Assembly (NCBI GenBank): GCA_018670095.1
Contig: JABHRR010000040.1
Coordinates: forward strand, 7,331 to 71,330
From: Candidatus Woesearchaeota archaeon
GTDB taxonomy: Archaea > Nanobdellota > Nanobdellia > Woesearchaeales > GW2011-AR9
Reading direction: 5' to 3'
Length of the DNA stretch: 64,000 nt
In this document: positions 1 through 64,000 of the stretch, in pieces
Position numbering within the stretch: position 1 is the first letter of the stretch
How the letters are laid out: the number at the start of each line of letters is the position of its first letter
The notes under the pieces: model-generated
The model's database searches: none
Told to the model about the DNA's origin: nothing
What the model saw: the letters and a program-made list of their open reading frames with translations, nothing else
Position numbers and translations under genes: made by a program

Positions 1-204
1 ACTTCTGACGCCTATAAAAAGATAAGGTGGAGTGCATCTGATTATTATATGGAAACTGAAATGATTATAAACACTGGTAAACACAAATTAAAATATATAG
101 AAATTCCTATTGAAACTATTTACGCAGATAAATATAAAGGAACAACAGTGCTTGATGGAGTTAAAATTGTTCTTAAAATGCTTACTTGGAGGTTATTAAG
201 ATGA
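1..204 (+). CDS. C-terminal fragment of a GT2 polyprenyl-phosphate sugar synthase-like glycosyltransferase (5' partial)
   Basis: Frame 1 is open from the window edge to TGA at 202-204. The translation ...GKHKLKYIEIPIETIYADKYKGTTVLDGVKIVLKML is typical of the C-terminus of GtrB/DPM1-like GT2 enzymes. Confidence 0.45.
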   Translation, partial: TSDAYKKIRWSASDYYMETEMIINTGKHKLKYIEIPIETIYADKYKGTTVLDGVKIVLKMLTWRLLR

Positions 205-548
205 ATACAACACTTTGGATACAATTATTAGGAATCATTTTTGGGTTAGGAATGATTTACTTTACTTTTGTTAAGTATAAGAGAAAAGAATTAAGGAAAC
301 AGGAATTTTTAATGTGGCAGTTATGTTGGTCAGTATTAATTCTAGTTGCAATTATTCCCTCAATTCTTGATCCAATCATTGCTCCGCTTAACTTTTATCG
401 CCGATTAGATTTCTTTGTAGTGTTTGGGTTTTTTGCTCTCTTGGCACTTGGATTTTATAACTATGGGATTACTAAAAACTTACAAAGAAAATTAGAAAAA
501 TTTGTCAGAAAAGATGCAATTAGAAAAGAGGAAGAAAAAAAAGAATGA
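201..548 (+). CDS. small integral membrane protein (DUF2304-like), often paired with GT2 enzymes
   Basis: ATG at 201 lies 7 nt after GGAGGT. Two or three hydrophobic helices and a K/E-rich tail. The ORF track starts at TTG 186. Confidence 0.5.
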   Translation: MNTTLWIQLLGIIFGLGMIYFTFVKYKRKELRKQEFLMWQLCWSVLILVAIIPSILDPIIAPLNFYRRLDFFVVFGFFALLALGFYNYGITKNLQRKLEKFVRKDAIRKEEEKKE

Positions 549-1696
549 AAATACTTTTTGTCTGTGAGAATTATATCCCTCATTATGGAGGAGCGGAAGT
601 TGTTTTTAAGAATCTCGCAGAAAGTTATGTTAAGTTGGGTCATGAAGTAATTCTGTTAACACAAAAACTAAAAGGAACAAAAAGAAAAGAGATCATTGAT
701 GGAGTAAAAGTTTATCGGGTAAATTCGTTCGGTTCTCGTTATCTGTTTACATTCATTTCATTATTCAAAGCGATTAAGTTTGCTAAAAAAAGTGATGTTA
801 TTCAAACAACTTCTTTTAATGGTGCTCCTCCAGCTTGGTTAGCAGGAAAGATTGCTGGAAAGCCAGTAGTAATAACGGTACACGAAATTTGGATTGGAAA
901 ATGGAATCAAGTTACTAGTTTTCCAAAATGGAAATGTTGGATTCATGAATTACTAGAAAAAGCGATTTATTCCATTAATTATGATAAATATGTTTGTGTT
1001 TCTAATGCCACCAAAAAGGATTTGTTACAAACAGGTATAAAGCCGGAAAAAGCAGTAACTATCCATAATGGTTTAGATTATGAGTTTTGGAACGAAAAAG
1101 ACATTGACAATAATAAAATTAAAAGTATTAAGAAAAATTTAGGTTTAGAAAATAATTTTGTATACTTCTCTTGGGGCAGACCAGGAGAATCGAAAGGTTT
1201 TGAATATGTAATTAAAGCCGTACCAGAAATTTCAAAAAAAATCCCTAATGCGATCCTTGTGCTAACATTTGGTTCCATTGACAAATATCAGAAAAAATAT
1301 AACCAACTAATGAAACTTATTAAAGAATTGAAGATTGAGGATAAAGTTAGATTAATTGATACTGTTCAGCACCAGGATTTACGTTATTACTTGAAAGCGT
1401 TTGATTGTGCAGTTATCCCTTCTATTGCAGAAGGGTTTGGATATAATGCTGTAGAAGCGATTACAATGGGCATTCCGGTAGTTGTGAGTGATGCAGGCTC
1501 ACTTCCAGAAGTAGTTTCTGGAAAACATTTGATGTTTGAAAGTAAGAATCATCTTGATTTGGCTGAAAAAGTGATTCTTGTTTCGCAAGGTAAGTACAAT
1601 AATGAAGAAGTAAGAGAATACAACTGGGAACCAAGTGTTGAAAAATATTTAGAAGTTTATGAGAAATTATGCTCTAAAATGAACCCAAAATCATAA
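545..1696 (+). CDS. glycosyltransferase family 4 (GT-B)
   Basis: E-X7-E motif EGFGYNAVEAITMGIPVV; length and layout of GT4 retaining enzymes. Confidence 0.75.
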   Translation: MKILFVCENYIPHYGGAEVVFKNLAESYVKLGHEVILLTQKLKGTKRKEIIDGVKVYRVNSFGSRYLFTFISLFKAIKFAKKSDVIQTTSFNGAPPAWLAGKIAGKPVVITVHEIWIGKWNQVTSFPKWKCWIHELLEKAIYSINYDKYVCVSNATKKDLLQTGIKPEKAVTIHNGLDYEFWNEKDIDNNKIKSIKKNLGLENNFVYFSWGRPGESKGFEYVIKAVPEISKKIPNAILVLTFGSIDKYQKKYNQLMKLIKELKIEDKVRLIDTVQHQDLRYYLKAFDCAVIPSIAEGFGYNAVEAITMGIPVVVSDAGSLPEVVSGKHLMFESKNHLDLAEKVILVSQGKYNNEEVREYNWEPSVEKYLEVYEKLCSKMNPKS

Positions 1697-1730
1697 ATGT
1701 TATAAAGTAATTTTACTGATTTTTCTTATC

Positions 1731-2984
1731 ATGAGAATCCTTTTTATATCTGAATATTTTACGCCAAAAATTATGGGTGGTGGAGAAATTAATTTATTTC
1801 TGATAGCTAAAGCACTTGTTAAAAATGGAGAAGATGTTTCCGTACTAACTTCTTATCATTCGGGATTAAAAAGAGTTGAGATTATTGAGGGGATCAAAAT
1901 TTATCGCAAGCTGAAGACTGCAGACAACCCAAGCGGGGTTAAAAATAATTGGATTAGGAGCAGATTGTTTCCAAAATCAATTGTTAAAGAAACTAAAAAA
2001 CTTAATAAAAAATTAAAATTTGATTTGATTCATTTTATTGGAACAAGCATCATTGCGGCAAAAGAATTGCGGAAGATTAAAAAATTACGAAGAGTTAATG
2101 TGCCTTTGTTTGCGACCATCGAAAGTTATCCTGCCCTTTGTCCAAAAGGGGACAGATTTTATCATGGAAAAAGAGAATGCAAATATGTTTGTTCGTTCTC
2201 TAAATTTTTATCTTGTCAAATGAATTCTTCTGAAATTGGAAAAACTAAGAATAGTTGGTATTTGAAGTATAATCTTTTGTTTTTGTATTATGTGTATAAT
2301 TATTATAAAAAATTAAATGAGGGATTAAAATATTGTAAGTTAATTGCCATTAGCGAATATGTGCAGAAAATATTATTACAGCAAGGAAGAGAAAGTGTTG
2401 TTATTCCGAATATGTTAGAAGTTAATAAATTTAATGTTAAGATTAATAAGAAAACAAACAAAAGTAAAAAAACAAGAATACTTTATTTGGGATCTTTAAC
2501 CAAATTTAAAGGCCCACAAGTATTATTGAAAGCAATCAAAGGATTGAATAATGTAAGATGTAATTTATATGGAGATGGTCCGTTAAAAGATGAATTACAA
2601 AGATATATCAATAAAAATAACCTTGATGCAGAGATTTATCAACCTGTTTCTTATGATCAAATTCCTGAAGTTTATGCCAATCATGATCTTGTTGTTTTTC
2701 CCTCCATTTGGCCAGAACCATTCGGCAGGATTGCGATTGAAGCAATGGCTGCTGGTAAACCGGTAATTGGTAGTGATGTGGGGGGGATTAGGGAGACTAT
2801 TGAGAAAGGAAAAGGAATACTTGTTAAGGTGGGAGATGTTAAAGAGATTCATAACGCAATTAAAGAGTTAATTATTAATTCAGAATTTAAAAAAGTAATA
2901 AAAGAGAAAAGAGAAATAGAAGAAAAAAAGTATGATGAAAAAGTGGTTATTAAAAAACTGATAACTAGTTACAAGAGATTATAA
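1731..2984 (+). CDS. glycosyltransferase family 4 (GT-B)
   Basis: EPFGRIAIEAMAAGKPVIGSDVGG motif; 417 aa. Confidence 0.75.
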   Translation: MRILFISEYFTPKIMGGGEINLFLIAKALVKNGEDVSVLTSYHSGLKRVEIIEGIKIYRKLKTADNPSGVKNNWIRSRLFPKSIVKETKKLNKKLKFDLIHFIGTSIIAAKELRKIKKLRRVNVPLFATIESYPALCPKGDRFYHGKRECKYVCSFSKFLSCQMNSSEIGKTKNSWYLKYNLLFLYYVYNYYKKLNEGLKYCKLIAISEYVQKILLQQGRESVVIPNMLEVNKFNVKINKKTNKSKKTRILYLGSLTKFKGPQVLLKAIKGLNNVRCNLYGDGPLKDELQRYINKNNLDAEIYQPVSYDQIPEVYANHDLVVFPSIWPEPFGRIAIEAMAAGKPVIGSDVGGIRETIEKGKGILVKVGDVKEIHNAIKELIINSEFKKVIKEKREIEEKKYDEKVVIKKLITSYKRL

Positions 2985-3057
2985 AAAAATAAAAAAAATT
3001 AAGAGTACTCAAGTAAAGGAAAGTTTATATAATCTTATTAAGAGACAAATCATTAAA

Positions 3058-3879
3058 ATGGCTTTAAGAAAATCAGACAAATTAAGAGAATCAATCCTTA
3101 CTCTTCCACCAATTAGTAAAACATATTATTTTTTAGCTTGGTTAATCAGCGATGCCTACATTCTCTCCTATCCTAGAAGTGGTAGAACTTGGTTAAAAGT
3201 AATGCTAAATAAAATGTTATCATTAAAATATAATTTAAAAAAAGACAATATTTATTTATATCGAAAAACATTATTCTCAAAAGCCCCAAATATTGTTAGT
3301 GAACATCCATTCGAGCCAGACTATCCTACTATATATCCATATCCAAAAATGAAAGTGGGAAAAAAGTTTAAAAAGAAAAAAATAATCCTCCTTTTTAGAG
3401 ATCCAAGAGATCTCGTGGTGTCTAATTATCATGAATATACAAAAAGGAAAAAAATCTGGCAAGGAGAATTATCACAATTCATTAAAGAACCGTATACATT
3501 ACCTAGAATTATTAAATTTATGAATTTATGGCATGAAGAAACTAAAAAGAGAAAAGATATCCTAATATTAAAGTACGAGCGAACCAAGGAAGATCCTTTT
3601 GGAGAACTAAAGAAAGTTTCAGAATTCTTAGGGATTAACGCCAGTGACGAAATTTTAAAAGAAGCAGTAGAGTATGGATCAATTGAAAACATGAGAAAAT
3701 TAGAGGTAAAAGACCATTTTAAACACGACAAGTTAAGACCCGCTAACCTTGATGATATTAATAGTTATAAAGTAAGAAAAGCTAAAGCAGGAAGCTATAA
3801 AGAAGAATTAAATGAAGAGGATATTGCTTACATGAATCAACAAATTAGTGAAAGGCTGGTAAAAGAAATAGGATATTAA
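3058..3879 (+). CDS. PAPS-dependent sulfotransferase
   Basis: 5'-PSB motif YPRSGRTWLKV and 3'-PB motif RDPRDLVVS, spaced as in the sulfotransferase family. Confidence 0.7.
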   Translation: MALRKSDKLRESILTLPPISKTYYFLAWLISDAYILSYPRSGRTWLKVMLNKMLSLKYNLKKDNIYLYRKTLFSKAPNIVSEHPFEPDYPTIYPYPKMKVGKKFKKKKIILLFRDPRDLVVSNYHEYTKRKKIWQGELSQFIKEPYTLPRIIKFMNLWHEETKKRKDILILKYERTKEDPFGELKKVSEFLGINASDEILKEAVEYGSIENMRKLEVKDHFKHDKLRPANLDDINSYKVRKAKAGSYKEELNEEDIAYMNQQISERLVKEIGY

Positions 3880-4584
3880 TCAGTTGTATGGAAAGAGTTC
3901 TTCTGCTTTCTTTAAGTCTTCAGGAAAGTCTATATCAACAAATGAAGCACCCTCTATATCACGAGCAGTTATCGTTTCTCCATTTTTAATAAGACTGTCA
4001 ATCACTTCTATTAAAGAGGCATTAAGATTAGTCTTTGCGGTTTGATTAAGTTCAGTAATTAGTTTATCCGCCCCAATACTAGAGAATTTTGCAATGCCAA
4101 TAAATTCTCCGTTTTCTTCAACCGTTCTTACTTTGCTGATATTTGTTATTATTCCATCTTTTACCACAACTTTCTCAGCTTCTTCTCTGACTACAATTCT
4201 TTTCTTTTTAATAGATAAACAAATATCCCATTCACTTTCCAATAAATATGTAATTATTTTTGGATCAAACAAAACATCAGAATAAAGGAATATAAAACTT
4301 TCTTTTAACTCTTTTTGGACGAGCCACAAAGCCAGAGCCATCCCTGAAACTTCATAAAAAGGATTAAATAAAGTTTTGATCCCCAGTTCTTCTTTACATT
4401 TTTCTATTTCTTTTGATAAATGGCCAGTGATTACAATAATATCTTCAATGCCCAATTTCTTTAGGTTCTCAACTTGTCTCTCCAAAATTGTTTTGGATCC
4501 TACTTTTAATAAACATTGAGGGGTGTATTTAGTTAGAGGCAATAGTCTTGTTGCTTTTCTTGTTGCTAAAATAATGACTTTCAT
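3880..4584 (-). CDS. LicC/IspD-like nucleotidyltransferase (CDP-alcohol or CMP-phosphonate forming)
   Basis: N-terminal ILATRKATRLLPLTKYTPQCLLKV matches the GxGTRLxPLT loop. The C-terminal FVDIDFPEDLKKAEELF is typical of the LicC/MobA-like NTP_transf_3 family. Co-oriented directly downstream of phnDCE. Confidence 0.6.
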   Translation of the reverse strand: MKVIILATRKATRLLPLTKYTPQCLLKVGSKTILERQVENLKKLGIEDIIVITGHLSKEIEKCKEELGIKTLFNPFYEVSGMALALWLVQKELKESFIFLYSDVLFDPKIITYLLESEWDICLSIKKKRIVVREEAEKVVVKDGIITNISKVRTVEENGEFIGIAKFSSIGADKLITELNQTAKTNLNASLIEVIDSLIKNGETITARDIEGASFVDIDFPEDLKKAEELFPYN

Positions 4585-4676
4585 TTGTTTTGTCCCTAAG
4601 AGTACATATTATATATTTTGTATACTTATTAATTTCTTATATTTCTTAAATCTTTAGGAGTATATTTGCAATTTTA

Positions 4677-5528
4677 TTACAGATCTACTTTTACTATTCT
4701 TTTTCTAATATAAGCGCTGAATCTATCTATGGTCGTAACCATAACAATCATAATAATCAAAATAGTTAAAACTTCTTGATTTTTAAAAAGCCTCATACTT
4801 GTTAATAATTCCATCCCAATACCCCCCGCCCCAACTAAACCTAAAACTGTTGCGGCCCTAAAATTATTTTCAAGGTAGTAAAGTGTATAATTAACAAATA
4901 AAGGTTTAACTTGAGGAAAAATCCCCCTAACAATAACCTGAATTTTGTTTGCCCCTGTTGAAACAACCGCTTTAATCACTTCTTGATCAACAGTTTCTAT
5001 TGCCTCAGAAAAATATCTTCCTAAAGCACCAGTAACATGGGCAGATAACGCTAAAACTCCTGGAAAAGGTCCTAAGCCCACCATAGAAACGAAGATAAGA
5101 CCCCAGATTATTTCGTTTATCCCTCTAAGGCCATCAAATATTGTTCTAACAAAATGGTAAACTAATTTATTGGGCATAATGTTTCTTGCAGCCAGAAAAG
5201 ATAACGGTAAAGCGATCATCGCCCCAATAGTAGACCCAACTATGGCCATTTGTAAAGTTTCAACAGCTTTTTTTAAAAATAAGCTCAAATGGGTTATATC
5301 GGGAGGGAACATTCTTTTAACAAAATCTATCATGAAAGGAATACCTTTAACAAAACCAGTAGGGCTAGTCTGAGTGCCAGCCAGAGCCCAATAATAGATA
5401 ATGGCAACTAATAAACCGATTATTAATCCTTTATATTTCCAAGGAAGTTTAGAGGAAAGTTCAGAGGAAAGTCTGGGCGGAAGTTTAGAGGAAAGTTCAG
5501 ATGAAGATTTAGATTTTGGTATTGTCAT
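4677..5528 (-). CDS. phnE: phosphonate-type ABC transporter permease
   Basis: EAA-like loop EAIETVDQEVIKAVVSTGANKIQVIVRGIFPQV, about 6 TM helices, located next to phnC and phnD. The N-terminal tail holds a tandem peptide repeat. Confidence 0.75.
   Translation of the reverse strand: MTIPKSKSSSELSSKLPPRLSSELSSKLPWKYKGLIIGLLVAIIYYWALAGTQTSPTGFVKGIPFMIDFVKRMFPPDITHLSLFLKKAVETLQMAIVGSTIGAMIALPLSFLAARNIMPNKLVYHFVRTIFDGLRGINEIIWGLIFVSMVGLGPFPGVLALSAHVTGALGRYFSEAIETVDQEVIKAVVSTGANKIQVIVRGIFPQVKPLFVNYTLYYLENNFRAATVLGLVGAGGIGMELLTSMRLFKNQEVLTILIIMIVMVTTIDRFSAYIRKRIVKVDL
5459..5517. repeat. 23-nt perfect direct repeat (ggaagtttagaggaaagttcaga) present twice with a 13-nt spacer, inside the 5' end of phnE
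   Basis: Read directly from the sequence. It encodes the duplicated peptide LSSELSSKLP in the PhnE N-terminal tail. Confidence 0.8.
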
Positions 5529-5530
5529 CT

Positions 5531-6304
5531 TTAAAAACCCGTTTTACCATAAAGGTACCATTCTTTTGTTTTACCATATATTTCTACAATATCTTTTTCG
5601 GTAAGGTCTTCAGATTTTCCGTCAAAGACAATTTTTCCGTTTCTCATTCCAATAATTCTAGCACCATATCTCTTAGCAAAATCAAGAAAATGTAAGCTAG
5701 CAATAAAAGTAATTCCACTTTCAGTACAAATGGTTTGCAACAAATCCATAATTTCTTTCATCAACTTGGGGTCTAAATTAGAAACGGGTTCGTCAGCAAG
5801 AATAATATCTGGTTTTTGGCATAAAGTCCGGGCGATAGCAACTCTTTGTTTTTGCCCCCCACTAAGATTCAGAACTGTTTCATTCTCATAACCTTGTAAT
5901 CCAACTTTTTCAAGGTTTTCTTGTGCCAAAGTATAATCTTCTTTAGAAAATTTTCCAAGTATTGTTTTAAAAGAACTATTAAAACGTAATCTACCATTTA
6001 AAACATTTTTCAAAACGGTCTCATTTTCAGTGAGATTAAAGTTCTGAAAAATCATCCCAATCTTCCCTCTTATTTTTCCTGCCTTTTTTATCGGACCATT
6101 TAAAATATTATCATTTCCAATAAATATATCTCCAGAGCTGGGTTCTATTAAACGATTAATACACTTTAATAATGTTGATTTTCCTGAACCACTAGATCCA
6201 ATAATGACTGCACTTTCATTTTTCTTAAAATGAAGACTAATATCTTTTAGAGCATCTTCGTTTCTATTATTATACCTGTGAACAAGTTTTTCTATTCTAA
6301 TCAT
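5531..6304 (-). CDS. phnC: phosphonate-type ABC transporter ATP-binding protein
   Basis: Walker A GSSGSGKST, Q-loop IGMIFQ, signature LSGGQKQRVAIAR, Walker B IILADEP. Confidence 0.85.
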   Translation of the reverse strand: MIRIEKLVHRYNNRNEDALKDISLHFKKNESAVIIGSSGSGKSTLLKCINRLIEPSSGDIFIGNDNILNGPIKKAGKIRGKIGMIFQNFNLTENETVLKNVLNGRLRFNSSFKTILGKFSKEDYTLAQENLEKVGLQGYENETVLNLSGGQKQRVAIARTLCQKPDIILADEPVSNLDPKLMKEIMDLLQTICTESGITFIASLHFLDFAKRYGARIIGMRNGKIVFDGKSEDLTEKDIVEIYGKTKEWYLYGKTGF

Positions 6305-6365
6305 TTTAATATTCTCAATATTTAAATTAATGGAAAAAATGGATAATAAAAAATAATAAAAAATC

Positions 6366-7280
6366 TTATTTATTAGCTGCCTCTGGATTAGTAACGTCCA
6401 TTCCTAAAATTTTAGCTGTTTCTCTAATTACGTCATAGTCACTGTCATATACTCTTTTATAACGAGAAATCCCGCCCCAGCCATCAACTTTATGGATGGT
6501 TTGTTGATCCATTTTAACTAACGCCAACTGGATTTTTAATTTAATGAGTTTAGGAAGATCTCCTCTAACAGCAATTGGCGAACCGGGAATAGGATCAGAG
6601 GTATAGATAATCTTGTTTACTTGTGGGTCTATTTCTCCTTCTTTTACCATCCTCTTGTATACATTATCACCAGTTGCTCCTGCATCTACTTTGCCATTTG
6701 CAACAGCATACATAACCGCATTATGAGTCCCAGCATAATAACTCGTACTAAAATCGCTATCTGGATCAATTCCGTTCTCAATTAATATTTTTCGAGGAAT
6801 AAGATTTCCAGAGGTAGAAGCAGGATCTACAAAAGCAAAGGATTTCCCTTTTAAATCTGCCAAAGTATTAATTCCGCTATCGACGTTAGTGACAATTACA
6901 GATTTATAAGTTGAACTTCCAGTTTCATCTTTTACGCCATTAACAATTGCTTCTGCCCCAGCAACATTTGCTGCGATAACATATGAAAACGGACCAAACC
7001 AAGCCATATCAATATGTTTATATCGCATTGCTTCAATAGCAGCAGTATAATCAGAAGTCACTTGAATCTCAACAGGAATCCCTAATTCTTTGGATAAGTA
7101 TTCTTTAATGGGTTCATAATTTCTAAGCATTTCATCAGCATCATCAGCAGGAATTAAACCCATTTTCAAAACTTTAATATCGGAAATTGCTCCTCCAGTT
7201 GGGCTTTGAACACCATTACAACCAGCCAGAAATATAACTAAACACAACAACAAACTTAATATTATTTTTTTCATTTTCAT
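6366..7280 (-). CDS. phnD: phosphonate/phosphite-type ABC substrate-binding lipoprotein
   Basis: Signal peptide with lipobox LAGC. The PhnD-like periplasmic binding fold comes first in the phnD-C-E gene order. Confidence 0.7.
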   Translation of the reverse strand: MKMKKIILSLLLCLVIFLAGCNGVQSPTGGAISDIKVLKMGLIPADDADEMLRNYEPIKEYLSKELGIPVEIQVTSDYTAAIEAMRYKHIDMAWFGPFSYVIAANVAGAEAIVNGVKDETGSSTYKSVIVTNVDSGINTLADLKGKSFAFVDPASTSGNLIPRKILIENGIDPDSDFSTSYYAGTHNAVMYAVANGKVDAGATGDNVYKRMVKEGEIDPQVNKIIYTSDPIPGSPIAVRGDLPKLIKLKIQLALVKMDQQTIHKVDGWGGISRYKRVYDSDYDVIRETAKILGMDVTNPEAANK

Positions 7281-7331
7281 TTCACCTTTTTATTTTATTA
7301 AAGTTTACTTTATCCATTATAAACTATTCAC

Positions 7332-7351
7332 AAATCATTTATGAATGATTT
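7332..7351. promoter_or_regulatory. inverted repeat AAATCATT-tatg-AATGATTT in the divergent promoter region between phnD and the PAPS synthase gene
   Basis: 8-bp perfect palindromic arms with a 4-nt spacer, read directly from the sequence. A candidate operator. Confidence 0.35.
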
Positions 7352-7510
7352 ACACAGTCTACTAGTTTTCGCCTTTCGGTTTATAAATTTAATGAATATA
7401 TGACCTAGATTAATAAAGAAAATAATCCATTTAATAATCATTGAAACTTCATAAATCTTTTAAAGGGACACCAATATTAAAACTTACAAAAAAAGAAAGA
7501 TTAAAGATAA

Positions 7511-10306
7511 ATGGTAAAGATAATTACAACAATAGGGACTAGTTCCATTAAACCAGGAGTATTACATAAACTTAAATCTCATCATGTTGATTTTGTCAGA
7601 ATTAATCTCTCTCATACTAAAGAAAAAGATATTGAAAAAAATATTGAACAGTTAAAAAATTCTAAACTGCCAATCATTATTGATACTGAAGGATCAAAAA
7701 TTAGAACGGGACAATTGAAAGAAGATGTTACCATTCTTGTTAAAGATAAAATTATAAAAGTTTTTAAAGGAGAGATTCCAAATGATTGTGAGGATAATAC
7801 TATCGCAATTAAACCAAAAGAAATTTTGGATTATGTTCGCCCTGGAAATTTGATATCTGTTGATTTTGATTCTGTATTACTAAAAGTAACGGATACTTCC
7901 GCATTAAAAGAAGGTGATTATATTACCTGTCAAGTAATTATTGGAGGCCTAGTTGGAAGCAATAAGTCCGTTCATATTGAAGATTTAAAAATTAAATTGC
8001 CACCTTTTAGCCAAAAAGACTTTTTAGCAATTGAACTTGCCAAAAAACACAAAGTAAAGTTTTTCACATTATCTTTTATTGACCATGGTAGGGAAGTTAA
8101 AGCATTCAAAGAGATATACCCTGAATCATTTGTGTACGCAGAAATCGAAACAAGAGCAGGAATCATAAATTTTGAAAGTATTATTAAAGAAAGTGATGGA
8201 ATTATGGTTGATCGAGGCGATCTCAGTAAAGAAATTTCTCTAGAAAAAATACCCTTAGCACAAAAAATAATTATTAAGAGATGTAATCAAGAAAATAAGG
8301 AGGTATTAATTGCTACTAATATTCTTGAAAGTATGTGTAATTCTCTTAAACCAACCAGAGCAGAAGTAAATGATGTTATCAACACGATTCTAGACGGAGC
8401 TACGGGATTAGTGTTAACAAAAGAAACCGCCATTGGAAACTATCCGTTGGAGACAATAAATATGCTCCATAACCTTATTCAACACGCCAGTTTTGCATTA
8501 AATTCAACAAAAATCAATGAAGCACTTACAGAAAAGAAAGCAAGTAAAACGTTGTTAGAATTAGATTATATCACAAACCCTTACATCACAGATTCATTAA
8601 ATCCTCCTCATGGGGGCAGGTTAGTAAATCAGGTAATGGATGAAAGTGAAATTAAAAAGTACGATTTGCTCACAATGAAAAAATTGGAAGTAAATGAAAC
8701 TACATTAATAGATGCTGAACAAATAGCTATTGGGACTTATAGTCCTTTAGAAGGGTTTATGGTAAAAGAAGATTTCGTCTCCGTTTTAAATAATATGAGA
8801 CTAAAGAACGGCGTCATTTGGCCAGTCCCAATATATTTACAAATAAAAGAGAAAGTGGTGGCAGATTTTTTTCCGAAAGAAAATATCTTATTAATATCAA
8901 AAAAAGATAAGGAAGCGTATGCAATTCTTCATTTAAAAGAGATATACCCACTAAATTTACAAGAGACAGCACTTAAACTTTTTGGAACCACGGACGAAGA
9001 ACATCCCGGGGTGAAAAATTTATTTACACAAGGCAATTTTTTTTTAGGGGGGAAAATAAGTTTAATTAAAAAGTTACCTTCCTCACATAAACACCATGAA
9101 TTAACGCCAAAACAAACCAGAAAGATATTTCAAGAGAAAGGCTGGAAAAGAATTGTTGGTTTTCTTTCTCACAATGCAATCCATCGATCTCATGAGATAA
9201 TCCAATTAGAAGGCATAGAAATGGGTGAATGTGATGGTTTATTTGTCCATCCAATGGTGGGAAAGAAAAAAGAAGGTGACTTTAGAACCGAGATTGTTAT
9301 TAAGAGTTATGAGCTAATGATGGAAAAGTTTTATCCACAAAATGTCATCTTTAGTACGTTTTTGATATACTCTCGCTGGTGCGGTCCCCGAGAAGCAGTT
9401 TTTAGTGCAATATGTAAGAAAAACTTTGGTTGCAGTCATTTTATTGTGGGTAGAGACCACGCTGGAGTTGGTGGCTTCTATGGCCCAAAAGAAGCCCATA
9501 ACATATTTAATAAATTTCCTAATTTGGGGATTGAACCTGTTTGTTTTAATGACATTTTTTATTCAAAAAAAGAAGGAAAGCACATTGAAGATAATCCAGA
9601 AAACAATAAAGAAAACCAAAAAGAGGAAAACAAATCCACAATAAGTGGAACCATTGTAAGAAAAATGTTAAAATCTGGTCAACAACCACCAGCATGGTTA
9701 ATGCGGCCCGAAATTTCTGAAATGATTATCAATTGCATTAATCAAGGAGAAGAAGTATTTTACGAAGAAGATCAGAAAAAGTGTAAAGTCCTCTGGTTTA
9801 CTGGGTTATCTGGATCTGGAAAGACAACTCTAGCTTTAGAACTTAAAAAAAAACTTGAAGAGTTAGGAAAAAAAGTAGAAATTCTTGATGGAGATATTGT
9901 TAGAGGTACGATAAACAAGCACCTAGGTTTTTCAAGAGAAGATATTAGAGAAAATAATAAAATAATGGCAGGATTAGCAAAAGAAAAAATGAAAGATTCT
10001 GATTTTGTTCTTGTTCCAAAAATATCCCCTTACAAAGAAGACAGGGAAAAAACGCAATTTCTTATTGGCGATAACTTCCTGGAATTATTTATTAATGCCC
10101 CCCTACAAGAATGCATAAAAAGAGATGTAAAAGGCCTATATCAAAAAGCCCTTGCTGGAGAAATCAAAGATTTTGTGGGGATTGCCCAATCTAATCCTTA
10201 CGAAGCCCCTGATAATCCCCATTTAGAAATAAAAACTGATCAACAGTCTTTAGAAGAAAGTGTAACAACTATATTAGATTTTTTAAAAAGCCGTCAATTA
10301 TTTTAA
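7511..10306 (+). CDS. tri-domain protein: pyruvate-kinase-like domain + sulfate adenylyltransferase (ATP sulfurylase) + adenylylsulfate kinase
   Basis: Residues 1-330 match the PK barrel (INLSHTKEKD, IIIDTEGSKIRTG, MVDRGDLSKEISLEKIPLAQK, PTRAEVNDVINTILDGATGLVLTKETAIG). The middle region has the HRSHE and GRDHAG motifs of ATP sulfurylase. The C-terminus has GLSGSGKTT, LDGDIVRG and KISPY of APS kinase (CysC). Confidence 0.8.
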   Translation: MVKIITTIGTSSIKPGVLHKLKSHHVDFVRINLSHTKEKDIEKNIEQLKNSKLPIIIDTEGSKIRTGQLKEDVTILVKDKIIKVFKGEIPNDCEDNTIAIKPKEILDYVRPGNLISVDFDSVLLKVTDTSALKEGDYITCQVIIGGLVGSNKSVHIEDLKIKLPPFSQKDFLAIELAKKHKVKFFTLSFIDHGREVKAFKEIYPESFVYAEIETRAGIINFESIIKESDGIMVDRGDLSKEISLEKIPLAQKIIIKRCNQENKEVLIATNILESMCNSLKPTRAEVNDVINTILDGATGLVLTKETAIGNYPLETINMLHNLIQHASFALNSTKINEALTEKKASKTLLELDYITNPYITDSLNPPHGGRLVNQVMDESEIKKYDLLTMKKLEVNETTLIDAEQIAIGTYSPLEGFMVKEDFVSVLNNMRLKNGVIWPVPIYLQIKEKVVADFFPKENILLISKKDKEAYAILHLKEIYPLNLQETALKLFGTTDEEHPGVKNLFTQGNFFLGGKISLIKKLPSSHKHHELTPKQTRKIFQEKGWKRIVGFLSHNAIHRSHEIIQLEGIEMGECDGLFVHPMVGKKKEGDFRTEIVIKSYELMMEKFYPQNVIFSTFLIYSRWCGPREAVFSAICKKNFGCSHFIVGRDHAGVGGFYGPKEAHNIFNKFPNLGIEPVCFNDIFYSKKEGKHIEDNPENNKENQKEENKSTISGTIVRKMLKSGQQPPAWLMRPEISEMIINCINQGEEVFYEEDQKKCKVLWFTGLSGSGKTTLALELKKKLEELGKKVEILDGDIVRGTINKHLGFSREDIRENNKIMAGLAKEKMKDSDFVLVPKISPYKEDREKTQFLIGDNFLELFINAPLQECIKRDVKGLYQKALAGEIKDFVGIAQSNPYEAPDNPHLEIKTDQQSLEESVTTILDFLKSRQLF

Positions 10307-10322
10307 ACTCTTTAAATAAAAA

Positions 10323-11015
10323 ATGGATGATATCAACAAAGAAAAATACCAAAAGAATGGAATTATTGGTGTCTTAACTAGAAAGTTCATTTCAACCAAA
10401 ATTAGTTCTCTTTTAGCTAAAACTCGATTAACTCCAAATCAAATAACATTATTTTCATTAATTATTGGATTAATTGGAATTTATTTCTTGTCTACAGGAG
10501 AACGAACAAATTTAATTGTAGCTGGAATATTAATCTTCTTCTCAAAGATATTTGATGCGGTTGATGGGGAGTTAGCAAGACTTAAAAGAATGGAAACTCC
10601 TCGCGGAGCTTGGATTGACGGAATTTCTGATCGCTTTAAAGAAAATTTAATTTTCTTGGGGGTTGCAATTGCCCTCTATAGACAAACAGGAGATGTTTAT
10701 GTCTGGCTTTATGCTTTCATTGCTGTAATTTCGATACATATGTTATCCATAGTACTAGAACACACAGGAATGATGGATAAAAACGCATTAAAGAATACGC
10801 AAGAAGATTTTTGGATGGTAAGATTTGCGAAAAAGATAGGCATTCGTCCACAATTCCTTGCTTTGCAAGCCGACACTTATTTGTTTATTATTTACGTTAG
10901 TATAATCCTCAACCAATTAATGTTTATTCTCTGGTTTTTTATGGTTGTGATGAATTTATATTGGATAGTAATAGTTATTCTAGTATTTATTAAAAAAGGT
11001 GAAGAAGAAAAATGA
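10323..11015 (+). CDS. CDP-alcohol phosphatidyltransferase family membrane protein
   Basis: Motif DAVDGELARLKRMETPRGAWIDGISDRF fits D-G-x2-A-R-x8-G-x3-D-x3-D. Several TM helices. Its stop overlaps the start of the next gene. Confidence 0.75.
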   Translation: MDDINKEKYQKNGIIGVLTRKFISTKISSLLAKTRLTPNQITLFSLIIGLIGIYFLSTGERTNLIVAGILIFFSKIFDAVDGELARLKRMETPRGAWIDGISDRFKENLIFLGVAIALYRQTGDVYVWLYAFIAVISIHMLSIVLEHTGMMDKNALKNTQEDFWMVRFAKKIGIRPQFLALQADTYLFIIYVSIILNQLMFILWFFMVVMNLYWIVIVILVFIKKGEEEK

Positions 11016-12037
11016 AAATCTATTTTGATGCGGATGTTGAAGAAAGAAAATATGAAGGAAGATCACAAACTTCAATCTTAATGAAAAAGTTTTTAGAAAG
11101 TAAAGGGTTCACTTTCGTAGACCATCCTCGCAAAGCAGATTTAATTCAGTTTCATAGTAGTGGGATATTTGCTTCATTTAGAGCTGCAAAATGGAAAAAA
11201 AAGTACAAAGTGCCTGTAATTTATACGCTATATTCTCTTTCTAAAACAGAGCCATTTAATCACATTAGAAATCATTTTGCACAAAGATATTATTTAAGAA
11301 AACGTAAAACTAGTTTTTTATTGAGTTATTCAGCGATATTACCACTTAAATGGAGAGGATATAATTTAAAAAAGTTAGATTTAATAATTACCCCTTCAAT
11401 TTTTGTTAAAAAAAGATTGTTTGAAAATACGAAACTAATCAGAATTGGAATTGATACAAAAAAATTTAGACCATTGAAAATTAATAAACAAAAAGATGAA
11501 AAAATGAGAGTGGGATATTTTGGCCATCCCAGTGCTTACAAGGGAGTGTTAGATTTTGCTCGAGCTTCAAAGAAATTCTCAAAAGATTATCAAAGTTATA
11601 TCTTCATCTCAGACACTTCTAAGAAAATGTTAAGAAATCTAAAAGAAATTAATCCAAAACTAAATATTTATGGACACACAAAAAATATTACCAAAGCTTA
11701 TAATGACATGGACATTATCGTTTTACCATACAGAAGCCATTTAGCTGGCGTGGCCAACCCTTTAGTTTTAATTGAAGCAATGGCTTGTGGTAAAGCTATT
11801 GTGACAACGAATTTTTCTTATCTTAAAGAAATTGTTAAAGATTCCGCCTTATTAATTAAACCATATTCGCCAAAATCTATTGTCAAAGCGGTTAAAAAAT
11901 TAAAGAATGAAAAGTTAAGAGAATTATTAGGAAAGAAAGCAAAGGAAATTATCGAAAAAGAATATGGTCAAGAGAAAATGTTTAATGAGTATCTGAAAGT
12001 TTATCGGTTCTTTGAGAATAAAATGAATAAAAATTAA
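11012..12037 (+). CDS. glycosyltransferase family 4-like (GT-B)
   Basis: C-terminal ANPLVLIEAMACGKAIVTT; ATGA overlap with the upstream gene. Confidence 0.6.
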   Translation: MKIYFDADVEERKYEGRSQTSILMKKFLESKGFTFVDHPRKADLIQFHSSGIFASFRAAKWKKKYKVPVIYTLYSLSKTEPFNHIRNHFAQRYYLRKRKTSFLLSYSAILPLKWRGYNLKKLDLIITPSIFVKKRLFENTKLIRIGIDTKKFRPLKINKQKDEKMRVGYFGHPSAYKGVLDFARASKKFSKDYQSYIFISDTSKKMLRNLKEINPKLNIYGHTKNITKAYNDMDIIVLPYRSHLAGVANPLVLIEAMACGKAIVTTNFSYLKEIVKDSALLIKPYSPKSIVKAVKKLKNEKLRELLGKKAKEIIEKEYGQEKMFNEYLKVYRFFENKMNKN

Positions 12038-12070
12038 AAGCGGTAAGATTAAGAAAAAATTAAAAATAAA

Positions 12071-13510
12071 ATGCAATTTAAAAATACTCCAGAAAACATC
12101 ATGCAAATCATTGAACTATTTCATAATCAGGGATTAAAATATAATTTGTTCAAATGTGAACATATCTTTGCAGGAAACAATGAGAATTTAGACATTCTTT
12201 TTGCAACTAAAGAAGATTACAATAAAGCATCTTCATTGTTAAAAGAAAATGGTTTCATCATTTATATGTCTGAAAAAGTAGAGAAATATAAAAAGATGTA
12301 TTTAAAACTAAACAATGGAACATTAACAAAAATCCATTTGCATCGAGAAATTGCTTGGAATGGAGTAAAAGTTCTTGATGAAAATAATATTTTTGCAAGA
12401 CAAGTAGAATTAAATAAAATGATTTATTTCCCTTCACCAGAAGATTCCATTCTGATTCACATTGCGCACATTTTATTTGAGAATTTTACGATTGGGCCTA
12501 AAGAAGTTAAATATATCGCTGCATGCTTAATAGAAAAAAATAACAAAAAAGGAAGTGAAATAAATTATAGATATATTAACAAACAATTAAACCAATTTGG
12601 TTGGAAAAAAGAATTCTATTATTTATTTAATAAGTTTAACAAAAATAAAGTGGAAGTTGGAAAAAAGGTTTCTTTTACAATGATTATTAAAAGTTATTTT
12701 AAAGCAATCCTAAAACAACCATTAATAATCCCTCACCTAACCAAAAGAGTAATTAAACTAATTGGAAACAAAATATCATTAAAAAGAAAAGGGACATTAA
12801 TCGCTTTAATTGGAGTTAATGGTTCTGGTAAAACAACGACTACCGAATTATTAAAAGAAGAACTTAAACTGTTAGCAACATTCTTTCATGTTCCCATTGA
12901 GGGATACTACTTTGGATGGCGTCCATTCTCACCAATAGCAAAACTATTATCAAGAATCATGAAGAAGAAGAAAACATTCAAGAAAATCGCTGAACAAGAG
13001 GGTATAACAAAGAAAGAGGAAAAAGAAAATGAGAAGAAGGGAAAGAAATTAAGTATGTTCCAGGAGGGTTTGTTTTTATACAATTTCATGGAATATTTAT
13101 TAAGGTATTGGATTCAAATTTATCCGAAGTTGAGAAAGAGAGAGATAATTATTACTGATAGATACTTTTACGATATTTATGGGCAGTATCCGTATGCTGA
13201 GAAAAGTATACTTATCAAAAATTTAATGAAGTTATTTCCAAAACCTGATAAAACTTTTATTCTTGATGCAGATATTGAAACTATTATGAAAAGAGGGAAA
13301 ACAAATAAAGAATATGAAACTACTAAGACAAAACTAAAAGAAGAAAGAAAAATCAAATCTAAAAATTATTTAGAAGGGCAAAGAAAAAGATATAAAGAAA
13401 TAAACAAAATCATCAAGTCAATTATTATTACTACAGAAGAAGATAAGATAGAAACGACAAGAAAAATTACAAACAAAATTTGGAAACTTAGTGTTAAAAA
13501 AAGTCTTTAA
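12071..13510 (+). CDS. two-domain protein of unknown function: N-terminal conserved domain + thymidylate-kinase-like P-loop kinase domain
   Basis: Walker A GVNGSGKTTT and DRY motif (IIITDRYFYD) in the C-terminal half. The N-terminal 240 aa is a paralog of the N-terminus of the 33692..35041 protein (shared ...DYxKxxxxLxENGF... and ...W.gV..LDE..I...). Confidence 0.5.
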   Translation: MQFKNTPENIMQIIELFHNQGLKYNLFKCEHIFAGNNENLDILFATKEDYNKASSLLKENGFIIYMSEKVEKYKKMYLKLNNGTLTKIHLHREIAWNGVKVLDENNIFARQVELNKMIYFPSPEDSILIHIAHILFENFTIGPKEVKYIAACLIEKNNKKGSEINYRYINKQLNQFGWKKEFYYLFNKFNKNKVEVGKKVSFTMIIKSYFKAILKQPLIIPHLTKRVIKLIGNKISLKRKGTLIALIGVNGSGKTTTTELLKEELKLLATFFHVPIEGYYFGWRPFSPIAKLLSRIMKKKKTFKKIAEQEGITKKEEKENEKKGKKLSMFQEGLFLYNFMEYLLRYWIQIYPKLRKREIIITDRYFYDIYGQYPYAEKSILIKNLMKLFPKPDKTFILDADIETIMKRGKTNKEYETTKTKLKEERKIKSKNYLEGQRKRYKEINKIIKSIIITTEEDKIETTRKITNKIWKLSVKKSL

Positions 13511-13549
13511 TTCATAAAGGTTAATAAAAGAAGTTAATGGGAAAGTATA

Positions 13550-15142
13550 ATGGAAGCTGTAGATTATTTTTTAAAAAATTGGACTGGAAACAAAAAGATA
13601 GGAGATGTTATGTTAGATGAACTGCTATCTCTTGATGGGGTGCCATTATGGTGGTTTTTTGAAAGAATTTTTGTTTACCATATTTTGCCAAGACAAATTA
13701 ATACGTTTGAAGAAATTGAAAAAAGAGAAAAATTGAGCCCATTCAAGAAAATTAAGCTGAAAGCAAGCGCACAGATAATTAAAAAAATGATTATCAGTAA
13801 TGAAAATAAAAAGTTAAAATACTTTGGAAATAAAAAATTTAAAAGTCCTGATCATAAACCAACTGGTGATCAAAACAAAGTTCTTTTTCTCAGCTACACT
13901 AACCATATTCTTCCAAATGGCGATTTATTTAGAATCCAAAAAATCATTAATGAAGTTAAAGAAAAACATTTCTTAGAGCCTTTTGTCCTTTTTGCTGATA
14001 CGTTGTCTTCTAGAAATTATAAAAAATTAAATGATAAAAATACTATTTACCAATATTCTGATAATGATATAAATAAAAAAGCAAAAACTTTTTCTAATGA
14101 CATGTATGAGAAATGGAAAAGTATTTCCGATAGCAAAAAAGAAGAATTATTGACCAAAGGCGATTTATCTTATTGGCCATATTTGAAGCATGCATTTGAA
14201 GTATTTTATTCCAAAGAGTTCTTAGAGTTATTATATATTTATTACGAAAGTGCAAAAAAAACAATAATCTCAGAAAAAATTAAAGTAGTAGTCTTAACTT
14301 CACAAAATGGCATCTTTGATAAGTGTATCATTGCTGCTGCTCAAGAATTAAATGTACCTGTATTAAGGCTTCAACATGGAATTGGAGAATGTTTAATTCC
14401 TTATCATCCTTTTGACAAATATTATAAATTAATTTTTAGTGAAGAAGTTAAAAGAAATTTAATGAATGTGGGTTGGCCTGAAGAACAATTAATCATTACC
14501 GGCCCAATAATATTTGATGAGATTAACAATTATATTCTTCCAAAAAAAAATAAAGAGAAGAATATTTTTATTGCTACTGCGCCCCTTATTACAGAAAGTG
14601 GAGGGGGAAAAAAGTATTATCAAAAAATAGAGAGTATTATGAAAGATATTAAAAAGATAAAAAATGTAAAAGTAATCCTCAAGGTCCATCCCGCGGAGCA
14701 CCCCATAGAGAAAACGATTAAGAAATATCGAAACTGTGCCAGAAAAGTTGACCTAAGGGTAAAAATTTATGGGACTGATATATCAAGAAAAGAATTTTAT
14801 CAATTATTTCAATGGTGTGATGTCTTCGTAAACTTTGGTTCCACCACTGCACTTGAAGCGATGATTATTGGGAGACCGGCAGTAACAATAAAAGCGATAG
14901 ATTTCCCAGCAATGTATAATTGGATGGAAGAAAATAAGATTGCGCCAGTTATTGAATATAGAAATAATAAAGAAGAGCATGAAGAACTAGTCTCTGCGAT
15001 TAAAAAATCGTTAGAAGGAAATTCAGAGTTTGTTGAGAATATTAAAGAATTTATTAAGAAAAAGTGTGGAATCATTGAGGGTAATGCATATAAAAAAACT
15101 TCCGTGATCATAAAACAATTCTACAAAGAACAAGAAAAATAA
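13550..15142 (+). CDS. GT-B-like transferase with HP motif (TagF/KpsS/sialyltransferase-like; CDP-alcohol or CMP-sugar dependent), putative
   Basis: KVHPAEHP motif followed by DVFVNFGSTTALEAMIIGRPAV, which resembles TagF/Capsule_synth/bacterial sialyltransferase families. Paralogous to the N-terminal half of the 24656..26788 protein. Confidence 0.35.
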   Translation: MEAVDYFLKNWTGNKKIGDVMLDELLSLDGVPLWWFFERIFVYHILPRQINTFEEIEKREKLSPFKKIKLKASAQIIKKMIISNENKKLKYFGNKKFKSPDHKPTGDQNKVLFLSYTNHILPNGDLFRIQKIINEVKEKHFLEPFVLFADTLSSRNYKKLNDKNTIYQYSDNDINKKAKTFSNDMYEKWKSISDSKKEELLTKGDLSYWPYLKHAFEVFYSKEFLELLYIYYESAKKTIISEKIKVVVLTSQNGIFDKCIIAAAQELNVPVLRLQHGIGECLIPYHPFDKYYKLIFSEEVKRNLMNVGWPEEQLIITGPIIFDEINNYILPKKNKEKNIFIATAPLITESGGGKKYYQKIESIMKDIKKIKNVKVILKVHPAEHPIEKTIKKYRNCARKVDLRVKIYGTDISRKEFYQLFQWCDVFVNFGSTTALEAMIIGRPAVTIKAIDFPAMYNWMEENKIAPVIEYRNNKEEHEELVSAIKKSLEGNSEFVENIKEFIKKKCGIIEGNAYKKTSVIIKQFYKEQEK

Positions 15143-15170
15143 ACTAAACAAAAGAAGGGATGTCATAAGT

Positions 15171-16358
15171 TTATAAAGAAATGTTAGAGATTATTTTTTT
15201 AGCTTTCTCATAATATGAACTAACTAAATTTTTATTTTTATGATTAAATGAAAAATCAACATCTAATTTACCCCCAATAAAATCAATATAAATCAGTGCT
15301 GCCGAAACTTGTTTTACTGGTTCTAGAAAATTTTCAACCTCAATATCAAATGAAATAGGTATATTATTATCAAGATTGTTAATAAACTTTCCAACATCAA
15401 GAATTTCTTTACCGGATAATCCCTCTAACAACCCCAACCCTTCTTCAAGAATTTGCCCATCATCATTCTTCTCTTTTCTTTCTGGTTTCCAGATTTGACC
15501 ATAATCTACAAGTTGTACATCAAATACCCTTCCACCCATAAAAATAAATTCTTTAATTAAATCACACATGCTAGGTTGTATGCTAAAGTTACCAGGATAC
15601 AATGGTCCATAACCAAATTTGGTGAATTGATTATTCATTATATAATTATCTTCATGATCATCTAATAATTTATTAATACTGTCTCTCGCTAAACCATAAT
15701 GTGCAGTATCAAAACATAAACCAACATTAGGTGTGTCTCTGAAAAAATTTGCGAATAATAAAAAGAATTCTTTAGTAACAAAAGAAGGTTCATAAATAAT
15801 CTCTTTAGGATTAGTGGTAACATTACCTTTCAAAGGGACAGGCATATTCTCCACACCAATTTTAATTTCTGTTTGGTTCGCTAATAGCTTGATATTTTCA
15901 AATGCTGGAAAAATGATTTCTTCTTTTATTTTATCAAAGTTATTATCTTTATAAGGCCAAACCAACATTTCTGGAGAGTTATCTACAGAAGATTGGTAAT
16001 AATTTGTTCCAAAATGAACAGTAATTGATTTTGCTTTAATCTCTTCTGCCAATTTAATTGTTTGTTTAAAAAAAACAATAGATTCCGGCAAACTGAAATT
16101 AAGATAACGATTAGGACAATGTGAAGAAAAAGGAGCGTGTAAAGTTAATATAAAATCGGAGGGTACATAGGCCAAAATATTTTTTTTTACTTGATTAAAA
16201 AGAGAATTATAATTTGGGAAAACATCCCCAAAATAAATTAAAAGACCTTTTTGGTGTCCTAAGGGCACAATTTTATTAATTATCTTAATCTTTAATTTTA
16301 ATTGTTCTTCATCCAATGGATTGACTGGTAATTGTAAAACTGCCATATTATCAAACAT
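15171..16358 (-). CDS. xylose-isomerase-like TIM-barrel sugar(-phosphate) isomerase/epimerase family protein
   Basis: ITVHFG, IGVENMP and GLCFDTAHYGL motifs of the AP endonuclease 2/xylose isomerase-like TIM-barrel fold. Confidence 0.45.
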   Translation of the reverse strand: MFDNMAVLQLPVNPLDEEQLKLKIKIINKIVPLGHQKGLLIYFGDVFPNYNSLFNQVKKNILAYVPSDFILTLHAPFSSHCPNRYLNFSLPESIVFFKQTIKLAEEIKAKSITVHFGTNYYQSSVDNSPEMLVWPYKDNNFDKIKEEIIFPAFENIKLLANQTEIKIGVENMPVPLKGNVTTNPKEIIYEPSFVTKEFFLLFANFFRDTPNVGLCFDTAHYGLARDSINKLLDDHEDNYIMNNQFTKFGYGPLYPGNFSIQPSMCDLIKEFIFMGGRVFDVQLVDYGQIWKPERKEKNDDGQILEEGLGLLEGLSGKEILDVGKFINNLDNNIPISFDIEVENFLEPVKQVSAALIYIDFIGGKLDVDFSFNHKNKNLVSSYYEKAKKIISNISL

Positions 16359-16361
16359 AAT

Positions 16362-17396
16362 TTAATCTAAAGGTTCATTTAAGATAGAACCAAACATATT
16401 TCTAATACCATCTTTATCTAATAAAATTTTACTGTGTTTTGAAAAAAGTGTTTCTTGAGGGTCACTTTTAAAAAATCCTTTCTCATAAAATTTTTCATAA
16501 TAATTATCTGCTTGAGTAATAATTGGTAATCTGACAAATAAATTATCGTTCTCAAGAATAAACTCATTTTCTTCTTCAAAAAACAATTTTTCATGCATTC
16601 TTTCTCCGGTGGCTTTACCAATTATAGTGTGATGAGAAGCATCTTTATGGTTAAATTCTAAAAAAACTTCTGCCAAATCTTGCATTTTTACCGAGTTCAT
16701 TTTAAAAATAAAAGTTTCTCCTTCTTCAGCAAGTAAAGTAGCATAGAAAATTAGTTTTACACTCTCCGGAATAGTCATAAAAAAACGAGTCATTTCAGGG
16801 TCTGTAAGATGTATAGGTTCTTCATTTAATAATTGTTTTTTCCATATTTCTAAAACTGAACCACGAGAATCAAGTACATTACCAAAACGAACGGCACCAA
16901 ATTTAGTTTCTGATCTTCCTCTATGATATGCCATTGAAGAAATTAGCCTTTCAGCCAATAATTTAGTAGTCCCCATAACACTACAAGGGTTAACTGCTTT
17001 ATCAGTAGAAATAAGAATTACTTTATGGACATTATTAAACATAGCAGCTTCAATTACATTCTGGGTTCCTAAAACATTTGTTTTAATTGCTTCAAAAGGG
17101 TCATACTCAGATGAAAGAACATGTTTAAGAGCAGCGGCATGATATACAATGTCTACCCCTTGCATTGCCCTAATTAATCTTTCTTTCTCCCGTACATCAC
17201 CATGAAAAAAACGAATGTGATCATGATGGGATAATTTTTTTCTAGCATAGAAAAGTTCAGTTTCACGATTATCCAAAACCCTTATTTGGGCAGGATTAAG
17301 TTTTAAAAGCTCAGTAACAATCGCTTCTCCAATAGAGCCTAGTCCGCCAGTAATAAGGATTGTTTTTCCCTGAAAAAAATCATTGATGCTTTCCAT
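16362..17396 (-). CDS. PseB/CapD-like UDP-sugar 4,6-dehydratase (nonulosonic acid pathway step 1)
   Basis: ILITGGLGSIG Rossmann motif and the hallmark STDKAVNPCSVMGTTK. Confidence 0.75.
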   Translation of the reverse strand: MESINDFFQGKTILITGGLGSIGEAIVTELLKLNPAQIRVLDNRETELFYARKKLSHHDHIRFFHGDVREKERLIRAMQGVDIVYHAAALKHVLSSEYDPFEAIKTNVLGTQNVIEAAMFNNVHKVILISTDKAVNPCSVMGTTKLLAERLISSMAYHRGRSETKFGAVRFGNVLDSRGSVLEIWKKQLLNEEPIHLTDPEMTRFFMTIPESVKLIFYATLLAEEGETFIFKMNSVKMQDLAEVFLEFNHKDASHHTIIGKATGERMHEKLFFEEENEFILENDNLFVRLPIITQADNYYEKFYEKGFFKSDPQETLFSKHSKILLDKDGIRNMFGSILNEPLD

Positions 17397-17506
17397 TAGT
17401 TTTCACCTTTTCTTTTATTTAATTCACTTAAACTTTCATTAAGACAACTAACCACTTTTTTTATCTTTCTATCTTTATGGGCTAATAAATCATTTGAAAT
17501 GGCCAT

Positions 17507-19123
17507 TCACTCATCCCCTTTATTAAAAAACTCTTTAATGGAAGAGGAAATGTATCTTAAATCTTCCTCATTTAATGTCACTGACATAGGTAAAGTTAAT
17601 ACTCTTCCAGACAATTCTTCTGTTAGCGGCAGATCCCCTTCTTTAAAACCATAGTTTCTTTTGTACAAAGTTTTTAAGTGTACCGGATTAAAATAAACCT
17701 TGCTCATAATCCCTTTACTCTCCAAGAAAAATTGAAGTTGGTCCCTTACTTGTTTATTAGGTAAAGTTATAGTGTACATTTGATAAATATGATTAAAACC
17801 AACCAAAGGCAAAGGACACTTTACCCCAGGGGTCATAGACAATTCTCGATTTAAAAAAGTAGCTTTCTTTTTCCTCTCATTAATCATAAAGTTTATTTTT
17901 CTCAATTGAGAAAGCCCTAATGCGGCATTCATTGTTGGCATTCTAAAATTAAAACCAACTTTTAAATAATCACAATCTTTAATAGAAGAGAAATAATCCC
18001 CCTCCACTTCCTCTATTCTTCCTAAAGAACGTAACAATTTCATTCTTTCATATAATTTTGGATTCTCAGTAACAATAACTCCCCCCTCACCACAGGAAAT
18101 AATTTTATTCTGACAAAAACTAAACATAGCAGCAGTACCAAATGTCCCAACTTTTTTCCCATTAACATCTGCCCCTAAAGATTCAGCGGCATCGTCTAAT
18201 AATAAAAGATTATTATCATTACAAAGGCGTGCTAACTTCTCAATATCACGACAAGCACAACCACCATAATGGATAGGTATAACTGCTTTTGTTTTAGAGG
18301 TTATTTTTTTTCTAACATCTTCTGCATCTAATCCAAAAGTCTCTGATTCGCATTCTGCAAAAACTGGGATACCTCCCGCAAGAATAACTGCGTTAGCAGT
18401 AGCAATAAATGTAAACGAAGGAACAATCACTTCTTTCCCTTTTACATCACAAGCTAAAAGAAGCGTGTGTAATGCTGAAGTTCCAGAATTAAAAGTTAAA
18501 GCATATTTTGTCCCCACAAATTTAGCAAGTTCATATTCAAACTCTTGGATTTCTGGCCCTACAGCCCAATTAGTTCCTCTTTTAATAACCTTAGCTATTG
18601 CTTCAATATCATCTTTGTCGGAATATGTTTTAAAAAATGGCATTTTCCATTTTTTAGTTTCACTAATTGGGTCACTAGAACTTAGTATCTTGTCAACTTC
18701 ATATTCTTCACCCACTCGCCTCTCATCAAGACATTTAATTACTTTAGCCGGAATACCATAAGCAACAACATTATCAGGAAGATCTTTGTTAACGAAAGAA
18801 TGAGCCCCAATAGTTGTGTTCTCCCCTATTGTAACATTGGGCATGATAGTACAATGAGTGCCTACACAAGCATTTTTTTTAATAATTACTTTTCCTTTTT
18901 TATTATCGATAGTAGAAACTGAGTAAATGGAACAATGACTACCAATCTGAACATTATCACCAATTTCAACGTATTCTTTAGCATTGATATAAGTAAATGC
19001 ACCAATATCAACAGATTGTCCCAATGATAATTTATCAGGATGTTGAACTAACCAATTCCACTTTGTAAGTTTATTATGTTCAATTATTGGAGTCTCCCAA
19101 TTTTCAAAACGTTCTTTTTCCAT
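17507..19123 (-). CDS. fusion: left-handed beta-helix (hexapeptide) N-acetyltransferase + DegT/DnrJ/EryC1 PLP aminotransferase
   Basis: N-terminal hexapeptide repeats (IGDNVQIGSHCSIY, IGENTTIGAHSFV). C-terminal DegT fold with the PLP-lysine motif MFSFCQNKIISCGEGG. Confidence 0.75.
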   Translation of the reverse strand: MEKERFENWETPIIEHNKLTKWNWLVQHPDKLSLGQSVDIGAFTYINAKEYVEIGDNVQIGSHCSIYSVSTIDNKKGKVIIKKNACVGTHCTIMPNVTIGENTTIGAHSFVNKDLPDNVVAYGIPAKVIKCLDERRVGEEYEVDKILSSSDPISETKKWKMPFFKTYSDKDDIEAIAKVIKRGTNWAVGPEIQEFEYELAKFVGTKYALTFNSGTSALHTLLLACDVKGKEVIVPSFTFIATANAVILAGGIPVFAECESETFGLDAEDVRKKITSKTKAVIPIHYGGCACRDIEKLARLCNDNNLLLLDDAAESLGADVNGKKVGTFGTAAMFSFCQNKIISCGEGGVIVTENPKLYERMKLLRSLGRIEEVEGDYFSSIKDCDYLKVGFNFRMPTMNAALGLSQLRKINFMINERKKKATFLNRELSMTPGVKCPLPLVGFNHIYQMYTITLPNKQVRDQLQFFLESKGIMSKVYFNPVHLKTLYKRNYGFKEGDLPLTEELSGRVLTLPMSVTLNEEDLRYISSSIKEFFNKGDE

Positions 19124-19184
19124 CTTTTTTATTAAAATTATTTTTTAATTTTTTTCTAAATTGTTTTTCAAGTTACTTAAATAT

Positions 19185-19979
19185 TTAAATACTAGTCCAA
19201 CCACCATCAACCATAAATGTGGTGCCGGTTATATAAGAAGCTGCATTAGAAGCTAAAAAAACTGTAGCTGATGCAATTTCTTCTGGTTTTCCCATTCTAT
19301 TCAAAAGTGTTCTTTTTTCATAACTTGAAATAAACTTTTCTTCTTGATTATTGATGATTCCACCAGGACAAAGACAATTAACTCTAATTCCAAAACCCCC
19401 ATAATATGAAGCCAGATACTTTGAAAAGTTTATTATTCCGCCTTTTATCGCTGAATAAGCAGCGGGGAAAGTTAAATGATTATCTTTGTAAATATCAAAT
19501 GTTGGTGCCACCACCCCATAAATAGAACCAAAGTTGATGATTGAACCTTTTACATTATTATTTTTCATTAATTGTGCTACTTCTTTTGCCAAAAGACAAG
19601 CAGAATTAAGTTGTAAATCAATATTCCTCTGCCAAGAATCAATTTTAATGTCTTCAATTTCATTTAACCAATCAGCTGTTCTGGGGTAAGCAACATTAAC
19701 AAAAATATCAATTGGACCTTGTTCTTGATTAAGCCCAGTTAATATTTCTTTGTAATTAGATAAATTTGCAATATCAAATTTTTTATAAATTATTGAAAGC
19801 TTACTTTTCTGACATTCTTCTTGAAAAGATAAACCTAAATCATCACTAATATCTAAAATAATTACTTTAGCACCGGCTTGGGCAAGAGCAATAGAAATTT
19901 CCCTACCCAAAAGACCTAAACCACCACAAACTAAAGCCACTTTTTTTTCAAGTCGAAATTTATTAATATAATCTATCAT
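19185..19979 (-). CDS. short-chain dehydrogenase/reductase (PtmA-like)
   Basis: CGGLGLLG cofactor motif and YSAIK catalytic motif. Confidence 0.7.
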   Translation of the reverse strand: MIDYINKFRLEKKVALVCGGLGLLGREISIALAQAGAKVIILDISDDLGLSFQEECQKSKLSIIYKKFDIANLSNYKEILTGLNQEQGPIDIFVNVAYPRTADWLNEIEDIKIDSWQRNIDLQLNSACLLAKEVAQLMKNNNVKGSIINFGSIYGVVAPTFDIYKDNHLTFPAAYSAIKGGIINFSKYLASYYGGFGIRVNCLCPGGIINNQEEKFISSYEKRTLLNRMGKPEEIASATVFLASNAASYITGTTFMVDGGWTSI

Positions 19980-19990
19980 TTAAAATACCT

Positions 19991-22039
19991 TCAAGTTAAC
20001 CTTTTAAACCCGACATTTGCTACCGGTCCTTCCAAAAGTTGATGAACGTTATTGTTCGCTATTGATTTACTTATGATTGTAAATACTTTATCAACAGCAA
20101 TCAAATAATTATCCACTATATCCTCTGTGTGACAATAAGACACATAAACACTTTTAGTAGTTAAATATCCTAATTTAAGCATTTCTTGTGTAAACAAAGT
20201 ATGTAAAGCATGACTATCTTTATGCTGAATAATAAATGTGGTTAATGGTCTAATACCCACAACTTTGACATCAATATTATGCTTAGTTGCTAATTTTCCC
20301 CAACCTTCACTAATTCTATCACCTATCTTAATCAAATGCTCAAAAACATTATTTTCTGCCATCTTTTTAATTGTAGTTAAAGCTGCAACAAAACCAACAC
20401 GATCTGTCCAGTAAGTACTAGTTATAAAACTCTCTTGTGCAATGTCCATTATATTCTTTTTACCAATAATTGTAGCCATTGGAAACCCGTTACTTATCCC
20501 TTTAGCATAAACAACAATATCTGGTTCAAGCCCATATTTCTGGTAGGCACCTCCCAACATTATTCTCCAACCTGAAGTAATCTCATCAAGAATTAAAACT
20601 GCACCAGTTTCTCTAACAATTTTTTGAACACCCATTAAAAATTCAGGAGTAGGTTCTTTGTGACGGATAGTTTCTAATACAATTACACCAATATCATTTT
20701 CTGTGACAATTCTTTTTAAATGTAACAAATCATTATATTCGAATGGAATTGCTGTACCTTTCAATGAACGTGGAACCCCCAATGGTTTTAAACCCGGCAA
20801 CAAATGTCCATCAAGATTTTTATCATCAGCTAGATTAGCTGCAAGATACCAATCATGCCACCCATGATAACCACAAAAAGCAACTTTATCTTTTTTTGTA
20901 TAAGCACGAGCAATTCTAACTGCAACAGACATAGCTTCTCCACCAGTTTTTGCAAATTTAACATATCCTGCCCAAGGATGCATATTTAACAATAATTCAG
21001 CTAATTCAACTTCTTCAGGACAATTTAATGTGGTCATAGAACCATCATCAATGCATTTTTTAACTGCGTCATTTACATCATCATCAGCAAAACCTAAAAT
21101 ACATGTTCCAATACCCATATATGTCATATCAATAAATTTATTATCATCTAAATCCCAAACTTCCACGCCTTTTGCTTTTTTAAAATAAGCTGGCCATTGA
21201 TTTGGCAAAAACATCTCAGGACGTTTAGAAAGTAACTGACAACCACCAGGGATCATAGATTTAGCTTTCTCCCAAAGTTTAATCCCCTTATCAATTTTGT
21301 TTGTTTGATAATATTTTGATTTCATTAAAGCTTCAATCACAACCATATCCATTTCCTCATCAATCTCAAACTGCTGATATCTTTTTACGGGATAACCCAT
21401 AGTTAATTGGTGGTAAAATGTTTTTTTTTGTTTAAATGCTTCTACTTCAGAAATATAAACTGTTCCCTCTGGGAAATATACTTCTCCTAAATCCTGCCTT
21501 CTTTTAGCATGAGAACTATCCCCCCCTAATTCAATTCCTAATCCTGCACCCAGAGGTTTTATCAAACCGTCAGCATGAAAAGTCATAGTAAATTCCGGAT
21601 GCGAAGACTCTGGTTGAGCAACGCCAACAATAGATTCTGCTTTCTCATTTGAATCTAACATTTCAAGGGCACAATCAATATCTTCTGCTTTTCTCAGAGG
21701 AGAAGTAGGATCAAGTTGAATAATATAATCATAATGTTCACCTGATTTTTCACAGAAATCAAGGGCATGTAGCAAAACATCAGCAGAAGTTGCAGTATCA
21801 GTGGCCAAATAAGAAGGCCTCATAAAAGGAACATCACCACCGCAGTTCTTTGCGACCAGTGCTATTTCTTCATCATCAGTTGAGAGAATAACTCTGTCAA
21901 CATACATTGATTTCTGACCTGCTTCTATACTCCAAGCAACCATAGGTTTACCCGCAATAATTTTTATATTTTTCCTTGGAAAACCTTTACTTCCACCACG
22001 TGCAGGAATTACGCCCAAAACTTTTTTGTTGTTTATCAT
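19991..22039 (-). CDS. fusion: CMP-nonulosonic acid synthetase (NeuA/PseF-like cytidylyltransferase) + class-III (glutamate-1-semialdehyde aminomutase-like) aminotransferase
   Basis: N-terminal IPARGGSKGFPRKN. C-terminal KFAKTGGEAMSVAVRIARAYT and the PLP-lysine region DIVVYAKGISNGFP. Confidence 0.75.
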   Translation of the reverse strand: MINNKKVLGVIPARGGSKGFPRKNIKIIAGKPMVAWSIEAGQKSMYVDRVILSTDDEEIALVAKNCGGDVPFMRPSYLATDTATSADVLLHALDFCEKSGEHYDYIIQLDPTSPLRKAEDIDCALEMLDSNEKAESIVGVAQPESSHPEFTMTFHADGLIKPLGAGLGIELGGDSSHAKRRQDLGEVYFPEGTVYISEVEAFKQKKTFYHQLTMGYPVKRYQQFEIDEEMDMVVIEALMKSKYYQTNKIDKGIKLWEKAKSMIPGGCQLLSKRPEMFLPNQWPAYFKKAKGVEVWDLDDNKFIDMTYMGIGTCILGFADDDVNDAVKKCIDDGSMTTLNCPEEVELAELLLNMHPWAGYVKFAKTGGEAMSVAVRIARAYTKKDKVAFCGYHGWHDWYLAANLADDKNLDGHLLPGLKPLGVPRSLKGTAIPFEYNDLLHLKRIVTENDIGVIVLETIRHKEPTPEFLMGVQKIVRETGAVLILDEITSGWRIMLGGAYQKYGLEPDIVVYAKGISNGFPMATIIGKKNIMDIAQESFITSTYWTDRVGFVAALTTIKKMAENNVFEHLIKIGDRISEGWGKLATKHNIDVKVVGIRPLTTFIIQHKDSHALHTLFTQEMLKLGYLTTKSVYVSYCHTEDIVDNYLIAVDKVFTIISKSIANNNVHQLLEGPVANVGFKRLT

Positions 22040-22213
22040 ATTTGAAACCCGTTATTATAAAAAATTATTATCTATTCACAAAATGTGGTTTAAAAATGTT
22101 ACTAAACTGTAAACTATGTTACACCTAAAGTATAGGGGATGTTTCTTTTTAATAAACTATATAAATGAACGATAAACTATTAAGTAAGAATAAAAATTTA
22201 TAAACTAAAGTAA

Positions 22214-23257
22214 ATGACATACAAAACATGTATAATTGGATGCGGAAATATTGCGAGTATATGGAGCAATTTATTCTCTAAATGGCCAGTTACTCATATG
22301 GCGGCTTACCAAAAACATTCTAAAACAGAAGTGGTAGGAGTTTGTGATATTGATATTAACAAAGCTAAAGAATGTGCATTAAAATGGAATGTTAAAAAAT
22401 TTTATTCTAACATGGATGAAATGTTATCACAGCTAAAACCAGACATTGTTAGTGTTTGTACGCCTTGTGAAAACCATTATGACACTGTTAAAAAAATTCT
22501 TCAATTTCCCATCAAAGCAATATTATGTGAAAAACCAATAGCAGATAACCTAAACAAAGCAAAAGAAATGATTAAATTATGTAAAGAGAAAAATGTACCA
22601 TTAATTATCAATCATCCAAGAAGATATGATGAATTACATAATTATGTGAAAAACAACCTTTCTCATTTGGTTGGAAATCCAAAAAAAATTTCTTTTTTCT
22701 ATTCCGGAGAGATAATCAATCATGGTTCACATCTGTTTGATTTATTAAAAAATTATTTTGGAGAAATAAAATGGGTTCAAGCAGATAGTGAAGGAGATGG
22801 TTTAAATATATTGTTAAAGTTCAAATCAGGATTAGTTGGATCTGTGCTTAGTTTTGATTTTGATGACATTTCAATTTTTGACTTAAGCATAATTGGTGAC
22901 AAAGCAAGAATAGATTTGATCAACAAACCTTTTTGGGATTATGATTACAGATATTTTAAGAAAGAAAAAGATTTAATAATGGATAAAGCAAATATTTTTT
23001 CTAAAAACCATAGTGAAGATATTGATAAAAAATTTGATAGAGAATTTTTTGTAAAAGCAGTTGATGATACTATCCGAAGTATAGAAAGTGGAGAAAAACC
23101 AATCTCTCCTGGAGAAGAAGCTTTGGCGGCTTTAGAAGTGATGATGGCCGCAATATATTCTTCTCAAAATGAAGGAAAAAGAATAAATCTTCCGTTTGAA
23201 ATAGATATGATTTTACCTAAAGCTAAAGGAGAATTAAAAAAATGGCAGAAAGATTAG
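22214..23257 (+). CDS. Gfo/Idh/MocA-family NAD(P)-dependent sugar oxidoreductase (WbpB-like)
   Basis: IIGCGNIA dinucleotide-binding motif and the EKP motif (ILCEKPIA). Confidence 0.7.
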   Translation: MTYKTCIIGCGNIASIWSNLFSKWPVTHMAAYQKHSKTEVVGVCDIDINKAKECALKWNVKKFYSNMDEMLSQLKPDIVSVCTPCENHYDTVKKILQFPIKAILCEKPIADNLNKAKEMIKLCKEKNVPLIINHPRRYDELHNYVKNNLSHLVGNPKKISFFYSGEIINHGSHLFDLLKNYFGEIKWVQADSEGDGLNILLKFKSGLVGSVLSFDFDDISIFDLSIIGDKARIDLINKPFWDYDYRYFKKEKDLIMDKANIFSKNHSEDIDKKFDREFFVKAVDDTIRSIESGEKPISPGEEALAALEVMMAAIYSSQNEGKRINLPFEIDMILPKAKGELKKWQKD

Positions 23258-24615
23258 CAATATTAGGGGGTCAACCCATTAGGACCATACCTTTTTTAAA
23301 CAGAAAAACAATGGGAACAAACGAAATCGAAGCAGCTACAAGAGTTATTAACTCAGAAATTCTTTCTGGATTTTTAGCTGCCCCAGGGAGTTTTTTTAAT
23401 GGAGGAAAAGAAGTTAAAGCGTTTGAAAAATCTTGGGCAGAAAAATACGGTTTTAAACATGCAATTAGTGTTAATTCATGGACCTCAGGATTGATGGTGG
23501 CAGTTGGAGCAGTAGGTATTAAACCAGGAGATGAAGTAATTTGTTCGCCCTATTCAATGTCAGCTTCGGCTACTGCTGCTTTATTTTATGGAGGCATTCC
23601 TGTATTTGCAGACCTTGATCCAGAAACATTTTGTCTTGATCCAAAATCTATTGAAGAAAAGATAACATCAAAAACAAAAGCGATTATTGTGGTTCATTTA
23701 TTTGGAGGTCCTGCAGATATGGATTCCATTATGAAAATTGCTAAACCAAGAGGAATTAAAGTAATTGAAGATTGTGCACAAGCCCCAGGAGTATTCTATA
23801 AGAATAAAGCAATTGGAGCGATAGGTGATATTGGAGGGTTTAGTTTTAATTTTCACAAACATATCCATTGTGGAGAAGGTGGTCTTTTGGTAACAAATGA
23901 TGACGAATTAGCTTTTAGAGCACAATTAATTAGAAATCACGGAGAAAATTGTTTTGATTTGTCTAAATTATCTGATTTAGGAAACGTAATTGGAGGAAAT
24001 TATAGATTAACTGAAATTCAAGCCGCAATTGCATTTGAACAATTGAAAAAGTTAGAAGATATATTAGAGCGAAGACAGACGTTAGCAAAATACCTAAATG
24101 AAAGATTGTCTAAAATTAATGGGATTAGTGTTAAAGAAGTAGAAGAGGGTAGTACCCATGCATATTATATGTATCCATTCAGATTTCATGAAGATATTTT
24201 TGGAATCTCAAGAAATCTTTTTTTACGTGCAGTAAGTGCTGAGCTGCCTAAACCTTCAAACTGGGAGACGACTCCATTAGCTGAAGGTTATGTGAAACCA
24301 TTATATCTTAACGATATTTATCAACAAAAAATAGCTATTGGAACCAAAGGATTTCCATTTAATGTAAATAAGGAAGTAAATTATGATTATTCTAAAGGCA
24401 TTTGTCCCGTTACTGAAAAACTATATTACCAAGAAATGTTATATTCCCCTTTAGTAAGAGAACCACTATCCATTGAAGATATGAAAGATTTTGTTGATGC
24501 AATTGAAAAAGTAATCAACAATATAGATCAATTAAAAAACAGTGATCTCAATAATGGAACAGATGAGATTCATGATGCTGTGAAAGCTGTTGAAGATGTA
24601 GGAACAACAAAATAA
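23242..24615 (+). CDS. DegT/DnrJ/EryC1-family aminotransferase (WbpE-like)
   Basis: GGFSFNFHKHIHCGEGG PLP-lysine motif; 16-nt overlap with the upstream oxidoreductase gene. Confidence 0.75.
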   Translation: MAERLAILGGQPIRTIPFLNRKTMGTNEIEAATRVINSEILSGFLAAPGSFFNGGKEVKAFEKSWAEKYGFKHAISVNSWTSGLMVAVGAVGIKPGDEVICSPYSMSASATAALFYGGIPVFADLDPETFCLDPKSIEEKITSKTKAIIVVHLFGGPADMDSIMKIAKPRGIKVIEDCAQAPGVFYKNKAIGAIGDIGGFSFNFHKHIHCGEGGLLVTNDDELAFRAQLIRNHGENCFDLSKLSDLGNVIGGNYRLTEIQAAIAFEQLKKLEDILERRQTLAKYLNERLSKINGISVKEVEEGSTHAYYMYPFRFHEDIFGISRNLFLRAVSAELPKPSNWETTPLAEGYVKPLYLNDIYQQKIAIGTKGFPFNVNKEVNYDYSKGICPVTEKLYYQEMLYSPLVREPLSIEDMKDFVDAIEKVINNIDQLKNSDLNNGTDEIHDAVKAVEDVGTTK

Positions 24616-24655
24616 ATATCCAAATAAGGTATTAAGAAGATAAATAATCAGAAAA

Positions 24656-26788
24656 ATGAAAAAAATATTATTTACTGCCCAAGACCCCTCTAGTGGGAAT
24701 ATTGTTTCTGTCCTAGTTAAGAAAATTAAAAATACTGAATTAAAAATACTTGGTTCAAAAGAAAGTAAGAAAATATTCATAAAAGAAAAGATTAGTTTCT
24801 TAGATGTTGATCAAGAGGATAAAATATTTAACTTTGAACAGATTGTTGAAGAATTTCGACCAGACTTAATTGTTACTGGTGCTAGCGTTGGAGATACCAT
24901 TGACAGAAAAGCAATCTTATTAGCACGTGAAAAAAAAGTACCTTCCGTTTCGATTTTAGATTTTTGGGTGAATTATGTTGAGAGATATAGTAACTTGGAC
25001 AATGGAGATAAATTAGTATTCTTACCAGATTATGTGTTTATCCCAGACAAATTAGCTAAAGAAGACATGATAAAATTAGGTTTCCCTGAAGAAAAGTTGG
25101 TAATTACTGGAAATCCCTATTTTGATACTTTTACACAATCAACAAAGAAGGGGGATTATATTTTATATATATCTCAAACAAAACCAACATTAGAAAAAGA
25201 TAACGTTGAATTTAATTTCGAACCTCGAGTATTAGATGATTTATTAGAATTTTTAAGTAAAGGTCAAAAATTAGTAATAAGACTTCATCCTAAAGATAAT
25301 ATAAAAGATTTTGAGAATTACCTAAAAAATAAAAACAGAGAAGACATAATCTTAGATCAAGATAGTAATCTAGATGAACTTATCGATGAGAGTAAAATAA
25401 TAATAGGTATCTCTTCAATTGTTTTATTACAAGCTGCGTTGAAAAAAAAAATTGTTATAAGTTATATCCCAAACATAGATCAATCAAAAGATAATTTTAT
25501 TTGTAAAAGATTAAACATCTGTTATAGTGCTTATGAAAAAGAAGAATTTTTAAGATTGCTTGAAGAAGCAACTAGTGGAAAATTAAAGCCTATCTCTTTT
25601 GAAAATAAACTTAATAAACAAACAACAGAAAGAGTTCTAGAAGAATTTAACAAAATTATAAATCATCAAGGGAGTATAAATAACCATGGAAATAACGACA
25701 ATAAGAGCGAGGGTGGTGGTGATGATAAAGACAATTTGTTTCAGATAGAAAAATTTACAGAAATAAATAGGGAAGAATGGGACCAGTTTTGTTTACAATC
25801 AAACGATGCTTGGTTTTGGCACACTACTACTTATATGGATTATTCATTATGTTATATACCTAAAGCCAATCCAGTTAATAAATCTTTTTTAATTAGGAAT
25901 GGGAAAGAAATTTTAGCAATATTTACTTTAATAAAACAAACAATTGATGGAAACAATATCCTAAAACATGGATATAACCCCAATCCAAATCCTTGCTTCA
26001 GAAATAATGATGGTTCTAGTTTTAAAAAAAAACTAATGAAAATTGGAATGGAAGAAATAGATAAAATCGCTAAAGAAGAAAATTGTAAAGAATGTCAAAT
26101 AGAAATAACCCCTTTAAGTAAAAATAGGATGTTTGACTTAAAATATAATTACTTGATGGATTTTGATTTTTTAAATTATGATACGGTCACTTTAATTGTT
26201 GACATATTTCCAGATATAGAGAAAGTAAAAAGTAATATTAGAAAAACTTATCGTCACATTTTCAACAATTATAAAAACAAAATAATTTGTAATGTGTATG
26301 ATGAAAAGAATATTACTTGGGAGATATATTTGAGATACAAAGAATTACATCACAAAGATGCAGGATATCAAACCAGGCCAGACGAAAACTTTAAAGTGAT
26401 GTATAAAGCAATTAAAGAAGGAAATGGATTTCTAGTAGAAATTACTAAATTAAATGAAGAACATTTAGGATATGGATTATTTAATCTTTACAAAAACAGT
26501 GCATTATATAGTTCTGCTTGTACTGACCCTTCTTGTAAATTACCTGTTGGCCATTTAGTTCAATGGGGAGCTTTGCAGTATTTAAGTAAGATTGGTGCAT
26601 CACATTATGATACCAGTAATCAGTTTCCTAGCAAGCAATTATTACAAGATTTTGATGAAAAAAGAAAAGCAATTTCATTTTTCAAGAGGGGATTTGGGGG
26701 AGAGTTACACCAAGTTTTCCGAGGAAGAAAGTTTTATGATTCTGAATATCTGAAGAACGAAATTATGAAACAGATTGATAACGAGTAA
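24656..26788 (+). CDS. two-domain protein: N-terminal HP-motif GT-B transferase-like domain + C-terminal FemAB/GNAT-like (aminoacyl/acyl-transferase) domain, putative
   Basis: N-terminus has RLHPKDN ... IIIGISSIVLLQAALKKKIV, paralogous to the 13550 protein. The C-terminal about 340 aa (EWDQFCLQSNDAWFWHT...) resembles the FemAB-family Acetyltransf_6 fold. Confidence 0.35.
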   Translation: MKKILFTAQDPSSGNIVSVLVKKIKNTELKILGSKESKKIFIKEKISFLDVDQEDKIFNFEQIVEEFRPDLIVTGASVGDTIDRKAILLAREKKVPSVSILDFWVNYVERYSNLDNGDKLVFLPDYVFIPDKLAKEDMIKLGFPEEKLVITGNPYFDTFTQSTKKGDYILYISQTKPTLEKDNVEFNFEPRVLDDLLEFLSKGQKLVIRLHPKDNIKDFENYLKNKNREDIILDQDSNLDELIDESKIIIGISSIVLLQAALKKKIVISYIPNIDQSKDNFICKRLNICYSAYEKEEFLRLLEEATSGKLKPISFENKLNKQTTERVLEEFNKIINHQGSINNHGNNDNKSEGGGDDKDNLFQIEKFTEINREEWDQFCLQSNDAWFWHTTTYMDYSLCYIPKANPVNKSFLIRNGKEILAIFTLIKQTIDGNNILKHGYNPNPNPCFRNNDGSSFKKKLMKIGMEEIDKIAKEENCKECQIEITPLSKNRMFDLKYNYLMDFDFLNYDTVTLIVDIFPDIEKVKSNIRKTYRHIFNNYKNKIICNVYDEKNITWEIYLRYKELHHKDAGYQTRPDENFKVMYKAIKEGNGFLVEITKLNEEHLGYGLFNLYKNSALYSSACTDPSCKLPVGHLVQWGALQYLSKIGASHYDTSNQFPSKQLLQDFDEKRKAISFFKRGFGGELHQVFRGRKFYDSEYLKNEIMKQIDNE

Positions 26789-27946
26789 TCATTTATCTTC
26801 AAGATCTACTTTTATGAAACCGGAATGAGTCCTAAATAGAGGAACAATAAAAATAAATGAAATGAAAAGGATAATAACTGAAAAAAGATAAATAATTCGT
26901 GATTGACTTATCCAAAATAATAATATAGCAAATAATACTCCAGCTTGTTGTGCCATTAAAAATAAAGCAGATAAAGATTCTGTGTTTTCAGTAACAACTA
27001 TGTCTTTCAATAAAGAAATAGTTAAAGGGTTAGTTATTGCTGAACCAAGAGCCAAAAGAACAATCCCCATTACCAGAAAAAATGGGGAATTGCCAAGATA
27101 AAGAGCGATAAGACCTAAAGATATTATTAGATAAGAAAAAAACACCATAAGAGTTTTTCCTTTTTTGTCAGATAATTTCCCTAATGAATAAGAGAAGAAA
27201 ATTGGAAAAATGTAAAATAGAGATGACAAACCACCAACATATTTAATCCCAAGCGTGTGGTATATATTCAAAGGGATAATACTAATAGCCATACCAATAA
27301 CAAAAGTGAAAGAAAACCAGATAGTTGCTAATTTTAAAATTGTTTTGTTACGGAGATATTTTCCAAATAGACCTAGTTGATCATTTTTCGGGGAAAATTT
27401 TGTTTCTTTTAAAAAAGAAAGTAAGATAAAACCAGCAAATGGAAATAAAGAAAAAATGATGAATGAGAGATCAAAAGAATATCTAATAACAAAAAAACTG
27501 AAAACAAAAACACTTAATATTGAACTTAATGACATTAAGACACTAAAATATCCCGCATTTCTACCAGCAAGATGATCTTTGCTAAATTTTAAAAAATAAC
27601 ATCTTTGACCAACCCATAATAAAGATCCTGCAATACCCAGTAAAGCAGATGAAATAAAGATAATAATTACAGAATTGGTCAAAAGTGATAAAATAAACAT
27701 TGAATAAAATAAAGAAGAGACCACCATTGATTTTTTTGAACCTATTTTTGCAATTATATGGGCAGAAAAAGGGTTTGAAATTGCAACAAATAAATAAATT
27801 ATAAAAAGTATCGTAAATCCAAGAGAACCTAAACCTTTTTCAGTGAAAAATGTGGTAATGTGTTGCTGGACACCAACATAACCTAAAAAAATAAACAGAA
27901 AAGCCAATGATAAAACTTTGATTTGCTTATCAACTTTTATGGCCAT
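26789..27946 (-). CDS. polytopic membrane transporter (MFS-like), about 10-12 TM
   Basis: Hydrophobicity pattern only. Confidence 0.4.
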   Translation of the reverse strand: MAIKVDKQIKVLSLAFLFIFLGYVGVQQHITTFFTEKGLGSLGFTILFIIYLFVAISNPFSAHIIAKIGSKKSMVVSSLFYSMFILSLLTNSVIIIFISSALLGIAGSLLWVGQRCYFLKFSKDHLAGRNAGYFSVLMSLSSILSVFVFSFFVIRYSFDLSFIIFSLFPFAGFILLSFLKETKFSPKNDQLGLFGKYLRNKTILKLATIWFSFTFVIGMAISIIPLNIYHTLGIKYVGGLSSLFYIFPIFFSYSLGKLSDKKGKTLMVFFSYLIISLGLIALYLGNSPFFLVMGIVLLALGSAITNPLTISLLKDIVVTENTESLSALFLMAQQAGVLFAILLFWISQSRIIYLFSVIILFISFIFIVPLFRTHSGFIKVDLEDK

Positions 27947-28003
27947 TGAAAAGTTTAAAAAAATGCTACTTATATATCTTACTAAATTATGTTCAATAAA
28001 TGA

Positions 28004-28981
28004 TTAAGAAAAATTAAATTGGTTAACTCTTTCTCTAGACTTAATCATTTTGTAACATATCTCAATAGTTTTAGCTGACAAATTATGATTCTGTGCTTTA
28101 TCTAAAAGAACTCCAAGCGTACTATCTGCTTCTGTCAATTTTTTCCCAAGACGAATATCTTGTACTAATGAGGACACAGGGGATTCTATTTCAATGAGTT
28201 TCTTTCCTAGAGAATAAAATTTTAATTTACTTTCTTTTCTGTCAATCAAAAAATTAGAAAGTAAAAGTGGATGATCCCCCAATAAAATATTTTCAGCTAA
28301 AGAAACTGTTTTAATTTCTTCCAAGGAATCTAAGAGTAATTCTAATGCAAAATCATTATTAAATAATTCTACAGCATTATAATTTAATGCTCCAGAAACC
28401 GCAAAACCAGAAACACAATTCATAAATTTATACCAAGTTAAAGTCTCCAGGTCATTGCTAACACCGGTCAAAAGGCCACAATCATTCAATACAGAAGTTA
28501 AATCTTCAGCCATCTCTTGTTTAATAGTATTGTTTTCTTCTTTAAAAATGCCAAAATAAGTGGCGCCTTTATTAGAATAATAAATTTCTCCAGGGGCAGT
28601 CATTTTTGCTGCTTCATTTACAACACAACCTAAAACTCTTTCTAACCCAAAAGAAGAGATTAATTTATCATCTTTTAAACCATTCTGGATAGAAGCAACT
28701 AAATCAAATTTAATTCTATTATTTTTTAAATAATTAAGTAGATTATCTGTGTCATAAGTTTTAACTCCAACAATGCCTAAATCAAAATGTTCATCACTTA
28801 ATTCAGAGACCGCCCTTAATTCATATTCTTTTTCTCCATTAATTCCAAGAATCTTTAACGCAGTAGAAGAAATTTTCTCTATGTGGTTCTGTCTACCATA
28901 AAGAGTAACATCATGCTTTTTAGAAAGATAAGCTCCAAGCAATGAACCCAAAGCACCAGCACCAAAAATTCCAATTTTCAT
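28004..28981 (-). CDS. ketopantoate reductase (ApbA/PanE) family 2-oxoacid reductase
   Basis: MKIGIFGAGALGSLLGAYL N-terminal Rossmann motif; two-domain ApbA layout. Confidence 0.6.
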   Translation of the reverse strand: MKIGIFGAGALGSLLGAYLSKKHDVTLYGRQNHIEKISSTALKILGINGEKEYELRAVSELSDEHFDLGIVGVKTYDTDNLLNYLKNNRIKFDLVASIQNGLKDDKLISSFGLERVLGCVVNEAAKMTAPGEIYYSNKGATYFGIFKEENNTIKQEMAEDLTSVLNDCGLLTGVSNDLETLTWYKFMNCVSGFAVSGALNYNAVELFNNDFALELLLDSLEEIKTVSLAENILLGDHPLLLSNFLIDRKESKLKFYSLGKKLIEIESPVSSLVQDIRLGKKLTEADSTLGVLLDKAQNHNLSAKTIEICYKMIKSRERVNQFNFS

Positions 28982-29013
28982 TTTTAATAAAAATATAAAT
29001 TAAACTAAATTAA

Positions 29014-30105
29014 TCAAACTAAATCAGCAAAACTAACTAAATCGTCAACTTTTAATTCTGTTTTTAATTTTCTTCCAACTACAAAATTTATTTCTGAAGG
29101 TTGAATACCAATTCCTGGCCTTTTTAATGCAAGATCCTCTTCACTAATAATCTCTCCAGCGGTCATATCTCTATTAGCAACAATACTTCTTCTAAATAAT
29201 GCTCTTTTATCAATTTCATCTTGAGGAAGAATACGTTGGTGACTACCTAACGATTTCCAAATCTCTTTTGAATTATTAACAATTATCATCAATTCTTCTG
29301 GAGTGGCAGATACTTTATGGTCCCATCCCGGAAGATTTTTATCAAGAGTAAAATGTTTTTCAATTACACACGCACCTTTAGCGACCGAAGCCAAAGAAAT
29401 AGTATTACCAATAGTATGATCAGACCACCCAATCGGAAAAGGAAAATTTCTTCGAAAAAGGTCTAAATTATTTAAATTAATATTTTCATTTTTTGGAGGA
29501 TAAGTTGAAACACAATGAAGCAAAACTAATTGATCATTTCCTGTTTTGACAATAGTATCGACGGCTTTAATAATTTCATGAAAAGAAGCCATACCTGTTG
29601 AAATAATAATTGGTTTATTTTTTCGAGCAAGATAATCTAAAAAATCATAATTGTTTAAATCCATAGATGCAACTTTAATAAAATCCATACCTAATTCATC
29701 AACTAAAAAATCTACAGCGTTTCGGTCAAGAGGAGTGCAAGAAAAAATGATATTCTTTTCATCACAATACCTCTTTGCTTCGCTCAATAATTCTTTTGAA
29801 GCCATATATTCTTGCATTTCTCTTTTTAATTCTGGATGAACATCAGTAAAAAAACGTTGTAAAGAAGAAGATTCTTCCATTAATTTTAGCCTTCTTTCAT
29901 CCCCTTCATAACAAGCCTCCGAAAACAAATTAGTATCAAAAGCTTGAAACTTAACAGAATCAGCCCCAACTTCAACTGCTTTATCAATTAACTGTTTTGC
30001 CAGTTCAAGATTACCATTATGATTAGAACCAATCTCCGCAATAATAAATGGTTCACCAAAATTTTTTATTTCCTTATTTTTAATCTTTACGATTTTTTCT
30101 CCCAT
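29014..30105 (-). CDS. NeuB-family nonulosonic acid synthase (sialic/pseudaminic/legionaminic acid synthase) with C-terminal SAF domain
   Basis: FIIAEIGSNHNGNLELAK motif and C-terminal SAF-like region. Confidence 0.8.
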   Translation of the reverse strand: MGEKIVKIKNKEIKNFGEPFIIAEIGSNHNGNLELAKQLIDKAVEVGADSVKFQAFDTNLFSEACYEGDERRLKLMEESSSLQRFFTDVHPELKREMQEYMASKELLSEAKRYCDEKNIIFSCTPLDRNAVDFLVDELGMDFIKVASMDLNNYDFLDYLARKNKPIIISTGMASFHEIIKAVDTIVKTGNDQLVLLHCVSTYPPKNENINLNNLDLFRRNFPFPIGWSDHTIGNTISLASVAKGACVIEKHFTLDKNLPGWDHKVSATPEELMIIVNNSKEIWKSLGSHQRILPQDEIDKRALFRRSIVANRDMTAGEIISEEDLALKRPGIGIQPSEINFVVGRKLKTELKVDDLVSFADLV

Positions 30106-30211
30106 TTTAATTACAAACTAAAATAAAGCTTATAAACTTTATGAAGGCCATTTTTGTATCTAAATATATATTTCCTAACATTTATAAATAGAATTTAACC
30201 TAAAAGAAAAG

Positions 30212-30748
30212 ATGACCTTAGTACAAAAAATAACAAAGATAAAAATCTTAAATAAAGTATTAGGAAATCTCTATTTGGGGTTAAGATTATTTTATCAAGA
30301 AATGAAATGCCAAGAATTTAGGAAAAAATATGATCTCCATCCAACTTTTAGATTTAATGGACCAAATACCATCTTTTATGGTGATGGAAATATAGAAGGA
30401 GGTAAAAGTTCCCATATAGGAAGATCGAGTGCAATCTATGTTTCTAAGGGAAATAAAGTGACTATTGGAGAGAATTGTTCTATAAGTCATTATGTTACTA
30501 TGTATACTGAAAGTAAAAAAACAAACCAAGACTTTTCAATAAAACCGCATCAGCAAGAGTCTGGAGATATTATGATTGGAAACCATTCTTGGATTGGGGT
30601 TGGAGTGTTTATAAAACATGGAGTTAAAATCGGAAAGAATTGTATTATTGGAGCAAATAGTGTTGTTACAAAAGACATTCCTGATTATTCTATAGCTGTA
30701 GGCGCTCCAGCAAGAGTAGTAAAAGAAATAAGCACAATAAAACAATAA
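30212..30748 (+). CDS. hexapeptide-repeat sugar acetyltransferase (NeuD/maltose O-acetyltransferase-like)
   Basis: GNHSWIGVGVFIKHGVKIGKNCIIGANSVV beta-helix repeats. Confidence 0.65.
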   Translation: MTLVQKITKIKILNKVLGNLYLGLRLFYQEMKCQEFRKKYDLHPTFRFNGPNTIFYGDGNIEGGKSSHIGRSSAIYVSKGNKVTIGENCSISHYVTMYTESKKTNQDFSIKPHQQESGDIMIGNHSWIGVGVFIKHGVKIGKNCIIGANSVVTKDIPDYSIAVGAPARVVKEISTIKQ

Positions 30749-30793
30749 CTCCATTTCAATAAGTTTAAATACAAATGATTAAAATTCATTATT

Positions 30794-31939
30794 ATGCGAA
30801 TTGCTTTATTAGTTTCAGGAATGCTTCAAAAGAAAACAGAATCTTTAACTATAACAACACAAGAGTTTGCTAAAAAACTTACTAAAAAAAATCATAAAGT
30901 TTTTATTATTACACAAAAGAAGTTTCCTTCTCCCTCAATAGAAATTAAAGACAAAATAACTTACTATCGAATAAATAAATGGGGTAAATTCTCATTATAC
31001 AACAAATTAATCTCTTTTCCTTTTGCAATCAGAAAAATGCAAAAAGAGGGAAAATTTAATATTATTCACGGATTTAGTGCTTCTCCAATTTTGGTCCTAA
31101 GGGGTATCTTGGCAAAAAATTTCTTCTCTAATAAAACAAAGATAGTTCATACATTAAAATCTTACCCCATCAAAAAAGATGTTAAAGCAGGAGGAAAAAA
31201 TAAATTAATCAGTAGAATTGGTGATTGGGGATATAAATTACTTAATTTAGCAGATATAATAACTGTACCCACAAATGTTCATGCTAAAAAATTAATTAGG
31301 AAAGGAGTAAATAAGAATAAAATTAAAGTGATTCATTCATTTATAAACCTAGATAAATTCTTTCCAAAAGATAAAAAAAAACTTAAAGAACAATATGGAT
31401 ATCAAGATAATAAAGTTATTTTTAATTATGGTTCAATGTGGGAAATAAAAGGTACAGACCAATTGATAAAATCTATGCCTGATCTAATAAAACAGTTTCC
31501 AAACGTCCGGTTACTCCTTGCTCCTAGAAACAGAAAACAAGCATTAAATAAATACCTAAAAGTAATACAAGAAATGGAATTGACAAAATATGTCCAGTTT
31601 ATATTAGAAGATGTAAATATCGAGGATTATGTAAACCTAGCAGATGTAATAGTGCTCCCTTATCCTCACTTAGAAGGAACAGAAGGTAATCCTTCTTGTC
31701 TTTTAGAAGCATTAGCATGTAAAACACCTGTAGTAACAACCAATTTGCCAGAATTAAATGAATTGTTCTCAGAATGCACAAAAGTAGTAGAACCAAATAA
31801 TATTGAAGAACTCACTAAGATGGTATCCTTTGTTTTAAAAAATGATAACCAAAGAATAATTGAAGAAGGATTAAAAATTGCACAAAAATTCAATATTGAC
31901 CAAAATGTTGATTCTTTTATTTCTGTGTATAATGAATGA
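30794..31939 (+). CDS. glycosyltransferase family 4 (GT-B)
   Basis: EGTEGNPSCLLEALACKTPVV E-X7-E motif. Confidence 0.7.
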   Translation: MRIALLVSGMLQKKTESLTITTQEFAKKLTKKNHKVFIITQKKFPSPSIEIKDKITYYRINKWGKFSLYNKLISFPFAIRKMQKEGKFNIIHGFSASPILVLRGILAKNFFSNKTKIVHTLKSYPIKKDVKAGGKNKLISRIGDWGYKLLNLADIITVPTNVHAKKLIRKGVNKNKIKVIHSFINLDKFFPKDKKKLKEQYGYQDNKVIFNYGSMWEIKGTDQLIKSMPDLIKQFPNVRLLLAPRNRKQALNKYLKVIQEMELTKYVQFILEDVNIEDYVNLADVIVLPYPHLEGTEGNPSCLLEALACKTPVVTTNLPELNELFSECTKVVEPNNIEELTKMVSFVLKNDNQRIIEEGLKIAQKFNIDQNVDSFISVYNE

Positions 31940-31994
31940 GTATAGTAATTATGGTGATTATATAAAAAGAAGTAGAAGTAGAAGAACTTTACAA

Positions 31995-33392
31995 TTACAA
32001 ATTATTACTTTTTTTCTCCATTAAATATAATGTCCTACATGAACTATTTATTTTCTTTTTCTCAACTATTGTAAAAAACTCATTAAACTCTTTTTCGAAG
32101 TGATCAATGTAATACTCAGTAAAAATATCTTTTCGAGAAGACAACAATTTTTTAACTTGAGAGTCTTCTTTTGGAACAAATTCAATAATTAAATATTTAC
32201 AAGCCTTTGAGAAAAAATGAGCTATTTTACTTAAAGGAACATTATTTGAAATTGCTAAATGATGGATTAATGCTAATGCAAAAACCAGATCCACTGGACC
32301 ACGATTAATAAGAGAATTTCTTTCATCACAACCCCAACCAAGATTAGGACTAGGGTTGGTCAAATCCAATAATAGAGGTAATTGATAACCGTTCTTATTA
32401 TTTTTTTGGCGCAAATAATTTCTTTCAACACAAGAAAAATCAACATCAAAAGCAATAGTTGTGATCTTGTTATCTGAGGTGATATCACTAAAAAACCCAT
32501 CATTTGCACCCAGGTCCCAAACCATTTTAGGGCTAACTTTTTTAACAAACTCTTTAACTAATTCTTTTTTGTGTAAAAGGGAAACATCATCATAATTACA
32601 ATTCCCAGAATAGTAAGTATCCCATTCGGTATTTCGTTTTGCTTTTGGTAGATTCTTAATTGCTTTTTCCAAACTATTAATAATACCTTTAAATTGTAAT
32701 TCCCCAAAGGAATTTTTTCCTTTTTCTTTTTGAATATTTTTATCAGAATATCTTTTAAGTGCTTTTGAATGTAAACTAAGATGAAAAATAATACCTGCTT
32801 TAAATTTAGATTTAGTTGGAAGTAAAGAATTTGCCAAATCTAAAGGAATCCCATCAATATATGATCTTAACAAAGTATTTAATCTATCATCTCGATACGA
32901 CATTAGTGCTAAAGGGGCAAGGAAATGTTGACAAAATTGTTTATAACCCTCCCAGGGTTTTCCTGGGACATATTTCTCAAAAGATAAGGTATCAATAAAA
33001 ATAGGATTAGACCCGATAAATTGAATATTATAGGCACTAGCATCTTTAATTACCATGCCATAATCTAATGATTTTTTTAGAATTTTTAAAGTAAGAAGAG
33101 CAGCATCTTTAAGTTGACTAAAGCTCCACTCATATGGATAAGAAACAAAAGGGATAATTTCAGGTTGAATTATTTTATATCCAAAATCATCTTCAAATGA
33201 GAATTTATCAACTTCTTGGTGTGAAACTAAAAGATTTAATTTTACCAAATTATTGTAAAGTCCAGAATTCATTAATAATTCATAATTATCTTTATAACTT
33301 TTATTTATTTGACGATAAAGAACTTCACTTTCAAAAAAAAGAAATCCGTTAGGGTCACGAAACGAACCAGAAACTTTAGAAATATTATCCAT
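31995..33392 (-). CDS. two-domain protein: N-terminal kinase-like (PKL-fold?) domain + C-terminal class I SAM-dependent methyltransferase
   Basis: C-terminus has MVWDLGANDGFFS (motif I) and a downstream acidic/hydrophobic motif. N-terminus has IKDASAYNIQF and IFIDTLSF, reminiscent of a phosphotransferase catalytic loop and DFG-like loop. The N-domain call is weak. Confidence 0.4.
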   Translation of the reverse strand: MDNISKVSGSFRDPNGFLFFESEVLYRQINKSYKDNYELLMNSGLYNNLVKLNLLVSHQEVDKFSFEDDFGYKIIQPEIIPFVSYPYEWSFSQLKDAALLTLKILKKSLDYGMVIKDASAYNIQFIGSNPIFIDTLSFEKYVPGKPWEGYKQFCQHFLAPLALMSYRDDRLNTLLRSYIDGIPLDLANSLLPTKSKFKAGIIFHLSLHSKALKRYSDKNIQKEKGKNSFGELQFKGIINSLEKAIKNLPKAKRNTEWDTYYSGNCNYDDVSLLHKKELVKEFVKKVSPKMVWDLGANDGFFSDITSDNKITTIAFDVDFSCVERNYLRQKNNKNGYQLPLLLDLTNPSPNLGWGCDERNSLINRGPVDLVFALALIHHLAISNNVPLSKIAHFFSKACKYLIIEFVPKEDSQVKKLLSSRKDIFTEYYIDHFEKEFNEFFTIVEKKKINSSCRTLYLMEKKSNNL

Positions 33393-33403
33393 TTTATTAA
33401 TTA

Positions 33404-33610
33404 TTATTCTTTGTTTTTATTAAACAAACGAGATTTTAGTTTATACCATCTCGCTTTAATTATAAACCCAGCTGCAACAATCCCACCTAATAGTATTTGA
33501 AGCATCATACTTCCAGAACCAGGATCTAAATAAGCATAAACTGGCTTTAAATAAATAAGAAAAACACCCAGGAATACAATACATTTTTTTAAAAAGATAT
33601 TATTTCTCAT
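33404..33610 (-). CDS. small membrane-anchored protein, unknown function
   Basis: 68 aa, N-terminal hydrophobic segment, a second TM and a basic tail. Confidence 0.3.
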   Translation of the reverse strand: MRNNIFLKKCIVFLGVFLIYLKPVYAYLDPGSGSMMLQILLGGIVAAGFIIKARWYKLKSRLFNKNKE

Positions 33611-33691
33611 GATATATATTAAAAAAGTAGTTTTTTATAAATTTATCTATTCTAGAAAATAAAAAACAAAAAGAGAATATTAATTATTAGA

Positions 33692-35041
33692 TTACCACCA
33701 ATTTCGCATTAAATAACTGGAGATATGGTTAATAATGATGTCTCTATTTTTCTCTTTATTCAATGTTTTTATCTTTAAATCATAATTAAACTTGTTAAAA
33801 ATGGCCATTTGTCGATCTAACTCAGAAACAGATTCTTCTGGCCTTCTCTCATGAAGGGTCTGAGCAGAATTGTATAAGTAAATAGAAATTGTTGGCTTTG
33901 GGAATAAGCCAAGTAATATCCTTTTAAACCAAAAAGGAACATTTTCCATTAAAATTATATCAGAACAATAACGATCTGTAATTACTATATTCTTATTAAA
34001 CCTTTTTGGAAAAATTCTGAACCAGTATCGTAAAAATAGGTCTAAACTGAAAACTGGAGCCGCTAAAGTGTATAATATCTTTCTTTTAATTTTTCCATTC
34101 AAACTTTTTTTATTTGTATTATTAGGATTACTTTTAGCAATTTCAGAAACTAATGTTTTAGGATCTGGCCGAATTCCGTCATTTATTTTTTCTGCACGTT
34201 TGTATTTTCTTCCAATTAAACTAATAGGAAGAATATGATCTCTCCCTCTTCCAGTATAAACTAAAGAGGTGTTTTTTCCCGAATCTCTGAGAAAAACATT
34301 TAGATGATTGACAAGAGTAGACTTTCCTGAACCATCTGGGCCAATAACACTAATTAAAGGTGCAATATTAAAAGGGTTCTTTCTTTGTTTCACCCAGCGA
34401 AAGAATAAAGCAATAAATATAGTTAAATGGTTCGGTTTTTTTAAAAGAAAGTAAGTAACTAAGTTTTTTGTTTTGATTTTATCAAACTGGTTATTTCTTA
34501 CTAAACAAATTAATTCTTTTGCGACTTTCTTATTAAAAATATTAGAAAGATGGTCATAAATATATTTATTATTCACACTATTAATTAATTCTAATAAAAT
34601 TCTTTGATATTTTTGTTTAAAGAATCTTTTTCCTAAGATTGAATGAACCAAAAGCATTACAAAAGTATTGTCATTGTTTGGGACATTAAAAAATTCTTTT
34701 TTGAGTCTATTTCCAAGAATTATCTTCTCATCCAAATAACAAATATCATTCCAATGAACCCCTCCAACCTGAATATCAAAACTAACTTTTTTAAGATTAA
34801 TTAATTTAAAAAAAGCTTTGTGTTTTAATGAGAATTGTTGTGTTCTCTCTTCGAAACCATTCTCAATTAGAATTTTTCTCATCTTTTCATAATCTTTTTT
34901 AGAAACAACAGTATCCAAACTTTCAATATCGCTTGGTTTTCCCCCATTTAACAAAAATTCATAATTTCTTAGAATACAATAAGAAATACTTTCTCCTTCA
35001 AATTCTTTTAGTACAGTTTTGATAAATTCTATTCGTTCCAT
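33692..35041 (-). CDS. two-domain protein of unknown function: N-terminal conserved domain + thymidylate-kinase-like P-loop kinase domain (paralog of the 12071..13510 protein)
   Basis: Walker A GPDGSGKST and DRY (IVITDRYCSD) motifs. The N-domain aligns with the 12071 protein and has an SDIESLD acidic cluster suggesting a Pol-beta/LicD-like nucleotidyltransferase fold. Confidence 0.5.
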   Translation of the reverse strand: MERIEFIKTVLKEFEGESISYCILRNYEFLLNGGKPSDIESLDTVVSKKDYEKMRKILIENGFEERTQQFSLKHKAFFKLINLKKVSFDIQVGGVHWNDICYLDEKIILGNRLKKEFFNVPNNDNTFVMLLVHSILGKRFFKQKYQRILLELINSVNNKYIYDHLSNIFNKKVAKELICLVRNNQFDKIKTKNLVTYFLLKKPNHLTIFIALFFRWVKQRKNPFNIAPLISVIGPDGSGKSTLVNHLNVFLRDSGKNTSLVYTGRGRDHILPISLIGRKYKRAEKINDGIRPDPKTLVSEIAKSNPNNTNKKSLNGKIKRKILYTLAAPVFSLDLFLRYWFRIFPKRFNKNIVITDRYCSDIILMENVPFWFKRILLGLFPKPTISIYLYNSAQTLHERRPEESVSELDRQMAIFNKFNYDLKIKTLNKEKNRDIIINHISSYLMRNWW

Positions 35042-35122
35042 GGAAAATCTAATTTTTTATTTTTAGCTATATAAAGATTGTTAGGATTCATCATATAATA
35101 AATAAAATTTCATTTGATATAT

Positions 35123-36607
35123 TTATTTTCTAACTAACTTGGAGTAATATTTTATTTCATCTAAATTTAGTAAACCAAAAGTGTAAGCTAAAAATAAATA
35201 AACTAATCCGGCAATAATCAAACCAACAATCATTTCAAACCAAATATTAAAGCTAAAAAAACTTTTTATTATAGCTAAAGTGATTAAAAACCCGAATGTA
35301 GGAAAAATTAATGTAACCCATTCTTTTAAAGGTAATTTAAGGGTTACCTGTTTCTTAGTCTGATAAGTGGATAATAATAACATCATTAAATAACTTAAGG
35401 TCGTAGATATCGCAGCACCATTAATGCTTAACAAAGGGATCAAAATTATATTTAAGACTACGTTCAATGAAGCAGTAGACAAAATAATTGCCATCACTAT
35501 TTTTGGTTTTCCAATACCTGAAATAAAATTATTATTTACTGAGGCTAAAACATAAAAAGAAACACCAATTAAAAGAATCTTAAATGCGGTGACCCCAGAA
35601 ACATATTCTAATCCAAACAATTTTACAATCAGAACATCTGTATAAACATAAATGATTAAGAAAAAAGGGATTATAGTTACAAAAGTATACTTATATAACA
35701 ATGTTAAACCTTTACTTAGCTTTGTTTGATCCTTTTTTGCCCATAATTCTGAGGATAAAGGAAAAAGTACTGCAGAGATGGCTTTACTAAAAAATAAAAA
35801 GATTAAAGCTGATGGTAAAATGGCATTATAAACTCCTACTTCTGACAAAGTTCCAAAATAAGTTAAGATTATTGTGTCTATATAACCAATAAGTTTCCCC
35901 CCAATTGAGGTTGCGAATACTGGTATTCCAAACAAAAAAAGTTTTTTGGATATTTTCTTTAAATGTACTACTTTATAACTAAAAAAATTAAATTTTCTAA
36001 ACAAAAAAGGAGCATAAATCAGAAAAAGAAGAGGACAAACTAAAGCATAGGCATATACGGGTGCAAAACTTTTTTGACCAAAATAAAAGAATATTAAAAT
36101 TAAAACCAAAACAATTAGATTTTTCATTAACTCCATAGAGGAGAAAAAAAACATTTCTTGAAAACCCTGAAATATTTGTTTGACAATTATAAAAAAAACA
36201 CTAAAGATAACATAAAAGACTAATATTCTTAAAATTAAAGATGCTTGTGGATTTTTAAAATAATATTGTGCCAAAAAACTTGAAGAAAAAATAAATATAA
36301 GAACAAAAATTATTGAACTAAATAATTGAATTGAGAAAACAGAAACAATTGCTGTTTTTATCTCATTAAACTGATTATTTACTTTAAACTCTGCCATATA
36401 CTTAACTAACGCCTGGCCTAATCCTAAGTCTCTAAAAAAAAGGAATAAAATAATAAAAGTGAAAACTGAATAAAATAATCCATATTCTTCAACAGAAAGA
36501 TTTCTTGCTAAAACTAAACGAGTAACATAAGCAACAACTGCAGCAAGAATGCTCATGATTAAAGTTATTCCTGCACCTCTAACGGCTCTCTTAGTATAAT
36601 TAACCAT
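35123..36607 (-). CDS. wzx: Wzx-type oligosaccharide flippase (polysaccharide biosynthesis protein, PST family)
   Basis: 494 aa, 12-14 TM, with a Wzx-like N-terminus. Confidence 0.65.
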   Translation of the reverse strand: MVNYTKRAVRGAGITLIMSILAAVVAYVTRLVLARNLSVEEYGLFYSVFTFIILFLFFRDLGLGQALVKYMAEFKVNNQFNEIKTAIVSVFSIQLFSSIIFVLIFIFSSSFLAQYYFKNPQASLILRILVFYVIFSVFFIIVKQIFQGFQEMFFFSSMELMKNLIVLVLILIFFYFGQKSFAPVYAYALVCPLLFLIYAPFLFRKFNFFSYKVVHLKKISKKLFLFGIPVFATSIGGKLIGYIDTIILTYFGTLSEVGVYNAILPSALIFLFFSKAISAVLFPLSSELWAKKDQTKLSKGLTLLYKYTFVTIIPFFLIIYVYTDVLIVKLFGLEYVSGVTAFKILLIGVSFYVLASVNNNFISGIGKPKIVMAIILSTASLNVVLNIILIPLLSINGAAISTTLSYLMMLLLSTYQTKKQVTLKLPLKEWVTLIFPTFGFLITLAIIKSFFSFNIWFEMIVGLIIAGLVYLFLAYTFGLLNLDEIKYYSKLVRK

Positions 36608-36742
36608 GACAACAAATTATTCGAAAACTGCCTTTTTAAAGTTATTGATACTATATTCTAACAATTCTCATTTATATTCTCTAGTAATGATTTCAGTGTT
36701 CCAGAAGCTTTTTAAACGCTCATTCCCAAAATAATTAATACC

Positions 36743-37879
36743 ATGAAACGAGCATTAATTACGGGAATTACTGGCCAAGACGGACCATATTTAGCAAGAT
36801 TATTATTAAGTAAAGGATACAAAGTTTACGGAACCTATCGAAGAACTTCTTCACCAAACTTTTGGCGATTACAGCATTTAGGAATACTTAAAAAAATCAC
36901 TTTGATTCCTGCTGACTTAAGCGATATGTCCTCATTATTAGAAGCGGTTACTGTTTCCAATCCAGACGAGATTTATAACTTAGCTGCGCAAAGTTTTGTT
37001 GGAGCATCATTTGATCAGCCTTTACACACAACAGAAATTGATGCAAGTGGAGCAACTCGTTTTTTAGAAATTATTAGGCATTTGAATAAAAACATCAAAT
37101 TTTATCAGGCATCTACCTCAGAACTGTTTGGAGGAGCAAAAGAATGTCCACAAGATGAAAGAACACCAATGATGCCAAATTCACCCTACGCCGCAGCAAA
37201 ATTACATGCTTATCACATGACAAAGATTTATCGTCATTCTTATGGGATTTTTACTTGTAATGGAATTTTATTTAATCATGAATCTCCTTTAAGGGGATTA
37301 GAATTTGTTACCAGAAAGATTACTAACTCTGTAGCAAAAATCAAATTAGGATTACAAAAAGAATTAGTTCTTGGAAATTTAGACGCTAAACGAGACTGGG
37401 GTTATGCTGGAGATTTTGTTAAGATGATGTGGATGATGATGCAGCACGATAAACCAGATGATTTTGTAATTGCCACTGGAGAAACTCATTCTGTAGGAGA
37501 GTTCGCTGAAGAAGCGTTCAAAGTTGTTGGTTTAGACTGGAAAAAATATGTTAAATCTGACCAAAAATTACACCGACCAATGGAAGTTCATCAATTATGT
37601 GGAGATGCAAGAAAAGCTAGAGATGTACTTGGTTGGGAAGCAGAAATAAAATTTAAAGAATTAGTAAAAATGATGGTAGAATCTGATTTGAGATTATGGA
37701 AGAAATTTACTTCTGGAGAAAATTTCCCTTGGGACGCGCCAAGTTTCCCGCATGGAATGGATGTTATTGCTCGAAACGTTACTCGTGATGCCAGTAGAGA
37801 AGCTGCTGCTGGTAGAGGTAATAAGATAGCTGGGATGAAGAAAAAGAAGTCTACTTGGAAGAAGCTGTTGAAAGGATGA
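36743..37879 (+). CDS. gmd: GDP-mannose 4,6-dehydratase-family NDP-sugar dehydratase (divergent paralog 1) with about 45-aa basic C-terminal extension
   Basis: ITGITGQDGPYL motif, STSELFG, YAAAK catalytic dyad, RR-S-N--R-HL region. Confidence 0.75.
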   Translation: MKRALITGITGQDGPYLARLLLSKGYKVYGTYRRTSSPNFWRLQHLGILKKITLIPADLSDMSSLLEAVTVSNPDEIYNLAAQSFVGASFDQPLHTTEIDASGATRFLEIIRHLNKNIKFYQASTSELFGGAKECPQDERTPMMPNSPYAAAKLHAYHMTKIYRHSYGIFTCNGILFNHESPLRGLEFVTRKITNSVAKIKLGLQKELVLGNLDAKRDWGYAGDFVKMMWMMMQHDKPDDFVIATGETHSVGEFAEEAFKVVGLDWKKYVKSDQKLHRPMEVHQLCGDARKARDVLGWEAEIKFKELVKMMVESDLRLWKKFTSGENFPWDAPSFPHGMDVIARNVTRDASREAAAGRGNKIAGMKKKKSTWKKLLKG

Positions 37880-37894
37880 AAATGTTTTAATTAT

Positions 37895-38701
37895 TTATTC
37901 TTGATTTAATTTTAAAATATATTCTAAACCTTGAACTACACCTAAAGGTCCTCGTTGTTCTGGAATAAAATGATGTTTATAAGAGTTAATAATTTTTTCT
38001 TGTTCAGGGTTTGTTCCCACATAGACCGTTAATCCGCCTTCTTTACCAACAACCTCAAACATGGGCATATCGTTCCCAGAATCGCCAAAGACAGCAATCT
38101 GATCTAAAGAGATACCTGTAACTTGAGAATATTTTGCAGTTGGTTTAGCTTTGGTTACTCCTCTAGCAAAGACATCGATTGCATCAGCAGACATAGAAAC
38201 TTCTGCGTATGGAAACTGTCTTTCAATTGCATCTTTAGTTGCTGGGAATCTGCTCTGTAATAAAGCCAAATCAGTTCTTCCTTCAGTAATAAATGGAGGG
38301 GTTACATAACCAGTTTGAGTTTCATATTTATCATTATTAGATTGTGGAACTAATCCTACACATAAATCATGTTTAACAATAAAAGCTTTAATCTCTTGAA
38401 CTTGATCTTTTTTTAAGCCTCCGAGAACAAAAGATTCAGCTTTGTCAAACATTTTTAGTGAAGAGCCCTCATAAAGAATACCTTCTTGGGGATTTTTGTT
38501 CTCATCTCCAATCAGAAGGTCATAAAGGATCTCTTGTTCAAAGAAAGGTCTCCCAGAAGCTAAGTTGAATAATATTCCATCAGAACGGACATTGGCAATA
38601 GCTCCTTTTAATTCTGGAGGGAAATTCTGAAAGTTTCCTCCTTCGATAAGAGTACCATCGGCGTCGGCCAAAATTGATTTTATTTGTTTCATTACTATCA
38701 A
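37895..38701 (-). CDS. HAD-IIB (Cof/sucrose-phosphatase/mannosyl-3-phosphoglycerate phosphatase-like) hydrolase
   Basis: Motif I DADGTL and motif IV FGDSGNDMPMF. Lies in the higher-GC segment. Confidence 0.65.
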   Translation of the reverse strand: MIVMKQIKSILADADGTLIEGGNFQNFPPELKGAIANVRSDGILFNLASGRPFFEQEILYDLLIGDENKNPQEGILYEGSSLKMFDKAESFVLGGLKKDQVQEIKAFIVKHDLCVGLVPQSNNDKYETQTGYVTPPFITEGRTDLALLQSRFPATKDAIERQFPYAEVSMSADAIDVFARGVTKAKPTAKYSQVTGISLDQIAVFGDSGNDMPMFEVVGKEGGLTVYVGTNPEQEKIINSYKHHFIPEQRGPLGVVQGLEYILKLNQE

Positions 38702-38707
38702 AGATTA

Positions 38708-39658
38708 TTAGTCTCTTAATTCTCCTGGTTTAAGACTCATTAAAGCTCCACGAGTAGAGTACATGATATCAAATTCTCTACCATCTGGCACTTTACCAGT
38801 ATCTAATATACGTTGAACATCACTCATTGAACTTAATTGAATTAAAGGTTTATGTTCTCTTTCAGAAACTTTTTCCATCCATCTACCTGAAGAAAAGTAC
38901 TCATCAGGAGCATCTGTTTGAGCAATATAAGTGAAATCTAAATCGCCTTTAATTGGATTTGAATAAACACCAGCAAAAAATGGACGTTCAATCAAAGAGG
39001 ATTCTAATAATCCAAACTCTTCTTCCATTTCTGCTAATAAATCTTCATTCAAATCAACTTTTTCTGGATGACGATATTTTAAATGTCCGGCAACTGCATT
39101 TAGTAACCCTTTAGCATCTTCATTTGTTCTTTCTCCAATAAAAACAGAACCTTCTTTAGTTATGGGAAGAACAGCAATTCCTGGTGCTCTGGAAAAGAAA
39201 GCGTATTTATCACCAAACAATTCTTCACCTCTCTTTTGAAGAGCTAAATTTTCTTCATCACTTCTATTTTGATCGGCTTGGAAAGCTTTGTAGTGAGTTA
39301 TTCCAAAAGGTAAGGTAAATGAAGTTCGATCTCTGACTGATGATAATGGAATAAGTGTTGGAGTATTATATCTTAATTTCCGATCATCAAATGGAGAATC
39401 ACTACCATCACTAATCTCTCCACTCTTCACCAGAGGATTAATAACATTATCAATATGCCATTGAAAGTCTCTTGATTGAGAAATGTCATCAGGATTAGCT
39501 GCACATAATCCCTCTTTTGTGAACATGTGATCAACACACCAATGACTAATAAGTTCTCTTGATAAACTTTTTCTTAACCGTTTTTCAATTATAGGTACCG
39601 TCGTTACATAATCAAAATAGTTTACTTCTTCAACTTGAAAATCATTTGTATTTGTCAT
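38708..39658 (-). CDS. hypothetical protein (possible degenerate Nudix-like box GHLKYRHPEKVDLNEDLLAEMEEEFG)
   Basis: The ORF is intact and the codon usage is consistent with coding, but no firm family assignment. Higher-GC segment. Confidence 0.3.
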   Translation of the reverse strand: MTNTNDFQVEEVNYFDYVTTVPIIEKRLRKSLSRELISHWCVDHMFTKEGLCAANPDDISQSRDFQWHIDNVINPLVKSGEISDGSDSPFDDRKLRYNTPTLIPLSSVRDRTSFTLPFGITHYKAFQADQNRSDEENLALQKRGEELFGDKYAFFSRAPGIAVLPITKEGSVFIGERTNEDAKGLLNAVAGHLKYRHPEKVDLNEDLLAEMEEEFGLLESSLIERPFFAGVYSNPIKGDLDFTYIAQTDAPDEYFSSGRWMEKVSEREHKPLIQLSSMSDVQRILDTGKVPDGREFDIMYSTRGALMSLKPGELRD

Positions 39659-39695
39659 TTTTATTTACCTCATAGAATGTTTCTTTAATGATAAT

Positions 39696-40142
39696 TTATT
39701 CGAGATGGTCTGAACTTATTACTACCCCATACTTCACTTCTCCTTCTAAACCATTTGAAGTAGTTGCTTCTTTAAAAAGTAAGCGAGGACCACCCTCCCT
39801 AAATTTTAATGTGTTTTCAGGAAGTTTAGTAAGTTCAGGAATAATTTCTTTTCCTTCTTCAACAGATGAAGCAACACCAACTTGATACAAAACTTTAGCA
39901 AGATCATCTAAAGGTAAAATCCGAGTATTATTTGCTGGATATCCAAAACATCTATTCAGTTGATATCCCAACCCACAGTCTTTAAATACTTCTTTAGCAA
40001 TTTTGTTTACACCTTTTCTTTGTCTACGGGTATTATACTGTTCTCTTTCAGTACTTGTTAAGAATTCTTCTAATTTATCATCCATTCCAGATATTCTTCG
40101 AATATATCCACAAACATCGTGTTTTTTAGAGTGTTCAACCAT
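39696..40142 (-). CDS. hypothetical protein
   Basis: 148-aa ORF in the higher-GC segment, co-oriented with its neighbours. Confidence 0.3.
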   Translation of the reverse strand: MVEHSKKHDVCGYIRRISGMDDKLEEFLTSTEREQYNTRRQRKGVNKIAKEVFKDCGLGYQLNRCFGYPANNTRILPLDDLAKVLYQVGVASSVEEGKEIIPELTKLPENTLKFREGGPRLLFKEATTSNGLEGEVKYGVVISSDHLE

Positions 40143-40209
40143 AAATTAATTAGAAAACTTTTAGTTTATAAATCTTTTGAAACAATAACTATTTGTTAGT
40201 AAGAAAAAA

Positions 40210-41854
<1,645 letters not shown>

Positions 41855-41856
41855 TC

Positions 41857-43158
41857 TTAATCAACAACTCTAAATTCTGGCAAAGGAACAATCCACTTAC
41901 CACCTTTTAATCTCCATTCTTTTTCCCGAGCATACATTTCATTAAAAAAAGCATAAGGCAATACTAAAAAATAATCAGGTTGGGCTTTCCTAGCTTCCTC
42001 TTCAGAAACAATAGGGATATTTGTTCCTACTGTATATCGTCCAAACTTCCAAGGACTTCGTTCAGAAGCAGCCGTAATTAATGAATCATCTAATCCGTAA
42101 TATTGTAAAATAACATTGCCTTTAGTAGAAGCGCCGAAAACCCAGACTTTCTTGCCATTAGCAGTTTCCTGTTTGATAAAATCAACACACTTCTTCTTAT
42201 TATCTTCCAATCTCTGAAAAAAATCTTGATAAACTTTCTTATCTTGAAAATCTTTTTCTTCTTCTTTAACTTGAGCAATTCTTTCTGCCGCTCCTTCTGG
42301 AATATTGATCATTGCACCTTTCTTTTTTGCATATAACCTGTAACTACCACCATTAACATTATTAATTTCAATATCAAAAATTTCTAAACCATTCTGCCCG
42401 AAAAGATATTCAAGAGAAGCAAAAGAATAATATTCTAAATGTTCGTGACAAATATTGCCAACATCATTACTATCCAGCATATTTTTTAGGCACATCAACT
42501 GCGCAATAAAAACACCGTCATCAGTTAAAGCTTTTTCCGCATCAGCAATAAACTGGTTAGGGTCTTCCATATCGTAAAACATTCCTAAAGCAGTGATCAC
42601 TTTTGCTTTTTTACCAACAACAGAAAAGTATTTGTCATAAATCCAAAAATCGTTAATTAAATGAGTTATTCCTTTACTACCTTCTTCAGCCAGATTAGTT
42701 GCTGGTTCAACACCAACAGTAATCAATCCTGGAACAGTAAATTGTCGCAAAAGGGTACCATCATTACTGCCGATGTCAAGCATAACGTCACCAGACTGTA
42801 GATTAAATTTTTGTTCAGCAAGATTCGCAATCTCTTTAAGCGCTTTGATCATCGTTTCAGTAACACCGGACTTGTACCAATAAAAGCCAGTATAAAGCAA
42901 TTCCTGAGGAGCAGTATGTTTTAATTGTACTAATGAACAGTTCTCACAAAAAATCATTTCTAAAGGTGCTTTCCTTAGTTTGTGGAAATCTTCTTTTTTA
43001 GGGAAATCGTTGATATATTGATCTCCAAGAGTAAACAAGAAAGTTAGTTTATCAGAATTACAAACTCGGCAAGTTGTTCTAGTAGTATAAGCAGTAGGGA
43101 TCTTTACTTCGTTTCCAACCTCATTTTGCTCGTTATTCATATTATATGTCTTTCTCAA
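41857..43158 (-). CDS. TylCIII/NovU-like NDP-hexose C-methyltransferase family protein
   Basis: N-terminal Zn-ribbon CRVCNSDKL...CENCSLVQL, SAM motif LDIGSNDGTLL, length and C-terminal domain consistent with the Methyltransf_13/14 architecture. Confidence 0.65.
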   Translation of the reverse strand: MRKTYNMNNEQNEVGNEVKIPTAYTTRTTCRVCNSDKLTFLFTLGDQYINDFPKKEDFHKLRKAPLEMIFCENCSLVQLKHTAPQELLYTGFYWYKSGVTETMIKALKEIANLAEQKFNLQSGDVMLDIGSNDGTLLRQFTVPGLITVGVEPATNLAEEGSKGITHLINDFWIYDKYFSVVGKKAKVITALGMFYDMEDPNQFIADAEKALTDDGVFIAQLMCLKNMLDSNDVGNICHEHLEYYSFASLEYLFGQNGLEIFDIEINNVNGGSYRLYAKKKGAMINIPEGAAERIAQVKEEEKDFQDKKVYQDFFQRLEDNKKKCVDFIKQETANGKKVWVFGASTKGNVILQYYGLDDSLITAASERSPWKFGRYTVGTNIPIVSEEEARKAQPDYFLVLPYAFFNEMYAREKEWRLKGGKWIVPLPEFRVVD

Positions 43159-43215
43159 TCTAAATATTATAAAGTTTTCTGTTCTCTAACACTTAAAAAG
43201 AATACTTATAAAATT

Positions 43216-43650
43216 TCATACTTTAAAGACAAAATATTTGTTAAATAGAAAATTAATAATTGAAACAGTGCCCGCAACAATAACAATGGCAAATAAATAG
43301 TGCCAATTTAATAATTCAGTAGTTAAATAAACTAAAATCCAATTTAAGTCGCTGATAAACAAGATGATGAGAAAAAATAAAATAAAATTACCTTTTTTCT
43401 TAAATGTGATTACAGAGTGATATAAAAATAAAAAAAATATTTCCATGCCTAAAGCAATTGCAAATGAAGCCATATACCAAATATGAACATATTCGGTTAA
43501 AATAAAAGTGATAAATAAATTTAAAAGTAAACTTAATCCTCCGCCAATTAAAAATTTAAAATAACGAAAATAGTTTGAGTTTAATATCTTAGGATTAAAA
43601 TAATTTTGACCCCATTCATTGCTTTTTGTGTAATCCATATTTTTAACCAA
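43216..43650 (-). CDS. GtrA-like small membrane protein (polyprenyl-phosphate sugar flippase component)
   Basis: 144 aa, 4 TM, with the typical GtrA N-terminal GGGLSLLLNL. Confidence 0.6.
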   Translation of the reverse strand: MVKNMDYTKSNEWGQNYFNPKILNSNYFRYFKFLIGGGLSLLLNLFITFILTEYVHIWYMASFAIALGMEIFFLFLYHSVITFKKKGNFILFFLIILFISDLNWILVYLTTELLNWHYLFAIVIVAGTVSIINFLFNKYFVFKV

Positions 43651-43652
43651 AA

Positions 43653-44381
43653 TTAATATTTTCCAAATCTTAATTTTAAGACTCTTAGACCATAATCTTT
43701 TCCTAACCTAAATAAAGTCCCTAAATCACCATCAGATTTAGATACTCCTTCTGTTCTAATGTTATAAACGCAAGGCATTTCGATAATTTTATATCCTGCT
43801 TTTTTTGCTTTGTAAGCAAAATCAATGAAATATTCTCCAAAGCCTTTTCGAGAGAAGTGTACTTTATCAAACACTTCTTTACGAACAGCAGCAAAACCGG
43901 AAGTGTAATCTCTCACCCCAAAACCCAAAAAAGTCATAGCATAAAGATTTATTAAAATGCTAACAAAAACTCTAAATGCCGGCCGAGGATCTTTACCGCC
44001 TTTAACATATCTGGAACCAATAGCAATATCATACTTATCTAACTGAGATACCAAGCCAGGAATCTCTTCAGGAGACAATCCCAAATCACAATCCAACCAA
44101 ACAATAACATCTCCTTGAGCAGCTCTAATCCCATCATCTAAAGCAGAAGCTAAACCTTTCTCATTAATTCTGCGAATAAGTTTTACTTTTGGATTGTTTA
44201 ATTCTTCAACCAATTTCCAGGTTAAATCAGGAGAATTATCATCTACAATAATAATTTCTAATAATTGTTCACAAACAGCATTACTGATCCGATTAATCGC
44301 TTCCACAATATTATCTTTTTCATTATAAGAAGGAAGAATTACAGAGACTTTAAATTCATTAATATTATTATTTGTTTGCAT
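43653..44381 (-). CDS. GT2 polyprenyl-phosphate hexose synthase (DPM1/ArnC-like, soluble form)
   Basis: SVILPSYNE ... IIIVDDNSPD ... WLDCDL (DxD) motifs. Paralog of the 52543..53331 gene. Confidence 0.75.
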   Translation of the reverse strand: MQTNNNINEFKVSVILPSYNEKDNIVEAINRISNAVCEQLLEIIIVDDNSPDLTWKLVEELNNPKVKLIRRINEKGLASALDDGIRAAQGDVIVWLDCDLGLSPEEIPGLVSQLDKYDIAIGSRYVKGGKDPRPAFRVFVSILINLYAMTFLGFGVRDYTSGFAAVRKEVFDKVHFSRKGFGEYFIDFAYKAKKAGYKIIEMPCVYNIRTEGVSKSDGDLGTLFRLGKDYGLRVLKLRFGKY

Positions 44382-45519
44382 TCTCTTCTCTATTCTCTTT
44401 CTGAATCTCTTTTATCTGATTAACAATGAAAATTATTTGCTTATTAGTCAAATGACTAGTAGATGGCAAATAGAACCCTTTAGCTTCCAATTCATCTGAA
44501 CCAGGATAATTTCCAGTAGTGTCCGGAAAACGAGGATCATCACCAAAATAAGCAGGTTGTTTATGCATGCCAATAAAGAAAGTTCTAGTATCAACTCCTC
44601 TTTCTTTTAATTTTTTGCAAAGTTCTGGCATGGTCATTCCAAATTCTGGTTGTACCAAAATGCTGTACATCCAATAAACATTCTTGGCCCAATCTTTTTC
44701 TGGTGGTAAAGTTATCCCTGGAACATCTTTAAGCAGTTCATTGTAAAGATGAGCATTGTTTCTTCTCATCTCAACATAATCATCTAATTTTTCAACCTGA
44801 GCAAGACCAATAGCTGCCTGAAGATTAGTTAAGCGATGATTATATCCTACTTTCTGATGTAAAAATCGAGGTTCACCAAAATAATGGTTTCTTAATTTTC
44901 TTGCTTCCTCAGCAATTTTATCGTTACTTGTTATCACCATACCACCTTCACCGGTTGTAATGAGTTTGTTAGCATAAAAACTAAAACAAGCCACATCACT
45001 TAAACTACCAGCTTTTTTACCTTTGTACTCGGCACCATGCGCTTCAGCAGCATCTTCAATAACAAACAGATTATGTTTGTCAGCAATTTCTTTTACTCTG
45101 TCCATATCAACAGGATGGCCGTAAGTATGGACTACCATAATTGCTTTTGTTTTTTCAGTAATATTTTCTTCAATCTTATCAATGTCCATATTCCAAGTAT
45201 CTAGTTCAGAATCAATTAATACGGGTTTAGCCCCCGAATAAATTATGGCATTAGAAGAGGCAGCCATGGTAAATGTTGGAGTAATCACTTCATCGCCTTT
45301 ACCAATACCAAGAGCTTCAATCGCCAAATGTAAAGCAGTGGTTCCATTTGTACAACTGATTCCATGTTTGACACCACAATAAGCAGCAAACTTTTCTTCA
45401 AACTGTTTTAAGAAAGATCCACCAGAAGAGATCCAGCCGGTTTGCACAGCTTCTGTAACATATTTTAATTCGTTACCTTGTAAAGTCGGTTCACAAACAG
45501 GGATAAAATTTTGATTCAT
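44368..45519 (-). CDS. DegT/DnrJ/EryC1-family sugar aminotransferase (perosamine synthase-like)
   Basis: CFSFYANKLITTGEGG PLP-lysine motif; 14-nt overlap with the downstream GT2 gene. Confidence 0.75.
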   Translation of the reverse strand: MNQNFIPVCEPTLQGNELKYVTEAVQTGWISSGGSFLKQFEEKFAAYCGVKHGISCTNGTTALHLAIEALGIGKGDEVITPTFTMAASSNAIIYSGAKPVLIDSELDTWNMDIDKIEENITEKTKAIMVVHTYGHPVDMDRVKEIADKHNLFVIEDAAEAHGAEYKGKKAGSLSDVACFSFYANKLITTGEGGMVITSNDKIAEEARKLRNHYFGEPRFLHQKVGYNHRLTNLQAAIGLAQVEKLDDYVEMRRNNAHLYNELLKDVPGITLPPEKDWAKNVYWMYSILVQPEFGMTMPELCKKLKERGVDTRTFFIGMHKQPAYFGDDPRFPDTTGNYPGSDELEAKGFYLPSTSHLTNKQIIFIVNQIKEIQKENREENANK

Positions 45520-45980
45520 ATGTAATCACCTTCTTTATTTGTTTCTTTAACGTCTCTTTTCTCGTTCTCTCGGCCCCGATAAGGACCTTGTTTAAGTTCA
45601 ATCACTTTAGTATTATCTTCTAAAAAAGTGAAACCATGACCACAATTAAGAATTATGGAATCTCCTGTATTCACAATCACTTCAGAAATTTTAAGATCAT
45701 TCTCACTTTCATCATAGAGATCAATCTTAATACTTCCTGAGATAATATAAAAAAATTCTTGCACTGGAAAATTTGTCAGTTGAGAAAAAGGAATATGAAC
45801 ATGAGGAGTGCAAACATCACCCTTTGGCCGATTATGCATTCCTACTTGAAATGGAAATTCGTCCGGACTAACAAACAACATACTTTTACCAGATTGTTCC
45901 AATTCTTGCAATGCCTTAGCTCGAGTAACAATTGCGAGAATCTTACCGTTACGCTCTATTCTTTCTATTGAATTTTCCAC
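45516..45980 (-). CDS. WxcM/FdtA-like cupin (NDP-4-keto-6-deoxyhexose 3,4-ketoisomerase), putative
   Basis: 154-aa cupin with the His pair PHVHIP; 4-nt overlap with the aminotransferase gene. Confidence 0.5.
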   Translation of the reverse strand: MENSIERIERNGKILAIVTRAKALQELEQSGKSMLFVSPDEFPFQVGMHNRPKGDVCTPHVHIPFSQLTNFPVQEFFYIISGSIKIDLYDESENDLKISEVIVNTGDSIILNCGHGFTFLEDNTKVIELKQGPYRGRENEKRDVKETNKEGDYI

Positions 45981-46063
45981 TTTAAACTACCTAATTTCAA
46001 TTAATAAAGTCTTAATCCAATCTTTATATAAAAAGGTTATGGGCTTAAAGAAGATATTAAGAA

Positions 46064-47782
46064 TCAAAATCTTCTCTTTCTGAAAACAAGATAAAAAACA
46101 AAAGGAATACTTAATATTGCAAGAATAACATCTAACCACAAAATAAAAAATCCAACCCCCTCAACTACTTTTTCAAAACCAGTTGCTTGATAATAATCAA
46201 CAGCTTGTTCTGGATATTTCCAACCAACCGGATAAAACCAAAACTGATGTGTTTTATCAATAGCTTCCAACGCTTCGTTTGGTAAACTGATTTGTCCTTG
46301 ATAAATTAAGAAGTGATGGGTTGCTTTTACTTCGCCCACTGATTGCAAATTTTCTTTGAAATAAGTACTGATTTGTTCTCCAGTATCAAAAACACGTTGA
46401 AAGTCTTCGGGTTTCCAACCACAATTAGTTCCTGGACCACACTCGATATAATACAAAGGCACAGTAACTTTGTTTGGAGCATCTTTAACTTGTTCCATTA
46501 AATCAAAGAAATGCGTTCCTTCAAAATAATGTTTATCATTAAAGACCCATGCATGAATACCACGATAAATTCTAGGATCAATTACAACGACAGCATTGTT
46601 GGGAATGTTTTCGTGTGTATATTCTCGTAATGCTAAGGTTATTGATTGTTCACGTGACTCTTTTAGTTCCGGGATTATAACAAAGAAAGTAATCATTAAT
46701 ATGATGATAATTACAAATGAGCTGAGATGTTTAAAATTAAATTTCTGTTTTATTTTCTCTGATAATAAAAAAATAGAATAAGCAGAAAAAACACTAAATA
46801 TTGCTGAAATCCAAATATAATGACTTCCACTACCTGTCTGGCCAGCTAAATAAACAAAAGGAAAAACAATGGACAAAATAAACAAAGAAGCAACTAAACG
46901 ATTTCTTTTAAAATAATATATTAATCCGAGGAGTCCAAAAATAAAAATAAAAGGTTCTAATTTTAATAATAATAAAATCTTACCGCTGGTTATACTTGTA
47001 AGTTTATCAAATGACCATTCAGTTTTCATCCCTTGATGGACCGTTTCTCCAATTCCTAAAACATTTGAAAAGAAATAATCTGTTATTCCCTTTTCTTGAT
47101 AAACAAGATAATTATAAGAAAATATTGGGATAATTAAAATTATAAAAATTAATGCACAAAAAAGAACTAATTTAATGTTTTTTGGGGACAAAATGAAACT
47201 GCCGTCTTTAACAAGATTACTTTGGGAATACTCTTTAATAATCCAAATGACAGCAAGAATGGGAACAAAAAGAATTGCAATTGGTTTTACTAAAATACCT
47301 AAAGAAAGAAATAAAGTGGCAAGATATAAATGATGATGATTTTTTAACCCACGAATAAAAAATAAAATACTGAGGAAAACAAAAAAATAAGCAAGCATAT
47401 CCATCTCATAATTAAATTTTATTGCATGTCCTGAAAAAGCAAAAAGAAAAGCAGCAAAAAGAGCATTTTTTTTATTGTCAAACAACTCTTTGGCGATTAA
47501 AAAAATAATAAAAACAGAAAGGGCACCAAATATAATTGCAGTTAATCTCAAAGAGATGGGAGTAATCCCACCAAACAATTTATAGCTAATATCTGTAAGA
47601 TAAAAAAATAGAGGTGATTGTTCTATTGTTCCCAATCTATCTGCAGAAATAATATTTAATGGAATAATGGAGTAAATCATCTCATCGGTGGATACATCCG
47701 TATTATTAGCGGCATAAATCCTAATAACAAATGCTAAGATAAATATTATAACCAAAAAGATTAAAGTTTTTGTAACTTTCAT
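46064..47782 (-). CDS. GT-C membrane glycosyltransferase (PMT_2/ArnT-like, GT39/GT83-type), no. 1
   Basis: First-loop acidic motif STDEMIY and the pattern SLRLTAIIFGALSVFIIFLIAKELF typical of ArnT/PMT; many TM helices. Confidence 0.6.
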   Translation of the reverse strand: MKVTKTLIFLVIIFILAFVIRIYAANNTDVSTDEMIYSIIPLNIISADRLGTIEQSPLFFYLTDISYKLFGGITPISLRLTAIIFGALSVFIIFLIAKELFDNKKNALFAAFLFAFSGHAIKFNYEMDMLAYFFVFLSILFFIRGLKNHHHLYLATLFLSLGILVKPIAILFVPILAVIWIIKEYSQSNLVKDGSFILSPKNIKLVLFCALIFIILIIPIFSYNYLVYQEKGITDYFFSNVLGIGETVHQGMKTEWSFDKLTSITSGKILLLLKLEPFIFIFGLLGLIYYFKRNRLVASLFILSIVFPFVYLAGQTGSGSHYIWISAIFSVFSAYSIFLLSEKIKQKFNFKHLSSFVIIIILMITFFVIIPELKESREQSITLALREYTHENIPNNAVVVIDPRIYRGIHAWVFNDKHYFEGTHFFDLMEQVKDAPNKVTVPLYYIECGPGTNCGWKPEDFQRVFDTGEQISTYFKENLQSVGEVKATHHFLIYQGQISLPNEALEAIDKTHQFWFYPVGWKYPEQAVDYYQATGFEKVVEGVGFFILWLDVILAILSIPFVFYLVFRKRRF

Positions 47783-47872
47783 TTTACATTCTTTGTTTTT
47801 TTTTGTTATTTGTTCTTTACTCTTAATTCTTTGTTATTAATTTTTAGTTTTTATTATTTGTTTTTGTGTTAA

Positions 47873-48127
47873 TCATTCAAAAACACAAATATACCCATTG
47901 TTTGATTGAGCAACATGTCCTCCAGCACCCAAACAACAATTATTTACTTCTCTAAACTTCTGGCAAAAATCTTCACCTTTAGCAATGCATTTTTTTTGTA
48001 TACAATTATCATAACCACTTTTATCCGTATTTTTCATTGCTCCAATTGAAAAAATAACCATTAAGATAAGTAAGCTATATAATATAAACAATAACGATTT
48101 TTGTCCGAATGATAAATTATTTTCCAT
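47873..48127 (-). CDS. small secreted/membrane-anchored cysteine-rich protein
   Basis: 84 aa, N-terminal hydrophobic anchor, 7 Cys in the C-terminal 45 aa (CIQKKCIAKGEDFCQKFREVNNCC...). Confidence 0.4.
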   Translation of the reverse strand: MENNLSFGQKSLLFILYSLLILMVIFSIGAMKNTDKSGYDNCIQKKCIAKGEDFCQKFREVNNCCLGAGGHVAQSNNGYICVFE

Positions 48128-48136
48128 TTTATCTGA

Positions 48137-50092
48137 TTACTTAACTGTTAAAGCAATAAATACCCCCTCTTTCTGATAAACAGGTTCAAATAAACCGGAA
48201 TTAATAAAGTCATTATACTTTTCCTGAAGTACGCCCAAGGATTTTTCTTCCCCGACTTCTTTTTTGAAAAATTTCAAGTCGTTCTTTATACTTAATAACA
48301 GATATTTATAATCTTTACTTTTTAAGAACCCATGAAGTTCTTTTGCACTTACATTAATAATCTTTTTTCTGAGTTCAATCTCTTCTTGACACCAATTACA
48401 ACTATATTTCCCAAACCCAACAGCAATTTTTGGTCTTGAAATCATAAAAACTTTTTCATTAACTGGAATTGAATTAAACCAAACACCATACTCAAAAGCC
48501 TCTTGAGGACTATTAAAGAAACTTGAAGTGGGCCAAACAGTAGTGTTATGTTGGATTTTGTAAGTAGCAGAAGTAAAAAAAATGCTAAAAATAATAATTA
48601 GAAGAATAAAAAACCTAATCACTTTTTTCTTACTAAAGAAATCTTTAATGAAGAAAGCACCTTCGGTCGAAACAATTGCAACTGGAATTGCTAATAACAT
48701 CCAAACCCTAAATGCACCTTTAGCAACTGAAAAAGGAAAAGTTATTCCATTAACTCCCCAAAAAGTATATATTAACCAAAATAAAATAATGCAAGCCCAC
48801 GCATTTCTCTTTTTAACAATTGAAGTTTTATACTTCCAAAGCAAATAAATTACACCAACTAAAACTAAAAGACTAATTACTATCCCGATTCCTATTGGAT
48901 TATTAATCATGTTCTCACTTTTTGCAATCATAAAATCTTTCAATGTGTAAGCACGTGAAGCAGAACCTCCGGGATTAACAACTGCAGAAATAGCATTAAC
49001 AATAAAAGATTTTGAGGGGGGAGGCAATGGGGCCCCGGTAATTGTAACAGAAGGAGCAGCGCCAAGTATCCTATAAGAAAAATAATAAGTTAAAAATCCA
49101 AATCTCCCATATTTAAATAACATTGATCCAAACCAAAATAAAGAGATACCAATCCCACCAAAAATAGCACTAAAATGGAAAAATAATATTTTCCGATTAG
49201 CAATAGATAAAATAATAACGTAAATAAAAATAAGGGTTGTTAATTTAATTGGTTGAGAAAAATTTTGTGAAACCCATAGCCCAGCAACCAATAAAGCAGA
49301 AATAACCCACCATCTTTTATCATGTTTGATTCTTTCAAATGCATACATTGTCGGGAAAAATAAAGTAACAATAAATGAATGTGCCCAAATAAAATGGCTA
49401 AGATAACATGGAATTGCAGCTAAAACAAAGGTTGCGAAAAGTGCTTTATTACGATTCCCTACAAATTGCCAGGCAAAGAAAAAGAAAAAAATGAAACCTA
49501 AAGAGATTATTAAAGCATTAAAAAATTTCATAGTCCAGGTTAAATCTGGAGAAGTTTGATGTAAAACTCCTAAGAACACATCATAAGCGGGCGGATAAGG
49601 ATCCAAATAAGACAATACTGGTTCTAATCTTTCTGAATCTTTTGGAGGTGGACCATAAGCAGTCTTTTCAATAGAAACATATTTAATTCCTTCTGAATGG
49701 CCCCAAGGATCTTCATTTTCTAAATAAGGGTAACTAAAAGCACCTTTTGCGTACATATAAAAAGAAGCGAAGAAAATTAATAAAACAATCACAATAATCA
49801 AATTTGATTTGGTTAACTTTAATTTTGGTAATCTTAAATTGCCTGCCTTTACTTTCTTAATCAAATCATAAATAGGAACGATTAAACTTAAAATTAAAAA
49901 TATTTTCCAATCTAATGGAACTCGAAAAAAATTAAGAATGATTGATAATATTGCGAAAATACCTAAACCAATCCCCACATTCATCAAATTTCTTTCTAAT
50001 GCATTTTCAGATTGTTTTACGAAATAGGTAACTGTAAAACCTAATCCCCAAGCATACAAGAAAAATAAAATAATTGTTATTATGCTAACCAT
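48137..50092 (-). CDS. large polytopic membrane protein, GT-C-like glycosyltransferase candidate, no. 2
   Basis: 651 aa, more than 12 TM, acidic ENEDPWGH in an early loop. No WWDYG motif, so not an STT3/AglB oligosaccharyltransferase. Confidence 0.35.
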   Translation of the reverse strand: MVSIITIILFFLYAWGLGFTVTYFVKQSENALERNLMNVGIGLGIFAILSIILNFFRVPLDWKIFLILSLIVPIYDLIKKVKAGNLRLPKLKLTKSNLIIVIVLLIFFASFYMYAKGAFSYPYLENEDPWGHSEGIKYVSIEKTAYGPPPKDSERLEPVLSYLDPYPPAYDVFLGVLHQTSPDLTWTMKFFNALIISLGFIFFFFFAWQFVGNRNKALFATFVLAAIPCYLSHFIWAHSFIVTLFFPTMYAFERIKHDKRWWVISALLVAGLWVSQNFSQPIKLTTLIFIYVIILSIANRKILFFHFSAIFGGIGISLFWFGSMLFKYGRFGFLTYYFSYRILGAAPSVTITGAPLPPPSKSFIVNAISAVVNPGGSASRAYTLKDFMIAKSENMINNPIGIGIVISLLVLVGVIYLLWKYKTSIVKKRNAWACIILFWLIYTFWGVNGITFPFSVAKGAFRVWMLLAIPVAIVSTEGAFFIKDFFSKKKVIRFFILLIIIFSIFFTSATYKIQHNTTVWPTSSFFNSPQEAFEYGVWFNSIPVNEKVFMISRPKIAVGFGKYSCNWCQEEIELRKKIINVSAKELHGFLKSKDYKYLLLSIKNDLKFFKKEVGEEKSLGVLQEKYNDFINSGLFEPVYQKEGVFIALTVK

Positions 50093-50173
50093 TTTTTCTT
50101 TTTTTAAATTAAATGAATCTATGTTATTAAGAGTATATAAAGTTAATTAAATTGGAAGATATAAAAGAAATAA

Positions 50174-51643
50174 TCAAATTTTGGAATTATAATAATATAA
50201 ATCTAATTCTTTATAACTTTCCGAATAAATTAAATTATACTTATCTTTCAATAACTTAACGTAATAATCACCCGTTTTTATATTTCTTGAAGAAATAAGC
50301 CAAAATTCTTTTTTCTGATTTAATAAACTAAATAACTGAGACTCATTTATTTTAATTAATTCCCTTTTATTTTCCCAAGTAAGCTTAATCTGGTCATATC
50401 CCCTATACAATTCAGTATCCCAATAATAATCGAACAAAAGAACATTAGAACCAGAACGATCAAATAAAATTAAAGGTTTACTTGAAGAATGTTCTTTAAT
50501 AGTGATTACTGCTTCATCCCAGGGGGCTTTGGTAGTTTCACCATAATATAGGGTTAGAGTAAAAAAGTTAAAAATTAAGATTAAAAAAACAATTATTATT
50601 TGAGTTCTCTTTAATTTTAATAGGCTTATTACTTTTGCAACTAAAACATAAAAGAAGGGAATAATAAAAAAAGAATGTCTTACTAAAGCAAAAGATCTTG
50701 TAATTGTATCCATTAAAAATAAATGAATTATTCCAATGAATGCTAAAGAAACAAATGTAACCCAAATTATAGTATTATTTTTAGGCATTTTAAATGAATA
50801 TTTTCTAAACAAAACAAGAATGCCGATTGTAAATAATAGAAGTAAAATTAACGGAAGTAAATAAAAACCAACACCCAGATTACTTAAAAAAACTGGCACA
50901 CCCCTTAAAACTAAACTTTCTTGTAAAATGGGATGACGAATCATTGTTTGAATAAATAATATTTGTAATCCGGGAATAAAGAAAATGATTGAAATTATTG
51001 CCGAAGAAAAGTGATTTTTTAAATTCAGGTGAGATTTGTGTTCCCGGTAATAAAAAAATAAAATTAAAGAATGGAAGATGATTACAAATAAAGCCATGTA
51101 GTTAGTATACAGCAGTATGGCATTTACCAATGAATAACCAAACAGAAAATAAATTTTCTTTCTTTTGTTGAGAGGAGTTTGAGATAATAATATAAATAAA
51201 TAAGTTGAAAGCAAAACTAAAAACCCAAACAAAGCATAAGGCCTTGCTTCTTGAGCATAAACAATTTGTAACATTGTTGTTGAGAAAATTAAAGCACTAA
51301 TTAGACCTACTTTTTTGTTAAAAACTTTTGCCCCTAAAAGATAAATTAAAATCACTGATAAAGAGTCAAAGAATGCTGATAAAAAACGTAAAGAGAACTC
51401 ACTAGTTCCAAATAAAGATGCCCAATACTTTAAGGTTATAAAATAACCAGGAGGCATTAATTCAGTGTAAATCACAGAATCAATTAACCCTTTATAATTT
51501 TCTTTCTGAGTATGAATTAAAGAAACCATCTCATCTGTCCATAAAGATTCTGTACTTAAATCATAAAAACGTAAGGTAGCACCTAAAATTACAATTAGAA
51601 ATAAAATCAAATAAACTTTTTTCTTATTTTTTTCCAAATTCAT
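50174..51643 (-). CDS. GT-C membrane glycosyltransferase (PMT_2/ArnT-like), no. 3
   Basis: LRFYDLSTESLWTDEM acidic first-loop motif; YWASLFGTSEFSLRFLSAFFDSLSVILIYLL. Confidence 0.65.
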   Translation of the reverse strand: MNLEKNKKKVYLILFLIVILGATLRFYDLSTESLWTDEMVSLIHTQKENYKGLIDSVIYTELMPPGYFITLKYWASLFGTSEFSLRFLSAFFDSLSVILIYLLGAKVFNKKVGLISALIFSTTMLQIVYAQEARPYALFGFLVLLSTYLFILLSQTPLNKRKKIYFLFGYSLVNAILLYTNYMALFVIIFHSLILFFYYREHKSHLNLKNHFSSAIISIIFFIPGLQILFIQTMIRHPILQESLVLRGVPVFLSNLGVGFYLLPLILLLLFTIGILVLFRKYSFKMPKNNTIIWVTFVSLAFIGIIHLFLMDTITRSFALVRHSFFIIPFFYVLVAKVISLLKLKRTQIIIVFLILIFNFFTLTLYYGETTKAPWDEAVITIKEHSSSKPLILFDRSGSNVLLFDYYWDTELYRGYDQIKLTWENKRELIKINESQLFSLLNQKKEFWLISSRNIKTGDYYVKLLKDKYNLIYSESYKELDLYYYNSKI

Positions 51644-51663
51644 GGTTCACCTTTTTGTACGCA

Positions 51664-52509
51664 TTACATATATTTAAAAAAATCTTTAAAAGTTATTAAC
51701 TTATTTCCTTTTCTCTTTAACTGACTAAAATCTTCTTTGGTAGGCATCCTAGTCATCGTGGCTTTTTCTTCATCTTGTTTAAATGAGATTAGTTCATTAT
51801 CACCATTATGATTAACATTAGCATAATTATTGATAAACTCATTTAACATAAAACCAAATGATTGCGCTAATTTATGATGGAGTTCATACATGGATATGTT
51901 TTGATTATAATCGAACTTCTTTTGAAAAATAATATTACCAGTATCTAATCCGGCCTCCATAAAATGAATAGTTACCCCATATTGCTGATCTCCATTAAAT
52001 AGATACCAAAAATATTGAGCGGCACCCCTATATTCTGGAAGATAAGAACCATGAGCATTAATCAACTTATTGCCAAGAGTTTCAAAAACGTTCTTTCTTA
52101 AAATTTGGGCTACCAAACAAAGCACATAATTGGGATTTAATTCTTTAACGTTATTTAAAAAATCATTATCACTAAGATTGTTTGTTTTAATTATAGGGAT
52201 ATTATATTGACTAGCTAAGTCTTCAATAGTCTTAGCAGAATCATTTTGATACTTTTTTGTTTTTGTTAATTTATGACCTAGCAAGAGATAGTTATAAACT
52301 TTTGATTCCAATAATTTGTAAAAGAAAAAACTAAATGAAGATTTTTTTGTAAGTTTATAGGCAACTTTTAGTTGATCAGTAAATGATTCCCCTTTAAATT
52401 GACTAGCAAGGACAATTGCTTTGAGTCTATCTGAGTTATTTATTAAGACTTCTCTTGTAGCCACTATAGAAGCCATTGTATTCTGAGTGAAAACGATAAT
52501 ATCTTTCAT
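51664..52509 (-). CDS. formyltransferase-family protein (sugar N-formyltransferase / ArnA-FT / Fmt N-domain-like)
   Basis: NAHGSYLPEYRGAAQYFW and GVTIHFMEAGLDTGNII match the N10-formyl-THF binding and catalytic motifs. Confidence 0.65.
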   Translation of the reverse strand: MKDIIVFTQNTMASIVATREVLINNSDRLKAIVLASQFKGESFTDQLKVAYKLTKKSSFSFFFYKLLESKVYNYLLLGHKLTKTKKYQNDSAKTIEDLASQYNIPIIKTNNLSDNDFLNNVKELNPNYVLCLVAQILRKNVFETLGNKLINAHGSYLPEYRGAAQYFWYLFNGDQQYGVTIHFMEAGLDTGNIIFQKKFDYNQNISMYELHHKLAQSFGFMLNEFINNYANVNHNGDNELISFKQDEEKATMTRMPTKEDFSQLKRKGNKLITFKDFFKYM

Positions 52510-52542
52510 CTTTTGTTTATCAAATGATAACTTTTGTAAAAA

Positions 52543-53331
52543 TTAAATCTTTTTAAATCTCAGTTCAATTATTCTTTTCAAATATAACATCCCATACTTG
52601 AAAAGGCCAGATAAAGTATCAGCAGTTTTTGATTGTCCTGCCCTTCTATCAACAAAAGGATATCCTACCTCTTTGATTTTGTATCCTTTCTTTCCTGCAG
52701 TATAAAGAAATTCAATACAATATTCTCCATAAGCAGAGTCAGAAAGAGTTATTTTCTCAAGGACCTCTTTTTTTGCAGCAATAAAACCACTATCATAATC
52801 CAACACATTAAAGTTAAGGACGATATTAGTAAAGACGTTGATAAATCTACTTGATACAACCCTTAACAAAGGCCGTTTATCTTTACCACCTTTAGCATAC
52901 CTTGAACCAACAACAACATCGTAATGATCAAATTTCTGTAACATTCGCGGGATTAATTCTGGAGGCATAGATTGATCTGCATCCATCCAAACAACATATT
53001 TGCCCTTTGCTTCTTTAATAGCATTTGAGATTGATTTGACTAAACCTCGATCTTCTAATCTTCTGATTACTTTCACATCAAAAGAGTTTAAATCTTCTGC
53101 AATTTTCCAAGTACCATCTGGACTATTATCATCAACAACAATAATCTCTTTAGAATGATTAACTAAAGCTTGTTGTGTTCTTTGAATTAATGGGATTATG
53201 TTTTCTGCTTCGTTATATGTTGGAAATATAACTGAAACCTCAATTTCTGAATTACTGATATCTTTTCCCATATTTTTTACCATATCTGTTTCTATTGCTT
53301 TCCCTATTGTCTTTTTTATTATTTTTTCCAT
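52543..53331 (-). CDS. GT2 polyprenyl-phosphate hexose synthase (ArnC/DPM1-like, soluble form)
   Basis: VSVIFPTYNE ... IIVVDDNSPD ... WMDADQ. Paralog of the 43653..44381 gene. Confidence 0.75.
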   Translation of the reverse strand: MEKIIKKTIGKAIETDMVKNMGKDISNSEIEVSVIFPTYNEAENIIPLIQRTQQALVNHSKEIIVVDDNSPDGTWKIAEDLNSFDVKVIRRLEDRGLVKSISNAIKEAKGKYVVWMDADQSMPPELIPRMLQKFDHYDVVVGSRYAKGGKDKRPLLRVVSSRFINVFTNIVLNFNVLDYDSGFIAAKKEVLEKITLSDSAYGEYCIEFLYTAGKKGYKIKEVGYPFVDRRAGQSKTADTLSGLFKYGMLYLKRIIELRFKKI

Positions 53332-53424
53332 TTCTTTAAAGAAACTCTAATCTTTTATTTTATATACTTTTTGGAAGAGTGATTAACATATTAAAGTTAA
53401 TGTATCACAAGTTTTTAAAGTGAT

Positions 53425-54897
53425 TTGGTTTCATTTAGGTTAAGAATGGAAGAATTAAGAAAGAATATTAAGTTGGAAAGGGATTCTATGAGTAATAATG
53501 AAGTAATATTAAAAAGTAAACAGATTAAAGAAAGAATATTGACTTTTTCTTTGTTTAATCAATCTAATTCTATAATGTTTTATTACCAAAAAGGAAATGA
53601 AGTTAACTTAAATGGTTTAATGAGTTCACAATTAAATCATCAAAAAAGAAAGATAATTCTTCCGAAAACAAATAAAGATGATTTTTCAATGAAAAGTTAT
53701 CAAATAAATAATTTAAGTGAAGATTTGGAGAATGGCGCATTTGGAATCATGGAACCAAAAAAAGATTGTTTAGAAATTAACAAAGAACAAATTGACCTTG
53801 TTTTTGTTCCTGGGGTTGCTTTTGACTTAGCTGGAAATAGATTGGGTCATGGGTTAGGTTATTACGATCGATTTCTTGAAGATTTTAATGGGATTAAAGT
53901 GGGGGTTGCTTACGATTTTCAGATAGTTGATTCCATAAAAGTTAAAAGCCATGATGTGCCAATGGATTATGTCATAACAGAAAAGAGGGTCATTAAAACT
54001 AATCGAGAACAAAATAAAATGGGACAATTATTATCAGGAAAAGAATTATCTGAAAAAATATTAACGGCACTTAAAGAAAAAGTAGAAATACTAGAAAATA
54101 AACCAACTTTAGCGATTGTTTCTGTAGGAGAAGATCTAGCATCTAAGATTTATATCAAAAAAAAACTTAAAATTGCAGAAAAAATTGGTGTAAAAGCGCG
54201 ACATTACAAACTAAACGAAGAAACAAAAGAAGAAGAATTGTTAGGTTTGATTGAGAAGCTAAATAAGGATGATAATGTTGATGGATTTATTGTTCAATTA
54301 CCTTTACCAAAACAGATTAATGAAAATAAAGTAATTAATAGTATTAATCCCAGAAAAGATGTGGATGGTTTCCATCCAATAAATATGGGTAAAATATTCT
54401 TAGAGATCTTTGAAGAAGAAACAGATATGATTCCCGCTACGCCTTACGGGATAATGAAAATTATTGAATATTATAATCTTGATTTAGAAGGGAAAAAAGT
54501 TGTTATTGTTGGCAAAAGTAATATTGTGGGTAAACCAATTGCCCAATTGATGCTGATGAAGAATGCCACAGTAACTATTGCCCATAAAAAAACTAATAAT
54601 CTTGCTGAACATACAAAGGATGCAGACATAATTGTTGTTGCCGTTGGAAAAGAAAAACTTATTACTGCTGACATGGTCAAAGAAGGTGTGATAGTGATTG
54701 ATGTGGGGATGAACCGAACTGAAGAAGGTAAGATTGTTGGAGATGTTGATTTTGAGAATGTTAAAGAGAAAGCATCACTCATCACTCCAGTTCCTGGAGG
54801 AGTAGGACCAATGACGGTTACGATGTTACTTTATAATCTTGTAAAGACTAAAATAACAATGAGAAAAGTATCTAATGAAGAAGATAAATCTTTATAA
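53425..54897 (+). CDS. fusion: 5-formyltetrahydrofolate cyclo-ligase + methylene-THF dehydrogenase/methenyl-THF cyclohydrolase (FolD)
   Basis: N-terminal DLVFVPGVAFDLAGNRLGHGLGYYDRF (MTHFS signature). C-terminal FolD motifs ASKIYIKKK, DGFIVQLPLP, VVIVGKSNIVGKP, PGGVGPMT. Confidence 0.8.
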   Translation: MVSFRLRMEELRKNIKLERDSMSNNEVILKSKQIKERILTFSLFNQSNSIMFYYQKGNEVNLNGLMSSQLNHQKRKIILPKTNKDDFSMKSYQINNLSEDLENGAFGIMEPKKDCLEINKEQIDLVFVPGVAFDLAGNRLGHGLGYYDRFLEDFNGIKVGVAYDFQIVDSIKVKSHDVPMDYVITEKRVIKTNREQNKMGQLLSGKELSEKILTALKEKVEILENKPTLAIVSVGEDLASKIYIKKKLKIAEKIGVKARHYKLNEETKEEELLGLIEKLNKDDNVDGFIVQLPLPKQINENKVINSINPRKDVDGFHPINMGKIFLEIFEEETDMIPATPYGIMKIIEYYNLDLEGKKVVIVGKSNIVGKPIAQLMLMKNATVTIAHKKTNNLAEHTKDADIIVVAVGKEKLITADMVKEGVIVIDVGMNRTEEGKIVGDVDFENVKEKASLITPVPGGVGPMTVTMLLYNLVKTKITMRKVSNEEDKSL

Positions 54898-54938
54898 CTA
54901 AATTAAATGGATTAAAATGGAATCATAAATATTAAAAA

Positions 54939-55826
54939 GTGAAAACAATGAAAATAATAATATCCATACCGGCATATAACGAAGAGAAAACATTACCTCG
55001 AGTTTTAGAAGAGATTAAAGAAGTAATGAGTAATACAAATTATAATTATGAGTTCTTGATTCTTGATGATGGTTCAAAAGATAAAACAGTAGAAGTAGCC
55101 GAGAAACAAGGAGCAATAGTAGTTTCTAACAGAAGAAATTTGGGTTTAGCGGAAACTTTCAAAAAAGAAATGACTGAATGTCTAAAAAGAAAAGCAGAGA
55201 TTATTGTTCATACTGATGCGGATGGACAATATCATCCTCAACACATTCCGGAACTGATTAAAAAAGTTGAAGAGGGTCACGATTTAGTTTTAGGAAGTAG
55301 ATTTAAAAGAAATATCAGACATATGCCATTTCTCAAAAAGATTGGAAATATGGCTTTTGCTAAAGTGATTAGTTCTTTAACCAAAGTTAAAATTACGGAT
55401 TCCACAACTGGTTATCGTGCTTTCACAGCAGAAGTTGCTAGAAACATTAGTTTTATTAATACATTTACTTACACTCAAGAACAAATTATTAAAGCTGCCA
55501 AACAAGGTTTTAAAATAACTGAAGTCCCGATAGTTTGTAGAAAAACTAGAGAAAGTAGATTATTTAAAAATCCGTTTCAATATGCAATTAAAGCTTGGAT
55601 AAATATATTCAGAATTTATCGTGATTATCAACCATTAAAATTTTTTGGGCAGATTGGAGGAATTTTCTTTTTATTAGGATTCCTATTGGGAATTTACATT
55701 ACTATTACTTTTATTCTTACAGGGGTCGTTGGTGGAATTCCTAGAGTGATTCTAAGTATGCTTTTGATGTTAACGGGAATTCAGATAATTTTGTTTGGAT
55801 TTTTTGCGGATATGTTACATAAATGA
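54939..55826 (+). CDS. GT2 polyprenyl-phosphate sugar synthase with C-terminal TM helices (GtrB-like)
   Basis: ISIPAYNEE ... LILDDGSKD ... two C-terminal TM helices. Confidence 0.7.
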   Translation: MKTMKIIISIPAYNEEKTLPRVLEEIKEVMSNTNYNYEFLILDDGSKDKTVEVAEKQGAIVVSNRRNLGLAETFKKEMTECLKRKAEIIVHTDADGQYHPQHIPELIKKVEEGHDLVLGSRFKRNIRHMPFLKKIGNMAFAKVISSLTKVKITDSTTGYRAFTAEVARNISFINTFTYTQEQIIKAAKQGFKITEVPIVCRKTRESRLFKNPFQYAIKAWINIFRIYRDYQPLKFFGQIGGIFFLLGFLLGIYITITFILTGVVGGIPRVILSMLLMLTGIQIILFGFFADMLHK

Positions 55827-55832
55827 GTCAGA

Positions 55833-57317
55833 TTATTTCTTTTTAAAAAAACTTAGAACTAAATTTAAATCTTTCTTTTTAATTTCATTAAGAATAAGTA
55901 ATAAACAAAAATAAATTACTAATAATAAGACAAATTCTAGAAGTAAAATGATTCCAGTACCTTTCCAAAAGAAACCCAGCAAGAGAATAATTAGTGAAGA
56001 AAAAGAAATCTTTAAAGTAGATCTCCAAGAAACAAAATTACCAAATTTCTTATGAATATAAAACCCAGCAAGAGACATACAAACAAAAGAGCTAGCAACA
56101 GAAGAAATTGCGGCACCCACCATTCCAAACAAAGGAATTAAGAAAAAACTTAAAGGGAATAATATAAATAAAGTGATAAGGCCAATAAATGTTTCTATTC
56201 GTGGTTTACCATAACCCATCAGAACTGCAGTGAAAATAGTAAAAATTGCCCAGAATGTAGTATGAATCATCAGGATACCAAGAATTGGTCCAGCAGGAGA
56301 GTATTCTAGAGGATAAAAAATGTTTAAAAAACGACTTGCTGAAGAAATAATTAAAGCAGATAAAGGAAATAAAGCCATTACCAAATAACGTAAAGATTGA
56401 GTGATATATCTTTTTGCTAATAGTTTGTTGTTATTAGATAAAGCTTTAGATATTGAAGGCATAAGAGTAAAAGAAAGAGAACCAAAAATAAAAATAGGAA
56501 AATTAGATAATGTTGTTGCAGCAGTATAATAACCCGCAAAGATATTCTTTGTAAGGAATGATTTAATCAATAACACATTAACATTCTTAATTACCGTAAA
56601 AACAAGGGCAGAAAGAGTAATGGGGATTGAAAATTTTAAAAAGTCTTTGAGAGCATTATTTCTAGAGGTTATAACTTTTGAATGATTTGTAATGGGAGGA
56701 GAAGGGTTATTTTTAATGAGATTATATTTCCTATTGAAAAGAATTATACAAAAAAACAAAGAGATTATGATTGCTAAAAAATATCCCAAAAGAACACCAA
56801 ATATTTCAAAACCAAAGAAAACAAAAAAGATTACTAATGTTGCTTTAAGAATTGAGTGAACTGCACCCATAAAAGCTTGTTCTTTAAACATCCTCAGCCC
56901 ATTTAGGTAACCATTCCAATAAAGAGAAAAAATAGTGAAAAAGACTACTAATAAAAAAGTCAGAATAACGTAAAATGTTAAATCGCCATCTTTTAGTAAA
57001 CGGGATATTAATTTAGAAGATGCCACCATCAGAAGAAAAAAGAGTGAAGAAACGAGAAGTTGTAATCTAAATGAAGATTTGATTAACAACATAAGATCAC
57101 CTTTCTTTTCAGAAATAAATTTTGAAGAAGTTTTAACAAATCCTGCACTCAGAAAAGCCCCCCCCATAGTGTAAATTGACAAAAGAATCCCATAAATCCC
57201 ATAACTATTTGGATTTAATAACTTAGCTAATAAAATATGAAGTGAATAATTTGATAACAAAATAAATATTCCAGCAATTGTTAAATATACAGTTCCTTTA
57301 CCCATTACTTTTTTCAT
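55833..57317 (-). CDS. wzx: Wzx-type flippase / polysaccharide biosynthesis membrane protein (PST family), second copy
   Basis: 494 aa, about 12-14 TM. Confidence 0.55.
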   Translation of the reverse strand: MKKVMGKGTVYLTIAGIFILLSNYSLHILLAKLLNPNSYGIYGILLSIYTMGGAFLSAGFVKTSSKFISEKKGDLMLLIKSSFRLQLLVSSLFFLLMVASSKLISRLLKDGDLTFYVILTFLLVVFFTIFSLYWNGYLNGLRMFKEQAFMGAVHSILKATLVIFFVFFGFEIFGVLLGYFLAIIISLFFCIILFNRKYNLIKNNPSPPITNHSKVITSRNNALKDFLKFSIPITLSALVFTVIKNVNVLLIKSFLTKNIFAGYYTAATTLSNFPIFIFGSLSFTLMPSISKALSNNNKLLAKRYITQSLRYLVMALFPLSALIISSASRFLNIFYPLEYSPAGPILGILMIHTTFWAIFTIFTAVLMGYGKPRIETFIGLITLFILFPLSFFLIPLFGMVGAAISSVASSFVCMSLAGFYIHKKFGNFVSWRSTLKISFSSLIILLLGFFWKGTGIILLLEFVLLLVIYFCLLLILNEIKKKDLNLVLSFFKKK

Positions 57318-57384
57318 TTGCTAATAACTTTTATTTGGATTAAAGTTTATTTACTTCTTATTTCACAAAGAAAATCGAAAAAAA

Positions 57385-58122
57385 TTACTTTTCTAATCTT
57401 TCATATTTAAATATGATCCAAAATTGATAAAATAATTTTCTTACCAGTTCCAATGATAACGCAAGAGCATAAACCCACAAGATAATTTCTGGAAACCCAA
57501 ATAAAACACCAAAAAACATTAAGTTAAAAGGATTATCCATTAACAAAAAATCAGAAATTATTGACAATAAACCCCTCTTCTGACTTTTTAAAGAGATATT
57601 TTCCCCAAAAATAAGTTTGGTCATTTCATTTCTCTGATTAATATTACCATACCAGGCCAAATTAATTGTTAATGCTTTAGATAATAAGAATGTAAATGTT
57701 GCAATTCCAGAAGCAATAAAGATTATTAAATCACCAGTCTGATTATAAATCCCTAAAGCTAAAGCAATCAATAATAATGAATTACATAAATAATGACCAA
57801 TATAGTCAAGATACATCCCATTTAAAGAGTAATGTTTTCTATACCTTGCTACAATTCCATCAACACCATCAATAATGGAAGCTAATTGAAAAATTAAAAG
57901 TGAAAAAACTGTAACTAAATATCCTCCTTTAGCAATAAAGAATAAAGTAATTAGTTTAATTAAAATCCACAAAATAGTAATTTGATTAGGAGTGAAAGGT
58001 AAGTATAAAAATATCTTTGCAGGATAAAAAGCTAGATAATCACACATGGGATTAAGAAAACCATTTGTACTCTTTTTTGCATATAATTTCCTTAACTCTT
58101 TGATTTTAGGTATTTTATTCAT
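57385..58122 (-). CDS. CDP-alcohol phosphatidyltransferase (DIPPS/AIPS-like)
   Basis: IDGVDGIVARYRKHYSLNGMYLDYIGHYL fits the CDP-OH-P-transferase motif; about 6 TM. Confidence 0.7.
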   Translation of the reverse strand: MNKIPKIKELRKLYAKKSTNGFLNPMCDYLAFYPAKIFLYLPFTPNQITILWILIKLITLFFIAKGGYLVTVFSLLIFQLASIIDGVDGIVARYRKHYSLNGMYLDYIGHYLCNSLLLIALALGIYNQTGDLIIFIASGIATFTFLLSKALTINLAWYGNINQRNEMTKLIFGENISLKSQKRGLLSIISDFLLMDNPFNLMFFGVLFGFPEIILWVYALALSLELVRKLFYQFWIIFKYERLEK

Positions 58123-58291
58123 TTTTTATTTCTGATATTAAAACTTGCTTTAATTAAAGTAAAATTAAAAGGGGGTTTTTATACTTTACTAAACCAAAAT
58201 TAAGTTAAGTAAATAAAAATAATTAGATTTAGAACATAAAGCCAAAAGATATAAAAAGAGAGGTAACTGTTTAAAAAAACAATAAAACAAA

Positions 58292-59002
58292 ATGAAAGCT
58301 GTAATACTTGCCGCAGGAATGGGAACAAGAATAAATCATAATAGAGAAACTATTCCAAAACCGCTTTATGAGGTAAATAATAAATGTTTGATTGAACATG
58401 TTATTGAGAATATAAGAAAAGCGGGTATTACTGAGTTTGTAGTTGTTATTGGCTTTATGGCAGAAAAAATTAAAGAGAGATTAGGTGACGGAACAAAATA
58501 TGGTGTAAAAATAGAATATACTTTTAATCCAGAATATGAAAAGCCAGTAGGATTATCGGTTCTTTGTTCGGAGAAATATATTAATGAACCATTTATTTTA
58601 TCTATGTCTGACCATATCATGGAATTTGAAGGTTTAAAAAAAATTATTGATTACCCTCTGGAGAAAGATTCTTGTGCATTACTGGTTGATAAAAAGATTG
58701 ACACCATCTTTTGGCTAGATGATGCAGCAAAAGTTAAACTAGAGGAAAATAAAATAAAAGGTGTAAACAAAAAGTTTGAATCATTTGATGCTATCGATTG
58801 TGGGGTATTTAAGCATTCACCAATTATTTTCAATGAGATTAGAAGAATGATTCATGAACCAGATAGCATTAGTGCGGCCGTAAGTAATTTCTGTAAACAA
58901 GGAAAAATGTTTGCTGTAGATATTGAAGAATACAAATGGGTAGATATTGATGAGTATGAAGAATTAGAAGTTGCCAGAGAAATATTTAAAAATATAAACT
59001 AA
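58292..59002 (+). CDS. nucleotidyltransferase (IPCT/LicC-like; CTP:inositol-1-phosphate cytidylyltransferase candidate)
   Basis: MKAVILAAGMGTRI...IPKPL and C-terminal WVDIDEYEELEVAREIF. Divergently paired with the CDP-alcohol phosphatidyltransferase gene. Confidence 0.6.
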   Translation: MKAVILAAGMGTRINHNRETIPKPLYEVNNKCLIEHVIENIRKAGITEFVVVIGFMAEKIKERLGDGTKYGVKIEYTFNPEYEKPVGLSVLCSEKYINEPFILSMSDHIMEFEGLKKIIDYPLEKDSCALLVDKKIDTIFWLDDAAKVKLEENKIKGVNKKFESFDAIDCGVFKHSPIIFNEIRRMIHEPDSISAAVSNFCKQGKMFAVDIEEYKWVDIDEYEELEVAREIFKNIN

Positions 59003-59016
59003 AATATTTAATTTAT

Positions 59017-59955
59017 TCATTTGTTCTGATTTAAAAATTCTTGAACTTTAATTATTTCATCTATTCTTCTCTTATTACTCTTCAAAGGCAACCAAGTATT
59101 CATTTTAATACAAGCTGCATGGATGGCATAATCCATTGATTTTTGGACACTTTTTCCATCCATTCTTTGAGAGAGATAAACTGCAGAAAAAGTGCTGGTT
59201 AAACCATTTGGATTTACTAAGTCTCCAAATCTTGGAAAAGTTGTAGAATAAATTTTATTTTTTACATAAATGGAATAACCTTTTTCACCCTGACTTAAAA
59301 TAATTTCTTTAGGACCAAAACTAGAAACTTCTTGCAAAGCTTGTCTAAGATCTTCTTTTTTTGAAAGTGATTTCAAATGTTTCTCAGAAAGAATTAAATA
59401 ATTAACTTTACTTAAATATTTTTTTGCTTCTTTCCATTCTTTCTCTTCGATTTCAGTTTCATAAAAATTTCTAAAAAAACCTTGAGCATAAAGACAGACA
59501 TTCTTATTTCTTTTATAAATATAAGATAATGTTTCTAAAGAGATATCAAAAGGAGATTGTGGACCAACAAATATTAAATCTGCTTCATTTAAATTTGAAT
59601 TGCCAAGTTCTAAGATATTAACTTTTTTGTCAGAAGAAACATGATTCAGAATTTTTTGTTTCCTTTCAAAAATGTTTTTTGAAGAATAAATATTTTCAAG
59701 TAAAAAAGTATTACCCACATATATTGGATTAATAATAATCTTCTGGTGAATATCCTTTAACAAATAATTTTTATCTTTAGATAACAAAGGGATGACTGTG
59801 ACTTGATGATCAAATTTGTTAAAAGCTTCTCCTGCATAATAAACAGAACCACCTAAAGCATATCTCCGATTATTATCAAGTGAAATTAGATCTTTAGTTA
59901 ATGAACCAATTAAAATTATTTTTGCCATTTTTTGTTTTTCACCGTTTGTACCCAA
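59017..59955 (-). CDS. PfkB/ribokinase-family carbohydrate kinase (degenerate ATP-site motif)
   Basis: N-terminal ALGGSVYYAGEAF (GG motif). The C-terminal NxxGAGD motif is degenerate (NPNGLTSTFSAV). Confidence 0.5.
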   Translation of the reverse strand: MGTNGEKQKMAKIILIGSLTKDLISLDNNRRYALGGSVYYAGEAFNKFDHQVTVIPLLSKDKNYLLKDIHQKIIINPIYVGNTFLLENIYSSKNIFERKQKILNHVSSDKKVNILELGNSNLNEADLIFVGPQSPFDISLETLSYIYKRNKNVCLYAQGFFRNFYETEIEEKEWKEAKKYLSKVNYLILSEKHLKSLSKKEDLRQALQEVSSFGPKEIILSQGEKGYSIYVKNKIYSTTFPRFGDLVNPNGLTSTFSAVYLSQRMDGKSVQKSMDYAIHAACIKMNTWLPLKSNKRRIDEIIKVQEFLNQNK

Positions 59956-60212
59956 CGATGAACTGTTGACTTAGAAAGATTTATTTTTTCTTTCTCATTG
60001 ACTAATGAAACTATTTTTGCGTAGGATTTGCCTTGACAAAAATGATCAAGAACTTCTTGAATTATATAAAAAGAATAAATTGAGTTTAAATTATTTTTGA
60101 TTGTGAAAAAAGAATTACATTGTTTACATTGATAAACTTGTTTTTGAGAATATTTATTTGTTCTCATCCCATGTTTAATAAAATTATCAAAACCACACTT
60201 TTTACAAGTCAT
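59916..60212 (-). mobile_element. IS1 InsA-like zinc-ribbon + HTH protein (possible IS remnant or small regulator)
   Basis: CKKCG-x-KHG-x-QKQVYQCKQCNSFF matches the InsA C-x2-C...Q-x-Y-x-C-x2-C-x3-F ribbon, followed by a helix-turn-helix (STVHRWV). No cognate catalytic transposase ORF nearby. Confidence 0.35.
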
Positions 60213-60339
60213 AACAAATTAAAAAGAAGTCTTATTATATAAACCTAATGAAAATAGAACAAATAATCAAAACGCTTTTAAATGATTTTAGTTGTTCTTC
60301 AATTCAGGCTTAAAAAGTCAGAAAACGAGGTGTTTAAAA

Positions 60340-61578
60340 ATGACAGAAGAAAATAAATTTGAAATTAAAATTGCAATCATTGGTATAGGTAATTGTGCTA
60401 GTAGTTTGGTACAAGGGATTCATTATTATCATGCTGCTGAAGGAAAAGATTATGTCCCTGGCTTAATGCATACTGAAATTGGACCTTACAAAATTAGAAA
60501 TATTAAAGTTGTAGCTGCTTTTGATGTTGATAAAAGAAAAGTTGGTAAAGATGTATCAGAAGCAATTTTTTCTGAACCAAATTGCACACCAAAATTTTTC
60601 CCAAATGTTCCACATCTAAATGCACAGGTTTATATGGCCCCCATAATGGATGGAGTTTCAGAATTAATGCAAACTGGAGAAGAAGAAGGATATCCTGTTT
60701 TTAAACCAGCAAATATTGAACCAGTAAATGTAGCTGAAAAATTACGAACTCACAAAGTGGATGTGCTTGTTAATTATCTTCCCGTGGGATCAAGAAAAGC
60801 AACTGCTTTTTATGCACAAGCAGCAATTGATGCTGGATGTGCTTTTGTTAACGCTATGCCAAGATTTATTGCTTCAGACCCTGAATGGAGTAAAAAGTTT
60901 GAAGAAGCTGGTCTACCAGTTATTGGTGATGATATCAAATCTCAGTTTGGTGCTACATTTTCACACAGAGTCTTAATTCAAGCATTAGTTGATAGAGGAG
61001 TTAAAGTCTTAACGACCGAGCAATATAATTATGGTGGAAATACCGACTTTAGAAATATGATGGACCGTGAACGGCTTAAAGACAAACTAGAAAGTAAAAC
61101 AGACTCAATTGAGAAACGATTACCTTACAAGTTGCAAAAAACATTATATGCAGGTCCGGGAACAAGTCCGGAAGGAGAAGGAGATAAGGGGCATGGTTTT
61201 GCAAAAGGTCAGGGAGACAATAAAATTGCCGAAATTATGTTTGAGGGTACAGGATTTGGAGGAGTTCCAGTAAAAGGTCATTTAAAAGTAGATTGTTTTG
61301 ATTCACCTAACTCTGGTGGAATTGTAATTGATGCAATTAGATGTGCACAGTTAGCAAGAGATATGGGTTGTAAAGGAACAATTAACTCTGCTTCCGCTTG
61401 GTTCTTTAAACACCCTTTACTAGACATACCTGATGCACAAGCCCTACAAGAATTAGAAGCATTTATTGGCTCTTATCAGGAACGAATTGCTGAAGTAAAA
61501 GTAGATGATAAAGAAGAAAGTAAGATTGACAAAGTGGAAGAGCCGGTAGAAGAACCAGCAGAGATTTCTAACATTTAA
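60340..61578 (+). CDS. myo-inositol-1-phosphate synthase (archaeal-type MIPS)
   Basis: IAIIGIGNCASSLVQGIHYY N-terminal motif. GAGGTG Shine-Dalgarno lies 8 nt upstream of ATG 60340 (the ORF track opens at 60292). Length about 410 aa. Confidence 0.75.
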   Translation: MTEENKFEIKIAIIGIGNCASSLVQGIHYYHAAEGKDYVPGLMHTEIGPYKIRNIKVVAAFDVDKRKVGKDVSEAIFSEPNCTPKFFPNVPHLNAQVYMAPIMDGVSELMQTGEEEGYPVFKPANIEPVNVAEKLRTHKVDVLVNYLPVGSRKATAFYAQAAIDAGCAFVNAMPRFIASDPEWSKKFEEAGLPVIGDDIKSQFGATFSHRVLIQALVDRGVKVLTTEQYNYGGNTDFRNMMDRERLKDKLESKTDSIEKRLPYKLQKTLYAGPGTSPEGEGDKGHGFAKGQGDNKIAEIMFEGTGFGGVPVKGHLKVDCFDSPNSGGIVIDAIRCAQLARDMGCKGTINSASAWFFKHPLLDIPDAQALQELEAFIGSYQERIAEVKVDDKEESKIDKVEEPVEEPAEISNI

Positions 61579-61712
61579 TATTTTTTGATTAATACTTTTT
61601 ATTGTTTTTCTTTTTCATTTCATTTTTACCTAATTTTTAATATTTTGTTAAATATTTCCATCATTATTAAGATTAATAACATTTATATAAAACCAATTAT
61701 TTAAACGAAATC

Positions 61713-62483
61713 ATGAAAAAATATGGTGAAATGAACGTTAATAAATATCGTGAAATGAAAGATAGTAGGTTCAAAAAAGGCTTAAGAATTATAAAGAGAG
61801 AAGGATTACTTTCGTTTACTTATCGGTTTTTCTATTATCTTAATCGTTGTTTTTTAAGAATTGCTAGTCCAGTGGTTATTAATTTGATCCCCAGGAGATA
61901 CTTTTATTATAAAAACAAGAGATTATCTTATTTCTTACATAAAAAAAATCTTACTTGGACAAATGAAAGAGCAATTGAAGTCCCTATTATAATGGATTAT
62001 GTTAAGAATTCTGTTACAAAAAAAATATTGGAAGTGGGAGCAGTATTACCTCATTATTATCCAAAGTTTAAACACGATGTTTTAGATAAATTTGAGAAAA
62101 GCAAAGGGATTATTAACGAAGATGTTGTTAATTTTAAGCCAAAAGAGAGATATGATTTAATTATAAGTATTTCTACTTTAGAACATGTAGGATTTGATGA
62201 TGATATAAAAGATTCGGAAGGAATTATTAAAGCATTAAATAACTTAAAAGAAAATTGTTTAAAAAAGAATGGTAAAATGATCATAACTTTACCCCTCAAT
62301 TACAATAAATATGTTGACAAATATATTTACACCAATCAACTTAGTTTTGATGAAGAACATTTCTTTAAGAGAGTTGGTTTTAATAAATGGAAAGAAACTT
62401 CTAAAGAAAAAGTTAAACAACTTAAATATAATTCTGAACGTCTTAATGCGAATGCAATTCTAGTTGGTTTAATAGAAAAATAA
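61713..62483 (+). CDS. class I SAM-dependent methyltransferase
   Basis: ILEVGAVLP motif I-like and DLIISISTLEHV motif. Confidence 0.5.
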   Translation: MKKYGEMNVNKYREMKDSRFKKGLRIIKREGLLSFTYRFFYYLNRCFLRIASPVVINLIPRRYFYYKNKRLSYFLHKKNLTWTNERAIEVPIIMDYVKNSVTKKILEVGAVLPHYYPKFKHDVLDKFEKSKGIINEDVVNFKPKERYDLIISISTLEHVGFDDDIKDSEGIIKALNNLKENCLKKNGKMIITLPLNYNKYVDKYIYTNQLSFDEEHFFKRVGFNKWKETSKEKVKQLKYNSERLNANAILVGLIEK

Positions 62484-62562
62484 ATAAGAATAGATTATAA
62501 GTAAAAACGTAAAGTCCACAAAACCAAAAAACTTAAATACCAAATAAAGAAGGGATATAGTT

Positions 62563-63261
62563 ATGCAAACAGTAATATTATGTGGAGGGAAAGGTACAAG
62601 GCTGCGAGAATATACAGAAATTATTCCAAAGCCAATGGTAGAAATTGGAGGAAAACCAATACTTTGGCACTTGATGAGATTATATGCTAGTTATGGGTTT
62701 AAAGAGTTCATACTTTGTTTAGGATATAAAGGAGAAATAATTAGAGATTACTTTAAAGATAACAAAGAATGGAACATCACTTTTGTTGATACTGGACAAG
62801 AAACAAATACTGGTGGCAGAATTAAAAAAATAGAAGAGTATCTAAAAGAAGATTTGTTTTTTGCCACTTATGCTGATGGTCTTGCAAACGTAAATTTACA
62901 AAATCTTCTTAACCACCATAATGAAAAACAGAAAATAGCCACTCTTACAACAGTTAATCCACTTTCTCAATTTGGAATAATAGATATTGATGATGATCAC
63001 ACCATACTTAAATTTAAAGAAAAACCTCTTATGAACCAATGGATAAATGGTGGTTTTTTTGTTTTTAACAAAGAAATATTCAAATATCTTGATGAAGATT
63101 CAGTTTTGGAAAAAGTACCTTTTGAAAAACTTGCAGAAGACAGACAAATATCGGCGTATAAATTCAAAGGTTTTTGGAAATGTATGGATACATTTAAAGA
63201 TATGCAAGAACTAAATGAATTATATGCAAAAGAAAATTCTCCCTGGGAGGTATTGGAATGA
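62563..63261 (+). CDS. rfbF: glucose-1-phosphate cytidylyltransferase
   Basis: [36 protein letters not shown]; about 232 aa; followed, with a 4-nt overlap, by a CDP-glucose 4,6-dehydratase gene. Confidence 0.8.
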
Positions 63262-64000
63262 TTAATAACTTTTGGCAAACAAAAAATGTTTTTGTAACTG
63301 GAGGTTCAGGTCTTATTGGGTCTTGGCTTACTCAAGAGTTAGTTAATAGAGGAGCTAATGTAATATGTTTAATCAGAGACGAAGTAAATTCTTCTAATTT
63401 CAAGTCATTAAACCTAAACAAAAAAGTTACTTTGGTCAAAGGAGAAATAGAAAATTTTGATTTAATTTTAAGAACAATAAATGAATATGAAATTGACACC
63501 ATATTTCATCTTGCTGCACAAACAATAGTTACAACAGCAAATCGTTCACCCCGATCTACGTTTGAAACAAATATTAAAGGCACCTGGAATATTCTGGAAG
63601 CTGCAAGGCAACTCAATACTAAAAGAACAATAATTGCTTCAAGTGATAAAGCCTATGGCACACATGAAAAACTTCCGTACGTTGAAGATGCTAAACTATC
63701 TGGATTACATCCATATGATGTTTCAAAATCTTGTACTGATTTATTAGCTCAATCATATCATAAAACCTACAATCTTCCAGTAGCAATAACAAGATGTGGT
63801 AATATTTTTGGAGGAGGAGATTTAAATTTTAGTAGAATAATTCCCGGGACAATGAGATCCTTACTTAATGATGAACCCCCTGTAATCCGAAGCGACGGAG
63901 AATTTCTAAGAGATTATTTTTATGTAAAAGATGCAGTTAATGCATATCTTTTATTAGCAGAAAAACTTTGCGAACCAGAAGTGGTAGGTCAGGCATTCAA
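63258..64000 (+). CDS. rfbG: CDP-glucose 4,6-dehydratase (3' partial, runs off the window)
   Basis: [32 protein letters not shown] (YxxxK). Confidence 0.75.

What the first reader, a model, noticed from the sequence alone, without database searches (positions are those of the whole stretch)
19991..22039. CMP-nonulosonate synthetase fused to a class-III (HemL-like) aminotransferase
A NeuA/PseF-type cytidylyltransferase domain (IPARGGSKGFPRKN) is fused to a glutamate-1-semialdehyde-aminomutase-like PLP domain. I know of no described NeuA-aminotransferase fusion in the canonical pathways. The fusion suggests an extra amino modification of the nonulosonate, or of its CMP-activated form, which would give a non-canonical sialic-acid-like sugar. 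A PtmA-like SDR (19185..19979) and a PanE-like reductase (28004..28981) nearby also point to additional tailoring.
Basis: partly seen in the sequence, partly recalled or inferred. Interest (0 to 1): 0.6.

Follow-up and report, generated by a model that had tools for sequence, protein, structure and literature searches.

The report
Sugar-activating enzyme fused to aminotransferase
One archaeal gene joins the enzyme that activates a sialic-acid-like surface sugar to an aminotransferase; the same pair, with a partner dehydrogenase, recurs next to or fused with each other in hundreds of bacteria and archaea, and nobody has shown what it makes.

Summary
Window 19991..22039 (-) is one 682-aa ORF. 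It carries a complete NeuA/LegF/PseF-type cytidylyltransferase (residues ~1-243) and a complete class-III, GSA-aminomutase-like PLP domain (~250-682). It is not HemL and not an assembly artefact. The protein is identical to an NCBI Candidatus Woesearchaeota entry, and five further clusters at 63-71% identity share the architecture.

The fusion is not rare. At least 45 of the best 150 representative clusters (50% identity) are CTP_transf_3::aminotransferase fusions. In 80 genomes from many phyla the two genes were fused or adjacent in 53. An oxidoreductase (AKR, GFO/IDH/MocA or SDR) lay within 3 kb in 59. AKR::AT, GFO::AT, AKR::CTP, CTP::GNAT::AT and GFO::CTP::AT fusions also exist. The three enzymes therefore form one module inside pseudaminic- and legionaminic-acid clusters. 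Papers on Aeromonas and Legionella list the gene pair, but I found no functional study.

Best reading, inferred only: the adjacent SDR and the PLP domain turn a hydroxyl of the nonulosonate into an amine, and the fused domain CMP-activates the product. Aeromonas hydrophila AH-1 carries the minimal module, and its 403-Da pseudaminic-like glycan has an odd number of nitrogens. The carbon modified is unknown.

The parts
19991..22039 (-). Fusion gene, 682 aa: CMP-nonulosonate synthetase domain joined to a class-III aminotransferase domain
21305..22039 (-). N-terminal domain (residues 1-245): CTP_transf_3, 'type B' PseF/NeuA-like cytidylyltransferase. Motifs: PARGGSKGFPRKN, LDPTSPLR, RRQDL, EIDEEMD
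   Evidence: Pfam 83.8 bits. Aligns over residues 6-242 to solved CMP-Neu5Ac synthetase 6ifd (126 bits) and to 1eyr. It is the only CTP_transf_3 in the 64-kb window.
19994..21304 (-). C-terminal domain (residues 246-682): class-III PLP enzyme of the GSA-aminomutase-like clade. Schiff-base lysine K513 and D485/E486 are conserved.
   Evidence: The window protein shares all >100 invariant columns of alignment A2. It is 64-71% identical to stand-alone 436-440 aa proteins.
19185..19979 (-). SDR oxidoreductase (PRK09186/PtmA-like), 11 nt downstream of the fusion; proposed redox partner of the aminotransferase
   Evidence: The same CTP-AT-SDR order occurs in L003, L006, L087, L089, L061, L063. SDR goes with type-B cytidylyltransferase, Fisher p=1e-5.
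17507..19123 (-). Hexapeptide acetyltransferase fused to a DegT-family (PseC/LegC/PglE-like) aminotransferase; core pathway steps
16362..17396 (-). UDP-GlcNAc 4,6-dehydratase of the Polysacc_synt_2 (PseB/PglF/FnlA-like) type; first core step
15171..16358 (-). 395-aa protein with weak similarity to the xylose-isomerase-like TIM barrel (AP_endonuc_2); last gene of the operon, function unknown. Relatives recur in these clusters.
   Evidence: 25 bits, below cut-off. Recurs in L001, L003, L006, L088 and sits where PseG sits in L016, L036, L051, L060, L079.
29014..30105 (-). NeuB-family nonulosonate synthase (condensation with PEP)
   Evidence: PF03102 252.8 bits; NeuB_NnaB 325 bits, below cut-off
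28004..28981 (-). PanE/ApbA-type 2-oxo-acid reductase; conserved beside the module in L006; role unassigned
13550..15142 (+). 530-aa BFO_1060-family / 'surface carbohydrate biosynthesis' GT-B-like protein; candidate transferase using the CMP-sugar
   Evidence: weak hits, below cut-offs; a syntenic 522-aa Epimerase_2-like gene occurs in L006
30212..30748 (+). Second hexapeptide (NeuD/WbbJ-like) acetyltransferase, divergent from NeuB; possible acylase of an extra amine (speculative)

Best explanation
The gene encodes a bifunctional enzyme of a legionaminic-acid-type nonulosonate (NulO) pathway in a Woesearchaeota archaeon. The core sugar comes from the same island: dehydratase 16362-17396, acetyltransferase::aminotransferase 17507-19123, and NeuB 29014-30105. 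The N-terminal domain uses CTP to make the CMP-NulO. The C-terminal PLP domain works with the SDR encoded 11 nt downstream. The SDR oxidises a secondary alcohol of the nonulosonate to a ketone. The most likely site is C8, next to the terminal methyl; C4 is the alternative. The PLP domain then transfers an amino group from an amino acid, probably glutamate, to give a tri-amino nonulosonate. The attached cytidylyltransferase is the version specialised for that modified sugar. The order could instead be activation first, then oxidation and amination on the CMP-sugar. Shown here: domain identities, the genuineness of the fusion, and the tight genetic coupling of cytidylyltransferase, aminotransferase and oxidoreductase across bacteria and archaea. 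Inferred only: substrate, position, direction and order of the reactions.
For: (1) Both domains are complete and conserved. (2) The closest stand-alone homologue (71% identity, L087) lies in CTP(239 aa)-AT(437 aa)-SDR-NeuB::Epimerase_2-Hexapep-DegT-dehydratase, with the CTP and AT genes overlapping by 4 nt. Loss of the stop codon therefore explains the fusion. (3) In 80 genomes carrying an AT orthologue (49-64% identity), a cytidylyltransferase is fused or within 100 bp in 53 and within 3 kb in 62. An oxidoreductase is within 3 kb in 59, and NeuB within 6 kb in 55. (4) Fusions link all three partners: 45 CTP::AT, 3 AKR::AT, 2 GFO::AT, 1 GFO::CTP::AT and 1 GNAT::AT among the best 150 representatives; AKR::CTP in L019 and L043; CTP::GNAT::AT in P0016. 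Fusion of a dehydrogenase or reductase directly to the aminotransferase argues that they act on the same carbon. (5) The module is an add-on. In L017 PseB, PseC, PseG and PseI score above the NCBIfam cut-offs (PseH only weakly), and the oxidoreductase, cytidylyltransferase and AT sit among them. L021 also keeps a true PseF (277 bits), and L028 a PseF-type gene by my own profile. (6) Two different cytidylyltransferase subfamilies have each fused to the same AT, so the fusion arose at least twice. (7) The oxidoreductase family tracks the sugar series: AKR/GFO with Pse-type clusters, SDR with Leg-type clusters (44/4 against 2/8, p=1e-5). The AT does not track it (tree). That pattern is expected if the redox step meets a stereocentre that differs between Pse and Leg (C8) while the AT sees a planar ketone. 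(8) The nearest solved relatives act on non-alpha amines: FumI aminopentol aminotransferase (an amine beside a terminal methyl) and GenB-type sugar C-6' aminotransferases. (9) A. hydrophila AH-1 has the minimal island pseB-pseC-AKR-pseF-classIII AT-pseG-pseI (subgroup IA; PMC7874193 and its Supplementary Table 1). Its flagellin carries a single 403-Da Pse-like sugar (PMC4691044). An odd nominal mass means an odd number of nitrogens, whereas Pse5Ac7Ac is 316 Da with two. (10) Precedents from my own knowledge. Kdo8N is made from free Kdo by the oxidase KdnB and then the aminotransferase KdnA, before CMP activation; KdnB's role is cited in PMC5125639. An 8-amino-3,5,7,8,9-pentadeoxy-nonulosonate occurs in the Tenacibaculum maritimum O-antigen.
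Against: No enzyme of this AT family has been characterised in the literature I could search (10 searches). Tri-amino nonulosonates have been reported very rarely, yet this module is very common. AKRs usually act as reductases, not alcohol oxidases. The 403-Da Aeromonas mass exceeds Pse5Ac7Ac by 87 Da, not the -1 Da expected for a plain OH-to-NH2 swap. Extra groups are therefore needed, and a glutamyl or seryl substituent fits the same formula (C16H25N3O9). About 14 of 80 AT orthologues lie without any cytidylyltransferase or NeuB, some in catabolic-looking clusters: NanA-like lyase + NanE + ROK in L085; lyase, aldolase and amidohydrolase in L027; glutamate dehydrogenase next door in L024. The family is thus not restricted to CMP-sugar biosynthesis. 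The AF2 model was too poor (pLDDT 64) to examine pockets or domain geometry.
Confidence: 0.35

Rival explanations
1. Same bifunctional enzyme and same module, but the PLP domain and the oxidoreductase act on an N-acyl side chain of the nonulosonate, not on its backbone. One example is interconversion of 2-oxoglutaryl, gamma-glutamyl and 2-hydroxyglutaryl amide substituents.
For: The Aeromonas AH-1 mass of 403.16 equals Pse + acetyl + glutamyl. C. botulinum makes Leg5Ac7NMeGlu at 417 Da, which is 403+14 (PMC2674064). AKR and PanE-type enzymes are typical 2-oxo-acid or carbonyl reductases, and PanE is syntenic in the window and L006. FemAB-like (aminoacyl-tRNA transferase family) genes recur in these clusters, including window 24656-26788 and L006, L081, L084, L073. 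The AT sequence does not track Pse versus Leg stereochemistry, as expected if it sees only a common side chain.
Against: The minimal Aeromonas IA island and the compact operon of L017 contain no ligase or extra acyltransferase to install such a side chain. The AT belongs to the GSA-aminomutase-like clade, whose solved members act on amines lacking an alpha-carboxylate. FemAB-like genes were labelled in only about 10 of the 80 genome loci.
Confidence: 0.2
2. The pair works in the opposite direction, or as an inversion device. The PLP domain removes a free amino group from the nonulosonate, or from its 6-deoxy-hexosamine precursor, giving a ketone. The AKR, GFO or SDR enzyme then reduces the ketone. 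The net result is a hydroxyl in place of an amine, or an epimer.
For: AKRs are normally NADPH-dependent carbonyl reductases. Aeromonas subgroup IA lacks PseH in the island, so a free 7-amine could exist. AT orthologues occur in catabolic-looking clusters beside a NanA-like lyase, amidohydrolases and a glutamate dehydrogenase, where deamination is the expected direction. The class-III fold also includes racemases and epimerases (one search lists a 6'-epimerase and a broad-specificity racemase).
Against: In L017 a PseH-like GNAT domain is fused to PseG (weak PseH match), and GNAT genes flank the module in many other clusters, so a free amine is probably not left over. It would be wasteful to install an amine with PseC/LegC and then remove it. 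The Aeromonas glycan has more nitrogen than Pse5Ac7Ac, not less.
Confidence: 0.12
3. The aminotransferase and SDR supply an amino-sugar precursor, for example a GlmS-independent route to a hexosamine phosphate like the PtmA/PtmF step of the Campylobacter legionaminic pathway. The fusion to the cytidylyltransferase then reflects only co-expression.
For: The SDR is PtmA-like. DPANN archaea have reduced metabolism (own knowledge). AT orthologues lie beside NanE/ROK hexosamine genes in L085.
Against: Pse-type clusters start from ubiquitous UDP-GlcNAc and still carry the module. Repeated independent fusions to the last enzyme of the pathway, including GFO::CTP::AT in one polypeptide, are hard to explain by co-expression alone.
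Confidence: 0.05
4. The C-terminal domain is a genuine HemL of tetrapyrrole synthesis, and the fusion is an assembly or frameshift artefact.
For: The best NCBIfam hits carry the name glutamate-1-semialdehyde 2,1-aminomutase.
Against: All of those hits are far below cut-off (hemL 203 against 527; PRK06209 263 against 486). The same architecture occurs in six independent clusters at 63-71% identity and in at least 45 representative clusters. Most orthologues examined lie in glycan clusters (55 of 80 with NeuB within 6 kb) and none in a tetrapyrrole context. A cultured isolate's closed plasmid carries a 677-aa fusion.
Confidence: 0.01

Closest known systems
CMP-nonulosonate synthetases NeuA / LegF / PseF (Pfam CTP_transf_3; solved examples 6ifd, 1eyr)
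   Same: The N domain aligns over its full length (residues 6-242) and keeps the P-loop PARGGSKGxPxKN, the PTSPLR motif and the C-terminal acidic motif. It is the only such gene in a locus that has NeuB.
   Different: It is below the PseF equivalog cut-off (150.6 against 205.7). It has Asp where CMP-Neu5Ac synthetases have the Gln of LQPTSP, and AT-linked relatives have Glu or Asp at that site. It carries a 437-aa PLP domain at its C terminus.
Glutamate-1-semialdehyde 2,1-aminomutase (HemL)
   Same: Same class-III fold and the closest named sequence models. PLP lysine and aspartate are conserved.
   Different: Scores are less than half of the hemL cut-offs. There is no tetrapyrrole context, and the orthologue group is tied to nonulosonate clusters.
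Aeromonas flagellin-glycosylation island group I (pseB-pseC-AKR-pseF-class III aminotransferase-pseG-pseI) and Legionella pneumophila Sg6/Sg12 LPS locus (Lp6_764/765)
   Same: The same cytidylyltransferase-aminotransferase pair with an aldo/keto reductase, embedded in a nonulosonate cluster (PMC7874193, PMC3694923).
   Different: There the genes are separate, the sugar is Pse-type and the reductase is an AKR. Here the two genes are fused, the cluster is Leg-type, the partner is an SDR and the host is a DPANN archaeon. I did not align the Aeromonas or Legionella proteins themselves with the window protein. Function is unassigned in both papers.
Kdo8N pathway of Shewanella (KdnB oxidase + KdnA aminotransferase, then CMP activation)
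   Same: Same logic: oxidise an alcohol of a free 2-keto-3-deoxy sugar acid, transaminate it, then activate with a CTP_transf_3 enzyme. KdnB's role is cited in PMC5125639; the rest is my own knowledge.
   Different: Different enzyme families (Fe-ADH oxidase; KdnA was not compared here). The sugar has eight carbons, and a primary alcohol or aldehyde is modified. This is a resemblance in mechanism only, not homology shown here.
Class-III aminotransferases acting on non-alpha amines: FumI aminopentol aminotransferase (6hbs) and GenB-type aminoglycoside C-6' aminotransferases (7lm0)
   Same: Nearest solved sequences (142 and 118 bits). Their substrates are polyol or sugar amines without an alpha-carboxylate.
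   Different: Scores of only 118-142 bits indicate distant homology. The pathways are unrelated and none is fused to a nucleotidyltransferase.
Other bifunctional nonulosonate enzymes (E. coli/GBS NeuA with a C-terminal esterase; H. pylori HP0326 PseF/PseG; NeuB::Epimerase_2 in L087)
   Same: CMP-synthetases and neighbouring pathway enzymes are often fused (L087; the others are my own knowledge).
   Different: The partner domain here is a PLP aminotransferase. I found no published description of that combination.

Membership tests
CMP-nonulosonate synthetase (CTP_transf_3: NeuA/LegF/PseF) | Pfam PF02348 match above the gathering score | tested here: met
   83.8 bits against 22.6, residues 9-141
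CMP-nonulosonate synthetase (CTP_transf_3: NeuA/LegF/PseF) | Full-length similarity to solved CMP-sialic acid synthetases, including the N-terminal CTP-binding loop and the C-terminal acidic motif | tested here: met
   6ifd 126 bits over query residues 6-242; 1eyr 87 bits over 5-240. PARGGSKGFPRKN, PTSPLR and EIDEEMD are aligned.
CMP-nonulosonate synthetase (CTP_transf_3: NeuA/LegF/PseF) | Equivalog-level assignment as PseF (TIGR03584) | tested here: not met
   150.6 bits against a cut-off of 205.7. The cluster is Leg-type rather than Pse-type.
CMP-nonulosonate synthetase (CTP_transf_3: NeuA/LegF/PseF) | Genomic association with a NeuB-family synthase and the 2,4-diamino-hexose genes | tested here: met
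   NeuB at 29014-30105, dehydratase and Hexapep::DegT in the same operon. It is the only CTP_transf_3 in the window.
CMP-nonulosonate synthetase (CTP_transf_3: NeuA/LegF/PseF) | CTP + nonulosonate -> CMP-nonulosonate + PPi activity | not testable with these tools
   Needs an enzyme assay.
HemL (glutamate-1-semialdehyde 2,1-aminomutase) | Score above the curated hemL family cut-offs | tested here: not met
   TIGR00713 203.3 against 527.3; PRK00062 206 against 398; PRK06209 263 against 486
HemL (glutamate-1-semialdehyde 2,1-aminomutase) | Tetrapyrrole-pathway context or orthology | tested here: not met
   None of the orthologue loci examined shows a tetrapyrrole context. Most lie in nonulosonate or glycan clusters, and a minority in sugar-catabolic-looking or unassigned ones.
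Class-III (fold type I) PLP aminotransferases, Pfam PF00202 | PF00202 match above the gathering score, with the Schiff-base lysine and the PLP-binding aspartate present | tested here: met
   132.2 bits against 30.5. K513 and D485 are invariant in the 66-sequence alignment A2.
Cytidylyltransferase-linked sugar aminotransferase orthologue group (uncharacterised; Aeromonas 'class III aminotransferase' I-2, Legionella Lp6_764) | High identity to the stand-alone ~437-aa proteins, plus synteny with a CTP_transf_3 gene and an oxidoreductase | tested here: met
   64-71% identity to stand-alone proteins. CTP fused or adjacent in 53/80 genomes and an oxidoreductase within 3 kb in 59/80. In the window the SDR is 11 nt downstream. 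The Aeromonas and Legionella proteins themselves were not aligned here.
Kdo8N-type oxidase/aminotransferase system (KdnB/KdnA) | Homology to KdnA and KdnB | not tested
Only the reaction logic is compared.

The most novel reading that the evidence does not exclude
A very widespread three-enzyme module (oxidoreductase + class-III aminotransferase + dedicated cytidylyltransferase) makes a family of tri-amino or otherwise extra-aminated pseudaminic and legionaminic acids. Glycobiology would have largely overlooked these sugars. The module is found from DPANN and Asgard archaea and methanogens to CPR bacteria, Aeromonas and Legionella. The amination may even happen on the CMP-activated sugar, and I know of no PLP aminotransferase reported to act on a CMP-sugar.
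Probability: 0.3. Interest if true: 0.75.

Novelty: new variant of a known kind. Interest (0 to 1): 0.55.

Why it matters
Pseudaminic and legionaminic acids decorate flagella, pili, S-layers, capsules and LPS. They affect motility, immune recognition and phage attachment. The module is highly conserved: 49-71% identity across domains of life. It occurs in more than 590 species in one genome scan and gives 2671 representative clusters at E<=1e-30. It is embedded in these pathways, yet no function was assigned to it in the literature I could search. Working it out would define a new tailoring step and probably a new class of surface sugars. It would explain unassigned glycan masses such as the 403-Da Aeromonas flagellin sugar. 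It would also improve annotation of thousands of genes now labelled 'glutamate-1-semialdehyde aminomutase' or 'aminotransferase class III-fold'. The fusions give a direct experimental handle, because one polypeptide couples amination and activation.

Tried and rejected
(1) HemL or assembly artefact: rejected. All hits are below cut-off, the context is a glycan island, and the architecture recurs in many independent assemblies and in a closed plasmid.

(2) Ten literature searches found no functional study of the aminotransferase. Terms included glutamate-1-semialdehyde, aminomutase and class III aminotransferase combined with nonulosonic, pseudaminic, legionaminic, Tenacibaculum, triamino, CMP-Pse5Ac7Ac and Kdo8N. 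Only the Aeromonas and Legionella gene lists came up. One query returned irrelevant papers. The primary Kdo8N paper (PMC3610993) is not held.

(3) AlphaFold2 model of the whole fusion from a 66-sequence alignment: mean pLDDT 64, pTM 0.52, with the N domain and the junction below 50. It was too poor for pocket or domain-orientation analysis, so I ran no fold search.

(4) I wanted to test whether Tenacibaculum maritimum, which makes an 8-amino nonulosonate, carries the module. I judged another protein-database search unlikely to list that species, so I did not run it.

(5) The idea that the partner cytidylyltransferase is always the canonical PseF: rejected. There are two subfamilies. Type A is SpsF/COG1861-like by recollection, with an IQARMGSTRLPGKV motif. 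Type B is PseF/NeuA-like. Type A can coexist with a true PseF.

(6) The 530-aa gene at 13550-15142 as the missing hydrolysing 2-epimerase (LegG/NeuC): not supported. NeuC scores 18.7 bits against 235.9, and the gene looks more like a BFO_1060-type transferase.

(7) Plasmid tblastn gave only two close hits, but both are in cultured hosts.
Full report
OBSERVATION. Window 19991..22039 (minus strand) is one uninterrupted 682-aa ORF. Pfam finds CTP_transf_3 (residues 9-141, 83.8 bits) and Aminotran_3 (284-591, 132.2 bits). NCBIfam places a PseF-like cytidylyltransferase over residues 9-238 (150.6 bits, below the 205.7 cut-off). It places GSA-aminomutase-like models over 246-681, all far below their cut-offs: PRK06209 263 against 486, hemL 203 against 527. 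Against solved structures, the N domain aligns over its whole length to CMP-Neu5Ac synthetases (6ifd, 126 bits, residues 6-242; 1eyr). The C domain is nearest to FumI aminopentol aminotransferase (6hbs, 142 bits), to GSA aminomutases (about 133 bits) and to GenB-type sugar C-6' aminotransferases (118 bits). The PLP lysine (K513) and more than 100 other columns that are invariant in a 66-sequence alignment are present in the window protein.

NOT AN ARTEFACT, NOT HemL. The identical protein is an NCBI entry from a Candidatus Woesearchaeota MAG. Five other clusters of 673-684 aa at 63-71% identity, from separate assemblies, have the same architecture. The closest stand-alone relative (P0007, 71% identity, locus L087) has separate CTP_transf_3 (239 aa) and aminotransferase (437 aa) genes that overlap by 4 nt. 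The alignment shows the window protein is exactly those two proteins joined end to end through a linker of about 5-12 residues. Loss of a stop codon in an overlapping gene pair is enough to explain it. None of the orthologue loci I examined shows a tetrapyrrole context. Most lie in glycan clusters, and a minority lie in sugar-catabolic-looking or unassigned surroundings.

LOCAL CONTEXT. The fusion heads a tight five-gene minus-strand operon:
- fusion gene;
- 11 nt gap, then SDR 19185-19979 (PRK09186/PtmA-like);
- 61 nt gap, then hexapeptide acetyltransferase::DegT aminotransferase 17507-19123;
- 110 nt gap, then PseB/PglF-like 4,6-dehydratase 16362-17396;
- 3 nt gap, then a 395-aa protein with weak similarity to the xylose-isomerase-like TIM barrel, 15171-16358.

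NeuB (29014-30105), PanE (28004-28981), a second acetyltransferase (30212-30748), a FemAB-like protein (24656-26788), a GFO/IDH/MocA + DegT pair (22214-24615), a BFO_1060-like transferase (13550-15142), glycosyltransferases and a flippase lie around it. The fused domain is the only CTP_transf_3 in the whole 64-kb window. It must therefore be the CMP-activating enzyme of this island.

COMPARATIVE EVIDENCE. The best 80 loci (49-64% identity) span Asgard, DPANN and methanogenic archaea, CPR bacteria, Campylobacterota, Chlorobium, Bacteroidota, Planctomycetota, Proteobacteria, Paenibacillus and others. I called ORFs and built small iterative profiles in a script. The results for the 80 loci:
- a cytidylyltransferase is fused to the aminotransferase in 10, and fused or within 100 bp on the same strand in 53;
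- it is within 3 kb in 62 and absent within 10 kb in 14;
- an oxidoreductase lies within 3 kb in 59 (nearest type: AKR 33, GFO/IDH/MocA 17, SDR 9);
- NeuB lies within 6 kb in 55.

Two module flavours emerge. The first is the Pse-type operon PseB-PseC-[AKR or GFO]-cytidylyltransferase 'type A'-aminotransferase-PseG(-PseH)-PseI. PseB, PseC, PseG and PseI score above their NCBIfam cut-offs in L017, and PseG does so in L081, L070 and L023. The second is the Leg-type cluster: cytidylyltransferase 'type B' (PseF/NeuA-like)-aminotransferase-SDR-NeuB-Epimerase_2-hexapeptide acetyltransferase-DegT-dehydratase (L087, L089, L061, L063). The window belongs to the second flavour. Type A pairs with AKR/GFO and type B with SDR (44/4 against 2/8, Fisher p=1e-5). 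Type B also goes with Epimerase_2 (9/13 against 1/56). These counts are not phylogenetically independent. Type A can coexist with a genuine PseF (L021, 277 bits), which shows the triad is an add-on module.

FUSIONS LINK ALL THREE PARTNERS. An exhaustive HMMER search of 1.84 billion 50%-identity representatives gave 2671 hits at E<=1e-30. I classified the best 150 with my own profiles and spot-checked ten with Pfam. They comprise 45 CTP::AT, 3 AKR::AT, 2 GFO::AT, one GFO::CTP::AT triple fusion (P0224, 1026 aa), one GNAT::AT, two Amidohydro_2::AT and one APH::AT. The ranking favours two-domain hits because the query had both domains. AKR::CTP fusions occur in L019 and L043, and CTP::GNAT::AT in P0016. 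A cultured isolate, Pseudosulfitobacter pseudonitzschiae SMR1, carries pseB-pseC-AKR-GNAT-hyp-[677-aa CTP::AT]-pseG-pseI on a closed plasmid. PGAP names the fusion only 'aminotransferase class III-fold'. Halorussus aquaticus has the unfused GFO-CTP-AT triad. The bacterial fusions use type A and the Woesearchaeota-type fusions use type B, so the fusion arose at least twice.

LITERATURE. The unfused arrangement is drawn in Aeromonas polar-flagellin glycosylation islands. [quoted passage not shown] That paper offers only a generic role in transfer or modification of functional groups (PMC7874193). Legionella pneumophila serogroup 6/12 LPS loci list the same adjacent pair: glutamate-1-semialdehyde aminomutase Lp6_764 next to acylneuraminate cytidylyltransferase Lp6_765, with an aryl-alcohol-dehydrogenase-like oxidoreductase nearby (PMC3694923). 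I did not align those proteins with the window protein. I found no biochemical study in ten searches.

One experimental hook exists. A. hydrophila AH-1 is in subgroup IA, whose island is just pseB-pseC-AKR-pseF-AT-pseG-pseI (Supplementary Table 1 of PMC7874193). Its flagellin carries a single 403-Da Pse-like sugar with an oxonium ion at m/z 404 (PMC4691044). An odd nominal mass requires an odd number of nitrogens, whereas Pse5Ac7Ac is 316 Da with two. The formula C16H25N3O9 (403.159) fits several structures: a tri-amino nonulosonate with two acetyls and a glyceroyl, Pse + acetyl + glutamyl, or Pse5Ac7Ac + seryl. C. botulinum Leg5Ac7NMeGlu is 417 Da (PMC2674064). The mass supports an extra nitrogen but does not say where it sits.

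MECHANISM. Shown: the domain identities and the coupling of the three enzymes. Inferred: a dehydrogenase fused or adjacent to an aminotransferase is the classic way to convert CH-OH to CH-NH2 through a ketone. Coupling to the cytidylyltransferase points to the nonulosonate, or its CMP form, as substrate. Kdo8N is made the same way from free Kdo before CMP activation (KdnB cited in PMC5125639; the rest is my own knowledge). I favour C8 for four reasons. The resulting methyl ketone is a typical substrate for this clade. The nearest solved relative, FumI, acts on an amine beside a terminal methyl (own knowledge of FumI's substrate). The oxidoreductase family tracks the Pse/Leg series, which differ at C8, while the aminotransferase tree mixes both contexts. 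An 8-amino nonulosonate is known from Tenacibaculum maritimum (own knowledge). C4 remains possible. AT-linked type-B cytidylyltransferases carry Glu or Asp where CMP-Neu5Ac synthetases have the Gln of LQPTSP. This could fit recognition of a cationic substrate, but the sample is too small to say.

COUNTER-EVIDENCE AND RIVALS. Twelve to fourteen of the 80 orthologues lack any cytidylyltransferase or NeuB nearby. Some of these sit in catabolic-looking clusters:
- L085: ABC transporter + NanA-like lyase + NanE + ROK kinase; its sister locus L078 has the transporter ORFs and the lyase;
- L027: lyase, HpcH aldolase, SDR, AKR and Amidohydro_2 (L034 shares the SDR-AKR-aminotransferase core);
- L024: two Amidohydro_2 genes, glutamate dehydrogenase, GFO and SDR.

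These loci are scattered through the tree. They suggest the enzyme handles free sugars or sugar acids with glutamate/2-oxoglutarate, and that it can run in the deaminating direction. AKRs are usually reductases. I therefore keep these rivals: action on an amino-acid-type N-acyl side chain (0.2), deamination followed by reduction or epimerisation (0.12), and precursor supply (0.05). The HemL/artefact reading is refuted (0.01).

VERDICT. I rate it a new variant of a known kind, namely a nonulosonate pathway with an uncharacterised amination module. Interest is moderate to high for glycobiology because of the module's breadth, its conservation and the availability of tractable hosts.

Noticed in passing
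window 7511..10306 (+): A 931-aa ORF fuses a pyruvate-kinase barrel domain (residues 2-316) to PUA-like, ATP-sulfurylase and APS-kinase domains, i.e. a PAPS synthase with an N-terminal PK barrel. It lies at the edge of the glycan island, which may point to sulfated glycans.
   Followed up: no
window 15171..16358 (-); also L001:14943-15719, L003:17102-17950, L006:20275-21300, L088:10060-10818: A xylose-isomerase-like TIM-barrel (AP_endonuc_2) protein recurs in these nonulosonate clusters. In L016, L036, L051, L060 and L079 it occupies the position between the aminotransferase/cytidylyltransferase and NeuB where PseG sits in other loci. The window and L001 lack any PseG or clear hydrolysing epimerase. 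It may be a non-orthologous replacement or another tailoring step.
   Followed up: partly
L085:7487-11305, L078:8922-11157, L027:5105-12427, L024:5238-15318: Close orthologues (about 49-56% identity) of the aminotransferase sit in catabolic-looking clusters. L085 has an ABC transporter, a NanA-like lyase, NanE and a ROK kinase. L027 has a DHDPS-family lyase, an HpcH aldolase, SDR, AKR, Amidohydro_2 and a URO-D-like gene. L024 has AP_endonuc_2, two Amidohydro_2 genes, glutamate dehydrogenase, GFO and SDR. This may be an unknown amino-sugar or nonulosonate degradation route.
   Followed up: partly
window residues 106-113 of the fusion (LDPTSPLR); L087, L089, L063, L061, L053, L058, L010, L064, L068, L003, L006: Type-B cytidylyltransferases linked to the aminotransferase have L-[E/D]-P-x-S-P, where CMP-Neu5Ac synthetases (1eyr, 6ifd) and one unlinked type-B gene (L042) have L-Q-P-T-S-P. 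This could be a specificity determinant. The sample is too small to judge.
   Followed up: partly
window 24656..26788 (+); L006:8536-9603; L081:9438-10574; L084, L073, L069, L080: FemAB-family (aminoacyl-tRNA-dependent transferase-like) genes recur beside these nonulosonate clusters. The window copy is an unusually long 710-aa protein whose FemAB-like part is residues 366-685. They could add amino-acid substituents to the sugar.
   Followed up: no
window 17507..19123 (-); L006:17518-19011; L087:12095-13945; L019 and L043: Sequential pathway enzymes are fused repeatedly in this gene neighbourhood: hexapeptide acetyltransferase::DegT (window), dehydratase::PglD-like (L006), NeuB::Epimerase_2 (L087), AKR::cytidylyltransferase (L019, L043), PseG::GNAT (L017, L041, L091).
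   Followed up: partly
window 12071..13510 (+); L006:1115-2413: A 479-aa protein combines an NTP_transf_5 (uncharacterised nucleotidyltransferase) region with a dTMP-kinase-like P-loop domain. A 432-aa protein with a faint thymidylate-kinase hit lies in the related locus L006. Function unknown.
   Followed up: no
window 22214..24615 (+): A GFO/IDH/MocA oxidoreductase plus a DegT aminotransferase with a 16-nt overlap lie divergent from the fusion. The same pair (DegT2-like, 370-576 bits) recurs in L040, L059, L069, L073 and L075. It looks like a separate UDP-sugar 3-oxidation/transamination module of the WbpB/WbpE type (own knowledge), not the partner of the fused aminotransferase.
   Followed up: no

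What the first reader, a model, noticed from the sequence alone, without database searches (positions are those of the whole stretch)
46064..51643. Three GT-C-type membrane glycosyltransferase candidates in tandem, with a small Cys-rich secreted protein between the first two
Tandem GT-C enzymes (two clearly ArnT-like with D-E first-loop motifs, one divergent 651-aa protein) indicate several distinct polyprenyl-phosphate-sugar-dependent transfers on the outer face of the membrane. They pair with the three or four DPM1/GtrB-like GT2 genes in the window. The 84-aa, 7-Cys membrane-anchored protein (47873..48127) between them has no known function. It could be an acceptor, a chaperone-like partner, or a lectin-like component.
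Basis: partly seen in the sequence, partly recalled or inferred. Interest (0 to 1): 0.55.

Follow-up and report, generated by a model that had tools for sequence, protein, structure and literature searches.

The report
Three membrane sugar-transferases and tiny partner
In the surface-sugar gene island of a tiny DPANN archaeon, three membrane enzymes that add sugars on the outside of the cell sit in a row; the middle one belongs to an unannotated enzyme family that is nearly always next to a tiny six-cysteine membrane-anchored protein, which is probably its helper.

Summary
Four minus-strand ORFs lie exactly at the stated coordinates in a ~30% GC Woesearchaeota (DPANN) glycan island. The 572-aa and 489-aa proteins are Pfam PMT_2-type GT-C enzymes. 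The 651-aa protein has no Pfam, NCBIfam or PDB sequence match. Its AlphaFold model (pLDDT 85) has a GT-C fold resembling STT3, AglB, DPY19, AftA, Pmt4 and ArnT, and profile comparison links it to the two neighbours. It founds a conserved family seen only in DPANN among the hits listed (>800 proteins). It lacks the WWDYG motif of oligosaccharyltransferases and coexists with a canonical AglB in one relative, so it is a separate GT-C and not the N-oligosaccharyltransferase.

The 84-aa ORF is real. It has six cysteines, not seven, and one conserved transmembrane helix. It belongs to a closed orphan family (33 representatives among 1.84 billion proteins) with no fold match. It abuts the 3' end of the 651-family gene in 49 of 80 genome loci. 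In loci chosen through the small gene itself, it does so in 32 of 34 informative cases. It occurs in either orientation, with at least seven inversions. It is absent from the more distant branch of the 651 family.

Best reading: Dol-P-sugar-dependent outer-face glycosylation, with the mini-protein as a lineage-specific companion of the 651-aa enzyme. Its role as a subunit is inferred, not shown.

The parts
50174..51643 (-). 489-aa GT-C glycosyltransferase (PMT_2 type), first of the tandem trio in transcription order
   Evidence: Pfam PMT_2 4.6e-11, 43.6 bits against a cut-off of 26.1. ArnT equivalog scores only 27.5 against 567 bits. 'WTDE' lies in the loop after TM1, with many hydrophobic segments. 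It is the commonest upstream neighbour of the 651-family gene in relatives.
48137..50092 (-). 651-aa founder of an unannotated GT-C family seen only in DPANN archaea among the hits listed ('X651'). About 14 TM helices, three of them N-terminal extras, plus a C-terminal extracytoplasmic alpha/beta domain with an invariant CxWC.
   Evidence: No Pfam, NCBIfam or PDB sequence hit. Model pLDDT 85, pTM 0.88. Foldseek hits STT3 1.8e-8, AglB, DPY19, PglB, AftA, Pmt4 and ArnT. hhalign to the 489 family 95% and to the 572 family 93%. Invariant motifs are YPYLE(D/N)EDPWGH, DPYPPAYD, SHFIWAH, GGSASRAY, NMINNPIGIG and CxWC.
47873..48127 (-). 84-aa bitopic mini-protein: conserved TM helix plus a six-Cys ectodomain of two helices and a beta-hairpin. 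Orphan family linked to X651.
   Evidence: 112 clusters, all 61-118 aa, no Pfam. Only 33 representatives in 1.84 billion proteins. Model pLDDT 91.5 with no PDB fold match. Abuts the X651 3' end in 52/83 loci in either orientation, and in 32/39 loci selected through the small gene.
46064..47782 (-). 572-aa GT-C glycosyltransferase (PMT_2/PMT type) with a 164-residue outside domain and a final TM
   Evidence: Pfam PMT_2 1.7e-16 and PMT 2.3e-7, both above cut-off. Agl23 TIGR03663 scores 49.9 against 126 bits. 'STDE' lies in loop 1. Heads the conserved string GTC572-cupin-DegT-GT2-GtrA in many relatives.
54939..55826 (+). AglJ-like Dol-P-hexose synthase (GT2); inferred donor-maker for X651
   Evidence: NCBIfam AglJ 3.5e-44 over the full length and Dol-P-hexose transferase 1.5e-33. 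Adjacent to, or one gene from, X651 in at least 23 related loci. Highest distance correlation with X651, r=0.72.
51664..53331 (-). GT2 (AglJ/Dol-P-hexose/ArnC-like, 52543..53331) plus formyltransferase (ArnA-N/Fmt-like, 51664..52509), immediately upstream of the 489-aa GT-C
   Evidence: The string GT2-FMT-GTC489 is conserved in L005, L006, L008, L019, L026 and L043.
53425..54897 (+). MTHFS-FolD fusion, the probable supply of formyl-tetrahydrofolate for the formyltransferase
   Evidence: Pfam 5-FTHF_cyc-lig plus THF_DHG_CYH and THF_DHG_CYH_C. Divergent from the GT2-FMT pair here and in relatives.
43216..45980 (-). Amino-sugar/Dol-P loading module downstream of the 572-aa GT-C: WbuC-like cupin (45516..45980), DegT aminotransferase (44368..45519), ArnC-like GT2 (43653..44381) and GtrA-family membrane protein (43216..43650)
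   Evidence: The same order is conserved in relatives.

Best explanation
This is part of the surface-glycan island of a Woesearchaeota (DPANN) archaeon. It works like the archaeal AglD/AglR/AglS route and the bacterial Arn and Gtr routes. Cytoplasmic enzymes build modified amino sugars. GT2 enzymes load single sugars onto dolichyl or polyprenyl phosphate. The lipid-sugar is flipped across the membrane. Three different GT-C transferases (489, 651 and 572 aa) then each add a sugar to an acceptor on the outer face. The 651-aa enzyme founds an undescribed GT-C family. It has three extra N-terminal helices, and all its conserved motifs face outward. Its donor most likely comes from the AglJ-like GT2 at 54939..55826. 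The 84-aa protein is a lineage-specific companion of this enzyme. It is anchored by a conserved transmembrane helix and displays a small domain with three inferred disulfides outside the cell. It most likely binds the enzyme as an accessory or stabilising subunit. Shown: the fold, the family relationships, the conservation and the gene linkage. Inferred: the donor, the disulfides, the physical binding and the acceptor.
For: GT-C identity: Pfam PMT_2 for the 572- and 489-aa proteins. The 651-aa model has pLDDT 85 and matches only GT-C structures at E<1e-3. hhalign to the neighbour families gives 95% and 93%, aligning LENEDPWGH with LSTESLWTDE and DPYPPAYD with ELMPPGY. Outer-face logic: K/R-rich loops alternate with the conserved acidic or His-containing loops. 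Donor context: three AglJ/ArnC-like GT2 genes, GtrA, a formyltransferase, DegT and two Wzx-type flippases. GT2_295 lies next to X651 in at least 23 loci. Companion: the small gene abuts the X651 3' end in 49 of 80 genome loci, with a median gap of about 1 nt when co-directional. The same holds in 32 of 34 informative loci chosen by the small gene alone and in 3 of 3 contig look-ups. The adjacency survives at least 7 orientation changes and varied outer neighbours. The TM helix is as conserved as the ectodomain: Q9, K10, L12, L13, L16, Y17, L19, L22, M23, F26 and S27. C47 and C55 are lost together in three relatives, as expected for a disulfide pair.
Against: There is no direct evidence that the two proteins touch. 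No natural fusions were found, no complex model could be run, and the distance correlation (r=0.54) is no better than for other neighbours. The periodicity of TM conservation is only marginal (p=0.065). The distant branch of the X651 family (37-45% identity) has no small gene nearby, and no remote homologue exists anywhere, so the enzyme does not need it in general. Two informative loci carry the small gene without X651. Donor and acceptor are unknown. No enzyme activity has been tested for any member.
Confidence: 0.55

Rival explanations
1. The 84-aa protein is the acceptor substrate of the 651-aa GT-C. On this reading it is a small membrane-anchored glycoprotein, and its gene is kept beside that of its modifying enzyme.
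For: The genes are tightly linked. The ectodomain lies on the same side of the membrane as the GT-C active site. A nearly invariant Asn63 lies in an N-C-C context, an atypical N-x-C sequon.
Against: No conserved Ser/Thr or N-x-S/T site exists in the ectodomain. Asn63 sits inside a predicted helix next to cysteines that are probably disulfide-bonded. A strongly conserved TM helix is not expected for a mere substrate. An enzyme family this widespread and conserved is unlikely to serve one 84-aa protein that its distant branch lacks.
Confidence: 0.15
2. The small protein has a function of its own, for example a disulfide-rich surface or released peptide for host contact, signalling or antagonism. 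It merely travels with the 651 gene because both sit in a recombining glycan island.
For: In half of the loci it is convergent with X651 and so not co-transcribed. In some loci it lies apart from X651 or is co-transcribed with a Wzx flippase gene. The weakest structural echoes are helix-plus-hairpin toxins (scyllatoxin, tamapin), but at E of about 6. A conserved Ala30 could serve as a signal-peptidase site.
Against: Hitch-hiking does not explain why the adjacency to one particular gene persists through at least 7 inversions while the neighbours on the other side vary. The hydrophobic helix is far more conserved than signal peptides usually are. The fold hits are not significant.
Confidence: 0.15
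3. The 651-aa protein, alone or with the mini-protein, is a non-STT3 oligosaccharyltransferase or protein glycosyltransferase. It would move a Dol-P-linked glycan onto proteins, in parallel with AglB.
For: The best structural matches are STT3 and AglB. It has a conserved partnership with an AglJ-like Dol-P-hexose synthase. In Haloferax volcanii an AglB-independent N-glycosylation route exists whose transferase is unidentified (PMC3871713).
Against: There is no STT3 Pfam match and no WWDYG motif. TM-scores around 0.45 do not separate STT3 from ArnT, Pmt4 or AftA. No homologue outside DPANN was seen among the best hits. Nothing identifies the acceptor.
Confidence: 0.1
4. The 651-aa protein is a catalytically dead GT-C-fold scaffold, comparable to PIG-U in GPI transamidase.
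For: PIG-U appears among the weak fold matches (rank 25, E 0.1). Sequence similarity to active GT-C families is very low.
Against: Invariant acidic, His and Arg residues cluster in the outward-facing loops exactly where GT-C active sites lie: E125, D128, D164, H233, H238 and R380. Linkage to a Dol-P-sugar synthase is conserved.
Confidence: 0.05

Closest known systems
AglD / AglR / AglS of Haloferax volcanii: Dol-P-mannose synthase, flippase-associated protein, and the Dol-P-mannose mannosyltransferase that acts on the outer face
   Same: Archaeal. A GT2 loads one sugar onto dolichyl phosphate, the lipid-sugar is translocated, and a membrane transferase adds it to an already exported acceptor (PMC3871713). 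The window has the same parts: AglJ/Dol-P-hexose-synthase-like GT2s, Wzx/GtrA-type proteins and PMT_2-type GT-Cs.
   Different: Here there are three GT-Cs in tandem instead of one. None reaches an Agl equivalog cut-off; Agl23 TIGR03663 scores 49.9 against 126 bits. The 651-aa enzyme is a separate family. No small Cys-rich partner is described for AglS.
Arn pathway (ArnB, ArnA, ArnC, ArnE/F, ArnT) of Gram-negative bacteria
   Same: DegT aminotransferase (ArnB-like), formyltransferase (ArnA N-domain-like), ArnC-like GT2 and a GT-C that acts outside the membrane.
   Different: ArnT equivalog scores 27.5 against 567 bits. Archaea have no lipid A acceptor. No ArnD deformylase or ArnA decarboxylase domain was seen. 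The carrier is presumably dolichol. This comparison rests partly on my own knowledge of the pathway.
STT3 / AglB / PglB oligosaccharyltransferases (GT66)
   Same: Best structural matches of the 651-aa model (E 1.8e-8 to 1e-5, TM about 0.40-0.46). Both have a membrane domain followed by a C-terminal outside domain.
   Different: No PF02516 match and no WWDYG motif. A canonical AglB lies 3 kb from the X651 gene in locus L083. Three extra N-terminal helices are present.
GT-C enzymes with small obligatory partners, such as PIG-M with PIG-X, STT3 with Ost4, and EmbB with AcpM (recalled from the literature, not tested here)
   Same: A large polytopic GT-C paired with a very small protein. PIG-X and Ost4 are single-pass membrane proteins needed for stability or assembly. 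This is the model proposed here for X651 and the 84-aa protein.
   Different: No sequence or fold similarity of the 84-aa protein to anything solved. The interaction is not demonstrated. The partner is confined to one branch of the enzyme family.

Membership tests
GT-C superfamily (lipid-phosphate-sugar-dependent membrane glycosyltransferases) | Polytopic membrane protein with about 8-14 TM helices | tested here: met
   Hydropathy gives roughly 11-14 distinct hydrophobic helices in each of the three proteins. The 651-aa model has about 14 membrane helices.
GT-C superfamily (lipid-phosphate-sugar-dependent membrane glycosyltransferases) | Conserved acidic motif in the first extracytoplasmic loop after canonical TM1 | tested here: met
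   'STDE' in the 572-aa protein and 'WTDE' in the 489-aa protein. In the 651 family E125 and D128 are invariant within YPYLE(D/N)EDPWGH, and this motif aligns with the DE loop of the 489 family.
GT-C superfamily (lipid-phosphate-sugar-dependent membrane glycosyltransferases) | Sequence or fold similarity to established GT-C members | tested here: met
   PMT_2 hits above the gathering score for the 572- and 489-aa proteins. For the 651-aa protein, all 15 Foldseek matches at E<=0.001 are GT-C enzymes, and hhalign gives 95% and 93%. The folds of the 572- and 489-aa proteins were not modelled.
GT-C superfamily (lipid-phosphate-sugar-dependent membrane glycosyltransferases) | Uses a polyprenyl or dolichyl-phosphate-linked sugar donor | not testable with these tools
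   Only context is available: three AglJ/ArnC-like GT2 genes and GtrA in the island, and GT2_295-X651 synteny.
Oligosaccharyltransferase STT3/AglB/PglB (GT66), considered for the 651-aa protein | Match to the STT3 family model (PF02516) | tested here: not met
   No hit for the window protein or for any of 30 family members. A true AglB from L083 scores 9.6e-34.
Oligosaccharyltransferase STT3/AglB/PglB (GT66), considered for the 651-aa protein | WWDYG motif in the C-terminal domain | tested here: not met
   A regex search found the motif only in the L083 AglB, in no X651 member, and in no window gene product: the single window match lies in a stop-interrupted reading frame, not in an ORF. The X651 family has NTxxWPTSG / WPPG after the last TM instead.
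ArnT (GT83), considered for the 489-aa protein | Reaches the ArnT equivalog model NF009784 | tested here: not met
   27.5 bits against a cut-off of 567.
Protein O-mannosyltransferase PMT (GT39), considered for the 572-aa protein | PMT N-terminal domain plus a MIR domain in the large luminal loop | tested here: not met
   PF02366 is matched at 31.1 bits against a cut-off of 22.7, but no MIR domain was reported at E<=0.1.
Agl23 / TIGR03663 archaeal GT-C-like family, considered for the 572-aa protein | Reaches the TIGR03663 cut-off | tested here: not met
   49.9 bits against 126.25.
Thioredoxin-like fold, considered for residues 518-651 of the 651-aa protein | Beta-alpha-beta-alpha-beta-beta fold with CxxC at the start of helix 1 | tested here: inconclusive
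   The secondary-structure order and the invariant CxWC fit. No Pfam or PDB sequence match was found, and no domain-level fold search could be run.
Known small subunits of GT-C complexes (Ost4, PIG-X and similar), considered for the 84-aa protein | Sequence or structural similarity to a known subunit | tested here: not met
   No Pfam or NCBIfam hit. Best PDB fold match has E 2.3. No distant relatives in 1.84 billion representatives.

The most novel reading that the evidence does not exclude
The 651-aa GT-C and its six-cysteine mini-protein form a two-subunit, non-STT3 protein glycosyltransferase. The enzyme's CxWC-bearing outside domain and the disulfide-rich partner would handle cysteine-containing substrates, loosely as Ost3/6 do in the eukaryotic oligosaccharyltransferase. 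Such an enzyme would give a concrete candidate type for the AglB-independent transferase that is still unidentified in archaeal N-glycosylation (PMC3871713).
Probability: 0.08. Interest if true: 0.8.

Novelty: new variant of a known kind. Interest (0 to 1): 0.47.

Why it matters
DPANN archaea depend on contact with their hosts, and their surface glycans are almost unstudied. This work puts a large group of 'hypothetical proteins' (>800 clusters) into the GT-C superfamily. It defines the group's signature motifs. It also names a specific, testable partner protein and a probable donor-making GT2. If the mini-protein proves to be a subunit, it would, to my knowledge, be the first dedicated accessory subunit reported for a GT-C enzyme in archaea. 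The pair stays adjacent whichever way the small gene points, which is a clean example of linkage maintained by something other than co-transcription.

Tried and rejected
(1) Invertible-segment idea for the small gene. Only short, low-complexity inverted repeats of 71-86% complementarity flank 47783-48136 in AT-rich DNA. Orientation is largely clade-bound, with 7 changes against 16 expected if random. I read this as evolutionary inversions, not a switch.
(2) Natural fusions of X651 with the small protein. None were found among 120 X651 homologues or the locus ORFs; the longer ORFs are N-terminal extensions from ORF calling.
(3) Thioredoxin-like identity of the C-terminal domain.
(4) X651 as the organism's AglB. 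Rejected: it has no STT3 model match or WWDYG motif, and a canonical AglB sits beside X651 in L083.
(5) Mirror-tree co-evolution. r=0.54 for X651 and the small protein, similar to other neighbours, so not discriminating.
(6) Co-variation of the CxWC motif with presence of the small gene. Rejected: the motif is universal in the family.
(7) Remote homologues or a known fold for the small protein. None found.
(8) Single-sequence PDB searches for the 572- and 489-aa proteins. No hits.
(9) The ~630-aa gene upstream of X651 in one subclade as a fourth GT-C. Its N-terminus (MCGI(T/S)GW...) looks like an asparagine-synthetase-type amidotransferase and it shows no similarity to the GT-C families; no family search was run on it.
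(10) Literature searches found no description of this family or this pair.


Full report
**Observation.** The window has about 30% GC and no tRNA or Rfam hit.
- 50174..51643 (489 aa)
- 48137..50092 (651 aa)
- 47873..48127 (84 aa)
- 46064..47782 (572 aa)

The 84-aa protein is identical to a protein annotated 'hypothetical' in a Candidatus Woesearchaeota assembly. It recurs on 18 contigs with the same gene order. The only factual slip is the cysteine count, which is six (42, 47, 55, 64, 65, 81), not seven.

**The two recognisable GT-Cs.**
- The 572-aa protein matches Pfam PMT_2 (1.7e-16) and PMT (2.3e-7), both above the curated cut-offs. The 489-aa protein matches PMT_2 (4.6e-11), also above its cut-off.
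- Both have a cytoplasmic K-rich N-terminus, then TM1, then a loop carrying 'TDE', then many further hydrophobic segments.
- They are generic PMT_2-type GT-Cs. The ArnT equivalog scores 27.5 against 567 bits, and the Agl23 model scores 49.9 against 126 bits. No MIR domain was found. 'Clearly ArnT-like' therefore overstates the case.

**The 651-aa protein.** It has no Pfam, NCBIfam or PDB sequence match. It does have more than 800 homologues; the best 120 are 46-64% identical, 585-706 aa long and all unnamed, and where a source gives an organism it is Woesearchaeota or Nanoarchaeota.
- A genome-collection scan returned 121 relatives. The 80 kept are DPANN bins: Woesearchaeota, Nanoarchaeota, Nanoarchaeia and Pacearchaeota. 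Some third-party assemblies are titled 'uncultured Methanosarcinales', which I take to be a labelling artefact.
- An AlphaFold2 model built on 30 family members is confident (pLDDT 85.1, pTM 0.88).
- All 15 PDB matches at E<=0.001 are GT-C enzymes: yeast and human STT3 (1.8e-8), A. fulgidus AglB, DPY19, PglB and AftA. Pmt4 and ArnT follow.
- TM-scores of 0.40-0.50 do not favour one GT-C family over another.
- Profile-profile comparison links it to the two neighbours: 95% probability (E 3e-8) to the 489 family and 93% to the 572 family.
- In that alignment residues 97-329 pair with residues 10-234 of the 489-aa protein, 'LENEDPWGH' pairs with 'LSTESLWTDE', and 'DPYPPAYD' pairs with 'ELMPPGY'.
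- So helix 95-118 is the canonical TM1, and the family carries three extra N-terminal helices.
- Following the helices in the model, and using the K/R-rich loops as cytoplasmic markers, every invariant motif faces outward. These motifs are YPYLE(D/N)EDPWGH, DPYPPAYD, SHFIWAH, GGSASRAY, NMINNPIGIG, NTxxWP and the CxWC of the C-terminal alpha/beta domain. That is where a GT-C active site should lie. This topology is an inference.
- Two of 30 members also touch PMT_2 weakly (1e-6).

**Not the N-oligosaccharyltransferase.** Despite the STT3 and AglB fold matches, the family has no PF02516 hit and no WWDYG motif. In locus L083 a canonical AglB lies about 3 kb from the X651 gene. It scores 9.6e-34 on PF02516 and has a WWDYG-type motif. 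X651 is therefore an additional GT-C. Whether it transfers to protein, glycan or lipid is unknown.

**The small protein is real and conserved.**
- A profile search found 112 clusters, of which 111 are strong (E<=5e-16), 61-118 aa long, with no Pfam domain and no informative name.
- An exhaustive HMM scan of 1.84 billion representatives found only 33, all short, with no tail of distant relatives.
- Invariant residues are C42, C64, C65, G67, G70 and C81. Nearly invariant are C47, C55, K57, N63, A68, G69 and F83.
- C47 and C55 are replaced together in three relatives, which suggests they pair.
- The transmembrane helix is as conserved as the ectodomain: Q9, K10, L12, L13, L16, Y17, L19, L22, M23, F26 and S27. 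The spacing is i/i+3/i+4, but the periodicity test is marginal (p=0.065).
- The model (pLDDT 91.5) shows a TM helix at 7-31, helices at 35-50, 52-55 and 58-67, and a hairpin at 71-82.
- No solved structure matches; the best E-value is 2.3.

**Linkage.**
- In 83 loci (80 fetched through the 651 family, plus three contigs identical to the window found through the 84-aa protein), the small gene is present in 52 and always lies beyond the 3' end of the 651-family gene.
- Of these, 27 are on the same strand, mostly with gaps of -3 to +10 nt. The other 25 are on the opposite strand, and in 17 of them the two 3' ends lie within -13 to +39 nt.
- That sample is biased towards X651. I therefore repeated the test from the other side.
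- Of 39 metagenome loci fetched through the small protein alone, 32 contain X651, again with the small gene at its 3' end (22 co-directional, 10 convergent). Five of the remaining seven are too short on at least one side of the small gene to be informative, and two informative loci (L094, L109) lack X651.
- Three contig look-ups agree. In one, a Wzx flippase gene lies between the pair.
- On a tree of X651 sequences the orientation changes at least 7 times, against about 16 if random. Genes on the far side of the small gene vary: GTC572, Wzx, aminotransferases and others.
- No convincing inverted repeats flank the gene here. These look like evolutionary inversions rather than a switch.
- The more distant branch of the family (37-45% identity, motif WPPG instead of WPTSG) has no small gene nearby.

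The small protein is thus a lineage-specific addition, not a universal requirement.

**Context and mechanism.** The whole window is a glycan island. It encodes:
- PAPS synthesis, NeuB, several DegT aminotransferases, 4,6-dehydratases, a C-methyltransferase and a GNAT;
- two Wzx-type flippases, a CDP-alcohol phosphatidyltransferase and inositol-1-phosphate synthase.

Three GT2 genes resemble AglJ, Dol-P-hexose transferase or ArnC. Synteny across relatives suggests modules:
- GT2(262)-formyltransferase-GTC489, with a divergent MTHFS-FolD fusion that could supply formyl-tetrahydrofolate;
- GTC572-cupin-DegT-GT2(242)-GtrA(-C-methyltransferase);
- the AglJ-like GT2(295) next to X651 in at least 23 loci, with the best distance correlation, r=0.72.

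This is the logic of Haloferax AglD/AglR/AglS (PMC3871713) and of the bacterial Arn and Gtr systems (the latter from my own knowledge). A GT2 loads one sugar on the lipid phosphate, the lipid-sugar is flipped, and a GT-C transfers the sugar outside. The assignment of one GT2 to each GT-C is inferred.

**Role of the mini-protein.** I favour a dedicated accessory or stabilising subunit of X651. The grounds are the conserved TM stripe, the adjacency that does not depend on orientation, and the restriction to one enzyme clade. This is not shown:
- no fusions were found;
- no complex model was possible;
- the co-evolution signal is unremarkable.

Two alternatives are less likely but not excluded. 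One is an acceptor substrate, whose only conserved candidate site is Asn63 in N-C-C. The other is an independent surface peptide. The thioredoxin-like reading of the CxWC domain fits the secondary-structure order, but it lacks any sequence support and remains a lead.

**Verdict.** The result is a known kind of system (Dol-P-sugar-dependent GT-C glycosylation) with two new elements: an unannotated, well-conserved GT-C family seen only in DPANN among the hits listed, and an orphan disulfide-rich mini-protein tied to it. Interest is moderate. It would rise sharply if the pair proved to be a two-subunit protein glycosyltransferase.

Noticed in passing
L083:1510-5013 (minus strand): A 1167-aa canonical AglB/STT3 (PF02516 9.6e-34, WWDYG-type motif) carries a C-terminal FKBP-type peptidyl-prolyl isomerase domain (PF00254 6e-19). 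This fuses an oligosaccharyltransferase to a folding catalyst, about 3 kb from the X651 gene.
   Followed up: partly
window 7511-10306 (+): A 931-aa protein fuses a pyruvate-kinase barrel domain to PUA-like, ATP-sulfurylase and APS-kinase domains, giving a PAPS synthase with an unusual N-terminal PK domain. It implies sulfated glycans.
   Followed up: no
window 53425-54897 (+): A fusion of 5-formyl-THF cyclo-ligase with FolD dehydrogenase/cyclohydrolase lies divergent from the GT2-formyltransferase pair. The same arrangement recurs in relatives (L005, L006, L008, L019, L026), suggesting a dedicated formyl-donor supply for a formamido sugar.
   Followed up: partly
window 4677-7280 (-): A complete PhnCDE-type phosphonate/phosphite ABC transporter (all three above the NCBIfam cut-offs) lies next to the glycan island.
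   Followed up: no
window 24656-26788 (+); also 31995-33392 and 33692-35041 (-): A 710-aa protein has a FemAB-family C-terminal half (TIGR04421 6.9e-20, below its cut-off). Two Pfam-less proteins of 465 and 449 aa are also present. The 449-aa one travels with a Wzx flippase gene in many relatives and may be a Wzy-like polymerase.
   Followed up: no
L018, L022, L025, L027, L029, L035, L041, L063, L073 (gene directly upstream of X651): In one subclade a ~630-646-aa protein whose N-terminus (MCGI(T/S)GW...) looks like an asparagine-synthetase-type amidotransferase sits between the AglJ-like GT2 and X651. If that assignment is right, it hints at an amidated sugar in that lineage. No family search was run on it.
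   Followed up: partly
L076:9841-10158, L079:9841-10158, L080:9983-10378 (minus strand): In the branch of the X651 family that lacks the Cys-rich mini-protein, a different small multi-TM ORF (105-131 aa) is convergent with, and in two of the three loci overlaps, the 3' end of the X651 gene.
   Followed up: no
L088:232-1979 and L089:121-1868: Here the mini-protein gene overlaps the start of a Wzx flippase gene by 16 nt and is convergent with X651 one gene away. The small protein can therefore also be co-transcribed with a flippase.
   Followed up: partly
window 48128-48136: The 651-aa and 84-aa ORFs are in the same reading frame, separated only by TAA plus three codons. Read-through of one stop codon would fuse them. 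This is not general, since many relatives have 4-nt overlaps.
   Followed up: no

What the first reader, a model, noticed from the sequence alone, without database searches (positions are those of the whole stretch)
50174..54897. Arn-like N-formyl-aminosugar module coupled to a dedicated fused 5-formyl-THF cyclo-ligase/FolD protein
An ArnT-like GT-C (50174..51643), an Fmt/ArnA-type formyltransferase (51664..52509) and an ArnC-like GT2 (52543..53331) reproduce the logic of the polymyxin-resistance Arn pathway: formylation of an amino sugar nucleotide, transfer to polyprenyl phosphate, then GT-C transfer. Directly downstream on the other strand is a single ORF fusing 5-formyltetrahydrofolate cyclo-ligase with bifunctional FolD. 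That fusion would convert 5-formyl-THF or methylene-THF into the N10-formyl-THF the formyltransferase needs. I do not know of a described MTHFS-FolD fusion. Its position suggests a formyl-donor supply dedicated to glycan N-formylation.
Basis: partly seen in the sequence, partly recalled or inferred. Interest (0 to 1): 0.65.

Follow-up and report, generated by a model that had tools for sequence, protein, structure and literature searches.

The report
Fused folate enzyme beside formyl-sugar genes
In an uncultured DPANN (Woesearchaeota-type) archaeon, two neighbouring folate genes have fused into one enzyme that should make the formyl donor 10-formyl-tetrahydrofolate, and it sits beside a conserved, Arn-like operon predicted to put an N-formylated amino sugar on the cell surface; this is an interesting variant of known systems, not a new kind.

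Summary
All four ORFs exist, and 53425/53446..54897 is one uninterrupted ORF: 5-formyl-THF cyclo-ligase (MTHFS) followed by both FolD domains. The same ORF appears in independent assemblies.

The fusion is not unique. At least 13 clusters at 50% identity have this domain order and 3 have the reverse order. There are also DHFR-MTHFS-FolD, MTHFS-FolD-PHP and MTHFS-FolD-formyltransferase proteins. I found no paper describing any of them.

Relatives whose formyltransferase is 67-68% identical keep MTHFS and FolD as separate adjacent genes at the same position. The window's fusion is therefore recent. A second fusion, in L019, looks independent.

The formyltransferase belongs to a DPANN-specific family of about 275 residues. 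It always lies in a cupin-DegT-GT2-formyltransferase-GT-C module, in the same order as arnB-C-A-T. Every Arn equivalog test fails, so the module works like Arn without being Arn.

Folate genes (MTHFS, ±SHMT, FolD, ±FolC) flank this module in 9 of 11 informative lineages. Elsewhere the same fusion sits in a purine operon next to PurN and PurH.

Best reading: a portable 10-formyl-THF supply cassette placed next to its consumer. Coupling to the formyltransferase is likely. Exclusive dedication to the glycan is unproven.

The parts
53446..54897 (+). MTHFS-FolD fusion gene (483 aa from the ATG; the mechanical ORF starts at TTG 53425). It is predicted to convert 5-formyl-THF (with ATP) and 5,10-methylene-THF (with NADP+) via 5,10-methenyl-THF into 10-formyl-THF.
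   Evidence: Three Pfam domains in one frame. Homologues P0001-P0004 have the same architecture and start at the ATG. There is no stop at the junction.
53452..53982 (+). 5-formyltetrahydrofolate cyclo-ligase (MTHFS) domain.
   Evidence: PF01812, 145.5 bits, E 2.2e-42, covering profile positions 3-186 of 186. The GNRLGxGxGYYD motif and residues R5, E52 and D141 are invariant among 15 fusion proteins.
53983..54030 (+). Linker of about 16 residues (..KTNREQNKMGQ..). It retains the Met that starts the free-standing FolD gene in relatives.
   Evidence: In L007 the MTHFS gene ends ...IEIRIKKA*, an untranslated spacer of about 75 nt follows, and FolD starts MVQLLKGKE. In the window this stretch is read through.
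54031..54849 (+). FolD: methylene-THF dehydrogenase / methenyl-THF cyclohydrolase catalytic domain plus NAD(P)-binding domain.
   Evidence: PF00763 at 125 bits and PF02882 at 225 bits. The best NCBIfam FolD models score about 356 bits. The S233-Y236-K240 motif, QLPLP and DVDG are invariant.
53332..53445 (.). AT-rich divergent intergenic region of 114 bp between the fusion gene and the GT2-formyltransferase-GT-C operon. It probably holds promoters for both directions.
   Evidence: Sequence read. The head-to-head arrangement is the same in L007, L008, L012-L014 and L017-L020. Promoter function is inferred, not tested.
54939..55826 (+). GT2 of 295 aa with two C-terminal TM helices (GtrB/ArnC/AglJ architecture). 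It starts 42 bp after the fusion gene on the same strand and follows FolD in every relative.
   Evidence: PF00535, E 4.7e-26. AglJ model at 151 bits and ArnC model at 78 bits, both below cut-off. Full-length PDB matches to GtrB (3e-20), Dol-P-Man synthase and ArnC. Two TM segments. Synteny.
52543..53331 (-). GT2 of 262 aa without TM helices: the catalytic domain of a polyprenyl-phosphate sugar synthase. First gene of the operon.
   Evidence: PF00535, E 1.5e-34. Best PDB match is P. furiosus Dol-P-Man synthase 5mlz at 1.7e-37, then GtrB at 1e-12 and ArnC at 7e-12. No TM segment. It lies immediately upstream of the formyltransferase in all loci.
51664..52509 (-). N10-formyl-THF-type formyltransferase of 281 aa, a member of a DPANN-specific family of about 275 residues. 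Predicted amino-sugar N-formyltransferase.
   Evidence: PF00551, E 1.6e-22. The family is P0379-P0408 at 41-90% identity; scores then drop to Fmt at 103 bits or less. N151, H153 and D189 are invariant. The AF2 model has pLDDT 89.9. The top Foldseek hit is the ArnA formyltransferase domain at E 1.4e-13.
50174..51643 (-). GT-C glycosyltransferase of 489 aa (PMT_2 / ArnT-like superfamily) with a conserved WTDE motif after TM1.
   Evidence: PF13231, E 4.6e-11. The ArnT model scores only 27.5 bits against a cut-off of 567. Ten TM-like segments. W35, T36, D37 and E38 are invariant in 11 orthologues.
48137..50092 (-). Conserved polytopic membrane protein of 651 aa and unknown family. It may be a distant GT-C.
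   Evidence: No Pfam, NCBIfam or PDB hit. Eleven TM-like segments. hhalign against the 572-aa GT-C family gives probability 82.5%, E 1e-5. It is present in 9 related loci.
47873..48127 (-). Small protein of 84 aa with one TM helix and a Cys-rich tail. It always lies between the 651-aa protein and the second GT-C.
46064..47782 (-). Second GT-C glycosyltransferase, 572 aa (PMT_2/PMT), a paralogue of the 489-aa protein.
   Evidence: PF13231 at 1.7e-16 and PF02366 at 2.3e-7. hhalign against the 489-aa family gives probability 99%, E 5e-18.
45516..45980 (-). Cupin of 154 aa with an invariant HxH...E...H pattern. It always lies directly upstream of the DegT aminotransferase. Candidate NDP-keto-sugar isomerase or epimerase (inferred).
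   Evidence: Weak Cupin_2 and WbuC-family hits. Alignment of 12 members. No PDB or FdtA match.
44368..45519 (-). DegT/DnrJ/EryC1-family PLP sugar aminotransferase (383 aa). It makes the amino group that is then formylated.
   Evidence: PF01041, E 2e-125. NCBIfam scores: LegC family 348 bits, PseC 287, ArnB 240, all below cut-off.
43653..44381 (-). Third polyprenyl-phosphate-type GT2 (242 aa), a paralogue of the 262-aa GT2.
   Evidence: PF00535, E 1.8e-36. The best NCBIfam model is ArnC at 68 bits, below cut-off. It scores 224 bits against the 262-aa GT2.
43216..43650 (-). GtrA/DPMS-TM family four-helix membrane protein (144 aa). Candidate flippase or membrane partner of the TM-less GT2s.
   Evidence: PF04138, E 9e-11. 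Four TM segments. The same position is occupied in L008, L012, L013 and L016.
40210..41331 (-). GDP-mannose 4,6-dehydratase-like SDR (373 aa). Possible source of the 4-keto-6-deoxy sugar nucleotide. A second copy lies at 36743..37879(+).
   Evidence: TIGR01472 gmd scores 382 and 410 bits against a cut-off of 415. Any link to the formyltransferase is inferred only.

Best explanation
**What it is.** The locus belongs to a DPANN (Woesearchaeota/Nanoarchaeia-type) archaeon and holds two divergently transcribed units.

**Unit 1 (minus strand, 53331 down to 43216).** This is a three-component, Arn-like extracytoplasmic glycosylation system.
1. An NDP-keto sugar, possibly GDP-4-keto-6-deoxymannose, is processed by the cupin and aminated by DegT.
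2. The 281-aa formyltransferase N-formylates the amine, using 10-formyl-THF.
3. A polyprenyl-phosphate GT2 loads the sugar onto dolichyl phosphate.
4. A GtrA-type protein helps move it across the membrane.
5. The GT-C enzymes (489 aa, 572 aa, perhaps 651 aa) transfer it to a surface acceptor.

**Unit 2 (plus strand).** This is the MTHFS-FolD fusion followed by a GtrB/ArnC-type GT2.
- The MTHFS half uses ATP to convert 5-formyl-THF into 5,10-methenyl-THF. 5-formyl-THF is the stable storage or salvage folate and a by-product of SHMT.
- The FolD half makes the same intermediate from 5,10-methylene-THF and hydrolyses it to 10-formyl-THF.
- The fusion therefore funnels two folate pools into the donor that the formyltransferase consumes.

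**How it arose.** The fusion formed recently by read-through of two adjacent genes in a folate island (MTHFS, SHMT, FolD, FolC) that is ancestrally parked next to this module.

**Shown:** ORFs, domains, intact catalytic motifs, synteny, and the split-to-fused history.
**Inferred:** the substrates, the direction of flux, which GT2 carries the formamido sugar, and the acceptor.
For: **The fusion is real and intact**
- Domains, continuous frame and catalytic motifs.
- The same ORF appears in independent assemblies.

**Split-to-fused history**
- L007 and L014 (formyltransferase 67-68% identical) have MTHFS (191/208 aa) and FolD (282/284 aa) as separate genes at the same position.
- In the FolD tree, the window and L013 fusion is sister to these unfused genes.

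**Conserved coupling to the module**
- Folate genes lie head-to-head with GT2-formyltransferase-GT-C in the window, L013, L014, L007, L020, L019, L008/L018, L017 and L012. That is 9 of 11 informative lineages with formyltransferase identity of 56% or more.
- FolD is always followed by the 295-aa GT2.

**Independent links between this fusion and formyl consumers**
- P0142 is MTHFS-FolD-Formyl_trans_N in one protein. It sits among NeuB (two copies), a CMP-sugar synthetase, PIG-L and a second formyltransferase.
- P0271 is the same fusion placed between PurF-PurD and PurN-PurH. L046 is the unfused version of that operon.

**The formyltransferase**
- An N-H-D triad is invariant.
- ArnA formyltransferase is the top sequence and fold hit, followed by Fmt and the sugar N-formyltransferases FdtF, QdtF, WlaRD and WbkC.
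- It always sits next to DegT, GT2 and GT-C.

**Glycan machinery**
- The GT2s match Dol-P-Man synthase, GtrB and ArnC.
- GtrA is present, and the GT-Cs carry PMT_2.

**Context**
- The rest of the 64-kb window is glycan biosynthesis and contains no other formyltransferase or folate user.
- N-formylated sugars do occur on archaeal S-layer glycans (PMC6137143).
- The three-component scheme is established in bacteria (PMC11127046).
Against: - No biochemistry exists for any of these proteins.
- Synteny with folate genes is confined to one DPANN sub-clade. The more distant members L009, L010 and L011 (formyltransferase 33-51% identical) and L015 have the module but no folate genes within the available flank.
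- The island also contains SHMT and FolC in relatives, which suggests a general C1 set and not a private supply.
- Some Woesearchaeota have near-complete purine pathways (PMC8421398). Other 10-formyl-THF consumers may therefore exist elsewhere in this genome, and the whole genome could not be inspected.
- L017 has MTHFS, SHMT and FolC but no FolD at the site. L020 lacks MTHFS there.
- The 262-aa GT2 is most like Dol-P-Man synthase, so it may carry plain mannose.
- No ArnD-like deformylase is present.
- The sugar identity is unknown, and the cupin matches no known ketoisomerase.
Confidence: 0.6

Rival explanations
1. Housekeeping reading. The MTHFS-FolD protein is simply the cell's only general C1-folate interconversion and folinate-recycling enzyme. 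It serves thymidylate, purine or amino-acid metabolism. Its position next to the glycan operon is inherited gene order within one clade and has no special functional link.
For: - In relatives the island also carries SHMT and FolC, the core of general folate metabolism.
- The same fusion lies in a purine operon in another archaeon.
- Distant members of the formyltransferase module lack folate neighbours.
- Some Woesearchaeota encode purine synthesis (PMC8421398).
Against: - The adjacency persists across formyltransferase identities of 56-100%, despite rearrangements inside the island: loss of SHMT, presence or absence of FolC, and two separate fusions.
- The folate genes are co-oriented with, and followed by, a glycosyltransferase in every case.
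- An independent MTHFS-FolD-formyltransferase protein exists in a sugar cluster.
- In a background sample of 80 MTHFS loci, only 9 had FolD or SHMT adjacent and none was fused.
- The only 10-formyl-THF consumer in the 64-kb window is the sugar-type formyltransferase.
Confidence: 0.3
2. Decoupled glycan reading. The TM-less GT2 and the PMT_2 GT-Cs form an ordinary Dol-P-mannose synthase plus protein or lipid mannosyltransferase system. The formyltransferase makes an NDP-formamido sugar that cytoplasmic Leloir glycosyltransferases use elsewhere in the island, so there is no Arn-like lipid-linked formamido sugar.
For: - The 262-aa GT2 matches P. furiosus Dol-P-Man synthase at 1.7e-37, far better than it matches ArnC at 7e-12.
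- The GT-Cs hit PMT and PMT_2.
- Many GT4 and GT2 Leloir enzymes lie in the window.
Against: - The order DegT-GT2-formyltransferase-GT-C is kept as a tight, often overlapping block down to 33% formyltransferase identity (L009, L011), mirroring arnB-C-A-T.
- That conservation is hard to explain if the GT2 and GT-C handled an unrelated sugar.
Confidence: 0.2
3. Different-substrate reading. The formyltransferase formylates a lipid-linked amino sugar or a non-sugar amine (lipid head group or peptide) at the membrane, not a nucleotide sugar.
For: - The family has a conserved helical insert of about 60 residues that is absent from ArnA, Fmt and sugar N-formyltransferases.
- Identity to any characterised formyltransferase is only 17-22%.
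Against: - The insert is not clearly amphipathic and the protein has no TM segment.
- The nearest structural relatives all use soluble nucleotide-linked or tRNA-linked amines.
- The gene always lies beside a sugar aminotransferase.
Confidence: 0.1
4. Artefact reading. The fusion results from a sequencing or assembly frameshift that joined two separate genes.
For: Close relatives do have two separate genes.
Against: - The same continuous ORF occurs in P0001, P0002, P0003 (25 contigs from 4 sources) and P0004.
- The linker is in frame, and the other two frames contain many stops.
- Many unrelated lineages carry the same architecture.
Confidence: 0.02

Closest known systems
Arn (PmrHFIJKLM) pathway for 4-amino-4-deoxy-L-arabinose modification of lipid A in Enterobacteria
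   Same: - The enzyme classes and their gene order match: PLP aminotransferase (ArnB/DegT), polyprenyl-phosphate GT2 (ArnC), N10-formyl-THF formyltransferase (ArnA N-terminal domain) and a GT-C transferase (ArnT).
- The ArnA formyltransferase domain is the best sequence and fold match of the window's formyltransferase.
   Different: - No protein reaches the Arn equivalog scores.
- The formyltransferase has no fused decarboxylase domain.
- There is no ArnD deformylase and no ArnE/F; a GtrA-family protein is present instead.
- The host is an archaeon, which uses dolichyl phosphate and has no lipid A.
- The locus has two or three GT-Cs and three GT2s.
- A cupin is always paired with the aminotransferase.
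- The sugar is probably a 6-deoxyhexose, not arabinose.
Three-component extracytoplasmic glycosylation systems (GtrA/GtrB/GtrC type; PMC11127046)
   Same: - All three components are present in one cluster: a polyprenyl-phosphate GT2, a small GtrA-family membrane protein and a GT-C fold transferase.
- The 295-aa GT2 aligns full-length with GtrB.
   Different: - Described systems are bacterial and mostly move unmodified hexoses or pentofuranoses.
- This one is archaeal, includes sugar-nucleotide tailoring (aminotransferase plus formyltransferase), and is linked to folate genes.
Sugar N-formyltransferases (WlaRD, FdtF, QdtF, VioF, WbkC, PseJ)
   Same: - Same Formyl_trans_N fold and N-H-D catalytic triad.
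- Same kind of genomic partnership with a DegT-family aminotransferase.
   Different: - Identity is only 14-20%.
- This is a distinct family of about 275 residues restricted to DPANN, with a conserved helical insert of about 60 residues.
- Its substrate is unknown.
Stand-alone FolD and MTHFS (YgfA / 5-FCL), and eukaryotic multifunctional C1-THF synthase (MTHFD1)
   Same: - Each half is a canonical member of its Pfam family with intact catalytic motifs.
- Like MTHFD1, the protein fuses consecutive C1-folate steps that share 5,10-methenyl-THF or 10-formyl-THF.
   Different: - MTHFD1 fuses FolD with formate-THF ligase. Here the partner is the ATP-dependent 5-formyl-THF cyclo-ligase.
- I found no paper describing this combination, although it is present in sequence databases.
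Archaeal Dol-P-mannose synthase (P. furiosus DPMS, 5mlz) plus PMT-type GT-C mannosyltransferases
   Same: - The 262-aa GT2 matches the DPMS catalytic domain at E 1.7e-37.
- GtrA corresponds to the DPMS TM domain family.
- The GT-Cs carry PMT_2.
   Different: - The catalytic and TM parts are separate genes here.
- The genes are locked to an aminotransferase and a formyltransferase, which a mannose pathway does not need.

Membership tests
5-formyltetrahydrofolate cyclo-ligase (PF01812) | Full-length match above the Pfam gathering score, with the conserved GNRxGxGxGYYD nucleotide/folate-site motif | tested here: met
   145.5 bits against a cut-off of 27, covering profile positions 3-186 of 186. 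The motif AGNRLGHGLGYYD is present, and R132, G134, G136, G138 and D141 are invariant in 15 fusion proteins.
FolD (PF00763 + PF02882) | Both domains above gathering score, with the S-x-x-Y-x-x-x-K, QLPLP and DVDG catalytic motifs and the NAD(P) loop | tested here: met
   125 and 225 bits. S233, Y236, K240, Q284-P288 and D305/D307 are invariant. NCBIfam FolD equivalogs reach 356 bits at best, below their narrow lineage-specific cut-offs of 333-559 for most models.
FolD / MTHFS enzymatic activity | Measured dehydrogenase, cyclohydrolase and cyclo-ligase activities | not testable with these tools
   Requires enzyme assays.
ArnA (bifunctional UDP-Ara4N formyltransferase / UDP-GlcA decarboxylase) | NCBIfam equivalog score, and an N-terminal formyltransferase fused to a C-terminal SDR decarboxylase | tested here: not met
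   NF005998 scores 77.7 bits against a cut-off of 777. The protein is 281 aa with one domain.
ArnA formyltransferase domain / N10-formyl-THF transferase superfamily | Formyl_trans_N fold with the Asn-His-Asp catalytic triad | tested here: met
   PF00551 at 80.6 bits. N151, H153 and D189 are invariant in 25 family members. Foldseek top hit is 5j63 (ArnA formyltransferase), E 1.4e-13, TM about 0.6.
Methionyl-tRNA formyltransferase (Fmt) | C-terminal tRNA-binding domain (PF02911) and the TIGR00460 equivalog score | tested here: not met
   No PF02911. TIGR00460 scores 91.6 bits against a cut-off of 201.5. The true Fmt hits all carry PF02911. The host is an archaeon.
ArnC (Und-P Ara4FN transferase) | NCBIfam equivalog score, and a GT2 domain plus two C-terminal TM helices | tested here: not met
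   NF007986 scores 60.4 bits (262-aa GT2), 68.3 bits (242-aa GT2) and 78.4 bits (295-aa GT2) against a cut-off of 529. The 262-aa protein has no TM helix; only the 295-aa protein has the two-TM architecture.
ArnT (GT83 lipid A Ara4N transferase) | NCBIfam equivalog score | tested here: not met
   NF009784 scores 27.5 bits against a cut-off of 567. No sequence match to any PDB chain. Only the broad PMT_2 GT-C domain is met.
Arn pathway as a whole | Presence of the ArnD deformylase and the ArnE/F flippase | tested here: not met
   No polysaccharide-deacetylase or EamA/SMR-type hit among the neighbours scanned. A GtrA-family protein is present instead.
Three-component polyprenyl-phosphate glycosylation system | A polyprenyl-phosphate GT2, a GtrA-like small membrane protein and a GT-C transferase in one cluster | tested here: met
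   GT2s match DPMS, GtrB and ArnC structures. PF04138 GtrA scores 42 bits. PMT_2 GT-Cs are present. The cluster is conserved.
Sugar N-formyltransferases (WlaRD/FdtF/QdtF/WbkC/PseJ) | Activity on an NDP-amino sugar | not testable with these tools
   Only fold similarity, weak sequence similarity (PseJ 2.6e-13, QdtF 5.6e-11, WbkC 2.6e-9) and conserved adjacency to DegT.

The most novel reading that the evidence does not exclude
In this DPANN lineage the folate C1 branch (FolC, SHMT, MTHFS, FolD) is retained mainly to formylate a surface sugar. On this reading, the fused MTHFS-FolD channels salvaged, host-derived 5-formyl-THF (folinate) directly into 10-formyl-THF for the glycan formyltransferase. 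A vitamin-salvage enzyme would then be dedicated to cell-surface decoration in a genome-reduced symbiont. The repeated independent MTHFS-FolD fusions (with DHFR, PHP or formyltransferase added in some lineages) would mark an uncharacterised, widespread 'formyl-donor supply' enzyme class.
Probability: 0.25. Interest if true: 0.65.

Novelty: new variant of a known kind. Interest (0 to 1): 0.45.

Why it matters
- **An uncharacterised multifunctional folate enzyme.** The fusion joins consecutive steps around 5,10-methenyl-THF. It recurs in many uncultured archaea, in both domain orders, and has arisen several times independently. That pattern suggests selection for channelling or co-regulation of 10-formyl-THF supply.
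- **A link between vitamin metabolism and surface glycans.** Its conserved position next to an Arn-like module gives a testable hypothesis about why genome-reduced DPANN archaea keep FolD and MTHFS. These archaea are thought to depend on hosts, and archaea do not use formyl-methionine.
- **New families to characterise.** The work also defines a DPANN-specific sugar-type formyltransferase family and a conserved 10-gene surface-glycosylation operon. That operon includes two unannotated membrane proteins and a cupin, all candidates for biochemical study.

Tried and rejected
1. **Profile search for more fusions.** It returned almost only FolD-only proteins, because the word prefilter keeps the 8000 most word-similar candidates. 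It added just P0142 and P0271.
2. **Structure of the 651-aa membrane protein.** The single-sequence model was useless at pLDDT 43.6, so no fold search was run. hhalign against the GT-C families gave only a moderate signal.
3. **Cupin family.** PDB and Pfam searches gave only generic cupin hits and no FdtA/QdtA match. The proposed ketoisomerase role remains a guess.
4. **Metagenome scan with all 16 MTHFS domains.** It failed for lack of a conserved stretch. The narrower scan returned mostly bacterial stand-alone MTHFS genes. These served as a background sample (0 of 80 fused) but gave no new fusion contexts.
5. **Literature.** No description of an MTHFS-FolD fusion was found. One archaeal fusion survey mentions FolD only as a split component of an unspecified singleton fusion.
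6. **Membrane anchoring of the formyltransferase insert.** A hydrophobic-moment scan gave no clear support for an amphipathic helix.
7. **RNA genes.** tRNA and Rfam scans of the window found nothing.
8. **Promoters.** The sigma-70 promoter scan was not used because the host is an archaeon.
9. **Second folD or purine genes elsewhere in the genome.** This could not be checked, because only 64 kb plus flanks of 10 kb or less from relatives were accessible.

Full report
**1. The observation**

Pfam gives these assignments:
- 50174..51643(-): PMT_2, a GT-C family.
- 51664..52509(-): Formyl_trans_N only, with no Formyl_trans_C.
- 52543..53331(-): Glycos_transf_2.
- 53425..54897(+): 5-FTHF_cyc-lig (residues 10-186, E 2e-42), then THF_DHG_CYH (203-314) and THF_DHG_CYH_C (317-475).

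The DNA across the junction is one open frame...DYVITEKRVIKTNREQNKMGQLLSGKE..., and the other two frames are full of stops. The same fused protein was predicted independently from ENA, JGI, NCBI and Logan assemblies: P0001 at 100% identity, P0002 at 95%, P0003 at 84% on 25 contigs, and P0004. It is therefore not an assembly artefact. Homologues start at the ATG at 53446, giving 483 aa. P0003 is labelled Candidatus Woesearchaeota archaeon, and all related loci come from DPANN MAGs.

**2. The fusion is not unique, but it appears undescribed**

An exhaustive HMMER search of 1.84 billion cluster representatives, followed by Pfam scans and alignment, gave:
- At least 13 clusters at 50% identity with the order MTHFS-FolD, at 33-46% identity to the window protein.
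- Three clusters with the reverse order FolD-MTHFS (P0125, P0126, P0139).
- Three triple fusions: DHFR-MTHFS-FolD (P0128), MTHFS-FolD-PHP (P0130) and MTHFS-FolD-Formyl_trans_N (P0142).

The catalytic motifs of both halves are invariant across the fusions. These are GNRxGxGxGYYD in MTHFS, and S-Y-K, QLPLP and DVDG in FolD.

In a background sample of 80 MTHFS loci from metagenomes, none was fused and only 9 had FolD or SHMT next door. The architecture is therefore rare but recurrent.

Full-text searches found no paper describing it. A survey of archaeal fusions mentions FolD only as a component of an unspecified singleton fusion.

**3. How the fusion arose**

The formyltransferase family was used to fetch related loci, and gene order was scored with local phmmer searches.
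- Relatives with a formyltransferase 67-68% identical (L007, L014) have MTHFS (191/208 aa) and FolD (282/284 aa) as separate, adjacent, co-oriented genes at exactly the position of the window's fusion.
- In L007, MTHFS ends with a stop, about 75 nt of spacer follow, and FolD starts MVQLLKGKE. In the window the spacer is translated and the former start Met is retained.
- More distant relatives (L008/L018, L012; 56-59%) have MTHFS-SHMT-FolD, with FolC divergently placed.
- L019 (60%) has a second fusion of 450 aa with a different linker. Its FolD domain groups with the unfused SHMT-containing loci.

A neighbour-joining tree of FolD domains, without bootstrap support, suggests at least five independent fusion events overall.

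**4. The glycan module**

The 281-aa formyltransferase belongs to a tight, DPANN-only family of about 275-residue proteins at 41-90% identity. Below that, scores fall abruptly to bacterial Fmt, which carries the extra tRNA-binding domain that this family lacks.
- N151, H153 and D189 are invariant.
- The AlphaFold model is confident at pLDDT 89.9.
- Its best structural matches are the ArnA formyltransferase domain (E 1.4e-13, TM about 0.6), then Fmt, then the sugar N-formyltransferases FdtF, QdtF, WlaRD and WbkC, all at 14-22% identity.
- The family has its own conserved helical insert of about 60 residues.

In all Woesearchaeota-type loci the operon runs: GT2(262) - formyltransferase - GT-C(489) - 651-aa membrane protein - 84-aa Cys-rich protein - GT-C(572) - cupin - DegT - GT2(242) - GtrA. 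In the most distant members (L009, L010, L011; 33-51%) the core cupin-DegT-GT2-formyltransferase(-GT-C) remains. That is the order of arnB-arnC-arnA-arnT.

For the individual components:
- The 262-aa GT2 has no TM helix and matches the catalytic domain of P. furiosus Dol-P-Man synthase at 1.7e-37, with GtrB and ArnC far behind.
- The 295-aa GT2 downstream of the fusion has the full GtrB/ArnC architecture with two C-terminal TM helices.
- The two PMT_2 proteins are paralogues.
- The 651-aa protein is at best a distant GT-C.
- None of the proteins reaches the ArnA, ArnC or ArnT equivalog cut-offs, and no ArnD-type deformylase is present.

The module therefore works like Arn, or more generally like a three-component polyprenyl-phosphate glycosylation system (PMC11127046), but it is not Arn. 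Two Gmd-like dehydratases nearby make a GDP-4-keto-6-deoxymannose-derived amino sugar plausible but unproven. The cupin matches no known ketoisomerase.

**5. Is the folate enzyme coupled to the formyltransferase?**

*Evidence for coupling*
- Folate genes lie head-to-head with the GT2-formyltransferase-GT-C operon in 9 of 11 informative lineages with formyltransferase identity of 56% or more. This holds despite internal rearrangements.
- FolD is always followed, on the same strand, by the 295-aa glycosyltransferase.
- P0142 fuses MTHFS-FolD to a formyltransferase domain. It sits among nonulosonic-acid sugar genes (NeuB twice, a CMP-sugar synthetase, PIG-L) and a second formyltransferase.
- P0271 places the fusion between PurF-PurD and PurN-PurH, and L046 is the unfused version of that operon. 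The MTHFS and FolD pair therefore tends to sit next to whichever enzyme consumes 10-formyl-THF.
- The whole 64-kb window is a surface-glycan island: GT4s, a sulfotransferase, PAPS synthesis, further aminotransferases and flippases. The only formyl-THF consumer in it is this formyltransferase.
- By established enzymology, MTHFS yields 5,10-methenyl-THF, the substrate of the FolD cyclohydrolase, which yields 10-formyl-THF. The fusion thus joins consecutive steps.
- Archaea do not formylate Met-tRNA, which removes one usual consumer. This rests on established knowledge.
- N-formylated sugars are known on archaeal S-layer glycans (PMC6137143).

*Evidence against exclusive dedication*
- SHMT and FolC in the ancestral island look like general C1 metabolism.
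- Distant formyltransferase modules lack folate neighbours.
- Some Woesearchaeota have purine pathways (PMC8421398).
- I could not inspect the rest of this genome.

**6. Verdict**

- The Arn-like logic is supported as an analogy. Membership of the Arn families is rejected.
- The fusion is real, recent and recurrent. It is present in databases but apparently uncharacterised.
- Functional coupling of the folate cassette to the sugar formyltransferase is the best-supported reading, at about 0.6. A supply dedicated only to the glycan is possible, at about 0.25, but unproven.
- I class the finding as a new variant of known kinds, of moderate interest.

Noticed in passing
window 7511-10306 (+): One 931-aa ORF fuses a pyruvate-kinase barrel, PUA_2, ATP-sulfurylase and APS kinase: a PAPS synthase with a PK domain attached. 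A sulfotransferase lies at 3058-3879. The same fusion occurs in relatives (L001 17826-20627, 933 aa) and, without the APS kinase, in L007 2105-4372 (755 aa).
   Followed up: no
L007 15374-end; L011 4897-7272: In two relatives, the DegT aminotransferase of the conserved module is interrupted by an intein (PT-HINT / Intein_splicing hits; products of 773+ and 791 aa). The window's copy (44368-45519) has none.
   Followed up: no
window 17507-19123 (-), 19991-22039 (-), 12071-13510 (+): Further multidomain sugar-pathway fusions: Hexapep acyltransferase + DegT (538 aa), CTP_transf_3 cytidylyltransferase + class-III aminotransferase (682 aa), and NTP_transf_5 + thymidylate-kinase-like (479 aa).
   Followed up: no
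proteins P0128, P0130, P0142, P0125/P0126/P0139 (representative library): Other folate fusions seen in metagenomes: DHFR-MTHFS-FolD (609 aa), MTHFS-FolD-PHP (737 aa), MTHFS-FolD-formyltransferase (680 aa) and reverse-order FolD-MTHFS (466-473 aa).
   Followed up: partly
window 48137-50092 (-) and 47873-48127 (-): A 651-aa polytopic membrane protein with no family assignment and a conserved CxWC in its C-terminal part, plus an 84-aa single-TM Cys-rich protein. Both always lie between the two GT-C genes in relatives.
   Followed up: partly
L001 12461-17008; L008 1-1434; L012 1-1873: In relatives, the GT2 downstream of FolD is followed by a very large protein of up to 1515 aa. It combines CTP_transf_like, PPDK_N/PEP-utilizer and NTP_transferase domains. 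The window has a Wzx-type flippase (55833-57317) at that position instead.
   Followed up: no
L015, L017, L018, L019, L020 (record titles): These MAGs are titled 'uncultured Methanosarcinales archaeon' but carry the same locus as Woesearchaeota/Nanoarchaeia MAGs, at 58-67% formyltransferase identity. The taxonomic label looks doubtful.
   Followed up: no
window 57385-61578: A CDP-alcohol phosphatidyltransferase, an NTP transferase most like inositol-1-phosphate cytidylyltransferase (120 bits), a PfkB kinase and a myo-inositol-1-phosphate synthase. Together these form an inositol-phosphate head-group or solute gene set beside the glycan island.
   Followed up: no
window 4677-7280 (-): A phosphonate-type ABC transporter (substrate-binding protein, ATPase and permease) embedded in the glycan island.
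   Followed up: no
L046 9851-13405: A metagenome contig with unfused MTHFS, FolD, PurN and probably PurH in one overlapping operon. It is the split counterpart of the purine-operon fusion P0271 (L005).
   Followed up: partly
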